Shown here one piece after another: positions 1 to 64,000 of a DNA stretch of 64,000 nucleotides. Both the position numbers and the translations under genes were made by a program. Position 1 is the stretch's first letter, and every line of letters starts with the position of its first letter. The notes beneath the pieces are model-generated. The model made no database searches. It was not told where the DNA came from and was given only the letters and a program-made list of their open reading frames with translations. This DNA comes from Moniliella sp. 'wahieum' (taxonomy: Eukaryota): NCBI GenBank assembly GCA_003971905.1, contig RSEE01000131.1:62001-126000 (forward strand), written 5' to 3'.

Positions 1-695
1 GCCAAGGGCCAAGCGCGGACCAGTGGACTTGGTTCGCTGCATGAGATTTTGGGGATTTCGCCTTCCAGCAGTACCACCTCCACACCGCGTGCGACGACGC
101 CCGTTGCTACCCCGTTGGTTGTGCCCGGTCCTGGTGGGAGCAAGGTGCGCGTGATGGCCAACCGGCCGGAAACGGCGCCAGCGTCGTTGGCTGGAAGTGA
201 TTCGGAGGAAGAGGAGGAGGAAGAGGAGGAAGGGGAAGGATCTTCTGCCCCGGATGCGTCGGGAAGGCGTAAGGAGGAGAGCAAGAAGAGCAAGAAAGAC
301 AAGAAGGACAAGAAGGACAAGAAGCGCAAGGGCGAAAAGAAAGAGAAGACTACCCCACCAAAAGAAAAGGGCGAAAAGAAGACAAGAAGGACAAGAAGGA
401 CAAGAAGGACAAGAAGGACAAAAAAGACAAGAAGGATAAGAAGGACAAGAAGAAGAACGACGCATCCCTTTCTTCCTCCTCTACTTCTTCGTCTGCGTCG
501 GCTACGCCCACCGTGCCAGCTTTGGACCCCAGCCTCGACCCAGCCCAGAGCAATTTGCGCGTATCGTCGGTTCCAGTATTTGAGTACTTGCAGAACCGGT
601 TGTACCTCCGCCGTGCGGCGGTCCAGCGTGCTAAGCGGGACGAGCAAGAAGCTGTCTGGGGCCGTGTATCAGCGGCCGCGGCTCAGGCGCGGTAA
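1..695 (+). CDS. 3' part of a KKD/KKE-rich nucleolar protein, probably PXR1/PinX1-like (5' truncated by window edge)
   Basis: Frame from base 1 reads AKGQARTSGLGSLHEILGIS, then poly-E and (KKD)n. After a frameshift it ends ...VSSVPVFEYLQNRL...AQAR* at 695. The EILGI motif plus lysine-rich tail resembles fungal PXR1 C-termini; the G-patch is not in the window. Confidence 0.45.
290..456 (+). repeat. (AAGAAGGAC)n coding repeat encoding KKD
   Basis: Visible tandem 9-mers in two blocks. Confidence 0.85.
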
Positions 696-1989
696 GGCTC
701 GAACTTGGACCGCTTGGACGACGTATGGACCGGCTTGGACCGGGGTGGGTGGACGTGCTGGAGTGGGCGCAGGAGGTGAAGGCGGTGAAGGGATGGTCGT
801 GTGCGCTGGGGTCACCCCGCCCCCCATTGTAAAGAGCGGCTCAGTCCAAGGCAGATCCAAGGGCCAGCGCTCTGCCCAGTCGATCGCCTCGACCATATCT
901 GCATGGAGGTAGGAGGTTCCTAGGTTGCTCGCATCCTCGAGTATTAGGCTGTTACGGTGCTATTCCTTCCTTCCGTCCTCCTCTCCTCTCCCTGGCCTCA
1001 ATCCTGAAGGCCTGATTTGTTCGGTTTTGCAATGTCCACTGTGCTTGTGAGATGACTTTCGTAGGATGACTGTTACACTTTCATTTGGCAGCTACTGGAT
1101 CTGTAACTTGGACTTGGATTTGGATTGGTTCTATCCTAAGCGGTATCCGCATAACCCAGTTAGTTATACTAGTGACCGGCGCCGCCATTGCAGATGAGGG
1201 ACGAGGAAAGGCCGTTATACAGAAACAAGGGGTAGGGAAACCAGGGCCGGGGCAAAGTGTAAGTTCAGCATCCCTAACTGCACCTCATTCAATTCTTTTC
1301 CATCTGCATGTCCATCTCCCACCTCTATCTCCAGAGTCCACGTGCACTTCCCTCTTGTACGTCCACGTTCACCTGCCTTTGCCTCTGCCTTTGTCTTTGC
1401 CTTTAACACACGGACATTGGGCCCTGTTGCGACGGAATGCATGGCCTACTTACGATACGCATGCCCACAACCAGTGAACTCATACTATGCTCATGCACCT
1501 CCAGCGCTTTACTCGAGTTTTGAGCTGAAGGTTCAACCGACCTTAGACCTTAGACCTTGCCATTGACCTTTTTGCCATTGACCTTAAAGCTTAAACCTTA
1601 GACCCTAGACCTTAGGGCAGAGACCTTAGGCCTTAGACTTGAGACCAGAGACCTGAAGCTGGGGCCGCGTGCAGCCTGCACCCTCCACGGGTCTCTGCCT
1701 GCCCTGCACGACTTCAGCAGCCGCAAGTGTCCAGTGTCAAAGTGTCAAAGGTCCGAAAAGGTAAAGTGTCCAGTGTCCATCGTCGAGCGTGACAGAGCTG
1801 TCAGGCTTGCAATTCAAGCTGAGACCCGAGCCGCGTCCGCGTCGGGGAAGATGGGGGAGGGGAGGCTCTAGTAGCATTCACTGCTGTACACCAAAGTCCA
1901 ACACGTATAGGATGCAATGGATAGACGGGCAGACACGAAGTGGGCGAGGTAGGGAGGTAGGGAGGTGGGGAGGTGGGGGAGGTGAAGAC

Positions 1990-2160
1990 AAGCGAAGAGA
2001 AGAAAAGAAAAGAGAAGAGAAGAGAAGAGAAGAGAAGAGAAGAGAAGAGAGAAGAGAAGAGAAGAGAAAGAGGAAAGAAGAGAAGAAAAGAAAGAAAAGA
2101 AAACGACAAGAGAAGAAAAGAAAAGAAAAGACAAGAGAAGAGAAGAAAAGGGAAGACAAG
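1990..2160. repeat. Purine-rich microsatellite (AGAAG/AGAAA)n
   Basis: Directly visible low-complexity tract. Confidence 0.9.
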
Positions 2161-3131
2161 GAGAGGCAAGGTAGAGGCCAGGCAAGTTGAAGGGAAGACG
2201 GACGGGAAGAGGGGGGCTAGGTCCGCCTCTCCATCCCCACCTGCGTGCAGCGTGCCGCGGAAGGCAGGCAGGCCGAACAGTCTCATGTAATCGATAATCT
2301 GCTACACGGTACGCAGGTGCCACGTACCGGCCAACGGTCGCGTTCCCAGGTCTGGAGGATGCAATCCAAGAAACCCGGTTCCCTAATCCCGATCCCGATC
2401 CCGATCCCGATACTGAAGCGGGTGCAGGTCCAGGGCCAGGTCGAGCTCAGGCCGGACGATGAGCAAGTGACTAGGGAGCAGACAGACAAGTGGGCCAGTG
2501 GCCATGTGGCCAGGGGGGGCATGGGACATGTGACAAGGGCATAGTAGTAGTAGACGCCTAGACTAGACTAGTAAGAGAGTAAGAGTAGGCTAGACGCCCC
2601 CTCCCTGTCCGCTCCGCTCACTTCTGACATGCTAGGGAGGGGGGGAGGCACATAAATGGGTAGGAAATGGGTAGGAAATGGGGAGGATGGAGGGGGGGAG
2701 CGGAGGGTAGGCTAAGCTAGGGTAGGGTAGAGTAGGTTACGGTAGGGTAGGCGGGTGGAGCGGAGAGGAACAGAGGCGCAACGGATCCGGTTGCAGGTGC
2801 AGGTGCAGGTGCGGGTGCCGTTCGGTGGCGTGGGCCTCGCCGTGCCTCGCCGTACCTCGCCCTGTCGCGTCAGGGAAAGAGGGAGAGGGAGGGATGGGGG
2901 ACTTAACAGTGCGCGGAGCGCGGGGTGGGTCGTGGGCAGATGAAGGGAGCAAGGACAAGAGACGATAAACGATAAACGACAGACGACAGACGACAGACGA
3001 CAAACGACAGACAAACGACAAGCCAGGCAGATATCCCGGCACACAGGCACGCAAGCAGCCAAGCCAAGCCAAGCCGCTGGCTTCGCCCGCCGTGTCGTCT
3101 ACCGTCCACTTCGTACGCGCTCGCCATCGGT

Positions 3132-6100
3132 TTACGCCTGCTGGGCCTGCAGTGCCTGGTCGACCTTTTTGAGCAACTTTTTGAGTGCGCCCTCGGCTTC
3201 GTACTGCCGGTCTTCGTCCGACAAGCCCGGGTCGTCAGGGCCCTTGATGCGGTCCTTACCGATCGTGGCGATTTCGTCGCGCGACAGCCCGGCGCCCACA
3301 AGGAGCAGTGCCAAGAACTCATACAACCTCGGCACGTCCGACTCAATGTCCACGGCAAACTCGAGTGTGTGGGCAAAGCCCTGGTCGAGCGTAGCCACAT
3401 CAATCACCTTCTTTTCCCGTAGCGCACCCAGTAACCTACTCGTTGCCTTGACAACGTCTTCTTTCCGGTCCACCACTTTTTCCGTCAAGTCGGCCACCAG
3501 TTTCGCCCGCCACGCCGCGGGCAACGTCTCGATGGACGCTACGCCTTCCGTCACGTCGCGCACCGACAAGAACTCGTCAATGTTCATCTTGATCTTCTTG
3601 GCGGCTTCTTCCTCGGACATTTCCGCCTTGGCCGACTTGGCTTCGGGCTCAGGCGTTTCCTTTCCTCGTCACCAGGAAGCGGCTTGGTGCGCGGCTGCAG
3701 CTGCAACTTGGGCCGCTCCGCAGGCGCCGACGACGCGTCTTCCGCATCGGCCAAGGCGGCAAACAAGTTGCTCGACGTGGTCCGGGTCGGGTCGAGGTAC
3801 CGTCCGAAGCGGTGGGCGCCTTGGGCCTGCGCTGGCTAAACACACTTTGAGGTCGACCGCCAGCGGCGCGCGGGGCGGCAGACCGAATGCCCTCGCCAAA
3901 GCGTGACACGTCGGGCAAGGTAGCCGTCTGCCATCCGTCGGACGACTCGTTGAACCGGTTTTGGCCGCGGCGCGAACCGCCACGAGAAATGGGTCCGGCC
4001 GAGTGGGAGCTAGGCGCGGCAGAGTGACGAGGACGAGCGTGTTGCTGCGCTTCGGATTCGGCCTTTTGCGCGCTGCGTCGGCGTGGATTTGACGAATAGT
4101 TTTCGGACCTTCGGATTGACCCTTGCCGTGCCAATTGTGCGCACGCAGTTGCAGCAAGTCCACCAACAGGTACCGCATCCGGCTCGGCATGTTGGGCGTC
4201 TCGCTCATCTGCTTCATCCGCTCGTAGCACGCTGACAGCATCGCCCAAGTATCCGCCATGAGTTTCTCCTTCTCGGGACTCTCGTCGCCGCGCGCAGCTG
4301 TGCGCGGGTTGAGCAGTGCATCCAGTTTCGGACCGGCGGCCGCGGCCAACTTGGTGATCGCCTCCACGTCTTCCTCGTCCGGGTCAGAGACAGTGACGAG
4401 GGTGGTGAGGCAGTTGAGCACGACATTGAACCGTAGCATGCCGGCATTGAACAGTTCACCAATAAATTGGAGCAAGCCCAAGCTGCGCCGCTTGGCCTTT
4501 TGCGCTTCGTAGTACTCGTCCGACAAGACGGCCGCCTCGCGCAACTTGCGCAACCGGTCGCGCTCTTCCAACGCTGCCTCGGCCGCCTTCTCGCTCGACT
4601 CGGCTTCGGCCGCGGCCGTGTCGCCAGGCTCCTTGGCCTTGGCAGCGAGCAACGAGGCTTGCAGGTGCGCCCAGTTGGCCTGGAACACAGCTTGGCACCG
4701 ACGCAGCAGTTGACGACGGAACAGCATCCCGCCCGCCACCTCGTGCGCCGGCCGGTCGCCCTGCGGCGGGTCGACCAGCTTGACTTCCGGGCTGAGCGAC
4801 GACTGGAGCATGGCACAGAGTTGCGTGTACGTCTGGGAAAAGTTCGGTTCGTCCGTGGCCTTTTCAAAGATAAGTTCGATGACTTGGTCGAGCGTGTGGG
4901 CATCCGTCTCGTCCTTCGACTTGTTGGCCCATTCGAGAATGCGCGCCGAGACCGAAGCAAAGTTGTCCAAGGTCAACTTGTTGAGCAGCGCCTTGACCTT
5001 GCGTGCGGTCACCTGCGCCTCCTCCACATTCTCCTTCTTCTTCATGCTCTGTGGAACCCATCGGTTCTCCGTATGCTCAATCGGCTTGATCTCCGAGGGC
5101 AACAACGACACCCCGCCCTTTTCTGGCGGCAGCGGACGGCCTTCCCGCTCACCACGGTCCCGACCACGACGACTGCCACGGCTGCTGGTGGTGCGTCCCA
5201 TCATGTCACGCGACGCACGCAGCGCGCACTGCCACTGCCACCACGGAACAGGCCCGAACCACGTGCGAGGTTGAAACTGCCCATCTCGCCACCGACAACG
5301 TTGCGCTGCTGGCTCTGGGCAAACCGTTCTTCGCTGCTCTTGGCCACACCGCCACTTTTGCTCATCGAGCCCATCCCCCCAGACCAATACCAAAGTTGCC
5401 GCTGTTGCGGTTGGAGCCAAAGCCAAAGCCGCGCCCGCCGCGCGCACTGCCCGCCGCACCGGCGGGGCTCATGCCAATCGCCTCGGGAGGCGGAAGACCA
5501 GCCGACGCTCTTTGACACAGTCATAAACTGCATACTGCAGCAAAAAGTCACGGTCGTAGCGGAAGCGCTGCGAGGTCGAGGCCGAGCTGAGCGCCGCGTC
5601 GGGCGCATGCACTTGGCTCGGGTACTGCACTTTGCTCAAATCGGTAATCTTGTGGGCCGACTCGAGGGAGCGGAGTGCGTCGCTGGTACCGGCCCGGCCG
5701 CGCAGCCGAGGGCTTGGTCGGAGTCGCAGGCGTCTCGGGCGCCGGGGAAGCAGGCAAGGTGCTGTCCCGCCGACGCTTGTCGGTCTCAGGAGCATCAACT
5801 TGGCTGCCGAAGGGGTGGTGGGCGAGGCCAGCGGTTTGGCTGGCAGGCCGGCCAGGCCAGGCGTCCGCGGGACCGACAGCGCCGGGAAACGGGTTTGGTC
5901 GCCGTCGACGACGCAGCACCACCGTCTTCCTTGGCAGCTGCCTCCTTTTCCTTTTCTGCCTCGCCGCTTGGCCTTTTCGGCTTCTTCCGCTTCGGCCTTG
6001 GCCTTAGCCTCGGCCTCGGCCGCCTTCTCCTCGGCCTCCTTCTTGGCCTGGCCTCGCTTCGGCCTTGGCCTGTGCCTCGGCGGCAGCTTTTTCCTCAGCT

Positions 6101-7993
6101 TCCTTCTTGGCCTTCTCCTCGGCTTCGGCCTTGGCCTTGGCTTCAGCCTCCTTTTGAGCCTTCTCTTCGGCCTCCTTCTTGGCCTGGGCCTCGGCAGCCG
6201 CCTTGGCCTCAGCCTCCTTCTTGGCCTTCTCCTCGGCCTCGAGCTTGGCCTTCTCCTCGGCTTCCTTCTTGGCCTTGGCTTCCTTCTCGGCCTTGGCCTT
6301 CAAGACCTGAGCGAGGAACTGGTTCTGCTTCTCCGATGCGGCGGGGGCCTTGGCCACGGCGGGCGCCCCTGCCGACGGATCCGAAGCGGGAGAGCTGGTT
6401 ACGGAGGCAGCGCAGGAGCCGGGGACGGAAGAAGTCGGAGCCGGTTGCAGCGCCGGGTCACCGGGTTGGCCGGGCTGGAAGAGGTGGCGGAAGCACCTGC
6501 ACCTGTACCTGTACCTGCACCTGCACCTGCACTGGCGGGAGCCTGTTTGGGCAAGTGCACCTCTTTCAGCGTGGTGGGGTTGACAATGCGAATTGCCTTT
6601 TTGGTGGGTAAGTTGAACTCACGTGCATGCACGTCGAGGCCCGACTCGGGCGTCGGAGCGGCCGGCGTAGCCGAGGCCGGCACAAACGGTGCCGCCGACG
6701 GTTGGGGCGAACCAAAGGTGGCACGGGGGGTAGAAGGGGAAGGTCCGTGGCCCTGGCGCGCGGGAAGGGGCGACGGCATGGCAGCCGCCTGGACGGGCGA
6801 ACCCGAACCAACGTCCGACCCAGGGGCGCCATAGGGCATGCTCCAAAACGGATAGGGCGGTTGGAACGCAGTTTGGTTGTAGCCCATCGGGCCGGGGTAG
6901 TAGCCTGGTGCCATGGGTGGCAAGTGCGGCGAGCGCCCGGGCGGCGGCACCGCTTGGCCCGCCCCGGCCGGGTATCCGTACGACGCATACGGAGCCGGGC
7001 CATGGGCTGCGGGCTGAAGGCTTGTGGCAGTGGGCTGCGTTGCGCGGCGCACGCATGGTCGGGGAGGCAGCGGGGTGCGACGGACGCTTGGCGGGCGCGC
7101 CGTTGGTGCCCGTGCGGGAGCAGAGGGGGACGTGCTGGACGCGGCGGCGGGAGCGCGGCGGGGGCAGGAGAAGCGGCTGCTGGTGCTGCTGCTGGTGCTG
7201 CTGCTGCTGGTGCTACTGCTGGTGCTGCTGCTGCGGGGGCCACGGCCGGGGCGGGAGCGGGAGTGGGGGCGGGGGCAGAGACAGGGGCGGGGGCGGAGGC
7301 AGGGGTGGAAGCAGAAGCAGCGGGCGGGGCGGAGGTCGAAGTGGAAGTGGAAGTCGAAGTGGAAGTCGAAGGCGGGGCAGCGTCCGACTTGGCCGTCGGC
7401 TTGCCCTGGAACATTTTTTGAAAGTCGACCGGGTGGCGCGCGGCGGGCTTGGCGGCGCTGCTGGGTGCGCCAGCGCCAAAGACCACACCCTTGCCCTGCA
7501 CCTTGCTGCCGGCCGAGGCGCCGACGGAGGCGACGGTGCCAAACTGGGCGGGCTGGCCGCCGTTGGCCGGGGCGGGCGCGGGCGCGGGCGCAGGCGCGGC
7601 CGCGGGGGCGGGTGGACTTGTTCTGCAGCGAGCCAAAGCTGAGGGAGCCCGTGTCTGGGGGGGAGGGGGGAGGGGGGTTAGTGGGGGGTGCGCTACTACG
7701 GAGAAGACAGAAAAAGAATGTACGCACTCTTGCGGACGTGGGCGGGGGCCTGGGCAGGGAGACGGCCGGGGCGGGCTTGGGCGCCGGGACGAGGCCGAGG
7801 AGGCGGAGGGGGTGGCGGAGGCGGAGGCGGAGGGGGCGGGGGGCTTTGTGGCGCTGGTTGCGGCGGGGGCGGGGCTCTTGGTGGTGGCGGCGCGGCTCTT
7901 GGAGCCAGCGGCGGCGGCGGCCGCGTAGTTGAACACCGAGCGGGCAGCGGGCGCGGGGCGGGGGCTGCTGCCGGCGGGCTTGGAGCCGCTCAT
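3132..7993 (-). CDS. TIF4631: Eukaryotic translation initiation factor 4G; intron 7655-7727; several frameshifts
   Basis: Start MSGSKPAG at 7993; eIF4E-binding motif RYDRDFLLQY (~5530-5565); MIF4G domain KVKALLNKLTLDNF...IFEKATDEPNFSQTY...GLLQFIGELF...GPKTIRQIH; C-terminal MA3-like domain 3132-3620; intron GTGCGT..CTAAC..CAG. Confidence 0.95.
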
Positions 7994-8580
7994 GCTGGGC
8001 GGGGGGGGGGGTGGGCGGGCCGGGCAGGAGGCGGCCGGCGCAGAGGAGTGGTTGGTGGGGGGAGAAGAACCAGCGAGCAGCAGAGGGGCTGCGGCGACGG
8101 CTCGTGGTGGAGAGACGGAGGACCAGCTCGCCGCCTTCTTCCGGGCGGATGCCTCGCCCCAGCACGCTGCAAAATTTGTGCCCGCGCGCCACTGCCCCCG
8201 CCGCCCGCGCCGCCCCCGCCCACACCGCACGTGTGCTGGCCCCGCACGGCGCCTGTGCCCGCGCCCACCGCCGCGCTAGGGTTGTGTCCGCCGCGGCCCC
8301 CTGCCGGCGTTCGCGCTAGGGTAAGCGTAGCCTTGGCCTGGCCTGGGCCTGCCCCCGCGCAGCTGTCCCGTGACTGGGCATGACTGCTCCTCCCCTGGCG
8401 TCTGCTGAGCAGAGTCCATTGGATGGATGCGAACCCCCTGTGTGCGCAACGGAGCCACACCGCCCAGCCCACGTCGCCCAGGCGCCATCCCATCCGCCAT
8501 CGGGCGTTTCTTCTTTTTTTGCGCGCCCCCTTTCCCCCGCCGCCTTCCGCCCCGTTCCCCTCTCCCGCGCATCCCTGCAT

Positions 8581-8620
8581 CACGTGACACCCTCGGAGAT
8601 AGGGGCGCCAGCTGACGTCA
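8581..8620. promoter_or_regulatory. E-box CACGTGAC (8581) and CRE TGACGTCA (8613) in the divergent eIF4G/cytochrome b5 promoter
   Basis: Exact consensus matches in a short divergent intergenic region; function not shown. Confidence 0.45.
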
Positions 8621-8816
8621 TGCGGCCGCACACAGCACGCGGGCAGTGCGCGCGTTTGTAATGCGCGGCTGGTTTTGAAACGGGCAGCCGCCGCCTTCAC
8701 ACCGACGGCCTGCGTTTGCTCCCGCCGGCTGCCCCCGGCTGCCCCCCAGCCGACGCCAGCCGGAGGGACAGTGACGCAGATAGAAGATCAAGATAAATCC
8801 TCCCACCACCACCACC

Positions 8817-9456
8817 ATGAGCAACACCTTCGACCTCAAGCAAGTCGCCGAGCACAACTCGCGTACGTCTGCCTCCCCTCGCCTTGCTCCAGACACACTA
8901 ACCCCCTGCCCCCCCCCCCCCCCCCCCCCCCCCCAGCCGATTCCGCCTGGATCGTGATTGACGGCGGCGTGTACGACGTGACGGACTGGCTCGACGATGT
9001 ACGTACCTCCCTCTTTTCTCTCTTCCTACATGCTAACCCCCTGTCTTCCCCCCCAGCACCCCGTCGGCCGCAAGATCATCCTCAAAAACAGCGGCAAGGA
9101 CGTGAGCGACATCTGGTGGAACTACCACACACGAAACCATCTTTAAAAGACCGCCCAAAAGTTCAATTGGCGAGCGTACGTATCCCATCCGCGTCCATTC
9201 CCAAGTCCCTCGGGCAGCACTGACACACACCCCTTTGCCTTTGCCTTTGCCTTGCCTTTGCCTTTGCCTTGCCTTTGCCTTTGCCTTTGCCTTTGCCTTT
9301 GCCTTTGCCTTTGCCTTTGCCTTTGCCTTTGCCTTTGCTTTGCCTTTGCCTTTGCCTTTGCCTTTGCCTTTGCCTTTGCCTTTGCCTTTGCCTTTGCCTT
9401 TCTGTGCATTCCCATTCCGCTTCCTCCCCCCAGTCAAGGCCGATGCGAAGCTCTGA
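8817..9456 (+). CDS. Small soluble cytochrome b5-domain protein; 4 exons (8817-8862, 8937-8998, 9057-9175, 9434-9456); C-terminal -AKL
   Basis: Spliced product MSNTFDLKQVAEHNSPDSAWIVIDGGVYDVTDWLDDHPVGRKIILKNSGKDVSDIWWNYH...GELKADAKL*; all three introns have GTACGT donor, CTRAC branch and CAG acceptor; indels in exon 3. Confidence 0.9.
9233..9400. repeat. (TTTGCC)n microsatellite inside intron 3 of cytochrome b5
   Basis: Directly visible hexamer array. Confidence 0.95.
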
Positions 9457-10360
9457 GGCGGCAGAGGCACCTCCCGTCCAATTGGATCCCGTGCCGCTCT
9501 GCCTGACCCTATCCTCCTCAGTCCGCAGTTTGTAGCTCTTCTCGCCACTCTGTCCTCGCACTTGGGACGGACCGTAGACCTGCGATACTAGATCTGCCGC
9601 ACGGGCCTGGCAGTGTGCCGACTGGGATCCACCTTGCCACGTTGCAGTGCGCTTCCCGTATGCCAGCCACAGAGGCCATCAAGAGAAGCTGAACCTTGGC
9701 CCTACCATTTGATCCTGCATGCCTCACCCACGTACCCGACGCCCAAGCGAACGCACACGATACGTCCACTTCAATGCCGATCTGATGCATCTCATGTTCC
9801 CCACCGTCTGGCTAAGCAGGCGAGCAAGGTACTCTCGCAAGGTACCCTCCCAAGGTAGCCTCCCAAGGTAGCCTCCCAAGGCGCTGGGGTAGGAACCGGG
9901 CGGGCAGGCTGCATGAGCGCACGCCAAGTGGCACGAGGGGCGTGGGCTCTTGGTGTTGCAGTAGTTGGGCCCCGAGCGCACACAAGCGAGTCGAGCAGCA
10001 CATGCAGCACAAGTCAACAAAGCAGGGAGGGAGGCAAGCAGGCAAGCAGGCAAAGGCAAACACGAATGCGAACCCTCCTTCCCACCGACCGGGTCGGGCC
10101 CATGGATGTCGAGCCCCTAGGGACTACACCGTACCACCGACCCGGTGCCCACCAACGTTCACGTTCATGTTCATGTTCACTCCACCCCCCAACTGGACGC
10201 CCCTTGCACGAGCCGTGGCACTGGCACAGGCACAGGTACGTGCACGTGCACGTCCCCCTCGGCCTCAGCGTGCGCCCCGGGGCGCAACGCGTACGGCCCC
10301 GAACGGATGTAGGTGCAGTGCGCATGGCGCGCCCCCCCGCTCCTCCTGAGGCCTGGAGCA

Positions 10361-13178
10361 TCAACCCCGCGGCTGGGTCCAGGGCACATCCGTATCGGCA
10401 TACGGCTCCAACGGAGGCCGATAGGCAATAGCTTGCAGTGGCAGAGCCAACTCTTGGTTCTTGCCCTTGCCCGAACCGGTGGCTGGGTGCCTAGGGCCGC
10501 GCAGATCGCCCACCCGCACGGGCCAGACCACCCCCAGCTCGAAATTGTTCGTATTCCCCTTGGGCGCCAGCGTGCTCCCGGCCACGTAGCCCCACGCCGA
10601 TTGCGTCGGGTTGTGTGAGCCCATGTACACCCACCCCACAATCCTATCGTCTTGGTCTGGGTCTTGGTCTTCCTCTTGGTCTGGGTCTTGGTCTTGCGTT
10701 GGTGGGTGGGCGGCGGGACGGGGCGAGAGGGAGGGTGGAGCTGTTCAGCTTGGCGGGGCAAGCGTTCGAACAAGCTTGGTAACTGGGCATAGTAGTGCGG
10801 GGGCAAAGCGACGATGGTTTTAGCATGGCTCAAGGTAGGTGTTCCGCGTCGCGAGCGTGGCTGGCGAAACAGATGGTGAAACTGTTTCGGTCCTCCGCCC
10901 GCACGCTCGGGCGGCCCAAAAAACGTCCCGGCTCCCGCTGCGCCGTACGCCGAGCGGTGCAGGCATACTCGCGCGAGGGAAAGATGAGGTGGATACGAGT
11001 TGGCCATCGCGTCTGCGGGTCGGACAAGTCAAGGGACGATGGGGAGGAAGAAGAAGAAGAAGAGGAAGAAGGAATGTGGGCTGTCCACGCGCAAAAGCAG
11101 TACGCCCACTGGTATGCGCAAGGGTAGGGGTAGGGGTAGGAGTAGGAGTAGGAGTAGGATGGGTCGAGGTAGAGGTGATGAGGGAAATGTACTTGCGCAG
11201 CGCGAGCTCTTCTGGCGAGCCACCGCGTTTGCTCGCCAGGGCGCGAGCGCGGTCCGACGGGTACGGCTTGGACGGGTACTGGTTCATGAGCGGAAGCACG
11301 TCGTACATGTTGTAGCCCGAGCCAATGAGGTGCAGGTGCCAGAACCATTGGGGCGTGTAGCTGCCCAAGGACGAACCGGCCAAATCCATCACGTACCCTG
11401 CGCCGGGCGGGGCGCGTCTTGCCCGACGCGCTGGAAGGCGGGGCAGACTTCTGCCTGGGACTGGGCATGGTGCCAGTCCCAACCAAGGGCAAGTCAAATG
11501 AGCGCAAGATCCTGCCCAAGCGGCCCAAGCCCGACTGCTGGACCGAGTGCCAGCCTTGCCGCTGGTGCGCATGCGGGATGGAACTGACCAAATGAACGGG
11601 AACCGCATTGGGATGCCCCTCGGATCGTAACTCGTACTTGGCCAAACTTTGAATCAACTCGTTCGTCTCGGGATCTGAATCGCAAACGGCCAAAATCCAG
11701 TTCAGTATTTTTCACACGCCCAACGCCCACCTTCCACTTGCCATGCGCATCTTTCTCCCTCCCCCCTCGGCGCATTTCTCCACTTTCCCCGAACCCAAAC
11801 AAGAAAAAAAACAAGACAAGGCAAGAAGTAAGGAGAGGACGTACAATTGAGCGGGGTGAGAGCGACGATGATTTGTTCCAGCTGGGTGCGCAGGTCGTCC
11901 GGGTCGAGCGGGGGCGGGCCATAGCCTGGGAACCGACGGGGCGCTGAGCCGGATGAGTCGCCCTCAGCCTCGGGACGTTTGCGAGCAAAATCGTGAATGT
12001 AAAACGTATTTTCAATTTCGGCCCAGTCGTACGGGACCAAGTTGCCCGTGGCGACGACCATACGCAAGCGGTCCGGGTAGAAAAACAAGAGCAGCTTGAT
12101 ATGTTGTACGCCGTAGGTGGGATTGGGCATGGTGGCTGTCAAGATGTCCATTGTGCCTGCCTGGCCCTTAACGCCGCCCTGGCCTTGGCCATGCATGACC
12201 AACGTAATTGGTGGTCCCTTGCCGCGCGGCACAACAGGCATCCAAGTTGACACCCACGCTAGATCTAATACGTACGTCGATCCGAATACTCGTTCGAGGC
12301 CGTGCATCGCATCCATCGTCGAAGGTAACGCCACTTCCGCCACCGACGCCCCGCGCCGCGTAGGCGCCGCCAACACGTTCCGACTGTGTCGGATCCCGCC
12401 ACGCCAAAACCGATCCGAAGGCCCAATCGGGCGGTACATGCAAGGCGTCGTGTCCGCACCAGAGGACAAACCAGAGGCAGACGCAGACGCAGACGCAGAG
12501 GTAGAGGTAGAAGTAAACGCAGAAGGAACGGCACCGGACAGGGTACGCGCAACCGACGGACTGGGGGGACGTCTACGCTTCGGGTGTGTAGGTCGGGACA
12601 CCGCATCCCCACCTCCACCTCCACCTCCACCTCCACCTCCACCTCCACCTCACCTCCACCTCCACCTCCACCTCCACCTCCACCTCCACCTCCATCCTCT
12701 TCGTCTTCGCGATCCGAGTCGATGGAAATGACGTGCGGGGGCGGCCGCGCAGGGGGCCCGCCCGGGCGCGTGGAAAGTTTGGCACGTTTGGGCGGAACAG
12801 CGGGACGCGCATGAGCTTGCTCCGTGTCTTGGACTGCGCCGGGAGAAGCACGCGCTTGCCGTGGCCAAATCGAGCCAGGCGCGCTTGGCGCATCGCATCC
12901 AGCTCGGAAGAACGCGCGCCAGTCGAACTGAGATGGGAACGCGAGGACGTCGGCGGAGGGGAGGGAGAAGGTGCTAGTGGCGCCGGCGACGCTGCGGCGG
13001 CGGAGCGGGGGCGGGAGCGGGGGCAGGGGCCGGGGGGGATGACTGGGCGGCAGCAACGCGGGCGGAAGGACGAGGACGGGAAGCTGCCTGGCTCGCGCCG
13101 AGGCTCGTCCAGCTCCGAATCGTACTCGGGCACCGTTGCGTCCGAGTCGTCGCTGAGCACAATCGCGTCGCTCGGCAT
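10361..13178 (-). CDS. TDP1: Tyrosyl-DNA phosphodiesterase 1; intron 11675-11844; frameshifted
   Basis: Two HKN-type motifs: GVQHIKLLLFFYPDRLRMVVATGNLVPYDW and SHAKTI...GWVYMGSHNPTQSAWG...NNFELGVVWP; also GSSLGSY and the terminal PW. Confidence 0.92.
12609..12693. repeat. (CCTCCA)n array within the TDP1 N-terminal coding region
   Basis: Directly visible. Confidence 0.9.
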
Positions 13179-14186
13179 GGCCGCAGGAACGCAAGATGCG
13201 AGTTAAGAGATGCGAAGGGGCACTGGTGGTGGTGGTGGTGGTGGTGGTGGTGGAGCAGGCGTAGGCGTAGGCAGCCTGACGCTGGGGCCAGCCGGTGACG
13301 GTCACCGTCTGTGGAAGATCACCGATCCGCCCCTACTGCCACCGGCCCCACCCATATATCCCCACCACCACACCACTCCGTGTGCCCCCTGGACGCCTTG
13401 TCCCATCTGTAGCCCCCCAACCGCAATGGCCGGGATGGGGCGCGCGGCGTTTGCCTCCCCATCGTGCTGCTGGTTCGCACATGGCTGTGTGCCCCCCTAG
13501 CTTCGGGAAGCCCCCAGGCGCCTGTCCATCTGCCATATGGCGTTTCATCGTCCAGATGGGACACTGGGCGAAGCTGCCACTCGGCAGCAGACGCACAGAC
13601 GCATGAGCCACCACGCGACTCTCTCGTGCTGTGGCCCACTTCGCTTCTGTCCCTCCTCAGGCCTAGGCGTTCCGTTGTTTTCTCTCGCCTGTGGTCCGTG
13701 TTCAGCAGCTTAGCTAGCCCTGGTGGCGACTCGCTCTGCTTGCTGTTCCTCTGTCGGCGTTGTTGGTTCGCTTAGACCATGCACCACCACCACCAGTGCG
13801 AGTGTATCCTCCTCGAGGACCATCAGGCCTCCAGGACGCATCTCCCAGGCGTTGTAGGGGGGAGAAAACCTACAGCGAAACGGGAAAATATATATACGAG
13901 GAGACGAATGGGGGGAGAGTGATGGGTTAGCCTCTCTGGCGGCTGGGAGCGTGCAGAGGGGCGAGTGTCACTGCCCGCGGGGGGGGCAGTCGCTGCGCCC
14001 GCCCACACGCCCCCACCGCACTGCCCCAGTCTCTTTCCACGAGCGATGGCCAGGGGGCCATTATAAGCATGCTCATCATCCGTGCTGGTCTCGGCTACCC
14101 CCACTAGCCACTGGCCAGCCGCATCCCAGTGGGCGCCCACCGTGCGTCTCCGCATCCACCACCACTGTCCAACCACCGCCAGCAAC

Positions 14187-14713
14187 ATGCCGCTGCTCCC
14201 GTCCCTCCCGTCCCTCGCCGCCCGCTCTGCCGCGTCAGCCGCGTCGGCCTCGGCCCGCGCCAGCGCAACCGACTATGTCGCCTACACGCACCACCTCTCC
14301 AGCGACCAGCTGTGGCACTGGGACGGCCGTTCGGGCATCAGCCTGCTGTTTGTCGTTGTCTTTCTCGCCGCGTTGGCGGGGACGTTCCTGCTGCTCATCC
14401 TGCTCAGCCGCTGTGTCTTGGAGCGCACCAACGCCCCTACCACGCCTGCTGTGCTGCCTCCGCATCGCCCGCAGCTCTACGCCGCAGCCCACCTCACCGG
14501 GCGATCATGACCCCATCCAAGCCTCCCTCTCTGCTGCTTGTCCCACCGGCGCCAGGGGACGTGCCCTCGGCCCCCCTCGACCCGACCGAAGCATCGGTTC
14601 CTCTCTTGGCGCCCGGCGTTCCGGGGTGTTTATTGCCTGGTGCCCCGCCGGCAGTGCAGAACCCGCACCGGGTCTCGCGCTACGGTACTCCCAGTGTCGG
14701 AGGGGCGCAGTAG
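14187..14713 (+). CDS. Hypothetical small single-pass membrane protein
   Basis: ATG in context AACATGC; MPLLPSLPSLAARS... followed by hydrophobic GISLLFVVVFLAALAGTFLLLILLS; C-terminus probably continues in another frame to 14713. Confidence 0.5.
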
Positions 14714-15553
14714 GCCCGGCACGGGAACGAATTCGGGATCGGGATCGAATTCGGGATCGGGTGGAGACCCGCACGCGCTTCTTTGGCTGTCCAACGGGCA
14801 GAAGAGGGCGTGCGGCGTGTCCAGTCGATTGGACGCGGCAACCGAGCCCGCACACCCAGCCTTCGCCACAGCGCCCAGGTGTCCCCCTTCCTTGTGGATG
14901 TTGCCTAGACTATTAGACGTTGGGTACTGGGTGAGGCACGCGCACCACCATACCCTCTCTTGGGTCTTTTTATCCTTGTCCCCCTCACCTGTACTCTCCC
15001 TCGCCGCGCACTGTCCTGTCCTGTCCATGTAGAATATACCCCCATGGTGTTCGACTCGCGACGCCGTGATGCATCCATAGCCTGAGGCCACCACATGAAT
15101 CAATCCTTCTCCCTCTTTCAACATGGGTCGGCTGGTCTGCCGTGCCCCATGGCGTCATCCACACGGAGTGCTGTACGCTGCGGTGGGGATGGGGGGGGTG
15201 GCGCTGGGGACGTTGGAGACGTGTGTGACTCTGTAAATATACCCCCGCCACGAACGCGCATCCAAGCGCTGGGCACAGGGCAGGCAACCCTAGCCGGCGC
15301 GGGGTACGCCGCACGGGGCAGTGTGTGGCGCTAGGGTTTGCGCCGCTGGGACACCCGCAACCCAGGCGGGAGGCGCGTATAACAACCACTCGGGCTGCTG
15401 CTGCCGCGTGCTGCCTGCTGCCTGCCGCCGCCAGCATGGGCGCAGGGCCATGTGCGCCCGGCACACGCGACGCTTTCCTTTATCAACCCCCGCCCCTCCT
15501 AAAGCGCCCCCCGCCCCCCATCCCCCTCCCCCATCCCCCCCCCCGTCGCGTGC

Positions 15554-17498
15554 ATGCTGGCCGTGCTCGAGCCTCTGCTGCCCACCTCCCACCCCCGCAT
15601 GAGCAGCCTCCACCCCGCCAAAGCCACCGCCCCCTCGTCCCCCCCTCCTCGTCGGCGTCCCCACCACGCTGCCGCCGCCACGGTCCCAGCCCCAGCCCAT
15701 CCCTGCATCTTCTTCTTCCGCCCGCGTCCCGCTCTCCACGCATCCTCCCCCCCCAGCAGCTTGGCCTCCACCGGCAAAAGCCCCCCCACCACCCACATCA
15801 GCACCACCCGCCACGTCCCCGCCAAGCCCTCAACCACACCCAGCCGCCACCCTGTCCCCTCGCCCAACGGCAGCCTCTCTCTGCCTCTCCGCCGCCTGCT
15901 CCCGCCCCCGCTCTTGCGTCCACCCTTCTCCCTCTCCCTCTGCTTCTCCCCTCCCCTCCTGCATCCTGTCCTGCAGCTGCCAGCCCCACCTCAGTCCCCG
16001 CCCCCACCCCGCACCACCACCCGACGGAAGGAGACCATGCTCCCCTCCCGCCGCTCGATCCGCGCCGCAGGCTGCTCGCCGTGGCGCGGCGCAAGTCCGG
16101 CGCTGGTGTGTTCCGCCGTATTATGGGCAAAGCCACAGGGGATGAGCTGGGCCCGGGATCCCCCGCCGCAACCGCACAGTGCAGGTTCCACCGTCCGTCG
16201 AGCCTCGTCGCCTGCGGCGGTTGCAGCGCGGGGCCCAGTTGACGGCCGCGGCACTTGCCGGCTCGATCCGGCTCCCGGTGGCGTGAGTGCGGGGGCGCCC
16301 CCGCCCACCCCAAGGCCAAGGGGGAAGCGCGTTCGGTCGTGTCGGGCTCGGCTTCGTCCACGCTAAAAGAGATCATGTTGGGTGGGGGACGACGACGGAG
16401 TTCCGTCGCGTCCTCGGGCGGCGGGGCGCGTGGCACCGTCGTCGACTGGCTCGTTGCGGAGCAAGTACGGTGTGTGGGAGGGACGATTGGTAAGGGCGCG
16501 ACGGCGGTGGTGCGCTTGGCGCAAAAGTGGGATGGTGCGACGGCCGAGGACAAGTTGTATGCCGTCAAACAGTTTCGGTCCCGACGCAAGCACGAGACGG
16601 AAAAGATGTACGTCAAGAAACTCACGTCGGAATTTTGCATTTCGTCGACGCTGCACCATGTCAATGTGGTAGAGACGGTGGACTTGGTGCAGGACGAAGA
16701 GCAGCGGTGGTGCGAAGTGATGGAGTTTTGTCCTGGTGGCGATTTGTATGCGGCGATCAAGCGGGCACGATGGCAGTGGACGAAGTGGCTTGTACTTTAA
16801 CAAGTGGTGCATGGGATTGGTTACCTACACAGTGGGCGTCGCGCACCGGGACATCAAGCCTGAAATTACTCTTGGACGCCCAGGGCCGCATCAAGATTAC
16901 CGACTTTGGCGTGTCGGACGTGTTTCGCATGTGCTGGGAAACAGCAAACGCACTATTCGCGCGGCTTGTGCGGATCCGAACCGTACATTGCCACCGGAAC
17001 AGTTTGAAAACAAAGAGTACGATGCTCGCTGGTCGATGTTTGGGCAGCTGGGTGGTGTTGTATTGTCTCCTGATGCACCAGCTGCCCTGGCGACGGGCCA
17101 CCATGTCCGATCCTACTTTTGCCACTTTTGTTCGCACCTACCATGCTTCAGCTGCGCCGGCCCCGCTGGGCCACCTTGCCTCGCACGGAGCACGCACCCT
17201 CTTGAAGCACATGCTCTGCCCGGACCCGCGCCAGCGCTGGTCCGTTCGCCACGTCTTGCACGATCCCTGGGTTGCCACGATTGACGCGTGTGGCGAAACC
17301 GTCAGTAGCTCCCATACCCATTCCGTCGTATTGACCGCGCTGGCATGTTTGCCTCCCCCTTTTCCCACAATGCTTTCTCACGTTTGCAATCTGTTTGACG
17401 ACGGTTCATGTCCATCACGTATTTGGGTTTGCTGTTGTGTCCTCTGCCCTGTTTGGTGCCATCAGCTGCATATTCACAATGAATCGAGAGTAGAGTGA
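15554..17498 (+). CDS. HAL/NPR-family Ser/Thr protein kinase (Hrk1/Sat4-like); frameshifted; both ends approximate
   Basis: IGKGATAVVRL, YAVKQF, YVKKLTSEFCISSTLHHVNVVETVDL, VMEFCPGGDL, VAHRDIKPE, KITDFGVSDVFR, CGSEPYI; long low-complexity N-terminus. Confidence 0.9.
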
Positions 17499-17986
17499 AG
17501 AAAACACTTTCTCTAGAGAAACGACCAAAACGGACCCATGTTGGGGGCTGTGATGCACAACAGAAAGTGTATAGATAGTACCACGGATGCACCGGGCTGT
17601 GCCAGATCTTCTTTTGACCCGTCGATACCATGGGTGGGCACGAACTGTCTTCCAACCAAACGCCGAACAAGGGATGGGATGCTGGCCATGGGGAAAGCTC
17701 TTCTGATATGCCCCTGCGTGAAGCGGTGGCCAAGGCTATGGATGGGCACACGTCGTGGGTAGATTCTCCTCCGAATTGAGGTGGTGGTGGAGGCCTGATG
17801 GAACTCCAAACCCTAACGGGGCTGGGTGCGCACGTGACACGTGACTTGTTCGGCGTGCGCTGAGCGGAATGGTGATTGCGGGGGGCGGAAACGGCGGTGG
17901 TTTATTAATCAAGGTGTTGGCGGCCTGCTCTGCTTTGCTGCCCAGCATGCAGGTTGGCGATCGACCCCACCGTCGTACTTGCTGCC

Positions 17987-18850
17987 ATGTCGCTGCTGCC
18001 GCGGCTGGGTCGCTGGCACGGCCGCTGCTCGCCTCGCGCGCACCGACACGTCCCTTGGCGCCCCACCACATCAGCATTCGCATGCGCCAGACCTGGGTCC
18101 ACGAGCGCCAGCCGCCGCCCAAGGTCTACCCGCTCGACTACCCCGGCAACCTCACCGATATCCGGGACGACCGCGAGCCCGATTTCGACCCGATCGAAGT
18201 CCCCCTCCTCCACCCGGGCGAGACCCCGAGCAAGGACGTGCAGTACAACGGCTACCCCGAGGTGCCTCGCATCCATGCGCGCGACAAGCCCGAGTCGACT
18301 ACGCGCTACTGGAACAGCCAGTTCCACCTCCAGTTTGACCAAGTGGTACGTTCCTCCCCCGTGTGCTGCTGGACCGCCAGGGCGCGCACAGCACACACGC
18401 TGACTGTGACGGATGGATGGATTGATGGGATTGATGGTGGATGAATGGATGCATGCGATGATTCATGATGCATGGACGCACAGATGCACCCAGAAGAGGT
18501 TCTCACCATGTGGGCGCCCGATCCAGTGTCGCACATGACGGCGTGGGACTTGTTCAAGCCGTGGGTGTACACGTTGGGTGTGGGGGCTGTGTTCTGCGGC
18601 TTGGTTTGGGTTGTGACGCCCGAGAAGCAAGCGTTGGATCGTGTATGTGCCCTCTCCACTCCGCCCCTGTGCTCCTTTGTCTTGCCATGTTTGTGGGGCA
18701 GGCGATACTGACTGACGGACCTACTCCCCCCCTACCCGCTTGCTCTCCGCAGGCGTTTGTGCGCAACGGCCTTGCAACGAGGTGATGAAGATCCAGCTGC
18801 ACTCGTACGACGAGCCAGAGTACAAGCTTGCGGAGGAGATGGAGTACTAG
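17987..18850 (+). CDS. NDUFB8: NADH:ubiquinone oxidoreductase 1 beta subunit 8 (ASHI)-like; introns 18346-18483 and 18643-18752
   Basis: Mitochondrial presequence-like start; DVQYNGYP...YWNSQFHLQFDQV/MHPEEVLTMWAPD, one TM helix, then R-F--NGL, matching the fungal NDUFB8 pattern; canonical splice sites. Confidence 0.75.
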
Positions 18851-19085
18851 CTTTGATTGCATGCTTGATTCGATGGATTGGTTGGGCGGGGGGGGGGACA
18901 GCGGAGAGGGCTGGCAGGACGTAGTTAGTGGCAGGGTGAGGGAGAGGCGAGTACTCGACTGAGGCTGTGCGTGCGGGGTAAACAGACGGGCGGGTGCTTA
19001 CTAAGCAGGGCGGGCGGCTGGCTGGCGGGGCGCAGTGGTGTGGATGGATGCTCCACCAGCCGCAAGTGCGCCGACAGCATCCCCA

Positions 19086-22011
19086 TGGCGTCCGCCAGCG
19101 TGTCCAGCAGCGAGCACGCCGTCTCGGCTGCTGCGCCTCCGTCGCATCCGTCGCATCCGTCCCACTCGTCCCATCCATCCCACTCCCAGCCGCCCCCCCC
19201 GCCCCCCCACCCCACGACCTGTTCGCCCCCCCTCGATCGGCTCGGCGCCCAACCCGCTCCACACCTGGATCGCCCAGGCCTCCGACGCCCCGCCGCCGCC
19301 GCCGCCCGGCCTGCCCGACCTGCCCGCCGCCATCTCCGAGCAGACCCTCCGCCGCCTCTCCCGCCACACCCGCCACACCTTCTCCCAGCCCGACCCGCCG
19401 CTGCCGCCGAGGCCATCGCCCACCCCTTTCCTGCCCCCGACGACCCCGCCGCCGCCGAGCCCGAGGTGGAGAGCCTCGCCTCCGCCTCTGTCGCTGGCTC
19501 CCACCGCTCCCGCCGCCGCCGCCGCAAGCTGTCCAAATACGACCACACCCTCGCTCGCGCCAGAGCAGCCGCGCGCCCCTGTCCCGCGCGGCCGCTGCTC
19601 CCGACGCGATGGACGTCCTGCTGGTCGCACCGTCAGCGCGCCGACCGCCCTCCCTCGCCCTTGCTGGGCACCGCCACGGGCACAGCCACCAGCACGGGTA
19701 CGCTCAGGCTGCCGTCTCTGGCCGGCACCAGTGCCGACGGAAAGGAGGAGCGTGCGTGGCTGGGCTCGTTGGCACGCAAAAAGGGCACCAGCTTCTCCTT
19801 GGCCCCGCCGACGCAGCGCTGGGTGGTCCCGATCAAGAATTGGGCGCGCTGGATGAACCGGATGGACCTGGGGCTGTACATCCTGCCCTGCATCCTGCTT
19901 GGCTCGCTGGTGCTCAAGTTCTCCGTAGGCCTGTGGGGGGTGGAGCGGCAAGGGCGTGCCGCCCAAGTACGGCGACTTTGAAGCCAGCGCCACTGGATCG
20001 AACTGACGCTGCACAAGCCCTATTCCCAGTGGTACACTACGACCTCGAGTGGTGGGGGCTGGACTATCCGCCACTGACGGCGTGGGTGAGTCTCTGGCTG
20101 GGCAAATTGGCGTCCCATGCGCCCTCGGTTGCGCCCCACTTTGCCTTGGACACCAGCCGGGGCGACGAGTCGGATCCGCTGGTGGCCTTTATGCGCTTCA
20201 GCGTGGTGCTGTGCGACTTGCTTGTCTATGTGCCTGCAGTGATCTTTTTGTGTATGCGCGTCGCCTGCGCGACCGTCCGTTCCCCCTCGCGCCCGTCCAC
20301 TCGGCCTTGGCCAGCCCACCTCGTCTCGGCCCGCTGGAGAGCAACGTGGTGATCAAGGGCATCTCTGCCGCCGCCATCCTCACCCAGCCGGCACTGCTGT
20401 TGATTGACCATGGCCACTTTCAGTACAACTGTGTCATGCTCGGTCTGTCGACGTGGACGTTTGGGCTGTTGTACAGTTTCCTTCCCAATCATGGGGCCGG
20501 CACCACATTCTTTGACTCGTCTGGCACCGCGGTGGATGACCAACACGGGGGCCAACACCACCTTCCGTTCGCTCTATACGCGCAAGATTTCCTACCAATA
20601 TTTGGTGGCCGCAGTGGCGTTTACCCTTGCGCTGCTCTTTAAACAGATGGCACTCTTCTTTGCTCCGGCAGTGTTTGCCATCATGTTTGGGCGATGTGTG
20701 GGGCTGTACCGGACCGTTGGGTTTGACCCGGCCTTTGCCCTGTTCTGCGGCCTGGGACTGGCGGTGGTGCTACCGACCTGTCTTTGCTTGGGACCTTGGA
20801 TCGCCGCGGGAGACCTAGCTGGCCTGCAACAGATTGTCCATCGCGTCTTCCCCATTGCGCGTGGGATCTTTGAAGACAAGGTGGCCAACGTATGGTGCTT
20901 CTTCTCTGTCCTGCCCATCCCCCATTCGCTCCGGATCAAGAACCTGTTCCCCGCCGCCGTCCTAGCCCGCCTAGCCGCCGGCACCACCCTCGCTCTCATC
21001 CTGCCTTCCTGCATCCTCCTCTTTCTCGCCAGCCAGACAGTCAAAATTGAGACCGAGATCGATACGCAGGCAGTCGAGGCAGCCCACAACCCTCCCCCCC
21101 ACGCTGCACACTCGCTACGCTGCCTCCCTAGGCCAACGTGCGCAGTCGCGCCTCTCGTCGCGCAGGAATTCCCACCCCCTCAAGGCAACCGAGCGCGACC
21201 TCTCTTTTTCCTTGGCCGACACTTCCCCCCTGCCCCCGTCTGACCTGGGCGGCGACACGTCGCGTCGCGGATCGGCCCTGCCTCAGCCTTCCAACTTACC
21301 TTTCATCCCTTCGCTCCGGCTCGACGAGAAGGCCGAGGGGGAAGCTTGGGCGCAGCCTGCGGTGGAGCGAGTGAGCAACTCGCCTTCGCCCGTGGCGGCC
21401 GTCTTGCCCTGGGCCATGGCGCATGCGCGCTCACGTGTTTCTTATTTGGGTTTCAAGTGCACGAAAAGACCATCCTGTTGCCGCTGTTACCAATGATGCT
21501 CTGTCTCACCTCGCCGGACGATGTGTGGGCCGCCGGCGGGGCAGGAACCGAAGCCGAGTGGGTATTGCTCGCCAACAACGTGGGCGTGTTTAGTATGCTG
21601 CCGCTGCTGGAGCGGGACGGACTGGCGTTCCCAACAGGCTTGTTGGTCCTGGGGTGGAACTGGATGGTAGGACTGAGCCCACGCTCTTTCCTTCGTCGGT
21701 GCCTAGCGCTGGTGCAGGACGTGACTGGTCTCACGCTCCGCCCAGCGGTCCGGACGGAAATCACCTTGTCCTGGGCCCAACGGTGTTCCACCCTAGTGCA
21801 TGCCGGCATGCTCGGCATCCGCTTCGCCTCGTGGCTCCTCCCTGGTCGGCCACGCCTTTCTGCCATCGGTGACCGACCAACTGGGCACACGCTACCCGGA
21901 CCTCGCAGCCGTGGCGACCGTCGTACTTGCCACGCCGGCCTTGGTTGTGATCTGGCTCGTGTTACTGTGGAAAACAGTGACAGTCGCAGCCGCATGTGGT
22001 GCTGCGCCTAG
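19086..22011 (+). CDS. ALG6: Dolichyl-P-Glc:Man9GlcNAc2-PP-dolichol alpha-1,3-glucosyltransferase; frameshifted
   Basis: YGDFEAQRHWIELT, WWGLDYPPLTAW, LLLIDHGHFQYNCVMLG, LFKQMALFFAP, HRVFPIARGIFEDKVANVWC, FLFGFQVHEKTILLPLLP. Confidence 0.93.
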
Positions 22012-22366
22012 GCAAGCCATAGTCACCTTTTGTTTTGTCCCCCCCCCCCCTCCCTTCCTTGGCGCGCGTCATTTGAGAGTAACCTCCCACGCGCGGAAAA
22101 AAAGCCGTGGTACGCAGGAATGGGATTGCGCAACCGTTGGATGCACATCAGAGGAAGGAGGATGCGGTGGTGATGTAGATGCTATGGACCACATCACGCG
22201 TGAACCCCTGGGAACCAACAGGCAGGCTAACCCTTAACTCATCAGTCGGTCGATTCTACTCGGGTGGCAGCCGAGCCAAGGAGGGAGGAGTTGCTAGCAC
22301 CGGTCCATCTTCATCTTCCCAACCTTAATCCCTCAGGGGACCGAAAAAAAGTATACGAAAAAAATA

Positions 22367-22481
22367 CGACGGCTACAGGATTTGAACCTATGCGGGCAGA
22401 GCCCAACTGATCGCTCGCCTTTGGAAGGCGTTGAACTGAAGAAGTTCAAGTCAGTCTCCTTAACCACTCGGACAAACCGTC
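22367..22481 (-). tRNA. tRNA-Ser(TGA) with 33-nt intron (22412-22444)
   Basis: Reverse complement GACGGTTTGTCCGAGTGGTTAAGGAGACTGACTTGAA[intron]ATCAGTTGGGCTCTGCCCGCATAGGTTCAAATCCTGTAGCCGTCG: paired acceptor stem, long variable arm, TTCAAAT loop, downstream oligo-T terminator. Confidence 0.95.
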
Positions 22482-23125
22482 TTGTTGCAACCCGAGATCA
22501 GCACCCCTATTTAGTGTGAAAACATATGTTTCTAGATCGAATGTGCAGTACTTACTCAGCCGCGCACTGAACCGAGCAAGTAAGGCACCGTGGAGAATGT
22601 GGCATCATGCACACAATACCCACTTCTTTGGCGGCCGGAGAGCTGCGCTCAACGATGCCAAAATGACGGATCACACACACATTCCCACAGGATGTGGGTA
22701 TGATCCTTGTTCTAGATCTTCCTTGTCCCCTTTTGTGTCTCTTTCCCCTCATCACGCGTGGTCTACCGTGTGATAGCTTCTCCTTCTCCTCTGGTATATA
22801 AGGCGCCATTCCATGCAGCCTGAATGAATACCTGTCGGCATCCGAAGCAATCCCCCTCTTACACAAAGGCCTCACAGTCTTCCTATCTTTTTGTACTCCT
22901 CTCGCCGGGAGTGTTTGCCCACCCCCAATCGATTTCAATTTGCTAGGGCAGATGCGATACGAGCTATATGGTTTGCCCTGATATCCATCCATTCTTCACA
23001 GTCGTACGCGGTATGATGGTTGCTGAATGATGACAAAAACGGACAGAGCCCGTAGGGGAAGGAAACGGGCATATACAACTGTACAAAGAGCCGGGACCCG
23101 CGAGGGCAGCAAAGGAAAAAGCAGG

Positions 23126-24700
23126 TTATACCGGCGACGCATCCTGGCGGAGCTTGTTGATGTGTTGGTAGAACTCAACGTGGGAGGCCGCCGAGCCATG
23201 GGCGTAGATAAAGGAGGCAGCAACAAAAGCGGAAAACGCCGACCGGGCATATGCGACGGGAATCCGTTCCACCAGCGTGTCCAGTCCCACCTTTTTCCGG
23301 AGCGTGGTAGGAAAGACGTGCGCCATCACGTTCCGTCGCACCGCCTCGTCCTCGTACAAGTTGGTTGCGGCAATTTCGTCCGACAAACGCCGCCCAGCGT
23401 CGCCGCCGTCTTGCCCGTAGTAAACGACTTCCACCACGGTGCCAGGCGAGCGCGAGCATGCTCGGCACCCCAATCCATATAAAGTCGGCAGTACCTCCGT
23501 CCGGACCAAAGAAGAGAATTTCCTCCTTGCCATACAGATCGACAATCTCCTCCTTTCCCCTGGGCGTCTCGTCCTTGATGAGCGATCACCGCATCAACGT
23601 ACTTTTCAAAGCACAGCTTGGGATTGGCATCAAGGGTGGGCAGGATGGTCCCCTTAGATCCGCCCTCGGGAATGTCCTTGTTTTTCAGGTGCTGAGTCGA
23701 GGCCAGGCCCGTAGTTCTCGTCAAACAGTGTACGCTGGTTGATCGAGTAGTTTTCCTTGTTGCTCGAGCGGATGATGCGGATGCCGCCACGAGCAATGTC
23801 CGAGAACCGAACGTGAAATCCACGAAAGTCCGACCCAACGACAAAAAAGAATACGCCGTATGGCTTCACGGGGTACTCTACGTGAGGGAGGAAGCCCGGA
23901 ACCAGCTGGAAGGAGAGCGCGACTTTGGTAGGGGTGTAAAAGTTGGTCTTGAGCACGCTCTTGTTGAACGCCAACAGTGCTTCGAGCACCTGGAGCTCAT
24001 GGGTGCTACTGGTCGTCTTGCGGATACGATCGCGGATCTGAGCATCGGTGAGAACCTCTTCTTTGACGAGGCGTTGGTAAGACAGTGTCGGGACCAGTTC
24101 ATCGTCCCCGGCCCCACCGGGTATTGGATATTGGCAAAGTGAACATAGAGCAGCCGAATCAGATCCGGGTAGCGCTCCAGCACGTCTTGAACGCACTCCC
24201 GTGTAAAAGTTCCTCACGGAAGCCGTCTTGATCTCATTGAGAATCGAGGCTTGGGCCGGGTTGCATCGTCAAGAACGTTGCGCAATGCTTGTACGACTGG
24301 CCCAATCGGTTGCAAAAGTGCTGCGCAAGAGCCAACCAACGTAGGCGTAGATGGCCTCCTGGACCGCATGGCCTTCTTGCGGGTTGGTCGGGTCACCAAC
24401 CTTGAAGAAGGGTCGTCGGGCAATGCGGAGAGAAGGGACGCTTCACGTATGATCTGATGGATCGAGTTATCAATGGGTGGGTAGCCCGCAATGGGAAGAG
24501 GGTTGAGATAGGCGCACAAAATGGTAACCCCAATACTAACTGCTCCACATACTTGCGCGAGGAAAAGAGCCCGTAAAAGTGATAAAGGTTGCTAAAGCTA
24601 GAATTCGATTCGTTGCGCCTCATCGTCCGCCCTGTCGATTGCAACCCGCTCTCGGACTGGACACTCCAAAAAGATATATCCCAACGAACAAAGATGGACA
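23126..24700 (-). pseudogene. GDH2: NAD-specific glutamate dehydrogenase: large internal deletion, N-terminus missing or garbled (pseudogene or assembly defect)
   Basis: LYHFYGLFSSRKYVEQ, FNKSVLKTNFYTPTKVALSF, GSDFRGFHVRFSDIARGGIRI, KNKDIPEGGSKG, FFGPD, PWWKSFTTGK; this joins directly to the C-terminal helices at ~23388. Confidence 0.85.
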
Positions 24701-25771
24701 GGCAAGTATAACTATAGTAGGGAAGCATGACCGTAGCCATACCCCAGCAACGTCCGCCTCGTCAAAAAGGCTGGCGTAGTCTGGCGCGCAGCTCTAATAG
24801 CCATCCTTCTATTATATTTGGCCGCCTTCGGAACATAGTAATTGTTCGCAAAAGCCCTATCTGCACTACTCTAGCTACTCAAGCCGAAGCAAGCGCTCAA
24901 GCTAACCCTCCCTGTCTTACCCCTTGTGCGACATGCATGACATGTGACATGTGACAGATCATGTGTTCTAAGCTAGAGATAGGCCTAAGGCCTAAAGCTT
25001 GTAGTAGAGGTCGCTTGGCTTGCTGCGTACTATATAAAACTGACGTTCACAGGCTTTTACTCCGATAGGACGGCGATTTCCGTGTTTTTCCCGGCAGGCG
25101 GAGATTCATTCGCGAAAGAGACCTAATATACACAACCCCGCCCATCTTCGGGATCATTCATAGCAGAAACTGAAGTAGCCCGGATCCAAAGACTTGTGCC
25201 CTTTTGTGAATGATATAGGAAGGTCGCGACTGGACCTTGGGCATGTATGTTCACCAGCTATATCGGGATCGATCCAAAATATACTATAGTCCCACTGCAA
25301 GGATAACAACGGCGTGTGGTCGGGAGGGTCGACTGCAGCGGCTCCATCAGCCGGTTATGATGCTATTGTTCCTGCCACGCGGTCGATGAGCCTAGCAGCG
25401 TTTTCTCATGGCCTACCTTCTTACCCTAACAAAATCACATCAGCTCAGGTAGTACGCAAGAGAGATTTTTGGCCCATCTACGCCGGGGGGTACCCTGATT
25501 TCATGTGGGGCATCAGATGCCGTCCACCCCTCCCCCTGATGAAGTAGAGATGATCGATGAAGCCCGTATTGATCAAGGTCAGAGAGGGCCAGCCACCTCC
25601 CAGATCACACTCAACTTCTTCCACAAGCAGACACCAGGCCAGTATCCCCACCCTCTGTGGCCCACTAGTGCCACATTCTACCTTCGAATGTAGCCCTGTG
25701 TAGCCACAATGATCGCCTGCAGCTCGATGCGACGACTACTGGGCCCTAGTTACCCTGCTAGTAAGGCAGAC

Positions 25772-25980
25772 TGTAGCCGAGCAAGCCTGCCGCCTGGGGC
25801 ACTCGCCTAGTCAGGCTGTAGCCGATCCGGCTTGCCCCTGGTGCCTCCCTGACAGAGAGAGCCCTGGGCCCTTTTGTGCTCATGCCTAGTTAGTCTAGTT
25901 AGTGGTTGTATAGCCGAGCCGGCCTGCCGCTTGGGGCACTGGTCTAGTCACGGCCGAGCCGATCTGCACTGCCGCCTGAC
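25772..25980. repeat. Degenerate ~45-bp direct repeats
   Basis: TGTAGCCGAGCAAGCCTGCCGCCTGGGGCACTCGCCTAGTCA vs TATAGCCGAGCCGGCCTGCCGCTTGGGGCACTGGTCTAGTCA, plus two partial copies. Confidence 0.7.
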
Positions 25981-27129
25981 GCGCTCGTTCAGACGAACAA
26001 GTGCAACATATTTTCCATGACCGCCCTTGTCCTTTGCTCTTCCTTTGGTTTTCTCTTGTGCCCCTCCACGCCCGAAAACGGTGTCTCGCTAATGAGGCCT
26101 GTTTCCCACTCCCTCATCTTTCCCGGTTCTCCCCGTTCTGCGTTGTTTGCCAGGACAATCGTGGCTTTCCTCTACGATCCTTTGGCGTCTCCACCTCCTT
26201 CGTGGAGCCACACCCATGTAATAGTCTAGAGACAAGTCCTGACCCTCCTAATGGTTGCTTCCTGTGATACCTGCCCTTTCCAGCGCCAACAGTTCATCAC
26301 CGCCCACCGTATTCTTCCACAGCTCCCAAAAGTATGTGGCTTTTTTAGTCTCACCTTCAACCCCGGCTCCGGTCCCGGCTCCAGCTCCAATTCTGGTCAC
26401 TCAGGACTACATTCTCCTCAGAACTTCTTCCGTCCCGCCGAGTACTAATAACGGCTTCAATCACCATACTAACACTGCCTGGGCCGGCGCCCCCGCAGCC
26501 CCCTTGCCACACAAAAGCATCCGGCTCTCCGCTATATAAGCCCAGAGGCTTCCCCTTGTCCTTCGCCCTGCTCGGATTCACCAACAAGTCCAAGCATCAA
26601 CATGCCGCGACTCGACTGACCTTTCCGGCTTCCTCGAGAGTTTGTGCTCCTTAAACCCCTAGACTGGCCCCAGACTGCGGTCTACCCATGGAACCCAATT
26701 ATACAGCCACTTTTCCCAACACACTCTCCCTATCCATTGCTTTACCAACCCCCCGTTCAGGTTCGATATTAATATACTACCAATCATAACATATGCTACA
26801 CCACAGTTCTCTGTCAGCATGCTGGGTTTCCATCCACACAGCCATGAGAGTATAGCTCGTACGTCCTCATATTGTATGTGGGATCTACTATGGAACTAAA
26901 CCGTCGCAAATGATTGTTGGTAGCGAGTGGGAGAAGCAGCAGCTATACAAAAGTGTTTGCGTCAACTTCTGGATCTATGCTGCTAACTCCATCATGGCTT
27001 TCTCTCAAGTAAATTAGTGACGACAGGTTTGCATAACCTGTGCCCGACGACGGACTACTTTTGTCATAGGGCTTTCTCTCATCAGTGTGCCGATAAGGGG
27101 CCTCCTTTTCAGCCGCTTGGAGGGTTGAA

Positions 27130-27411
27130 GTGGACGCAGATATTGATTGTGGCCTGTGCCTACATTGGCTCATGAAACTAGGAGGAAAGCATCACGTCTG
27201 GCACCACACCTCCGTATTCTGTGAGCGACGCGTGTTGGGCAGCACAGCATATAAGAGGACTGCAATGGAGACTGGGGGACACGTGCTGCTCCACTTCTGT
27301 CCCCGCCAAACGTTTTCGCTATGGAAGGCTGTCGATCCTATCAGGCACAGGCCGAGGGCAGGCCGGGGAAGTGTGGGGCCGCAGAAGGAGCGGAGCGGAA
27401 TTATCGATTAG
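27130..27411 (+). mobile_element. Possible non-LTR retrotransposon remnant (C-terminal zinc-binding region)
   Basis: C...METGGHVLLHFCP...LWK resembles the ET--H-L--CP-----W motif of zf-RVT; the surrounding region lacks intact genes. Confidence 0.3.
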
Positions 27412-27956
27412 GCGGGTTAGACCAGGGACAGAGGGCGTTTGAAGCCATGGCAAGCGCAAGACGCCAAAAAACAAGAAGGAAAGGCGGCCCAGGCAGGAAT
27501 GAATTAATGAGGCGAGGTGAGCAATGGGACCTGATTAATGACTTGGCTGCGCAGGGCTGCGCTCTTTCTTCCTGTCAACTGCATGTCAACGGCATGCCGA
27601 GTGGTTGTGACTGGCGGAGTGCCAGAGTGTAGGCATGTGATACACATGCTCCACACACTGCCGCTGTGCCGCACTCGGCCTGATCGACAGGAGTGCCGTG
27701 CAGAGCGCCCAGATGCCCAGCTGCGCAGCCGCTGAGTCTCAGAAGGTCTGGGGTGGTAGGCATGGCCCGATGACCGAACAGTGACTATAGGTGACTAGGG
27801 ACCGGCGATCAGTGATCCTTCAACCATGGTATTTCAAGTCCAGCACTCTTCCGCACTGTCACTGGTCACCGCAAATCCGTCCCTTTTCTGTCCCTTCACG
27901 CCACCGCACCCTGTCGGAAGAAGCGGACCACCACCTTCCCTTCCCTCTCCTTCGCC

Positions 27957-30779
27957 ATGCTCATCCGCCCCACTGCCGTTCTCCTGGCGGCTGCCTCTCT
28001 CGTTCTGGCCACGCAACATGGCCACAACGGTCATGACGTCGCCCACCCACACGTTCTTTATCAGCACCGCGGTGTTTCCGCCAGTGTTTCTTCCTCTGTC
28101 AGCAGGAAATCCCATCGAAAGTCCCAATCCATCAGTTCCACGCGTAATACGCTCAGCCCATCCTCCCCGACGTCCTCGGCGTCCTCGAAACGCAAAAAAC
28201 ATCAATCGTTTCCTCTCCTGCTACAAATGTGTCTTCCTCTACGTCACAATCCCAGCGCAGCACACGCCCTTCAAAGAACAAGTCTTCATCAAAGTCCGTT
28301 CCTTCCCCTTCAAAGGGAAATTCAACTGCCACTCCCCCCAAGAAGCCATCGTCGACATCTTCATCCGCTTCATTGCCCCGCCCCCCAACCCATCCCAGGC
28401 CAAGGCCGCATGCGAGCAACTGCCTGCGATACTGTTACGGGGCAACGGCACCGTCGAGGTCGTTGACGCCTTTTCCTATTGGTTTGAGGCTGGTTCCAAC
28501 CCTTCACTCCAGAGATTGACAGAGATGTACCCTGCTGGGTGGGTGCCTCCCGGAACGGATGTATCAGGCATTCTCCTGGGGGTGGGACCGGATGTGGACC
28601 TGACCCAAGACAAGGGCTACGGACGTAACGGCCAGGACTACATGGTGGCCAATCAGGGGCCCCTTGGTGGCCTGCCCGCGTTTTGTCGGTACGTTTGGTC
28701 CGCCGTCTCTGTACTACATTCCTTTTTATTGACCTACTCTCTCTCGACCAGACTTGGGGCTAACATCCGTACTTCCCCTTCCACCACGGTCTTGACTGAA
28801 GTCTGGATGCCCCTGGCCGATAGCTTTGCGTACACTGGAAAGCCTATCGGCTGGCAACCGCCCAGTCGGGCCTCGGTTTCAACCAACCAAAGCGACTACC
28901 CTACCCGGTCGACGCCGTATGAGATCGACGTTGTGCGTGCCCGCCCCTTCTTGAGGTGGGGGTGGAAACAACAGTATGGCAACGCAACGGTGTATGATCA
29001 ATCCAACAGCGACACTCGCTTTGACTACCTTAAGTCGCCCGCAGGTGGAGATCTAACCTGGAGCCTCAATCCTTACCCCAACCCCTTGATGGACAAGGGG
29101 GGATGGTCGAAATGAAAAGCTGGCAAACGGGCAAGCGGAGCGACGTCTCTCCTCACAAGCGGCCCCCGGTCCTCGCGTATTCGGAAACGGCGCCTCGGTG
29201 GCTTGGAATGGCCGAATTCTCTTCCTTGCAAATGGAGGCCAACGAGGATGGGTCCCCTGGTCCGATATGAAGCAGTTCCTCAGTCGGGATCGGTTCGTTG
29301 TTTCGGGACGAATACCGGTCACTTTGCCCGTACAGGCAGTGCGTTGTGGATGAATGGACCACCTCAACACAGAGAACAAACGGCCCAAGACTGGGTTAGT
29401 CGCGCGTCCCATGTGAGCAACCTCTTGAGTCGATGGGTGGTCGACGAGTTTTACGGAAAAAGTGCAGGTGTGCGCGGTGGAACGTCACCCAAGAAGCCGC
29501 TAACCCCACCAGCACCCGTGTGCGGTCTTACTTTCTGGCTGTTCCGTGGGAGGACGCAATGCGCTGGCCTCGGCCCAAGTCTACCCCGGCGACTTTGATG
29601 GGATCTTTGCCGGCTCTCCGGCGGTTTACTTTAATCGGATGAACGCGGGCCAACTTCATCTCCAATCCGTTTTCCGCAAGTCTTCCGCGGGGAAAGGGTA
29701 CCTCCCCTTGGCCCGGCACTGGGCTGCACTGCACGAGGTGGTACTTAAGCAGTGTGGGAACGACGAAGGTATGGTGGTCAACCCAGTTAAGTGCGCGGCC
29801 ACGCTTGATCTGGGTGCAGATCTGCTGTGTGCCAGGCATAGTGCGCCACCTGGGTCCCTCTTTGCGAATGACTCCTCGCAGTGCCTAACCCCTGCCAAAG
29901 TGACCAACTTGGCACGGATGTTCCAACCGGCCGTGGTCACATCGACCGAAACGGGAGAGAACCATACGGTTTACCCGGCTTACCTCCCTGGTGCTGAGCG
30001 GGCTGTAGCCACGGCCTCTGGGTCTGAAGCAAAGGCTAGCTCTTGGTTCCAGTACGCCGTGTTCAACTTGGACGCCACCGATCCATCTTGGGACCCCTAC
30101 ACCAACTTGACCTGGGAACAGGTGCAGCAGGGCGAGACGCAGAACGTTGGTGGGACCAATGCAAATGTCGAGGTACGTACAGACTCTCCATCTGTTCATC
30201 CTTCGATGTGACTTATCCTAGAAACTGACTTTTGTCGACAAACGTTGATGTGCCCTTTCAACGCAGGACTTGACCGCCTTCTTTTCGGACCCCGGGCGCA
30301 AACTTATTCACTCCCACGGTCTTGCCGACTTAACCATCTCTCCGCTCGCCTCGCGGGAGTACCATGACGCCGTTCTTGCCCACTCTACTCATCCTTCCGG
30401 TGACCCGAACCAGAGTTACCGCTACTTCGAAGTGCCGGGTATGCTGCACTGCCGCGACGGCGATGGACCATGGCATTTCGGTTCGCCGACTCAAAACGCT
30501 CCAGGCAACCGACCTTTGAAATGGGACACGGAGCACGATGTACTTCTTCGTCTTGTGGCGTGGACGGAGATGGGACAAACGCAAGAACCAGCGTATCAAG
30601 TCGCTGCTGCGTATGCTACGCTGGGCGGCCAGACAGACGGGAACGCGCCCGCTTGGTCGAGCAACTTTAATTGGGGCACGCGGTTAACGCGCAAATTATG
30701 CCCGTACCCGACCGAACCGATTTACCAGGGTGGACCAACGACGGGTCCTCGGGCGCACGAGAGTTACATTTGCTCGTAA
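27957..30779 (+). CDS. Secreted tannase/feruloyl esterase family protein; introns 28689-28751 and 30173-30266; frameshifted
   Basis: Signal peptide MLIRPTAVLLAAASLVLA; LPAFCR, EVWMP, GCSVGGR nucleophile motif, YPGDFDGIFAGSPA, KLIHSHGLADLTISP, YRYFEVPGMLHC, RKLCPYP. Confidence 0.92.
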
Positions 30780-31839
30780 GGGTGCGTGGGTGGGTGCAAG
30801 TTGGACACATTGTTACGGGGTTTGGGTTGTAAGATGGTTTATACATGATATATCGTCTTTGCAATACTTTGTTCGAGGATAATGCGTACTGAGTTCTCAT
30901 GATTTCTTTGTCTACGACTTCGGCAGTGGTGTATTCGTTACGAACAGTCCTAAGCGAGATGGTAGGTAGGTATATAGTAGGATGGGAGAGACGGAGACAA
31001 CACCAGCGTGGGTACTTAGGTGAGCTAGCGATGCACATAACTATGTGGTGTGATCTCAGTGACCCCACTGAGTACTAAGCACTGACAATGGATACCCGAT
31101 ACGATGGATAGAGGGATGGATGGATTGAGGGATCGGGGGATTGAGACACATCAAAGGGGCGGGGGGGGGATCCAGACCAATAGCCAAAAGCGAAACAGAG
31201 AGCGAACAAGAACCACGCTCAAAAAAACCAGTTGTTTGAGCACACATCGTGTCTCTGGCACCCATGCAGCAGCCACAAGCCACATCATATGCACCATGCA
31301 CATGCACAAAAGGCATCCCACAGCCATCGTGGCCAGATGCACAATAACAAATGCCCGACGGCAAGGTGCCAGACCAGCGCTTGCCTTGAAGCTTGGTCCT
31401 ACCCCCCCCCCCTTGCACCCCGCATGACGCGTCCACGGATCCGGAACCAGCATCCGAACCCGACCCCAATCCCGCGATCCCGCGTACTGGGAACCTGCCC
31501 AGCCAACCCAGCCAACAAAGCACTGCAAAACAAAACACAATCCTAGCGTCGGTCGCGGTCCGTGGCAAGGGCAGGGGCCAAGAACATGACAACCAACACT
31601 GCATCCCCTCGTCACAAGGGCACCGTGTACGTGGATACACCGTGGCAAGAGAAGGGCGGGAGGAAGCGGGGGGGCATTCGAGTGACGAAAAGCGAAAAAC
31701 GCGGGGTACGCGCCTCATGCACTCGTGGGAAGAGGGAACCAGGGTGGGTGAAGGGCAGGGTGGAAGGAAGGATGAGAGAGAGGGAGGATGGAGAGATGGA
31801 GAGAGCGAAACAAGGGAAAAAGAATGAGGGTGGGAGAGA

Positions 31840-33111
31840 TTAAAAGTCGGCATCGTCGTACGCCGGAACGGGTGGGTCGACGTAATCCTCAATGGGCACA
31901 GTGGGGGTAAACTGGGCATCCAGGTCGGCCGGGCAGAAGCGTTGAATGCCGGTGCGGTGGCCAAGCTGCTGAGCCACTTGTCACGTCCTTGGCATTGGGC
32001 ATCGCAATGCACCGTCTCGGTAACGTTGTCCCAGTTTTCCCCGTCGTTCGGGTCGGGTTGGGCAAGACGAGCGAGCAAGGCATGGTGCCGACGCACGACG
32101 CGCGACGACGATGGCAAAGCTGGGTCCAGAGACCGCTTGGACAGGGACAGGTACCGGTAATATTTGCCCAGCGAACGCAGGTCGCCCGATTGGTAAAACA
32201 CTGCGTTCTGCGCCGACCCAAAGCTGTCGGGCGGCGTGGCCCACATGCCAAATGGGAATGCACGCTTAAGTACCCCCCGTCGATGCAAAGAACTCTGTCG
32301 CGGCAATCATGAAGGCTTTGGCTTGCGCGGCCGACGGGTTGGAGGAAGAGGTGACACCGTACTCGGTGATCCAGATGCTCTTGTCGGGGAAACGCGAGTG
32401 GATGCCTTCAACATACTTCTTCAACTTATCGATCGACTGCCAGCTGCCGTAGTCTGGTAGTCACAACCAAGCAGTAACGGGAGGAGGGGTCAGTCATCGG
32501 AAAAGAGTAGGGGGGAGGGGAGGAAGAGAGAGACAGAGAGAGAGAGGGGGGAAAAGGACGTACAGTGGGCCGCATAATCATAGTATCCACCGCGGTTGTT
32601 GAGCGACTGGGTAAACTGCTCGAGCCAGTCCACGTTCCAGCAAATCTGAGGGGAAGAAATGTGGGTGCCGTATTGGCGCAGCGGGGCCAACTCGCGCTGG
32701 AAGGCAGCAGCGGCATCTTGGGGCGAGTAGTTGGACTGGGACTCGACGTCAGGTTCGTTGTAGGCCAAGAGGAACGGGTAGCGGTACTTGGGGAACAAGC
32801 CGCGCAGACGAGGCCAGTCCTGGTTCTTCTTGTACCCCCACCGGGTGGGCACGAATTGCAGGCCCGACTTGGACAGCTGGGGCACGTGGCCCATCTGGTG
32901 TGCGACGGAGAGGAGAGGAGCGAGGTTAGTAATCGGGGTGCGGGCCAGGGGCGGGGACGTACCTCCCAGTGGTGGTAGCTGTTAACGAGGGGAGAGCCGA
33001 TGAGCTGGTGGGCCCATTGGTTGTCGGCCGCCCAGGCGAGGCCGAGGTGGAAGGCGCTGGCGGACTGGGCCAGGACAAGGAGGGTGGCGAGAGACAAAGA
33101 GGGAGCTTCAT
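31840..33111 (-). CDS. Secreted glycoside hydrolase family 128 (beta-1,3-glucanase-like); introns 32454-32563 and 32895-32962
   Basis: Signal peptide; LGLAWA, QFVPTRWG, LLAYNEPD (acid/base Glu), AAH-YGS, KSIWITEYG (nucleophile Glu). Confidence 0.88.
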
Positions 33112-34187
33112 TGGAAAGACGGGTGGGGTGGGGGGGCTGAGAGACGGTGTTGGGTGGCAGGGGGCGTCAACCAGGACGCAGAGGGCAGGTGGTGAGGAGA
33201 GGGGGGGAGGCAACTCGCAGAGCTGGGTGGGGTGGAGGAGGAGGAGGTGGTGGTGGTGGGGATGGGAGAGGGGAAGAGGAGTAATGCGGTGCCAAGGGGC
33301 AGCCTGCCTGCATCCTCCTCCTGAGGGTTACGCTTAGCGCTTACAGCTTACGGGCCGGTTACTAACATGCATCACATGAGGCCCCCCGTTGCGCTGCCTA
33401 AGGATGGGTGATCGATGATCGGCGACGCGCAAGCGGCGATCAACACGCGCAGCACACACACAGGCGCCGTGCCCTGTCCCGCCGCGTGCTGGGTCTTCCA
33501 TCGGTGACTACGACTAGGTGACTGCAAACCGCCCCAAAAGGAAGGAGGGATGGGCCGGCGGGGGGGCAGTGTGCCCTGCGCGGATCCACCGGCGTGCCAA
33601 GCGAGTGACGTATTGGAAGTACGTGCCCGGCCGGCGGCTCGGACGGAGTGCGTAGTGCTGACTCAGGCAGGCAGAGACATGCGGTCATGCGGTGGGCCGA
33701 CGGCTGCCCCCGTCCCAGGGGGATGGACACTGCGCGGGTGCTGGGGATGGCGACACTGCCCGGGACCCGTGCCGATGCGGGCTGGCGTGGGGGCAGTGGC
33801 TGCGCCTGCCAGGGCGCAAATCCAGCCAGGGTCGCTGGTCGTTCGGCGGCGCCGCGCGCCGTGCCCGATGCGCCCAGCTTGCGTGCCCTGCCAAGGCCGC
33901 CAGCGTGGAAGCTGCACGCAAGCTGCGGCATGCACGTCTGCCGAATCAGGCAGGTGCCGCACTGCGCCCCGCAGGCTGCTGGGCATGCGCGGCATCACCC
34001 ATCCCAATGGCTCAGCCACTGCATCCACCCACGTCCCAGGTCGCCTGATGCAGATGTGACAAGTCTACATCACCTGTGATATGTGCCAGTCACACTGGTG
34101 CGGCCCAACGCTAGTCGGTGGGCGTGCCTAATGCCTTCGGTTGAGAGCACTGATGCATGATGCATGCATTAAACGTCACATGACGCG

Positions 34188-34484
34188 TCACGTGGCCTGG
34201 GCGTGCTGGGCTGCAGGCGCTGACTGGGTGCGGCTGGCGTCACGTGCCGCCTGCACCGACGCGTCCCACTCGTCGCGGCTGACTGCGCGGCGCGACACGA
34301 GCTGCAGCGCGCGGCCAGCGACGCGCCCAGCCACGCCACATCGTACTCGGCACAGCCGGCGCCGACCCCGCCGTGCTCGGCGGCACTGGCGGCCACACCA
34401 CACCCCGTCCACCCTCCGTAGCGTCTCCCTCGTCTTGTCCTTGGTCGTGGTCTTGCTCATGGGCTTGGTTGTGGTTGTGGTTGT

Positions 34485-34518
<34 letters not shown>

Positions 34519-37269
34519 GAATCGGCTTGCGGCCCGGTCGGGCGCCTGACGCCGCACGTCGATGAGCCGAGTGAGGCAGTCGCACGTCCCCGAACGCTTG
34601 GTGCGCGCCCCAATCGTTGAGCACAGCCACGTGGGGCAGGAGCGGCTTGAGGCCGCTGTAGACCAGTTCGACGTAGCTTGGAGGCGGCACCGAAGCGGGG
34701 CTGCGGCCGTAGGTGGTGGCGGTGGCGGTGGTGGCTTGCTGGACCGGGCGCGGGAGCCAGGCACGTTGAGCGAGAGCGAGAGCGGCCGTGTAGGAGGCCG
34801 AGGTAGATGGAGCAACGTCCACCGGATTTCCTGCGATAACCGATGCGTCAGGTTGGGCAACATCGAGCCCCCTCCCACCACCAACACTTGTTCCGAAAGT
34901 GGCACTCGCAAGTCAATCGGTAACGAACGTAACACATCCAACACCAGCCACTGGATCGGTACATCTTCATCCTCGTACCACCCCCCGCAGCTAGCGCCAC
35001 TGCCACTGCCACTGGCCCCGGCACAGCTGTACGGCCCCCGCTCAAATAACACTTCCCCAGCCCGTTCACGTACCCACCCAGGGACCAGCAACTGACTCGA
35101 CCCGGGCCAGTGACCTGTCGACCCCATCGACCCCGTCGACCCGGGCGGACCAAAGAGCGCTTTGAGCGCCCCCGCTCCCGCGCCACCAGCACCACCACCC
35201 CCATTAGGGGCAGCGCCGCCAAGCCCGGCTCGGCACGTGTGGCGCGCAAGGGAATCCCAGCCACACTCCCGGCCCATACGTCGGCATAGGCACCCATGCC
35301 CGCCACGCGCGGCGGCACAGGTCCATCCAAACTCGCCGCAACAGTAGCGGGCAGGGTGCGCGGTGTGCCGCCTGTGGACGATGGCGAACTGGTGCTAGGT
35401 GCACCAGGGGGTGGCGCGGCTTGCCGCGCGCACACCCACGTTTCCCACCCTTGTAACGACGCTAGCGGTACCACGGCCGCACTTGCTTTGGCGGGAGTTT
35501 GGGTAGCGGTAGCAGTAGCATTGGTGCCTGTGGTGGTGCCGGTGGTGGTAGCTGTGGATCGCGGACCGTACCGGTGCGCCAAGAGACGGCACGCATAACT
35601 TTCCTCGTCTTCGTCGGGTAACGGTGCAAGTTCCTGCGTAGGGTCTGGCTCGGGAAAACGCGGAGGACGAGTGGTATCGAGAGGCGCGATAAGACAGATG
35701 CGCGAGACGAGTTGGTCCATCACTTGCTCGGTCAATAACGAAGCAGGTACGTGGCTCACACGTGCGCCTGGCACCGTCGTACCCCCGTCGTACCCCCCGT
35801 CGTAGTCGTACCCGCAGTGGGAGTGGTACCACCAGTGGCAGTGGCAGTGGTAGTGGCATTGGGGGGGTGAGAGACGATACGTCCGTATCGCAAGAGGAGG
35901 TTTCGTAAACGGTCTTTGACGCGTTGACCTGCGCGCCTAGTGATCAGCGGTAGGGGTTGGGCAACGAACGTTTGAGGGTCCTGCGTCGCAGCGGGGGAAA
36001 GTGCTACGCCTCGTCCCCAAGCCGGCGGATACCCCGTTTCCTCCCCGCCTGAAACGTCGACCACTACCCCGCTCACCCTCCCCGTCGATAACAGCGCCAT
36101 CAGCGGAGCAGGCACAAAGGATACGCTCGGCACGCGCAGCACGCCTTCCAGTACACGCACGAGCCCGGAACTTACACTCGAGGGCGTGCTGGGCCAGTCC
36201 ACTAGGACCACGGGACGTGTACGCGCATCGATCATTAGAATGCTGCGCAGGGCAAGCACCAGACAATTGTAGGGCAGGGTAGGAGGCAGAAGCAGAATCA
36301 CAGTCAGAATCAGAGTCAGCGTCTCGACGGGTACAGCAACTTAAGTGCGCAAAACGAAGCGAGGAAGGGGTACCTCAACCCCCCCCCCCCCCCCCCTTAT
36401 TCCCCAATCTCCACTCTCCAATCTCCAATCGAATATCAAAACGTACTCGGCATAGAGGTAGCGCAGCAACTCCTCCAAGCGCGCTTCGAGCGTATGCTGC
36501 GCTTCGGCACGGTGCTTGTCCGATGCTTGGCGCGCCAAATCGGCCGTCCACAACGGCGCTGGATCCTGCTCTGTCCCGCTCCACGCGCCCTCCCGCGTCG
36601 ATCCACCCCCAGCCCCAGATCCATACGCACCCCCAGCCGCATGGCTTGCCCCATGGCCTGCCCCATGGCCTGCGCCATGCCCAAGGCCAAGCCCAGGGGC
36701 AGCACCAGGCACATGTACACTCGGGGCATTCAACATGGTGGACGAAACGTAAGCCGGCGACGCTCCGGGGGCCGCGACAGCCGTTCGTACGGCCCAAGGC
36801 GGTACACTGGACGGAACAATAGCTCGTGGCCTAGCTTCACCACTGAACCCTACCACGGTCACCAGCGAACCTAGGTCAATCACCACTTTCTCCTCGGTCC
36901 CATGGAGCGCAGCGAGACGCCGCATGCTCATCCGCCCCGCGGGCGCGGACAAGCTCGTCGACCCAGCCGACAAGGGCGCTGGTACCAAGCCTGGTGCGTG
37001 GGATGCAGAGGCAGAATGCGATGTGGGGTGGGACGCAGATGCAGATGCAGAATGGATGTGGGATGGGACGCAGGGACAGATGGGGTAGCGGATGAAGACA
37101 AGGAGGTGGGTAGAGGTGTGGAGCGGGAAGCGAGGGCGAGAGCGGGCGTGCAGCACTAGTGCCGCTGTGCCGGCGGGGCGGGTGTGGCCGGGGCGGCGGG
37201 GGTGGGGGGTGGGGTTGGGGATACAGAGGGCGAGCGCGAGGGCGAGGCGGGAGGCGGGGGCGAGGCCAT
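34188..37269 (-). CDS. ARP10: Actin-related protein, Arp10/ACTR10 (dynactin) type; intron 36243-36446; frameshifted; start approximate
   Basis: EEKVVIDLGSLVTVVGFSGEARPR, VPSVSFVPAPLMALLSTGRVSGVVVDV, LPIDLRVPLSEQVLVVGGGSMLPNL, VAWLGASLA. Confidence 0.82.
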
Positions 37270-37598
37270 GGCGGGCGCTGGGCTCGGTGCTCGGCACGCT
37301 GTGCTTGGTGCTCGGCACGCTGGGCTCGGTGCTCGCGGCGGAGAGAAAGCGCAGGAGGTGGGAAACGGCAGGCGGAAGGCAGCGCAGCCCCACGCGCGCA
37401 TGCTATCACACAAAGTGAAATGTGCAATGCCCCTTGAAAGTTGCAATCGTATGTGGGCGCGACGTCATCGGCCATGGACCATTGCGCATCTATCACGGCT
37501 AATCGGTGGGCACATGGAGGCTCGCAGGGGCGATGACGTCAGGGCCAGTTAGAGTACAGATGGGTATAAGTACAAAGTGCCTCGTTCTCCTCTGTTCG

Positions 37599-39416
37599 AT
37601 GGCTGCCCCACAGGATGGAGGACAGGCCGGCGGTGCTGCGTCTGGGGTGGACGTGCACCTCGACCTGCTCGGGGGGGCTGTCGCTGTCGGAGCGGCTGGT
37701 GTGGACGCGCGCGCTCTGTGCGCCGCTCCGCGCCAGCCTCGCGCCCACCCTCGCGCCCCGCCTCCTCTGCCCGCCCACCGCCGTGCCCACCCGCCACGGC
37801 CCCTCGCCGGCGCACGCCTCGCCCTCCACGACCTCCACCTCGCCGCCCAGATCCTGCCACGCCCTCGTCTCGGGCCCGCTGCGCCCGCCCCCTCGCCCTC
37901 CCCTCCGGCCACGCCACGCCCCTCCTCCGCCTCCTCCTCCTCTGGGTATTGCTCCTGCGACGCCTGTTGCTCCCGCTCCTTCGGATTGCCGTCGCCTCCG
38001 CCCGAAGGCGTGCACAACGCATGGTACGTGCTCTCCCCGCAGCGACAGCGCGAACGGGCGGCAGCCCATGCTGCAGCTACTACCGCTGCCACTCCTGCCT
38101 CCCACCACGCCCTGCCCTGCCCGAGCCCGATCCCCAGCCACTACCCTTGCCTCAGCCTCGGCCTCCTCGTCGCGGCCACGCTCCCGGAGCGATACGTGTC
38201 TGTTTCTCCGCGCGGTGCGCATGCTGCTCACCCCCGCGTGGGACGCACAGGACTTGCACCTTGTGCACGTGCACCGTGCTGCCCCTTACTCCGAGTGGAG
38301 GTCTCCCACACCCCTTCCCATACCCACTTGCACCACCTCCACAACTGCCACCCAGCGTACCCCAAGCGTACCCACCAGTGTACTCACCAGTGTACCCCGC
38401 AGAAGAGGAGTAGCGCCGGGCTGCCCACAAGTTTGTTCCTCGTGGGCTGGCACTGGCGGGGTACCGGGAGACCTACTACGGGAAATGTTGATCTACGAAC
38501 CCACCTTGGCTGCCGTCACGACCATCGTCAAGACCCAGCAGCACGATGACCAGCCTATCTGGGCTGCCTTGGCCCCTGCCTACCGCCATGCCCATGCTCA
38601 TGCTCATGCTCATGCTTATCCTCATGCTAGTCGTGATTGTGGTTGTGATCGGGATCGTGATTGTGGTTGTAAGGGTGAGAGTGAGGATGGGACGGGGTGG
38701 CACCCCGTTGGAATCGATCGGTACACCTACTTTGCAAACGGTTGTGCGCCTCTCAACGGACGTACTTTGAAGATGCCCTACAACTTGCTTCGGCCTCGTC
38801 GTCTGGATCCTCTGCGTCCTCTGGCGTGTCTGGGTCGCCTGGGTCGCCTGGGTCGCCTGGGTCGCCTTGGACCTCACCTTCTCCCACCGTGGATCTGGTA
38901 CCGTGCCCCCGTCCCCAACGTCATCGCTATCGTCATCGCTATCGTCATCCTCATCGCCATGGCCGTCCTCGTCCCCGTCCCTGCCACCGTCGCCATGGCC
39001 ATCGCCGTTACCGTACAGGCCAACGGGACAGGACGGTAAGGACCCACTCGGCACTGACGCGAGCATGATCGTCCCCCGCCAAACCCAAGCAACCGTCGCG
39101 ATCGCTAGTCGTCAGCCTCCGTTTTTCATCAAGGGCGCCGGGCTGAGTGTGGGGTTCGATTGTCTTTGTTTTCAGGTGCCGGCTGAGCTCCCTCCGACTC
39201 CAACGCATCCCCAAACGCAAACGCCAACGCCGACTCAACGCTCGGAGCAACGCGATGAGCAATGGAGGGAAGATCAAGGGCAAAGAGCAAGGACCGGCGT
39301 TGCGCCACATTATCTTCCAAGGTCGGTATCACCTGCACGACGCGCAAGAGTTGGCAACCATGTTGAATGGAGCGAGAGACGCGTGTACGGGGTGTCGACA
39401 ATCGATCTTTGTTTGA
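37599..39416 (+). CDS. Hypothetical protein, frameshifted, family not recognised
   Basis: TATAAGTA at 37565, then ATG; coding-like globular blocks (LLREMLIYEPTLAAVTTIVKT, WHPVGIDRYTYFANG, LRHIIFQGRYHLHDAQELATML) separated by low-complexity linkers. Confidence 0.55.
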
Positions 39417-39559
39417 TTACGGTTACGGGTGGGTGAGCGGTTGGTTGGTTGGTTTGAGACGAGACGAGGTTCGATTGGCGAGTGGGAGGGGGCATCCGCC
39501 TTGGTAAAATACTTTTTAAAATACTTTTTTCCTTTCTTCTGTTTTGTGGTTCTTTGTGG

Positions 39560-39658
39560 TTCTTCTTCTTCTTCTTCTTCTTCTTCTTCTCTTCTTCTTC
39601 TTCTTCTTCTTCTTCTTTTCTTCTTCTTTCTTCTTCTTCTTCTTCTCTTCTTCTTCTT
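39560..39658. repeat. (TTC)n microsatellite
   Basis: Directly visible. Confidence 0.95.
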
Positions 39659-40170
39659 GTCTCACCGCTCTTTCGTTCTTCTGTTATTTGTTGTCCTCTG
39701 CGAGCCTCCTGCACTGCCTCCATTGCTCCCTTACTCCCTTGCTCCATGCTTCATGCTTCATAATCCATCCCTCTGTCTCTGTCCGCCCTAATGTCAATAC
39801 TGCACTGCATAGTTCGCACTCTTCCCTTCTCCACCCGCAGCATGCCTACTCTCAAGTTGAAGATCGCGTCGGTCGCAATGAACAGAAACTACATCGACCT
39901 CTCTGGAGAGGCGGGGGCACAGCTGTCATTCTAACCCCAGGGCCCTCGTGACCAGCTGATAGATGGAATCAGCAACGCTTACGTACGGTCTCCGCGGTGG
40001 CTACGGCAGTTGTATGACGATGCATGTACCGTCGCATGACATTATTCTATCCATCTTTCTGTACTGAAAAGTGGGAGGAAAATGGGGGAGTACGATCCTC
40101 CACCATCCATGGAGAGAGGAGAGGACTACCCCCTGGTAGAGATCGAAGGAGGATTGGACAGCGGGCCGAG

Positions 40171-41588
40171 TTAGGCAGTCTCCGCCACATCCTTCTCCCG
40201 TACTTTGGGGCCGTGCTGGGCGTCATACGAACGAGCATAGGCGCGCGCATAGTCCACACCAACGCAGCCCAGAGCACGCAGCAATGCGCGTTGTGGACGT
40301 AAACGTCTTCCAACACGCCGCGCGGTTGTCCAGATTGGTGTGACCACGCCGCGCATCACCAACGCCACTGCCGCACGGCCCGGGCAGACCACACGCGTGC
40401 TCATGGGCCACCACGGCCCACGCGGCCCGTCGCAAGGCCGGGTCGGACGAGGTCAGTTGGCTCGCCACGTCCCATGCCCCGTACAAGGTTGTTGTGGCAT
40501 GGCCTTTGGCGGCGTGGCAAGTACCAACGCCGTGAGGAGGCAGCACACCAAATCCCACGCTAAAGCCTAGTAAGATCGGTCGGGTGTTTCGCCCAAACAG
40601 TAGCGCCGTACTCTTGATGCCCATCTTGACATCGTCCACTTTATCCTGGTGCGCATAGATCGTATCGTACACAATCGTCCAGCACCAACACCCTGCGTAC
40701 AACGGTACCACCGCCGCCCAGTCACAGCTCCCCGCCACCGCCGACCAGCCGAGAAGCGCACCCCAATTGAAGGCCAAGCCTGCCGTGTCGTTAGTACCGT
40801 GCACTGCGTGTCTCGATGGGGTGCAAGGAGCGCAAGGGGGAAGAGGGAGGAAGGGAGAAAGAGGGAGGAAGAGGAGGAAGAGGAGGAAGTGCGACGTACC
40901 AAGGACGGATTGGGGCCAGTAGGTGACCCGTTTCATAGCGGGGTAGATGACCACAAGGGAGAGCGACGATGCGCCCAGCACGATCGAGTACGGGTTGAGT
41001 TGCACCAGCACCCCCAGGCCGACGGACAACTGACCCGCCAAAAACGCCCAGGCGTGCGGGACAGTCAGTGCGCCCGAAGCGAGTGGTCGAGAAGCCGTGC
41101 GACTCACCCCGGCATCCAAACCGCCGATCCCACATATCGTTGATCGTGCACCCTGCTCCGCGCATCACCACGGCCCCGACCCCAAACAGAGCCAGCTGGC
41201 CCACCAGCACACTCGGACTCGCTCCCACCGCATGCGCACACAACGTCATGCTAAATGCACAGGGCCAGTACAACAGCCACGTCCCAATCGGCTTGTCCAG
41301 CCGCATCAGGTCCAGGTACGGCCGTACCTTCTCCACCAGCGACCGAGGCGCTGGCGCAGGCGAAGGAGAAGGAGAAGGCGCCGAGGGAACCACCGTGCTG
41401 ACCCCCCGTGCACCCACCCTGTGCGGCGCACAAGCAAGCGCACGGCGGGAGAGCGGCCGCGGTGGGACGGCAAGCGGCGCAGTCCAGAAGGAGCGCACGC
41501 GAGGCACCGGAGGGCGGAGGCAGACGGCAGAGGGACACACCATGCTGCGCGGCGCGAAGGGCTTCCCCCGCATCAGGATCGAGGCCAT
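40171..41588 (-). CDS. COQ2: 4-hydroxybenzoate polyprenyltransferase (UbiA family); intron 40780-40899
   Basis: [90 protein letters not shown]; mitochondrial presequence. Confidence 0.96.
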
Positions 41589-42138
41589 GGCCAACCACAC
41601 GGACGCCGGCAGCAGCGAGCAAGGCGGCTGAGCAAGCCGCCTTGCTGGCAGTAGGCGGCCCCCGTTGGCTTCGGGGCATCGGTGCAACCCACGTCACATG
41701 TCCATGTCAGCGCTGCGCTGAGGCTCAGCACGCTGGCTTCCATCGGGCGTTGCAGGTCTTCGCGGCGCGGACGAGGTCACGTGCGCCGCGCATCGGCCAT
41801 CCATTCTCCATCTCTGCCACTAGGATATTGACGCTCCCCCTCGACCGATCCGCGGTTTTTCTACACCGCCTCCATACGACTTCCGCCCACAGGCGCAGAC
41901 TCTGTGTCTGTACCTCACCCGCTTCCTCAGCACTCAGTGGACTTGGCAAACCAACTATCGTTGTTTCCCCCAGTTCTGCCACAGGCACCCTCAACAGGTT
42001 CCTTGCCGTCCATGCAGAACATCCATCAAGTAACCCGTTGGGGTTCTATCTAGGTCCTGCACACAGCAGCAGATTGGAGCAACCGTGTGCGCACGGGGAA
42101 AAACAAAGCAGGCCTCTCGGAATTCAGATACTCGTGAA

Positions 42139-43009
42139 TCAAACCTTGGCCGCCGCTGCGGCCTCAATCTTGTCCTGCGTCTTGGTAGCAAAGTCCGAAG
42201 GATCATGGCGTTCGCGCAACTGATCCTCCAACGGGCCCGTGGCCTTATTCACAATCCGGCCACGCCGCACCGCCGGACGCGCATCGATCCGTTTGGCCCA
42301 CTCCACCACGTGCGTGTACTCGTGCACGGCCAAAAACGTGTCGGAACCAGCGTACAACCGACAATGCCAACCCGCCCAGCCACGGCCAAATGGCCATGTC
42401 GGCAATCGTGTACTCTTGTCCCGCCACATACGGAACCTCGGCGAGACGACGGTTGAGCACGTCGAGCAACCGCTTGGATTCGAGCGCAAAGGGTTGATCG
42501 GGTACTCCTTCGGGTTGTGGTACGCGTAAAGTGACCTAGGTTGCCCAGGTACGGCGCGCTGCCCATCTGCCAAAACAGCCAATTGAGCGTCTCGGTCTTG
42601 CTGCGCACGTCGGTCGGGAGGAAAGCTCCATACTTCTCGGCCAAGTAGACGAGGATCGAACCCGATTCAAAAACGCGCAACGGACCACCTTCCACCACCA
42701 TGGTCCACCAGCGCAGGAATCTTCGAGTTGGGATTCGCCTCCACAAAGCCCGAACCGAATTGCTGGCCTTCCATAATGTTGATTAGAAACGCATCGTAGT
42801 TGTCGAGCTTGCCCGCTTCAATCAACTCTTCGAGCAGAATGGTGACTTTTTGTCCGTTCGGCGTGGCAAGACTGTACAGCTGCAAGTCCGTCTTGCCCAC
42901 AGGCAGCTCGGCCGTCGAAGTAGGGCCAGCAATGGGGCGGTTGATGTTGGCAAACGGGCCCGAACCGGGCTTCCATTCCCACACGCGGGGGGGATTACGA
43001 CTCGGCCAT
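42139..43009 (-). CDS. yghU: Nu-class glutathione transferase / GSH-dependent disulfide oxidoreductase, YghU-like; intronless; frameshifted
   Basis: PPRVWEW..GPFANINRPIAG, LQLYSLATPNGQKVTILLEEL, NPNSKIPAL, VFESGSILVYLAEK, EYTIADMAIWPW, RPAVRRGRIVN...QLRERHDPSDF. Confidence 0.9.
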
Positions 43010-43774
43010 GATGGAGGAGGTGGAGAGGACACGGACAGTAAGGGCGCGGGGGCGGCGGGACGTAGCAAAGACGAACGGAGAAGGGAACGCGAGTAGGGCA
43101 CAGATACGCGCAGTCTCTCCATCCACAGCTGGGCTACGAGGGGGATACGAGCGAGGGAGGGAGGTCGGGATTCGCCGCTTCAAGTAGGCAAGCGGATCAC
43201 CGATGACAAGCAGACTGCGTGATGTCGTTCGCCGCGGTGCACAGGCCATCCGGGGTGAGGCCGAGGACGGCGATAAGCGGTGGGCGGTGCGACGCTAAGT
43301 CCGGCAAAAGGGCGTGGGGGGTCGCCAGTGTGAAACCGCGCACTGGGGAGTGAGTGTCTGGGACGGCAGAACTGCAACCCCCGGCTTTAGGCCGGTGATG
43401 CCGGCTGTATCAACGCAGCCCCGCTTTCGCCCCGTGGCGTCATCGCCTTGACTGGAAAGCTTTCAATTGGCGAAGCAATCGACTAGGCCAACAAGCGCCA
43501 TAGCCAGGCCAAACGTGCTCGGCCACGGTGAAGGAGGATATAATCGAGATGATCCATCAGAGGTCAACTTGACCCGCGGTCTGGCGTTGGTTGGACCATC
43601 CCCACCAACAACAACCCGTGTCATATGAAACACGGAAGAGGCGGCTCGTAGGGAGCGGTGGGCAGCATATCTTTTGGATACACGCCCAGTGATGGGCGGC
43701 CGACTGAGCTGATGGGCGGCGACTGAGCTGATGGGCGCAGTGAGTGAACTCCACGTGAACCATCTGCGCGTCCA

Positions 43775-44022
43775 GAGTGGTGTGCTGAAGGAGGAGAGAG
43801 GTGCAGAGGCGATGAGGAGGGGGTAGGGCCGTTTATATAGCAGAGGGTACCGGGGAGCAGAGGGAGCGTCCGGGCGGATGGTAAGAGTGGTCATCGCTAC
43901 TAATCGTCCTACTATCTTCTCTGCTTCCCCGGCCAGCTCGCTGTTACGGGCGACGGTGGGTGGCCGAGCCCGACCGAGCGCATCCGAGTCCATCCTCTCC
44001 CCTTTGTCCCTGGCTTGGGTTA
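43775..44022. repeat. Copy 1 of a duplicated segment downstream of PDC, with a minus-strand TATA box (copy 2 at ~54639-54872)
   Basis: GAGGAGAGAGGTGCAG...GGGGTAGGGCC.TTTATATAGCA...CAGCTCGCTGTTACGGGCGACGGTGGGTGGCCGAGCCCGACCGAGC...CATCCTCTCCC occurs at both sites. Confidence 0.9.
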
Positions 44023-44657
44023 GGTCTACGTCAAGACTATAGTAGGCTGGCTTGCCTGAGTTCCGCTAAACGTTGAACAAACCCATGCAGTCTTTGTGTC
44101 CAAACGGAGCATGTTCCCATCGAGATCTATGCAAGTAGAAGAAGGCCTGTAGATCAGATGGCCCCTAAACTGACTTCTGAAAGAGCGAGGGAGCCGATCC
44201 CAAGCACGGAGAGGGTAAGCGACGTATCGAGAAGTTGGGGCTGCAGTTGTCCCCCGCTACTACCTCTGTCACCGTCCCCCCGAATACGAAAGGCTCCATA
44301 CATACACGTTAATAATACTACCACTGACGGCGGTGCTGCATGACGCCTACAGGATGGGACCTACACAACCTTGCCACACAAGCAGCAGCCTCATCTGCTT
44401 AACCCCGACGAGCCCCTTCTTGCCCCAATATACCCCCGCTTGGAGCCACCAATAAGCCCGAGCACGAAGAGGAAACATACCATCAGTTGGCCTTTCCAAC
44501 CCCGTTTGTACCCATAAATCCTCCGAGCTATATAATAACGGGAAAAGCGATACTACGATTCCAATTGATAGACGGAAACAAACAAGGAATTCGAAGTGAA
44601 ACAGAGAGGAGCAGAAGGGAAAACGCAAGCAAAGAGTCGGTTACACGTATCTTGCCC

Positions 44658-45727
44658 TCACAGGCAGCTTTTGATCAAGTCGACAAAAGGCTGGAAAACG
44701 GGGGAGCTAGTACCGCCGGACAAAATACTGTCATGACCATGGTTGGTATCGATGAAGAGCGAGCTGGACAAACCAGCAATGTTGGTGAAGGTGGTAATGT
44801 CCCCGCGCAGTACCTCTAGCCCACCCGCGGAAACAAAAACCTTGTCGGGCGAGGGAGAAACAGCCGACCAATCAATATAGTCCTTGAACTGGTTTTGCAG
44901 CGGGGCTTGAACTGCCTCCACATCGGGGAGATACTCAATAGCTGACTCACGGAGGAACTTGGCTGTGAGGATATCAGAATTGTTGTTGTTGCTTGCCCAG
45001 GTCCCATTGTTCTGGGTCGGGTACAAGTTGACCCATGGGCTCAACAAACCAACACATGAAGGTTTCTGGGTAATCGATGGAGTAACCGAGAGAGGATGCG
45101 CCAAGGTGCGGGCCACCTCAAGGGAGAGATGACCTCCGGCCGAATCACCAGCGAGGATAATGTTACTGCTCGATTGCGACAGACGGTTGTAAACCTCGAC
45201 GGCTTGCTGGAGCTGGGTCGGGTAGGGATAGTCCGGAGCGAGGTTGTAATCCAGCCACAGGATGGAAAGACGGTCGCTTCCGACGGATTGATAAACGCTT
45301 TGCAATTCCGTTGCAAAGACGGGCAGCGTACCAATCACGTATGCCCCGCCGTGAAGATAGAAGAGCACAGGATCGTGTTGCGTTCGGTTTTCCGCTTCGG
45401 TGAACCAGCGCACACGGTCGGAACTCACATGGGTGAGATCCGTGGCGAACACCGCATTCTTGTTGGGCATTGGGTTTGTGGCGAAAGCCTCGTTTTCAGC
45501 CAGAGTGAAGGGCGGGATCACGGAGACAACCTCGGGGGTGAAACGTTGTTCTCCAACGCCGATGCAAAGAATCCCACGATGCGGGATTCAGTTTGCTCAA
45601 CCGGATCAAACGGGCTGACAACCGGAAAGGTCAGGCGCTTGGCCATGTTGGAAAAGGTGGGGAACGCTTGAACAGTAGCGACCCCGGCGGCCGAAAGGGT
45701 GAAAGCAATGGTTTTTTGGAGCTTCAT
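44658..45727 (-). CDS. Secreted HSL-family alpha/beta hydrolase (Say1/steryl acetyl hydrolase-like esterase); intronless; one frameshift near 45535
   Basis: Signal peptide MKLQKTIAFTLSAAGVATVQA; DPVLFYLHGGAY, LDYNLAP..PYPTQL, ILAGDSAGGHL, LLSPWV, EVLRGD, HGHD. Confidence 0.88.
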
Positions 45728-46521
45728 GAGTTCTGTGCGTGTGTGGATGTATGCAATGGACCGTGGCAGACCGCCGAAAACCACGCACTATTTAACCAAA
45801 AAGATACGATCTCTTTACTCTCACGGGAGGGCGAGAGAGAGAAAGTGTATTCCCTTCTATGCCTCCGGAAGCGGCCCAAATGTCAATGCGCGAGTGGGGA
45901 ACCAGCTGCGCTTTGATGTTCCTCATAAGGCCGAGAGCTCAATGAGTGCTCTGAAGCGAGCATTCGATCGGCATCCAACGAAGAGTGTGTATTATCGGTG
46001 TGGGGAGTGGACTCAGTACCCGCACATATGCGAAGGTATACGTCTTTTTTTCGCAATGACGAGTATGAGGAAATGGGACACCCGCAAGTGTATGTGTGGC
46101 CGTTGCCCCACAGTGGGCCTCTTCCTCGTCGACGTAGGTACTCGGATTTTTTGAGTTGGGAGGATTTGGCTGATGGCGCTGACGTGTGGGGTACTGAGTG
46201 TGCTGAGGCCTCTGAGGCTATGTAGGGAAAGCTGCGTCCGCCTTGCTTCCAGTTGTAAGCACCGAAGCTTGAAGTTCATGAGCAGGCACTAGCGCATTGA
46301 ACATGGTTGACGTTGAACGTTAACTCAAGGGGGGCAGGAGGCCGCCTGGGGGAAAAGGCACAGCGAGTAGAAGCCGGCGGCCTGCTGCCTGCATCCGCAT
46401 ATGGGGCATGGGGTTTTTGTGTGAGCGCTTAGGCTAAGCGCTTTCCCCCAACCACCTCGTCACAACTGTCAACGTTGTCAACACTGGCATGTGTCACAGA
46501 TGTCAGGGAGGCTTGAGGGCC

Positions 46522-46604
46522 TCAAGCTTCAAGCTTCAAGCTTCAAGCTTCAAGCTTCAAGCTTCAAGCTTCAAGCTTCAAGCTTCAAGCTTCAAGCCTC
46601 AAGC
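46522..46604. repeat. (TCAAGCT)n heptamer tandem repeat
   Basis: Directly visible, about 11 units. Confidence 0.95.
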
Positions 46605-48783
46605 CTGGCATCTCAGAATCTGAGTCTCAGAGCTGATTTACGCGTTACGCGTTACGCCCCACTCAACATATGTATTCCAATGCCGGCGGGGAGTACGAAG
46701 TAAGTCTTGTGGGGTTGGTCCCCCCCCCGCAATGTCTGAGGCATTGAGGCTTTTTGCTCTTTTTCTGTGGGGTTGAATCAACACGTGCGACCGCGACGCG
46801 TGACGCGTATGCATATGAATATCACGCCTGGCGGAGTGCTGGCCTGTGCTGGCGTGGCAAAAATGGGGTGGACGCCTTAGGGTTAGGGATTCGGAGGTGA
46901 GCCTCTGGAGATGTATGGAGTAGCACAATGGCGATAATGGTGGTGGTCAAGGTAGGGTCGAAGCTGTCTAAAAGCCTTCTGCCACACCCTAGAAAAGACA
47001 GGGGTTCGAGCAAGGCAGAACCTACACACGAGGAAGCTTCGCAGGTCAAATACGGGGCAAAGGGTATAATGTGTTACGATCATTCCATCCTGGTTCCCCA
47101 GCGATGTTCTATAGTACTTTTGAAGTGTGGTTGTGCGGTCGTCGTAGGAAGACAGAGAAGAGCTGAGTTGAACGGCTGAACGTGTGGAACGTTGAACGTT
47201 GGAAGCAGGCCGAGGAAGAGAAATGGAGAGGAACCAGGTCAGAGGATAGGGATGCTGGCGTGGTGCCAACACATGTGGAGAAGAAGATGCCGTCTCCGAT
47301 CCTTTTGGTCAACTATGGTAAGGCTCAAGGCTTAGTTAGGCCGAAGGCCTACTAAAAAGCGCCTTGTTGGCCTATATGTACGGGGCCGCCGGTCCCAACA
47401 GTTCATCCCCTCTTTGCTCGCCGAGGCCCTCCATTATGCCCAATGTGGGGCAGGGGAACAACATCGAAATGCACCAACCTGGCGTGCCCTCCATCGGCCA
47501 TAGCGCGTAAGGCGTAAAGCGCGTAATGGGATCTGGCAGGATCTGGCCTTGGGGTCGATGAAGCTTTCTGTGGCGGCGATCGGCCACTTAGTTTAAAATA
47601 TCCAGTACTCAGTCAGAAGTTCTTCAGCGCGAGTACGAAGTATATTTTTTACACTACGGTGTTGCCAGACGGTGATCCAGTGATTGGCTTCACCGGTCGT
47701 GGAGCCCTTCCGCGGTCTCAGATCTCACTAGCTCACTAGCAGTAATACCCGAGAGCTCCGCGGACCCGAGGGGGGAGGGCGCGCGTGGCCTTCTATCTTA
47801 TGTAGCCCTCGTCTTGCAGTTTACCGCCAACGCCCATCTCGCGCTACGCTACTGTCCTATACGCTTCAGTATTCCTTGCCTCGCCGGTGGTCGCTTAACA
47901 GAAGCGGGTCTACCGACCCTTCCACTAGTAAGTAGATGCAGCAAAAGCGTGGTTGCCCGCAATGATCTTGCCACCGCCATTGCCACGACCTATGTGGAGT
48001 GTAGGTGTGGTATAACCTTTGGTTGAACGCGACGCACACGAACCTCCTTTGCGGCAAGCGCCGGATTATGACCGGAGCCACCGCACTTGCCTCACGTACA
48101 GGCACTTCGCAAACGGGATCCCGAAGAGCACTCTTCCATTGAGGTCAGAGCGCTATGGGAACGTGACACACCCGAGGTTCTCGTGACCGAGAGCCCGCTG
48201 AGGTGCAAGGAGTCTCGCCTCCCGTCCGCCCGTCCGACAGCTCCTCGTTGAAACAGAGAGTGAAGTGCTCGAGCCATACATCAAACTGGCGCGTGAATTC
48301 AGCTCCACTGCTGTACTGGCGGGGCGCCGGGGAGGATCGGTCATAGCATACTAGTATTGGAGCGTGTGCGACGCCGCCGCGACTTCACGTTTTGCCATAT
48401 TGTCGGAAGGGTGCCGGAAACTCGCGTTCCATTTTAGCTCCAGGGGAGCCAGGCTCGGCGCGAGAGATGACCAATAAAAGCACAGCACCCAGAGTGACAT
48501 CCATGACTGCGTTATAGTCAAGGTGTTGAGTCGCATTGGACTCTAGCAGGCATGATCAGCTTTCCCATCGAGATCGATGTAACGAACACACATTTTTGAC
48601 AAACCGACGGGCCCACGGGCCATAGGTTGCCACCTTGCCAGTCAAGGTAACGTACGCCACCTGATTGGCCGCCATTGATGTTTTAATGGCACTTTGAGAC
48701 AACACTGGCTCTCCGCGTTTTTGTCGGAGCAAGGCCGCAGCAGGGCTGCGTTCTGGCAGAGGATGTAGTAGTGTCCAGAGCTG

Positions 48784-49243
48784 CCACATTCCCACCTATT
48801 TCTACACAAACATATGGACTGGATTATGTGAGGAATGTCCGATATTCATGTGAAAAGGAGTGGAGGGGTCACCGACCGGCTCCAAATGGAAGTCTATAAT
48901 GCGGCTTTGTTGGCGGCGGTCGTGAAGGCGGCCTGGGCGCGAGAGCTCGAGGAGAGTCCCCTCGGGGAGAAAGACCTCGACAAGGTGAGCTTTGTCGGCC
49001 TTGTTGAATTCAGGGTCGGTCAGCAACGTCTCAAGCTCGGTCTTGGTGTGCACAGCGTGGTACGCAGTCTTGGCGGGAACGGGGTCGCTGGCATGAGAGG
49101 ATACGGCAGGTTGAGTCCAAGTGGGTGGGGGGTGAACAAATCAATCAATTTCGAGTGGTTCCAAATTGCAATGTCGTTGTATGCCTCGTCCGGACCAAAG
49201 ATCTGCCGCTCCGCTTCGTACCCGTCATTGTGAGGAGAAACAT
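48784..49243 (-). pseudogene. Duplicated 3' fragment of the PDC gene plus its 3' flank (source ~54923-55383)
   Basis: Co-linear with 54923-55383: NDGYEAERQIFGPDEAYNDIAIWNHSKLIDLF...HTKTELETLLTDPEFNKADKAHLVEVFLP; homology stops at GAGAAACAT. Confidence 0.93.
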
Positions 49244-49719
49244 CATATAGCTAATCGAAATTTCTAGCCCAGAACCTTGCCGGCCACGCCACAAGCTTGT
49301 CTTTAGATTTGAGGGGCACAACCTTGTCACAGCCTCGCCAACACAGCTAGCCCCAACCTCTTGGACCACACGGCGGCAAGGCCGCCCAGCGAGGCTGTCC
49401 CTAGATTGCTGCCTATAAAGCTCGTCGCAACCTTGTCCGCTATTCTAGTCGCAACATTTGTGAACGGCGGCCAGCCTTGAGTCATCTTAAAAAAGAGGCC
49501 GACCCACGAATCGATCCTGAGGTTTCTCCAGCAAATAGTAGGAATTGGCCGTTGCACCAATGGAGCCTAAGAATCAAGCGGCAATTTGGCAATCTTGGGC
49601 CCACATGTGCTGTGTCCGTTTTCAGCCAAGTCGCTAACAACTGATAGACTGATGGTGTAGATATACATAACAGTGGTGACTACCATCATTAGCCATTCGG
49701 GAAGTATCTAAACATTCGT

Positions 49720-52700
49720 TACGGATTGTACTGCCTCCAAAACATCGTCGGCAGAAGGGCATTCTCGCCTCGACCGCCCACAGTCCTGGGCAAAAGCCAA
49801 GTCCGCAAGTCGCAGAATATATCGGTGGGGGGAGAGAAAGAGTTGACAAAGTGGTTGAGCACGTAGCGCTGTTCCGCCGACATCCCAGACAAGTTTTGTG
49901 CTGGACCCCATCGAACGTCAAGCCAGTGGTTGTATCCGTAATGCTGTTGGGGACAACCCGGCACTTGGCCTTCACGCAATTGTGCTGGACGTTAAGCGAA
50001 CCAAGATGGTGTGGATCTGCGAAGCCGGAATGTAAGTCATGCGTCGGGCGGACGCGCGCGGTAGCTCCAGGCCTCGCATGTCATATGCCGAGTCAATAGG
50101 CATGATGCGAGCCAAAGCGACCTTGACCCAAAGCACAGGGAGCACAAGGTTGGAACCAGTCCTCGCTGCTCCCTACCCCCCCTCGCGAGTCGGATTGGCC
50201 CGCCGGTGCACAGCAACCATATTAGGCCGTTGGGCGGCAATGTGTTCTATCCAGCCAATGGAGAAGGGCGGCGCATCATGATTCTGGGCATGGAGGGGTG
50301 GGGGACGTCACCAATATCCTGTTGGGCAACAAGCACCCAGTCCCCCCTGGCACAAAGCTGGCCATGCTGTACGCGGACCACGGCATGTCGACAATATCTT
50401 CGACCGGCCCAGTGGCAGAACGCCGCTCTGCTGTCATTGGTTCAGGAAGCCCAACCTTGTCGTGCACCGATATGACTTTGGCCTTAGCCACAGTCTGGAT
50501 CGAAGTCGGACACGATCTAGCGCTGGAAGGGCTGTTGCGGCCGGTACCGGGTGCGGGAGGGACTTGCCACACACTGCCGAGCCCTTGGCCCGAGCTGAAT
50601 CGTCGTGCCAGCTTGAGGCGGTGTACCATTCAATTGCAAAGCTGCTCGGCCCCTGCCGATCCAGACGTCTGCGGACAATTTCTTGGTGTTCCCACACCGG
50701 GCAGACCCTGTGTCACATCCTCCCCTTCATCGTCAGGGTTGTATCGTGGGCCACGAGTTTTGCACGCGGCATGTCGATTGCCCGCCCTCCACATAGCAGG
50801 TTTTGCAGGTTCTCCTGGGCTGCTACCTTGTAGTTCAAGTCGCGGCATATATCTTTGCGGTTCGTAAATGACCGCATTGCGTATGACGCGGACAAACTCC
50901 TCCTCACGCTGTGTGTCAGCGTTCTTGAGAGGACCCCACAACAGCGCCTGCTGGGAGAGGTGACTCTGAAGGTGGAACTTGGGGCGACGAACGAGCATGG
51001 CCGGGTCGATGGCAGCGATGGCCATGAAAATGTGTGAATCACCGCCTTTTGTCAAGCAGTTCCTGTGGGCACATCTGTACGGGCAGAATGTAAGCTGTGA
51101 ACTTGGACTAGCGAGATGATCACGGGCCTAGGAGAGCTAGCAGTTTCAGACGTACGCCATATGTAGCCCGGTCTTGAAATGCGAAGCCATCGATGTAGCA
51201 AAAGCCACTTAATGCGTGCGGCGGCCACAATGCACTTGCGGACATTCTCCAGCCTCTCAATCTTGCTCAGAAGTCTGTCTCGCCGTTTCCGTGACGCTGG
51301 GCTTGGCGGAGTCCAACCGTAGCATGGCCGCCAAGTTGGCAGCACCAGAGGGAGAGTCTGGCACAATATCTTGCAGTCAACCCCCGTGATGACTGAGCGC
51401 ATGCTGTGAACCACTTTAGTGCCATTGAGCCGTCGACCCACCGATTCCATGCCCCATGAGTTGAACGAATCCAGCCACAGCGCTAGCGAGGGCCCCTTAT
51501 CGAAGTTCGAGTCCGTCAGCAGCTCGATCGGGCCTTGACTCGCCCAAGGAGAACTGTGTGCATGACGTCGATCGCCAGCTCTTGCCGACCGAGAAACTCG
51601 AGCACCCCTGCCATTCGTGGACAGTCAAAAGGGGGTTGAACACTTAGCCGTTGTTCTTGAACTCATCCAGCAGCTCACGAACGCCGGAGTCCAAATTGGA
51701 AAGCAGCCTCTTGCGCTTCTTGCCATTCGTCGCCCCTGCTGAGTCCTCCAGAGTCTTGCGGGACTTGAACAGGATAAAGGATACGTCTTTCATATACTTG
51801 TCGTCGTTAACCCCGGTCTGGCTCGCCCGGTCGTCGATCCGACACGGCCGTCGTTCTTGACGACCATGTCGAGTTGGTGATCGACTTCGCGCCTAGTTTC
51901 GACACTTGAATGTATATCGTCTTCCGTCTTGATGTCCGCCGGTAATAGTCAGTCCCATTTTGATGCACAGCAGTAACACCAGCGGTGTCGTATACGCACT
52001 AGACAGTCAGCCACGTTCTCCGGCAACTATTCGTTCCCAGTTGCCGTCCGCAATCGCAAAACGCAGCAGCACGTGGGCAGTCATGCCCATAATGGAAGCC
52101 ATCTCGTTCGCGGCCACGTTGTCGCCCTTTATCATCCGCAGCACGGGCTGTACAAGGATCCATCCCTCGTGGTCGAATCCCAGACAGGGATGAGCTCTTC
52201 GTGATACTGCCTGCAAGTTCGAAAAAGACGTTAGCATGCTGCTTTTGCCCAGGAATCACAGTGACTTCAAAGGCAACTTGGCCTAGACTGCGATACTCAC
52301 TCTAGCTGTTTTACCAACTGCTTGCACAACGGGAGGAGAGACTTGGCCGTTTCCGATGCAAAGAGGAAAAGGTTCTTTGCCCATCTAGACTGCGACCGTG
52401 AACGTGCATGTTGCCCGGCAGCATGCTGTTCAGAGAGATTGGCCGATTGGACACATTGTCTGCAAAACCATCAGCCCAGCCCACCAGCTGTGGAGACGGA
52501 CCAGAGCTCGGCCACAGGCCTTGGCTCCAAGGGGATTGACGCCCTTCCCAATTTCCTCACCGTCCCTTGTTCCTGTATCGTATCAGGATGTGGAAGTCAT
52601 TATTAGTCAACCCGACAAGAATTGCCGCTGCGTGAAGAGCAAGAAAACTTACTAATGGTAGTATAGTCGTCGTAGAGGCGCAACTTGGTTATGTCCACCT

Positions 52701-53254
52701 GAGTAAGAATGAAGGCGCGTGTCCTCTTTTCCAGTGAACTTCAGCAGGTTGGACGTCTCGTCTTGGACCAGGTGGATTCCGATCCCGTGCCACGAGTCGC
52801 TATCAGCGTCGCGTTGCCACAAGACGGGAAAGAGAGGCGCGAAAATGCCGACCAGGTGAACAGATTCGCCAAGGTACATGTGAATAGCCAGATCGCGTGG
52901 ATGCTTATTGACCGTGACCATCGGCTGAGTCCTTGTGCCGATCAGATCCCATCGTCCCTTGTGTGGTTGTTCAATGAACCCGTCCTTGAGGGCCTGGACC
53001 ATCGCCCTGAGCGACCAGGGATTGGGATACTGTGACATCTTGGAGCGGATGGACGAGTTCGAGGACATGTATGAGGTGGAAAATGCGGTCTCACCCGAAG
53101 GACCCAATGTACATCGTCTCCTGATACAAACTGCTCGATGCACATATGAGGCGGGCACACCTTCTCGATTACCTTTTAGTTTTGTTGAGCGAGTAAGAGG
53201 CAATTTCCCTTCGCTCTTGACCGCGACTTGTGCGAATGCGGTCTTCTCTCGCAA
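49720..53254 (-). pseudogene. Degenerate fungal CACTA-like (Plavaka-related) transposase; intron 52211-52300
   Basis: Ordered motifs across frames: IKGDNVAANEMAS (~52120), FNPLFD...IDVMHTVLLG (~51640-51545), RPKFHLQSHL...WGP...REEEF...R...TNR (~50980-50865), LNVQHNCVKAKC (~49995-49960), RYVLN. Confidence 0.8.
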
Positions 53255-54255
53255 CGAGACGGTTGGACTGGAGTATCGTGCTGTATATAGCTGCTGTTAC
53301 GACTATCTCAAGTGCGTAGCTTAAAAAAATCTATATATAAACTAAACGCTCAGGCTGCAGGTGGGCGCCTTGAGCTGGCGGTGGCGTGGGGGGGCAACAC
53401 TGGCGCCATGCGGGTGGACCACCGGTGTGCCACCGGTGGTTGCGCCTATAACCGCACGCAGCTGCGCCGATGCGCTTGCCTCTCGACTACCACCACCACC
53501 GCCACCGCCCCTCTCTCGCTGGCCACACACTGTGCTACCGGAGCTGGCGACATGTGTCCTCGTTGCGCTGCCATTATATGCCCCCCCGCCACGCGCTTGC
53601 TGTGCTAGCGCCTGGCCTCGGTATGTCCACGCCCTCCGGGCGGATGCCTGTCGCACTGACTGACCTATGCGCAGCCACCGGAACCGAGTCGGCCACGCCT
53701 AGTGGCAGGCCTTGCCTGATATCATTCGCGCCAAGATGCCGGTCATACCTCCCGAAGGCGAGTTGAAGATCAAAGACGGGGGCGCTTCGAGCGGACGGTC
53801 GACGGCGACGGGTTCTCCGGCCAGGTCAGTACCTGCGCTTTGCCTTATCCGCCCATATACTGACAACGCCTTTAAGCAGGATGATTGGAGAAGGCGCTCA
53901 AGTGCTGAGGAAACGACCACGGAACATGTGCTGGCTTGCACACAGATCATCGTTTGCCGTATGGTTGCGGGACTCATTCTCCCTCTCGAACGCGATGACG
54001 CTTCGCCTCCACGCCGCAAGTTGTATGTGGCTCTTGTATCTTTGCCCTTCTATCCCTATCATCTCGGCGTCCCCATGATGTTTTTGGTCTGCGATTAAAC
54101 GACGAAGGCAAAGCTTCTGTGGTTGCCGCCGTCCTGAGGCTCCTCGAACAACCTGCCGTTGCCTTGGCGCTCCTCTACGTCTCTGTGTCTAAACAACCAT
54201 GGCAATGCATGCTACTTTTAAAGATAATCCACTGCCTGATCTGATAGCATCGTGG

Positions 54256-54381
54256 CACCCTAGCCACCACCCTAGCCACCACCCTAGCCACCACCCTAGC
54301 CACCACCCTAGCCACCACCCTAGCCACCACCCTAGCCACCACCTAGCCACCACCCTAGCCGCCAGCCTAGCCGCCAGCCTA
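54256..54381. repeat. (CACCCTAGCCAC)n 12-mer subterminal array of the transposon
   Basis: About 10 units, decaying to the right, ~230 bp inside the right TIR. Confidence 0.92.
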
Positions 54382-55033
54382 GTGAAAATCTGTGGCTAGC
54401 GTTGCCACCAGCCTGCCAGCAAGGCTGCGGACTGTCCGGGGATAGGTGGGGGATAGCTGGGGGTAACCTGGGGCCAAGCTGTCGGGTATAGATTGTCTCG
54501 ACCTTGGCGACCATCTTGCGCAAGCTTTTCTTGTACAGGGTTGTGGCACTTCTAATCATAGACTCACGGTATCAAATTCTTACCTTGAGCGAGATCGGCG
54601 GCAACGATGTGACTAGAAATTTCGATTAGCTATCAGTGGTGCTTCCGAGGAGAGAGGTGCAGAAGGCGATGAGGAGGGGGTAGGGCCTTTTATATAGCAC
54701 AGGGTACCGGAGGGGAGCAGAGGGAGCGTCCGGCGGATGATAGAGGGGTGATCGCGAATCGTTCTATGTTCTCTGCTTCCCCTCAGCTCGCTGTTACGGG
54801 CGACGGTGGGTGGCCGAGCCCGACCGAGCCCTACCGAGCCCATCCTCTCCCTTGCCTCCCTTGCCTGGGTTACACACCTCTCTCCGGTGGGCGGGCCCCA
54901 GCCTGGGATCTGCCCATGCCATCCACATTCCCACCTACTTCTGCACAAAGGTATGGGCTGGAGTATGTGAGGAATGTCCAATGTTCATGTGAAAAGGAGT
55001 GGAGGGGGTCACCGTCGGGCCCCAAATGGAAGT

Positions 55034-57096
<2,063 letters not shown>

Positions 57097-58084
57097 GACG
57101 TTGGGATGCGCGGTGGTGGTGGGAACCGAGCGAGGTTCTGCGCGGCCCCTTAAAACAGTTTGGAGGGGTTGGTGGTAATATAGCTGAGATCAGGCCCACG
57201 TGTGCTGATATATGATACCGCAGCAAAAACCGCAGCAAAAGACGGAGAGAGATGATGATGATCAGTCTGGGAGTGGCGGAGTAGCTCGTCATCATATGCC
57301 GCCTACTGGGGACGGTGAGGGACATTAAGATAAGAAACGGAGAGAGGGATCGTTATGGGGCGCTCCGATTATCTCCGGACACCGAGTCCCATTTCGTAAA
57401 CTCTCAGATCTCATCGAAGCCCATCACGTCTACCCCCGACTTCCCTCTCCACTCTTACCCTTATACGCTTACGAATTTACGGCTTACGTCGATCACTCTG
57501 CAAAGCCGCGGTTACTATCAGTAGCGCTTGCTCTTCTTTAGGACACTGTCTGTTCCCGCCAACTATTACACCGTACCGAGTGTGGTAACGCCCCGAGGAA
57601 CAGAGAAACTCCTGAGATCGTGGACCCCTTCAATTGGTCTTACCGCTTACGAACACAGGTCCTACCACGGAGTTCTGAGCTGCGGCCTTTGCACGTAAGC
57701 AGCCACCCAAACTAGGTCTCTCCCTTGCCTCTACACCCGCTCGGTTCACAACGTTCAACCAGGATCTGAAGCAGACCTAACGTACGCGTAACTCTAATGC
57801 CACACGTCCAAGGGCTTGCACCGGTTTCACCCTAAGTTCCGGGGTCGAGCACCGTCTCGGGGCTCGCCCCATGGCATGACATGTGACAGGGATGGTCGAT
57901 GGGGTTCCCAAAGACGCAAACCATTGACGCCAGACGTCTCTCTTTGACCCTGCTTGTGGAAGTTCTCAGGGATGCCACGAGACCCGCGCCGGAGACGCAG
58001 TATCTCTCAGCCACGCCGCATCAGGTACCCGTGGTATTCCTCGGTACATACATTTTTTGTAGATATCTAGCGGGCCAATAATAG

Positions 58085-59133
58085 TGGAACAGGGCGACGG
58101 ACATATGGACATGAGTGTCAGCCACCCCACCGGCTACAGCTATAGACATATTTAATTGCACCGATGCATGCGTTCACATTGGTTCGGCCGCCACCCACCA
58201 CACCAGCCGCTACCACCACCAACTCGTCCAGCGCCACACACCCGTATCCATCATCGTCCACTGCCTTGCCCCCCCCTGGGCGCTTCAGAAAGAGGACTGC
58301 CTGGGCCACCATGCGCCACCATTCATTCTTGTCAGCGCATAAGCAGATCTGACAAATCACATTCCTTCCACACTGTGTTATCCGACTCTCCCTTATGTTC
58401 TGCCCCTGACGGGCTTCCTCAGATTCTGGAATGCAACCACCATCATCCCTGCTCCCTGTCATAATTCTCAGATCAGTCCAGAATTGGTGGTGCGCCGACG
58501 CTGTCTGTTCGAACGGTGCGCCGCGCGGACCCGACCTGAGCTATTTGACAGTGGTAAGTTCTAAGACCTCAATCCTGGGCCAATCCAAAAGCCCATCAGC
58601 TTTCCTGAAAGGCCTGATTCTGGAGTACAACGCACTGGCAGATGTCAGATCCGTCCCGAATTGGTGGAGCACCCGCACCATCCGTACCGACCATCCGCCG
58701 TTTTGACTTAACCTCTCTGATGTGTGGACGTGGGGTGACCTCAATCCTAATAGTCCAATACTGGAGCGCCTTACCTCCCATGGAAGGTCTGCTTCTTGTG
58801 AATGGTGCGAATGTATCCAATCTATTGTTTGACGAGAATTGGTGCAGCACTGATGCCATCAACACAGGCCATCTGCACTGTCCCACGGTGGGCGGCGGAT
58901 GCGTGCTAACACCAAATGGGGTGTTGGTATGGAATACTCGCGACGAGACGGCCATGCGTGGTTCTAGTGCTCTCTCTGAGGACGGCACCAGGGGCAGGCT
59001 ACATGCCGGCATTAGAGTGCAGACCCGCTCGGCAATACACATTGACTACCTAAGCGTGAGCACAAGAGAATCTCTCTATGGGTGGCACCAGAGCCTCGCA
59101 GGCCGGTTATGTCAGCGTGATCACGTAGAATAA
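58085..59133 (+). pseudogene. Degenerate coding region with ~59-aa (177-bp) internal repeats, possibly LRR-like; boundaries approximate
   Basis: GAATTGGTG motif at 58481, 58658 and 58836; GACCTCAATCCT at 58565 and 58737; translated NWWCADAV / NWWSTRTI / NWCSTDAI, DLSYL / DLTSL, TSIL / TSIL, LKGLIL / MEGLLL. Confidence 0.5.
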
Positions 59134-61911
59134 ACCACATGGTTGCATGTGGTTTACATACTCACTCTGTTATTGACTCCGGCTCTCCCCTTTATATCTA
59201 CCAGTCCGCCTAGACTCTCTGAATGACACACCTCCATCTTCCCCATCTCTCACTACCCTTAACAGGTTAACCCTTTCATACAGTCCGATCACGCTTCAAG
59301 CCATCCGCTGCCGTCGGATTGCCCGTGCCCGTGCATTGCGGTTGCATTGCATGTTCGGGGGGCCGCGAGCGGCAGAAAGATGTTTCACCCGTGTCTCACC
59401 CACCCCGCACGCACAACCGCAACAGCTGTCGGCCCACCACGAGGACTGAATGTGGGGCCGGGTGGTCCATCGATCGTTGACAGTTAGCGCTTAGCATGTA
59501 TCATCGATCAGGGATCATGCTCATGCTCATGGGTCACCGGTCATCGATCATCCCTTTCGTCCGGTCGCCTCCGCTGGCCCATCGTTGTGGGTTATCCTCC
59601 TTATATCCGTACTGGCAAGCCGGACCTCCTACTTGCCAATCCGAAGTATGTTTATCCCCAACAAGTCGTAGACCTTTGGGGGATCCACTCTGATATCGGT
59701 GATCCGCCTTAAAGCCTCACATAAGCAAAAAAACAATGGATGCAAAAGCACCGCACCCGCCTTCGGGACAGTGAGTCATTGACGACGGTCCACAAAAGGA
59801 ACCATCACAAGTCACTAGCCATCCCTCTTACCTGTGTGTTCTGGTGGTCCGCAAGGGGATGCATTGCACGAATGAGGCCGAGGAAACTTGAAAAGCGTCA
59901 ATTAAAGACAAACCGTCTCATTGGTTGAGGTCAACGTTGAGGGTCAAGTGGTGGATGCTCTGTACTCAGTGTTGCTTTGTCGTCCGTCAGTGGACCAAAT
60001 CCGACCATGCTCGTCTCCGCCGTGCTGGACGCGGATCGTTTCCTAGCAAGACAAGGTCGAGTATATTCGAAGGGAAGGAAAAAGGAACTGCAGAGAGAGA
60101 GCCGTAGTATAATAGCCACCCCCGTAGGACGCGCGATAGTCACATGTGACGCGGCCGCCGTCGGTCGGGAAACAAGACAAAGATGGCACAGAGCAGCCAC
60201 AGCTGGGTAACCATTGCCGGTACCGGCTTACCCAGAGGATCCCTTCGACTCGCATCTCTCTCTCCCCGGTTGACGTTTGACGTGTGGGGCCGACCGACGA
60301 AGAGATCCCCCAGATGGGGCAGGGGGGTGTGAGTTGTGAGTACTAGTTACCACCAAGCGACTCAACCTCGATCATGTCTCACAAGCTAAATAAGGCCACC
60401 GAACTTCCAGTGTCGTGGCGACGTCTGTTGCCCCGTCCCCGTTTCCTTTCCCTTTCTCGGTCGCGCTGCGGCGACCAACCCCACCTTTGACGTGTCTTCC
60501 TTTCTACACCCCCTCTTGTATCCATTTCCCTTTTGATCTTGCCTGTACCCCTGGTTGATGGGGATCTTTTCCCCCACCTTCCATTCTCGTCTCAACCCCC
60601 TCGTCTACCCTCCCGCCTATCCTGTGCGACCCCTGCCCGTTTTCAAACCAATTGGTCCAGTACAGGTAGCCTACTCTTGTTAGCGTCCGACATCTCCTCC
60701 GACCTCTCGTCCTCCAGCCATTTGTCAGTCCAGTCGCGTGAGCCCTCCTCTGGCCGCGATGATTCCTAATCTCAGTTGAGGCAGTGTCTGTCCCCCTCTA
60801 CCTCCTCCCGTCCATAAGTCCCGGAGGCTTCAGACACGTTACTACGGCCCAAGCCGGTGCAGACGCAGCCTTGCCACACGAGCATCCGCCCCACCCAAGG
60901 CCTCTCCTCGTCCCTAGCTCCGCTCGGATTACCAACCAGCCTAAGCCCGAAACTACCGTGAGTTGACCTACCGTCGCCTAAGGGATTGTACCCCCAAAAC
61001 CCCAGGGCGGGCCCCCTGGCGGCGCCCTCCCGTGACAGTAAGGGTTGTGAAGTATTTTTCTGGGTTGCAGGCGCTGAAAACGCTAACGCAGCGTGAGCAC
61101 ACGGGGCCAGGTCTCTCTCTGCGGGAAGCACCAGCGGCGTCCGCCCGTGACACCGTCGGCCACGCCATTTGTAGGCGCAAGGCCCACCTCGGCTTTCCGC
61201 TTTTGCACGCGCCCCTTTAGCTGCGCTTGAATGAATCTCGGTCCCCACGTTTGTTTCTCCCCGTTGCACTCAAGATGATTGAACTACTAAGTACTAGCGT
61301 CTCGTCAGGAGCTTACAAGAAGTTATTATATCTGTGACTCTTTCCTTTTCTCACGTGCACAAGCCCTTACCCCATTGGAAGCTCGTCGCTATATCGGTGT
61401 TAACGGACAGCAGGATTCAGTACTTATGCCTTACCCCATTGGACGTTGGTGGCGATCCCCTGTTGACTTAAGAGCCGGATGGGCAGAAGGACGAGGAGAA
61501 GGCGATGGATTGGAGCTAGAGGTGGGTCGGAGTACACCGACATCTATGTAGGAGGCTCGACTAGACACGGGGCCAGTGAGGCTCACAGGCGTGAAGGCAG
61601 GCACGGGGACAGTGCCACAGGCGGGACACTGTGATCGATCAGACCGATCAAGCCACGCCAGGTGGCGTCACATATCACGTGTGACATGTCACATGTCACA
61701 TGCCACATGCCACCATCCTCCAACAGAAGGACGGACGCCTAAAGCACAACCCAGTTGCGCCACTATCTTGCCTTCGGCGGCGTTTTGGGGCCTCACGTGT
61801 TGCGTGTCGTGGATGCGAGGATTCCAGGCTGGGGATGGGTCGGTTGGACGATGAGAGTAGAGATCTGAGATCTGAGAGCACACTGACCATGACCGGGAAG
61901 TGCAAAAAGAA

Positions 61912-61993
61912 TGCCTCTTGGCCGAATCGAACGACCGATCTTCTCATGCCAGTACACTACTAGTGAGATGCTTTACCACTGAGCCAAAGAGGC
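61912..61993 (-). tRNA. tRNA-Thr(AGT) with 10-nt intron (61948-61957)
   Basis: Reverse complement GCCTCTTTGGCTCAGTGGTAAAGCATCTCACTAGTA[GTGTACTGGC]ATGAGAAGATCGGTCGTTCGATTCGGCCAAGAGGCA, followed by an oligo-T terminator. Confidence 0.95.
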
Positions 61994-62309
61994 GGATGGA
62001 GTGAGGGCGCAAGTATGGCCAGCACCGTAATTCACCAACACCGCCTAGATAGCCATGGCTGGCCCGCCATGCAAGAGACACGGTGACGTAAGCGGTGCGG
62101 GCGGTGCACTGCTGTGCTGCCCAGCGAACCCGCCTGGATGCTCCTGGAGGGTGGTGGGTGTCGCTGGGTGGCCGGTCGTCGATCGGCGCGGCGGGATGGA
62201 TGCTCGGCGGCCATCAGGCTGCGGGTGCTCGCCTCTCCGCCACCGCCACCGCCGCCGCCGCCCGAACCACCACTGGTGGCTGGCGCGTCCCCGCCCCGTC
62301 CTCCTGCCC

Positions 62310-63720
62310 ATGCTCCCTCGCTCCCTCGCACTGCTCGCCCCGCCTCCGCGCAGGATACACGCTCGCGCTCTGCGCCCTGCCCGCCGGCGCTGACCTCGCC
62401 GCGTCCCTCGCTGCCTCTTTCGCCGGTCCTGCCAGCCGCCTACGCCGACGGCCGCTCAGCACCTCCGCCGCTCTTGCGCGGCCCGACACATCGCACCACA
62501 GCCACGCCGCCCTCCACCCCTCCGCCCAGCTGCATGCCACCTACACCGACGCCGACTGGGCTGACCAAGCGCGGGTACGCCTCCTTGCCGTCCCGCTTGC
62601 TACCGCCAAGCCGGGCGGCATGCCCATCGTGACCTACGTTGCCCAGTCCATGGTGGAGCCTGTGCGGGACCCGGCCGCTCGCAACACCCTCCGTGGCCGC
62701 CTGGCGCACTACTCGAACAAGATTCTGGCCAAGGCATCCGAGTTCTGGATTGGGCTTGGCCAGCCTGGTGTCAAGTCGGTGGGAGATTGGAAGCGGAGGA
62801 CGTATGTCACGGGAGAAAAGTTGATGGACCGGATCGAGTACCAGGAATGGTCGCTCAAATCGATCAGCCAGGTGATTGGACCTCACTTTGAAGACCTGCT
62901 CACCCGCATCTCCAAGACCAAGGTCAAGCTTGCCTCGGTCGAGGCGGGGCATGTAAGTATTTCTGACTCTCCCTCCTTATTTCCACTCCCCCCCCACTTC
63001 CCACCCCCAGTGCAGGACCATTGACATGCTCTTCGTCCTCCCAGATCCCGCTCCTGTATCCTGCCAAGGGGAAGCCTACACTTCCTCCTCCGCATTCACG
63101 ATTGAGCCTTCGGTCTTACTCTCGTCCTTGGCCTCTCTGGCGGAGAAACGGGTGCCGCACCATCGGCGTCTTCTGATCTGGTCTGTGGTTGCCATGCCAC
63201 TCACAATTCCTGTTGCCATCTTGCCCGTGATCCCCAACCTGCCCTTCTTCTATCTGTGTTGGCGAGCCTTCTCGCATTGGCAGGCGATGCGCGCGTCGAC
63301 GCGCATCCTGTTCCTGCTAAGTAAAGGGCGTGTGGTTCCCCTCCCTCGGCGCAACTGGAATATGCGTTCAGCGTGGATCCTGATATGCTCCTGGCGCAGC
63401 AGGCCAAGAAGGACAAGAAAACCAAGGAAGAGAAGGAAGAAAGGAAGAGAAGGTGGTGGCGCCCGAAGAGGAGGAAGTGATGGACCAACGTCTCATTCTA
63501 CAACCCGTGCACATCACTCAGCTCCAACACTCGTTTGGTCTGGACCACCAATCGGTCGTGGACCTGACCCGGGCACGGACTCAGCTGATCGGATTGCTAG
63601 AGCAAGATGATAAACTGTCCTCGTCGGAGGAGAACAAACACAAGGTCAAGATTGTGCATCACATGCGCGAAATGGCCGAGCATGGCGAACGGGTAGAACG
63701 TGAGAAGAAGAATAATGTCC
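62310..63720 (+). CDS. Mitochondrial K+/H+ exchange-related protein (Mit_KHE1 / YDL183C-like); intron 62953-63044; 3' end uncertain
   Basis: Presequence-like MLPRSLALLAP; WKRRTYVTGEKLMDRIEYQEWSLKSI, HRRLLIWSVVAMPLTIPVAILPVIPNLPFFYLCWRAFSHWQA. Confidence 0.85.
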
Positions 63721-64000
63721 TTCCTGCTCGTTCTGTCCGTCGATCTTCGAACTTAGTTGCTACGGTTGCGGTTCCCATCTATCCCCGTTTTCTGCCCTCT
63801 GTTTTCCCTCCCTCAAGCACCAAAACTCGTGACATTCCAGAAGTATCCATCCATCCATCCATTGCCGTCTGCCTCGGTTGTATTAGAAGGAGCACACGGA
63901 CATAGAATAGAGACCCTCAATCGGCGTTGTTCTTGCCCCGCGTATAGCAACGTCTCCGCTTGCACTGCGATGGATATAGAGTGAATAGATCGACAAGAAC

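Follow-up and report, generated by a model that had tools for sequence, protein, structure and literature searches.

The best matches of solved structure to the gene reported here are the bacterial Nu-class glutathione transferases (GSTs) NaGSTNu and YghU. In NaGSTNu, seven contacts hold the first glutathione and three the second, Thr51 and Asn53 activate the thiolate, and Tyr166 and Tyr224 are needed for lyase activity, with kcat lowered about 400- to 1000-fold in the Y166F variant (PMC5892560). Escherichia coli YghU cleaves the lignin aryl-ether substrate about 100-fold less efficiently than NaGSTNu (PMC5892560). Ure2pB, a short-form member of the class, is reported in most fungi examined (PMC3815920).

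A survey of 829 fungal genomes counted 20,093 transfers from bacteria to fungi, 158 of them in one Moniliella genome (PMC11708051). Two genes of Moniliella sp. 'wahieum', with the best-match annotation 'glutathione-dependent disulfide-bond oxidoreductase', are called transfers on sheet 2 of its gene table, and this annotation is seen in only two rows among the 14,928 available of about 20,093 genes; in the main text, Moniliella is mentioned once and the gene is not (PMC11708051). Among the other transfers listed for Moniliella are two xylulokinases of actinobacterial type and GH127 genes (PMC11708051). The assembly itself has bacterial-type XylB at two strong loci and GH127 at three, and by this gene content the host would be a Moniliella-like fungus. 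A paper discussing a fungal YghU was not found in the literature searched, whose coverage excludes most subscription papers.

Gene model, copies and surroundings

The window, that is the whole analysed stretch of 64,000 nt from contig RSEE01000131.1 of Moniliella sp. 'wahieum', carries the yghU-type gene on its minus strand, with exact coordinates for the start ATG (43009-43007) and the stop TGA (42141-42139) (Table 1). Its span of 871 nt is not one open frame in the assembly. Compared with the YghU model, NCBIfam PRK11752, three pieces in frame give E values of 5.6e-44, 9.7e-23, and 8.2e-19 over profile positions 7-108, 112-166, and 223-286. As the frame is broken into pieces, they score 150.5, 80.8, and 67.9 bits, and a fourth piece 59.2 bits, against a curated cut-off of 325 bits. 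The YghU model outscores the YfcG model on both pieces that match the two models. The longest open piece is 70-77% identical to its best 120 matches and has 5UUN (E 1.9e-37) and 3C8E, YghU itself (E 5.7e-36), as best solved structures. The window copy has the N-terminal extension as well as the GRIVN...ERH segment at its C-terminal end, as recognized in the original prediction. Short forms have a short N-terminus, a three-residue spacer after EEL, and no ERH tail; all six copies found in the genome have the extension, an eight-residue spacer, and ERH. By these features, the window gene is a long-form Nu-class GST of YghU type.

Table 1. Positions of the yghU-type gene and of features around it in the window
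Feature	Position	Strand	Remarks
yghU-type Nu-class GST gene	42139..43009	-	PRK11752 matches; least diverged of three paralogs; intronless; five small indels in assembly
Longest open yghU piece	42691..42996	-	N-terminal extension (Asn26 equivalent), Thr-Pro-Asn motif, thioredoxin-fold domain
Apparent TAA at codon 5	42995..42997	-	from six-copy DNA alignment; at a break absent from second haplotype
Frame break in run of T	42524..42528	-	sole window break common to second haplotype (C51)
yghU leader	43010..43110	-	pyrimidine-rich; A at -3 of ATG
COQ2 / UbiA-family prenyltransferase	40223..41588 (ends approximate)	-	TIGR01474, PF01040; spliced
COQ2 intron	40780..40899	-	GT donor, TACTAAC branch, CAG acceptor; canonical fungal signals
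Haplotype-specific insert	44022..54634	.	absent from C51; bounded by direct repeat of about 230 bp (43791-44022, 54647-54872)
Say1/Mug180-like esterase	44658..45470	-	PF10340, E 7.9e-23; inside insert; multi-copy family
5.4-kb repeated element	49247..54633	.	perfect 21-nt terminal inverted repeats
Thiamine-pyrophosphate enzyme	55395..56441	-	PF00205, PF02775; presumably pyruvate-decarboxylase-like; about 1.5 kb upstream of yghU in haplotype without insert

The assembly is 69.5 Mb long in 223 contigs and contains six yghU copies, spread over four contigs with lengths from 158 kb to 1.76 Mb. The copies pair at 96-97% DNA identity (the window copy with C51, C76_a with C1_a, and C76_b with C1_b), with 67-71% between the pairs, and the contigs of a pair are collinear over tens of kilobases. 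The assembly therefore consists of two haplotypes with three yghU paralogs each. One paralog is located beside COQ2, and the other two form a tandem pair among SGT1-like, RGS-like, asparagine synthase, and Tim10 genes, the RGS match being weak (E 0.0026). Divergence between the paralogs amounts to dS 1.4-1.9 and dN about 0.2, and that between the haplotypes to dS 0.08-0.11 and dN 0.008-0.013; judged from these rates, all six copies are under purifying selection. Three EF1B-gamma loci, not two, were also found (on C24, C30, and C13), and for these as for the three GH127 loci either haplotype contigs are missing or extra duplications exist.

COQ2 lies about 550 bp downstream of yghU on the same strand. 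Other genes of the window are eukaryotic as well, with eIF4G, TDP1, a kinase, ALG8, a tannase, and an actin-like protein among them, and no bacterial neighbour gene was seen among the Pfam-labelled flanks of either locus. Codon usage of yghU (GC3 of 0.68-0.71) is within the host range of 0.61-0.81, and no Shine-Dalgarno-like purine tract was found in its leader. An intronless, bacterial-like gene in a noisy assembly could come from bacterial contamination or a chimeric assembly join. This origin is very unlikely, close to excluded: each locus is present on two independent haplotype contigs with the same eukaryotic flanks (eIF4G, ALG8, actin-like, and COQ2 at one, SGT1, RGS-like, and Tim10 at the other), the six copies are spread over long contigs as given above, and the 96.8% identity of the window and C51 yghU genes matches that of neighbouring host genes between the haplotypes (93-99%). 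At the level of the assembly, the check for contamination was passed.

The window is collinear with C51 from position 1 to 44021, yghU and COQ2 included. The following insert is made up of the esterase region and the 5.4-kb repeated element, and yghU is about 1 kb outside it, in sequence common to both haplotypes. The gene had been described as sitting by a spliced COQ2 at the edge of a rearranged block; adjacency and splicing of COQ2 hold, but the gene itself is outside the block. A link of yghU to the haplotype-specific insert was ruled out in this way, and a functional link to COQ2 was set aside, having adjacency as its sole support, with two of the three paralogs located elsewhere. At least nine other full-length copies of the 5.4-kb element exist at 92-93% identity, together with older copies near 80%; its 40 frames of at least 70 aa gave no Pfam match, and by its structure it is probably a DNA transposon. 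Relatives of the esterase gene, 74-78% identical, occur on C92, on C120, and at a more distant place of C131. Duplication in the region is nested, as 43791-44022 is repeated at 54647-54872 and 48784-49243 at 54923-55383, so that about 0.7-0.8 kb upstream of yghU is duplicated around the inserts, in the window haplotype only (43791-55383). Short tandem arrays with 7-nt and 12-nt units are located at 46505-46616 and 54244-54390. Collinearity with C51 stops at about 61972, and the sequence beyond, with a KHE1-like gene, is unmatched in the compared C51 stretch.

Breaks in the reading frame

The frame of the window copy is broken near 42996, 42687, 42526, 42491, and 42361. All breaks are of 1-2 nt, by which introns as their cause are ruled out, and no intron-sized gap appears along 276 aligned residues. 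The gene is then intronless as predicted, but it is not an intact frame in the assembly, having an apparent TAA at codon 5 and the five breaks.

The breaks could mean that the window paralog is a true pseudogene, with the break common to both haplotypes being real and only the tandem paralogs working. Five breaks were also detected in the C51 copy, one of them at the same place, and the density of frame-shifting gaps between haplotypes is about twice as high in yghU (11 in 883 bases, 12.5 per kb) as in 15 other coding segments, eIF4G and COQ2 included (39 in 6,290 aligned bases, 6.2 per kb, a value that reads low because these segments were picked as open frames). Against this, C51 shows none of the other four window breaks, and the read-through core has no in-frame stop. 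Along the 124 codons past the shared break, the haplotypes differ by 6.5 synonymous and 3.5 non-synonymous changes (pS 0.076, pN 0.013, pN/pS 0.17; Fisher p=0.015 on the whole-number counts 6/85 vs 4/269). The same kind of break occurs in eIF4G and in COQ2, where Pfam positions 3-50 and 48-130 are in different frames near 41110 with no gap between them. A pseudogene is therefore unlikely. As neighbouring genes, COQ2 among them, show the same errors, the window breaks are probably long-read sequencing errors, and the gene would be intact in the organism; selection downstream of the shared break suggests a systematic homopolymer error at this position.

Copy C1_b (C1:1725100-1725950) is the most broken of all copies, and the start codon ATG of its partner C76_b is missing from it. 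It may be a decaying allele or merely the product of a noisier contig.

Origin of the gene

Translated across its breaks, each of them filled by X, the window copy has 70.4% identity to a Sphingobium YghU and 61.4% to that of E. coli, as against 41-51% (at most 51.3%) to the named long forms of algae and protists. In the protein searches, the 8,000 best word-sharing candidates were scored and the best 120 taken, so that these searches could have missed a fungal ortholog of less than about 60-70% identity. All top matches with an organism name were bacterial (43 of 120 listed in one search and 28 of 120 listed in another), the rest being without organism name. Among prokaryote genomes, a collection without eukaryotes, the best 80 of 593 loci were 58-66% identical over the C-terminal half and were nearly all Proteobacteria by title. 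Looking up 30 of 150 cluster representatives gave ten with a eukaryote source and none with a fungal name, and no fungal name was found among the top matches and cluster representatives examined. The C-terminal piece hit only bacterial GST clusters in the ESM Atlas, and a degenerate pattern for the motif common to the six copies had no match in metagenome contigs.

In a 344-row FastTree tree, all six copies form one clade with support of 100. A 52-row IQ-TREE analysis, computed without the most broken copy C1_b, keeps the remaining five together at 100/100 and places them inside a largely unresolved, mostly proteobacterial group of 46 rows (94/97), which also contains diatom-type proteins. The tree is a near-polytomy, and none of the sister placements compared in AU tests was rejected (diatom-type proteins, p=0.20; Acetobacteraceae, p=0.38; short-form outgroup, p=0.35). 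One clade of all eukaryote-type long forms was rejected (p=0.018). Nesting in a bacterial clade, which had been proposed as a check, is the maximum-likelihood result, but it is not statistically established, given p=0.20 and 0.35 for alternatives. Sphingosinicella as the sister (FastTree support of 91) was dropped, as the IQ-TREE trees did not keep this placement, and the test speaks neither for nor against a donor among the acetic acid bacteria (p=0.38).

Two length characters were compared with the top matches. The spacer before GHF has 10 residues in all six copies and 11 in 316 of 319 top matches (three unmatched). The fungal copies have 8 residues in the loop after EEL. This loop has 8-9 residues in 302 of 317 top matches but 3 in the short-form and several protist proteins, and its length in the fungal copies argues against a basal position. 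By comparison with the 70.4% of yghU to Sphingobium, the eIF4G domain of the host is only 46% identical to the nearest fungus in the tree, where it stands on a very long branch beside Ustilaginomycotina rows without support, and in the ESM Atlas it received a broad Basidiomycota label.

Long-form YghU relatives also exist in diatoms and other protists. The proteins P0369, P0394, P0378, P0413, and P0429 are such long-form YghU-like proteins from diatom, red algal, and dinoflagellate transcriptomes, labels that are presumed from the genus names. The position of the diatom-type group among bacterial sequences is suggestive of further independent acquisitions. Such relatives, together with the sister position to diatom-type copies left standing by the AU test, leave some room for a gene received from another eukaryote, or for an old eukaryotic gene that almost all other fungi have lost. 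Either course seems improbable, since the identity to eukaryote copies is so much lower than the 70% to bacteria, the single eukaryote-type clade was rejected, and no fungal name appeared among the examined matches. Moreover, the annotation falls on two genes of one genome among the 14,928 rows of the survey table, which lists transfers only and cannot show orthologs (PMC11708051).

Horizontal origin by a single old transfer from bacteria is most likely, and the candidate transfer of the original prediction is supported by the bacterial names of the top matches, by the searches in which no fungal ortholog turned up, and by the eukaryotic flanks in both haplotypes. The best reading is of one transfer, old and kept under selection, because the copies form one clade with a shared deletion, the paralogs differ far more in dS than the haplotypes, and GC3 is host-like; the donor cannot be named. 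A single yghU gene would have passed from a bacterial, most likely proteobacterial, donor to an ancestor of the fungus, and this gene would have been duplicated twice long before the haplotype split, giving the copy at COQ2 and the tandem pair elsewhere.

A native short-form Ure2pB was not found when the noisy assembly was searched exon by exon, the queries being the YfcG model, an algal protein of the short form, and four Pfam models for GST; since no fungal Ure2pB served as query, its lack is tentative. The GST-domain matches inspected are taken, by motif, to be EF1B-gamma, GluRS, Arc1p-like, GHR-like, GTT-like, glutaredoxin, and one other GST. A further GST, of a different type and apparently without introns, is present on C143 at about 17270-17870 (L038:1471-1821 and L153). 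A GST with an Aureimonas best match is in the published Moniliella transfer list (PMC11708051), and a second GST transfer in this genome is possible.

Active site and relation to known systems

In the E. coli numbering, which reproduces Tyr167, Tyr225, Arg260, and Asn262 of PMC5892560, the window paralog keeps N26, T52, N54, Q87, K100, E117, S118, Y167, and Y225, to which that paper assigns binding and catalysis. The glutathione contacts Gln87, Lys100, Ile101, Glu117, Ser118, and Arg178 are all present, although the window copy is broken at Arg178, which was read in the other five copies. Asn25/26 of the N-terminal extension, the contact to the second glutathione, occurs in all six copies. The Thr-Pro-Asn motif reads TPNG in the window and C51 copies; the four tandem copies have SPNG, preceded by an insert of one residue, the loop before Pro-Asn being of the shorter form in 316 of 317 top matches. 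Position 167 is Tyr in the window and C51 copies and in 316 of 317 top matches and Phe in the four tandem copies. Tyr225 is kept in the window and C51 copies.

The window copy is the conservative paralog and, by analogy, would work as bacterial YghU, as a homodimer binding two glutathione molecules. Thr52 and Asn54 would stabilise the thiolate of the first glutathione, which would attack a disulfide or a glutathione thioether, and the reduced substrate and GSSG would be released. The predicted activity is most likely the GSH-dependent reduction of disulfides, together with the deglutathionylation of conjugates. When the cell is under oxidative or chemical stress, the enzyme would probably carry out these reactions in the cytosol, a task ascribed to native Ure2pB in other fungi. 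Taken jointly, one bacterial transfer, two old duplications, an intact window copy, and YghU-like disulfide reduction and deglutathionylation make an account that can be held with good confidence.

The aryl-ether lyase activity mentioned in the original prediction is no more than a biochemical possibility, and nothing points to a lignin role as the function of the gene. As a glutathione lyase of the lignin beta-aryl-ether pathway, the enzyme would correspond to NaGSTNu in Novosphingobium, and the equivalents of Thr51, Tyr166, and Tyr224 are indeed kept in the window paralog, whose nearest matches by identity are sphingomonads. The same residues occur, however, in 316 of 317 top matches and in E. 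coli YghU, which has no such pathway, and etherase genes were not found among the Pfam-labelled neighbours of the loci; this role is highly doubtful. The tandem paralogs with Phe167 may have a new substrate range, because the matching Tyr-to-Phe exchange cuts the lyase turnover of NaGSTNu 400- to 1000-fold. That the fungus lost native Ure2pB and replaced it by YghU, with the COQ2-linked copy keeping the site and the tandem copies being remodelled, maybe for a new substrate range, is a tentative scenario and the less probable one.

Single-gene transfers from bacteria to fungi are common, and yghU adds one well-supported example. New are the single origin of the copies, the search in which no native Ure2pB was found, and the altered active sites in two paralogs. 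The genome offers a natural experiment, in which one acquired enzyme gave three long-kept paralogs, two of them changed at residues measured in a bacterial relative, and the three make a test set for what sets disulfide reductases and glutathione lyases apart within the Nu class.

Compared with known systems, the fungal protein shares with Ure2pB and E. coli YfcG (short-form Nu class; PcUre2pB1) the class, the Thr-Pro-Asn motif, and thiol-disulfide oxidoreductase activity (PMC3815920), the last being predicted here by analogy. Extension, loop insert, and ERH tail are all missing from the short forms, and those tested are 38-46% identical. The pair of genes in the gene table of PMC11708051 has as best match a 'glutathione-dependent disulfide-bond oxidoreductase' of Neorhizobium with 53% identity; the yghU transfer is probably already contained in this supplementary table, the likeness being by annotation and not by sequence. 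The pair is counted there as two events, whereas three paralogs of one origin are recognized here.

NaGSTNu (Novosphingobium aromaticivorans, 5UUN/5UUO; PMC5892560) is matched by the window paralog at Thr51, Asn53, Tyr166, and Tyr224. The fungal protein extends past the residue matching the C-terminal, substrate-holding Phe288 of NaGSTNu (PMC5892560), and the beta-etherase pathway known for NaGSTNu has no sign among the labelled neighbours of the fungal loci. With E. coli YghU (3C8E; NF008731 / PRK11752), the window paralog has in common the long form, the N-terminal extension, the C-terminal ERH tail, 61% identity, and all residues binding the two glutathione molecules. Unlike it, the fungal copies have a one-residue deletion in the GGGFGHF loop and exist as three paralogs in a fungal host, and the tandem paralogs differ further by a one-residue insert, Ser before Pro-Asn, and Phe at position 167.

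Follow-up and report, generated by a model that had tools for sequence, protein, structure and literature searches.

Cut-and-paste transposons leave target-site duplications of a fixed length, ranging from 2 to 11 bp, and the non-LTR retrotransposon machinery produces target duplications of variable length, 10–20 nt or more. Helitrons, which carry 5′-TC and CTRR-3′ ends and a 3′ hairpin, insert between A and T without duplication, and Starships have a tyrosine-recombinase captain at one end and extend over tens of kb or more. Apart from such single insertions, alternative (reversed-ends) transposition is documented to leave a transposon where the two copies of a tandem direct duplication join; in the maize model, an element lies before each of the repeats, with a matching pattern of target duplications (PMC3744419).

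The locus described here lies in a 64-kb stretch of DNA from Moniliella sp. 'wahieum', the whole of which is referred to as the window, and appears to be a transposon-rearranged spacer that extends from a glutathione S-transferase (GST) gene to a decarboxylase-like gene. About 750 bp, comprising the 3′ end of the decarboxylase-like gene and the DNA downstream of it, occur twice in the window in direct orientation, as revealed by self-blastn and alignments. The repeats, the indel that distinguishes the two copies (A and B), and a neighboring TIR-bounded element with its position can be seen directly in the sequence. The main features of the locus are the following:

42139-43179, minus strand: YghU-type GST gene to the left of the locus, with a broken frame in the assembly
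43776-44022, plus strand: left part of copy A, matching copy B at 54635-54872 with 86% identity over 236 blastn columns
44023-48783: A-only block, absent from copy B, 4761 bp by strict local alignment
48784-49243, plus strand: right part of copy A, a 3′-terminal fragment of the decarboxylase-like gene with downstream DNA
54635-55383, plus strand: copy B, uninterrupted, beginning 2 nt past the right TIR and continuing into the full-length decarboxylase-like gene
54873-54922, plus strand: part of copy B facing the A-only block; strict alignment leaves its 50 nt unaligned
55034-57096, minus strand: decarboxylase-like gene with TPP_enzyme_M and TPP_enzyme_C domains

The right part of copy A aligns with 54923-55383 of copy B (465 columns, 92% identity) and breaks off at 49243, past which no further decarboxylase remnant was found. 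When lenient gap costs are applied, A/B homology returns at 48709 and the block becomes 4686 bp long; 54880-54922 of copy B then aligns with 48709-48783 of copy A, leaving 7 nt over in B. The 50-nt spacer of copy B shows no match to the block beyond that seen with shuffles, self-blastn detected no second copy of the block in the window, and GC content is even across the block and its neighbors (0.54–0.56). An index of other sequence windows and genomes listed nothing similar to the esterase, the block, the TIR-bounded element, or copy B, although it also did not list the second copy within this window. It should be noted that copy B is a paralogue rather than a true empty allele, serving as a built-in, empty-like comparison that sets the borders of the block independently of any other genome, which is of modest value in itself.

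As assembled, the decarboxylase-like gene contains several frame changes and at least one intron-like stretch; its closest relative is 63% identical. Because the assembly has many frame breaks, small differences between the copies may be errors. The locus could even be an artefact, in which a mis-join created the duplicated flanks or the placement of the block, and it is in keeping with this that the GST, decarboxylase-like, and esterase genes are all frame-broken as assembled. However, numerous substitutions separate copies A and B (27 of them in the 460-bp part; identities of 86–92%), unlike what a collapsed or chimeric join would give, and the exact TIRs keep register with the copies, rendering a mis-join very unlikely.

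The explanation preferred here, held with middling confidence, is that the locus has been rearranged by a transposon and that the block represents a one-off gain or loss through break repair, not a gene-shuttling element. The block, made up of a gene for a secreted-type Say1/Abhydrolase_3 esterase and 3 kb of non-coding DNA, would be a one-off segment of chromosomal DNA that copy A took up at a break or, alternatively, that was there beforehand and was lost from copy B by a near-clean deletion; both directions, gain by A or loss from B, are compatible with this explanation. We infer the order of these events as well as the repair mechanism. If it holds, the locus would be an ordinary case of a short intergenic region reshaped by break repair together with a DNA transposon close by.

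Within the block, a pair of direct repeats had drawn attention in the first-pass annotation, which took them as the bounds of a 4.4-kb insertion. These repeats, together with a weaker third stretch, are located as follows:

44114-44134, plus strand: left copy of the 21-mer (TTCCCATCGAGATCTATGCAA)
48562-48582, plus strand: right copy of the 21-mer, 19/21 identical to the left copy
48789-48809, plus strand: weak 21-mer-like stretch, 15/21 identical to the left copy

Both the positions and the 19/21 identity of the pair were confirmed. Besides the pair, the 64-kb window contains no copy of the 21-mer with up to three mismatches. Taken alone, the pair does not stand above chance because shuffled windows yield about one such pair each. 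Over 40 composition-matched shuffles, direct pairs of at least 19/21 averaged 0.95 per shuffle; 25 of the 40 contained at least one, and six contained one with members 1–10 kb apart. The real window contains two further dispersed pairs that are just as good, at 10964/24548 and 13982/33789.

Such figures suit a reading in which the pair is mere chance and the block is ancestral between the GST and decarboxylase genes, having been duplicated with its flanks and then deleted from copy B. The same reading draws on the lack of mobile hallmarks and on the near-clean nature of the indel, since the 7 nt left in B by lenient alignment resemble what is left by ordinary end-joined deletions. It is rendered somewhat unlikely by the placement of the two 21-mers, which lie within 91 and ~200 bp of block ends that were set independently, by the paralogous copy B. 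When the comparison is restricted to these ends, none of 300 shuffles matches the score of the pair (32, against a shuffle maximum of 27), a result that bears out the association of the 21-mers with both ends of a presence/absence block. From the two shuffle tests, the probability that the 21-mers would fall near both ends by chance can be roughly estimated at 1e-4 to 5e-4.

The claim of an insertion thus stands in part: the stretch between the 21-mers does belong to a real presence/absence difference of ~4.7 kb, but the 21-mers are not at its edges, lying inside the A-only block at 91 bp from its left end and 120–200 bp from its right end. Copy B contains neither the 21-mer (up to three mismatches) nor any of the A-only DNA from outside the 21-mers. 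Given that copy B is devoid of the 21-mer, the pair is neither the target duplication nor the att core of the A/B indel. Under the preferred explanation, it would most likely have arisen as a side effect of break repair or insertion long ago, either by short duplication of the target or by templated fill-in, and a lone short repeat would be poor ground for calling a target duplication. The divergence between the two 21-mers (2/21) is similar to that between the two 750-bp copies.

Some observations around the 21-mers deserve mention in their own right. The offsets of 91 and 120–200 bp fit neither a simple insertion nor a simple deletion, which speaks against the preferred explanation. The third stretch, at 48789-48809, is situated 6 nt into the A/B homology that resumes after the block; matches of this 15/21 type are no more numerous than expected by chance, and the stretch is odd only in its location. 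Among metagenome contigs, the direct 21-mer pattern has one match (L001), which is treated as chance, its flanks being unrelated and coding-looking.

In terms of known repair outcomes, the block resembles the products of break capture or of deletion by end joining in that it is single-copy, carries no mobile hallmarks, and has a near-clean junction with short direct repeats near its ends. Unlike these products, it has its 21-mers ~90–200 bp off the junctions, and further templating of the left junction from the right end is not significant: with the 21-mers masked, a score as high is reached by 10% (direct) and 53% (inverted) of 1468 control windows.

The contents of the block that can be recognized are a gene and several short repeat arrays:

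44658-45727, minus strand: esterase gene of the Say1_Mug180/Abhydrolase_3 type, assigned by Pfam
46522-46604, plus strand: heptamer array, (TCAAGCT) x 11.9
46638-46657 and 47167-47204: smaller 7-nt arrays

The esterase scores above both curated cut-offs, with 82.5 bits for Say1_Mug180 (cut-off 21) and 77.9 bits for Abhydrolase_3 (cut-off 25). By sequence, it resembles the Say1/Mug180 steryl acetyl hydrolases (Abhydrolase_3, hormone-sensitive-lipase-like fold) in retaining the HGG oxyanion motif, the GxSxG nucleophile motif (GDSAGG), and the catalytic His in a C-terminal HD, as expected of a putative member of this esterase family; H79-G80-G81, G147-D148-S149-x-G151, and H285-D286 are invariant in seven aligned sequences. 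In contrast to Say1/Mug180, its N-terminus is signal-peptide-like, as judged by eye, and its closest relative is an unnamed protein of 53% identity. Relatives are few in general, none of them named, with only six at E < 1e-46.

The gene had been described as complete and as encoding a secreted esterase. While its presence is supported by Pfam, it is frame-broken as assembled, its CDS of 1070 nt not being divisible by 3. The reading frame of the signal-peptide exon differs from that of the catalytic part, and the two meet at a 5-base homopolymer (45534-45538). An indel of the assembly is the probable cause, given that frame breaks also affect other conserved genes in the window. The heptamer array reported earlier proved to be real, and a codon-usage scan gave no clear second gene in 45.8–48.7 kb.

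Like Pack-MULEs, Helitrons, and Starships, the presence/absence block contains a host gene along with its own upstream region; what lies between the 21-mers, hereafter the 4.4-kb unit, is an antisense gene, the region upstream of it, and 3 kb of non-coding DNA with microsatellites. Unlike a Pack-MULE, the block has no long TIRs and no 9–11-bp duplication. The unit ends in GTAG... and ...CAGCT, not in the 5′-TC and CTRR-3′ of a Helitron, and the ends of both the unit and the A-only block fail to fit on either strand. Unlike a Starship, the block lacks a tyrosine-recombinase captain and, at 4.7 kb, is far under Starship size, the esterase being the sole Pfam match inside it.

Neither TIRs nor LTRs were found at the unit or the block, where similarity is confined to 21 nt with unlike flanks; apart from the 21-mer pair, neither the block ends nor the inner ends yield a direct match. 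The best inverted match at the block ends does not rise above chance, its score being reached in 198/300 shuffles. The weak inverted similarity of the inner ends, which had been noted earlier, is likewise at chance level, being equaled in 226/1000 shuffles. The unit has neither the TIRs nor the short fixed target-site duplication of a cut-and-paste TIR transposon (the repeat is 21 bp, with none in paralogue B), and it does not have the makeup of an LTR retrotransposon. An LTR-like or terminally redundant structure around the 21-mers was also considered and rejected, as the flanks are not alike.

The absence of a transposase noted in the first-pass annotation was confirmed in the frames scanned. 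Pfam detected no recombinase, transposase, RT, integrase, or RNase H domain in the 106 open frames (55 aa or longer) from 45.75–54.65 kb or in the frames of 43.4–46.2 kb. Sub-threshold matches among the 106 frames are six, to CH_2, Copper-fist, DUF1952, PELP1_HEAT, TPR-S, and PT. A search of 42–58 kb against Rfam returned no family at gathering score, and the only tRNA, a tRNA-His at 61912-61993, is far from the block.

The bracketing of a unit by ~20-nt direct repeats is reminiscent of att-type integration, as exemplified by phage and ICE integrases and by Cryptons in fungi. In contrast to such integration, there is no recombinase gene or domain here, paralogue B is devoid of the core, and A-only DNA is found outside the repeats; the att-like integration suggested earlier finds no support here. 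In a broader version of the idea, the 21-mer-bounded unit would be a non-autonomous cargo element, moved by att-like or circle integration or in trans, and copy B would be the result of an imprecise excision that took ~100–200 bp of each flank along. This version finds some backing in the direct repeat that adjoins both ends of the presence/absence block, in the esterase with its few and unnamed relatives (the best 53% identical), and in the cut-and-paste activity evident next door in the form of the TIR element. It is nonetheless improbable, for copy B has no 21-mer, the unit has no TIRs and no subterminal similarity past 21 nt, recombinase and transposase are absent, the window contains the unit only once, and the lone metagenome match to the 21-mer has unrelated flanks. 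To our knowledge, moreover, there is no eukaryotic cut-and-paste family with 21-bp target duplications. That the unit was moved in trans by an enzyme making ~21-bp target duplications, with copy B as the place of an imprecise excision, is quite improbable. If a cargo element were involved after all, it would be an undescribed gene-moving element and a new route for fungi to shuttle single genes.

Retro-mediated capture had been offered as another source of the unit. A long transcript, reverse-transcribed and inserted by the non-LTR retrotransposon machinery, would be consistent with the length of the repeat, which fits target-primed reverse transcription. However, no A- or T-run was seen beside either 21-mer by reading, so that a tail is wanting, and copy B is without the 21-mer. 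In addition, the content of the unit goes beyond a transcript: the gene is antisense, and the region upstream of it is included, as are microsatellites and 3 kb of non-coding DNA. Retro capture is thus hardly credible.

The only clear mobile element at the locus is a 5.39-kb TIR transposon, which is separate from the esterase block:

49247-54633: TIR-bounded element, 5387 bp
49247-49267, plus strand: left TIR (ATAGCTAATCGAAATTTCTAG)
54613-54633, minus strand: right TIR, the exact reverse complement of the left

The TIRs are an inverted pair matching at 21/21 (49247/54613); the window has no other exact inverted pair of 21-mers, and none of 40 shuffles has one. The TIRs abut the two copies of the ~750-bp direct duplication within 2–3 nt, copy A ending at 49243 and the left TIR starting at 49247, and the right TIR ending at 54633 and copy B starting at 54635, such that the element sits between A and B. 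Under the preferred explanation, this would be a cut-and-paste-type element between two direct copies of ~750 bp of its target, a layout that could originate from transposon ends of sister chromatids inserting nearby (alternative transposition) or from the fill-in of a very long staggered break.

The locus shares with the products of alternative (reversed-ends/sister-chromatid) transposition of maize Ac/Ds, and of Drosophila P hybrid-element insertion, a TIR element located exactly at the junction of two direct copies, of which the window contains exactly two. This likeness concerns the neighboring 5.39-kb element, not the esterase block. Unlike those products, the locus has no second element before copy A, where no TIR with up to three mismatches was found near 43776, and the 5.39-kb element has no target-site duplication, as its flanks differ (ACATCAT vs. 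CAGTGGT). Furthermore, the duplication is short, at ~750 bp (5.5 kb if the block formed part of it). Of the arrangement known from alternative transposition, therefore, the two copies and the junction transposon are present, and the transposon before the first copy is not; the missing element could have been excised later. A TIR element placed exactly where two direct copies meet would be a textbook product of alternative transposition, seen here in a compact fungal genome, and as such is of modest value. Both the single transposon copy and the lack of a target-site duplication at the TIR element weigh against the preferred explanation.

As for the coding capacity of the element, Pfam found no domain at cut-off in its open frames, and thus no transposase was recognized; its 214-aa frame has 0 matches in 1.84 billion representatives, and its 190-aa frame has none. 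The element may lack autonomy, have decayed, or have been rearranged when the duplication arose. The TIR 21-mer has 0 exact matches in metagenome contigs. A protein atlas offered only weak leads for the frames of the element, at 0.90 to unnamed basidiomycete clusters and at 0.85 to DUF6830 and DUF4218 clusters. A 12-nt repeat array is also present within the element, at ~54254-54400.

The 21-nt direct repeat proposed to bound a 4.4-kb esterase-carrying insertion is real, and the claim that a new gene-shuttling element is present lacks support; the one clear mobile element here is a neighboring stretch with terminal inverted repeats (TIRs), accompanied by a flanking duplication. Both 21-mers are found in the sequence at the positions and identity first reported, and between them lie an esterase gene and three repeat arrays, including the heptamer array noted in the first-pass annotation:

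44114-44134, + strand, left 21-mer, 19/21 identical to the right copy
44658-45727, − strand, esterase gene
46522-46604, heptamer array, (TCAAGCT) x 11.9
46638-46657 and 47167-47204, smaller 7-nt arrays
48562-48582, + strand, right 21-mer, 19/21 identical to the left copy

The units of the 7-nt arrays consist of TNA and a 4-nt palindrome (TCA+AGCT, TTA+CGCG, and TGA+ACGT). No further copy of the 21-mer with ≤3 mismatches occurs on either strand of the whole window. A count of direct pairs matching at 19/21 or better among the window's non-repetitive 21-mers, leaving out the diagonals of a paralogous segment, gives seven, three of them dispersed (10964/24548, 13982/33789, and the 44114/48562 pair), versus a mean of 0.95 in 40 shuffles preserving local composition, at least one pair being present in 25/40 and members 1-10 kb apart in 6/40. 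Taken alone, the pair is what chance yields in a 64-kb window. Similarity does not extend past 21 nt, the flanks being unlike (349, 134, and 282 of 1000 shuffles as high), and the weak inverted similarity once attributed to the inner ends does not exceed chance, 226/1000 shuffles scoring as high.

A scan for 19/21 pairs and self-blastn uncovered a direct duplication of about 750 bp, made up of the 3′ end of a decarboxylase-like gene and downstream DNA (copies A and B):

43791-44022, left part of copy A, 86% identical to copy B 54647-54872 over 236 columns
48784-49243, right part of copy A, 92% identical to copy B 54923-55383 over 465 columns

With a more lenient alignment, homology sets in at 43776 in copy A and 54635 in copy B. 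Copy B is unbroken where 4761 bp (44023-48783) split copy A; under lenient gap costs, 48709-48783 of copy A aligns to 54880-54922 of copy B (11/1000 shuffles as high), the A-only block amounts to 4686 bp versus 7 nt in copy B, and the indel is nearly clean. Copy A contains only the last part of the decarboxylase-like gene and ends abruptly at 49243, no more remnant being found there by tblastn with four pieces of the copy B gene. The claimed insertion is real as a difference between paralogous copies, with borders that differ from the 21-mers.

The A-only block encloses both 21-mers, the left one 91 bp in from the left border and the right one 126-201 bp in from the right border, and copy B has none (best match 14/21 at 54928, such hits being equally common in shuffles), which excludes the pair as target duplication of the A/B indel itself. 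When the comparison is confined to the surroundings of the block ends (about 300 x 380 bp), which were defined independently, the pair scores 32 versus a shuffle maximum of 27 (0/300 shuffles reach it), and window-wide pair density gives a rough estimate of 1e-4 to 5e-4 for a pair landing so near both ends. Because such placement is improbable by chance, the pair is no longer taken as a pure accident, and a chance pair combined with a deletion, although about one such pair is expected per 64-kb window, is a rather unlikely explanation. The 21-mers differ from each other (2/21) about as much as copies A and B do (8-14%). Once the 21-mers are masked, the right end is no closer to the left junction than 1468 control windows (10% as high direct, 53% inverted). 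A third, weak copy (15/21; 48789-48809) lies 6 nt into the A/B homology where it resumes; given three hits of at least 15/21 in the window versus 1.6 in shuffles, it is odd in its position alone. Copy A has the end of the left homology (CTGGCTTG..GTT) twice at 44010-44062, 37 nt apart, and copy B once, which may reflect a small duplication confined to the block's left junction (61/1000 shuffles as high).

Comparison of ends and flanks with shuffles reveals neither TIRs nor LTR-like flanks on the block. Helitron-type ends, judged by their known hallmarks, are also missing, as is a second copy of the block in the window, and a Pfam scan of its open frames detected no recombinase, transposase, or reverse transcriptase (RT) domain, in agreement with the reported lack of a transposase. 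With every tested hallmark missing, a true mobile unit bounded by the 21-mers, as originally envisaged, is improbable, and a new gene-shuttling element finds no support in a block of this kind or in a copy B devoid of the 21-mer. Retro-capture is the least credible origin, neither 21-mer having an A- or T-run next to it. GC is 0.54-0.56 in the block, the TIR element, and the decarboxylase-like gene, without a composition break. Copy A may have captured the block once the duplication had formed, or the block may originally have lain between the glutathione S-transferase (GST) gene on the left and the decarboxylase-like gene, been duplicated within a 5.5-kb stretch, and then been deleted from copy B. 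The two histories fit the data equally well, and in either the 21-mer pair would trace back to a repair or insertion step that was older or took place at the same time. We give a one-off, repair-based origin of the block an even chance.

Inspection of the copy ends exposed an exact inverted repeat bounding 5387 bp between copies A and B, with the decarboxylase-like gene lying to the right of this stretch:

49247-49267, left TIR, ATAGCTAATCGAAATTTCTAG
54613-54633, right TIR, exact reverse complement of ATAGCTAATCGAAATTTCTAG
55034-57096, − strand, full-length decarboxylase-like gene running on from copy B, with TPP_enzyme_M and TPP_enzyme_C domains

The TIR sequence has just these two matches with ≤3 mismatches in the window and forms its sole exact inverted 21-mer pair, while 0/40 shuffles contain one. 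Since copy A ends 3 nt short of the left TIR and copy B begins 2 nt past the right TIR, the layout is GST, copy A interrupted by the esterase block, the TIR element, and copy B leading into the rest of the decarboxylase-like gene. A direct duplication with a transposon exactly at the junction is a known product of Ac/Ds alternative transposition, as outlined in PMC3744419. The TIR element likewise stands exactly at the duplication junction; unlike the full product, no second element precedes copy A, and no target-site duplication is seen. The element has no recognizable transposase, none of the 106 frames ≥55 aa at 45.75-54.65 kb giving a Pfam family above its cut-off. Its 214-aa frame has 0 hits among 1.84 billion representatives, its 190-aa frame has no relatives, and an atlas search of its frames gave weak leads only. 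The right part holds a 12-nt repeat array, (CACCCTAGCCAC)n, at 54254-54400. A small frame with its ATG at 53737 contains an intron-like stretch (53826-53880, GTCAGT ... CTGAC ... AG) and may be a spliced orphan gene.

Pfam assigns the 309-aa main frame of the esterase to Say1_Mug180 at 82.5 bits (cut-off 21) and to Abhydrolase_3 at 77.9 bits (cut-off 25); when it is aligned with its six closest relatives, HGG, GDSAGG, and a C-terminal HD prove invariant. Relatives are few: of 1797 candidates, 262 proteins have E ≤ 0.001, and just these six, all unnamed, lie below 1e-46 (53, 46, 40, 45, 41, and 39% identity); the next best falls to 2.6e-21. An N-terminal exon-like frame (MKLQKT...) looks by eye like a signal peptide. 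Because this frame aligns to the N-terminus of the closest relative, P0001, straight through the frame change, the gene, once described as complete, is real yet frame-broken as assembled, its 1070-nt CDS comprising two frames that meet at a homopolymer (45534-45538). We think that the break is an assembly error, as other conserved genes are broken alike. In the YghU-type GST (42139-43179), one frame matches residues 7-108 of chain 3c8e_A and a second frame residues 111-165, leaving no room for an intron, which supports this reading, and the decarboxylase-like gene (best relative 63% identical, canonical fungal PDCs about 40%) switches frame several times within contiguous conserved motifs. The breaks in all three point to assembly indel errors, widespread pseudogenes being less likely. 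Judged by such genes, the assembly is error-rich; an assembly artefact as the source of the block is very improbable.

Long eIF4G-like and ALG6/ALG8-like frames (3135-6299, 20404-22008) are interrupted by single in-frame TGA codons (3669-3671, 5469-5471, 21241-21243), candidates for which include short in-frame introns or errors. GC is 0.53-0.57 at ~44-61 kb and 22-32 kb versus 0.60-0.71 elsewhere (1-22000, 32000-44000). Given this low GC and the few, unnamed close relatives of the esterase and the decarboxylase-like gene, ~44-61 kb may be an accessory-type region. A 19-20-nt tandem repeat (43690-43737, 2.5 copies, 96% matches) lies upstream of the GST, directly left of copy A, and a long C homopolymer adjoins a (CCTTTG)n array (8906-8930, 9232-9410), with a related array copy at 1372-1404.
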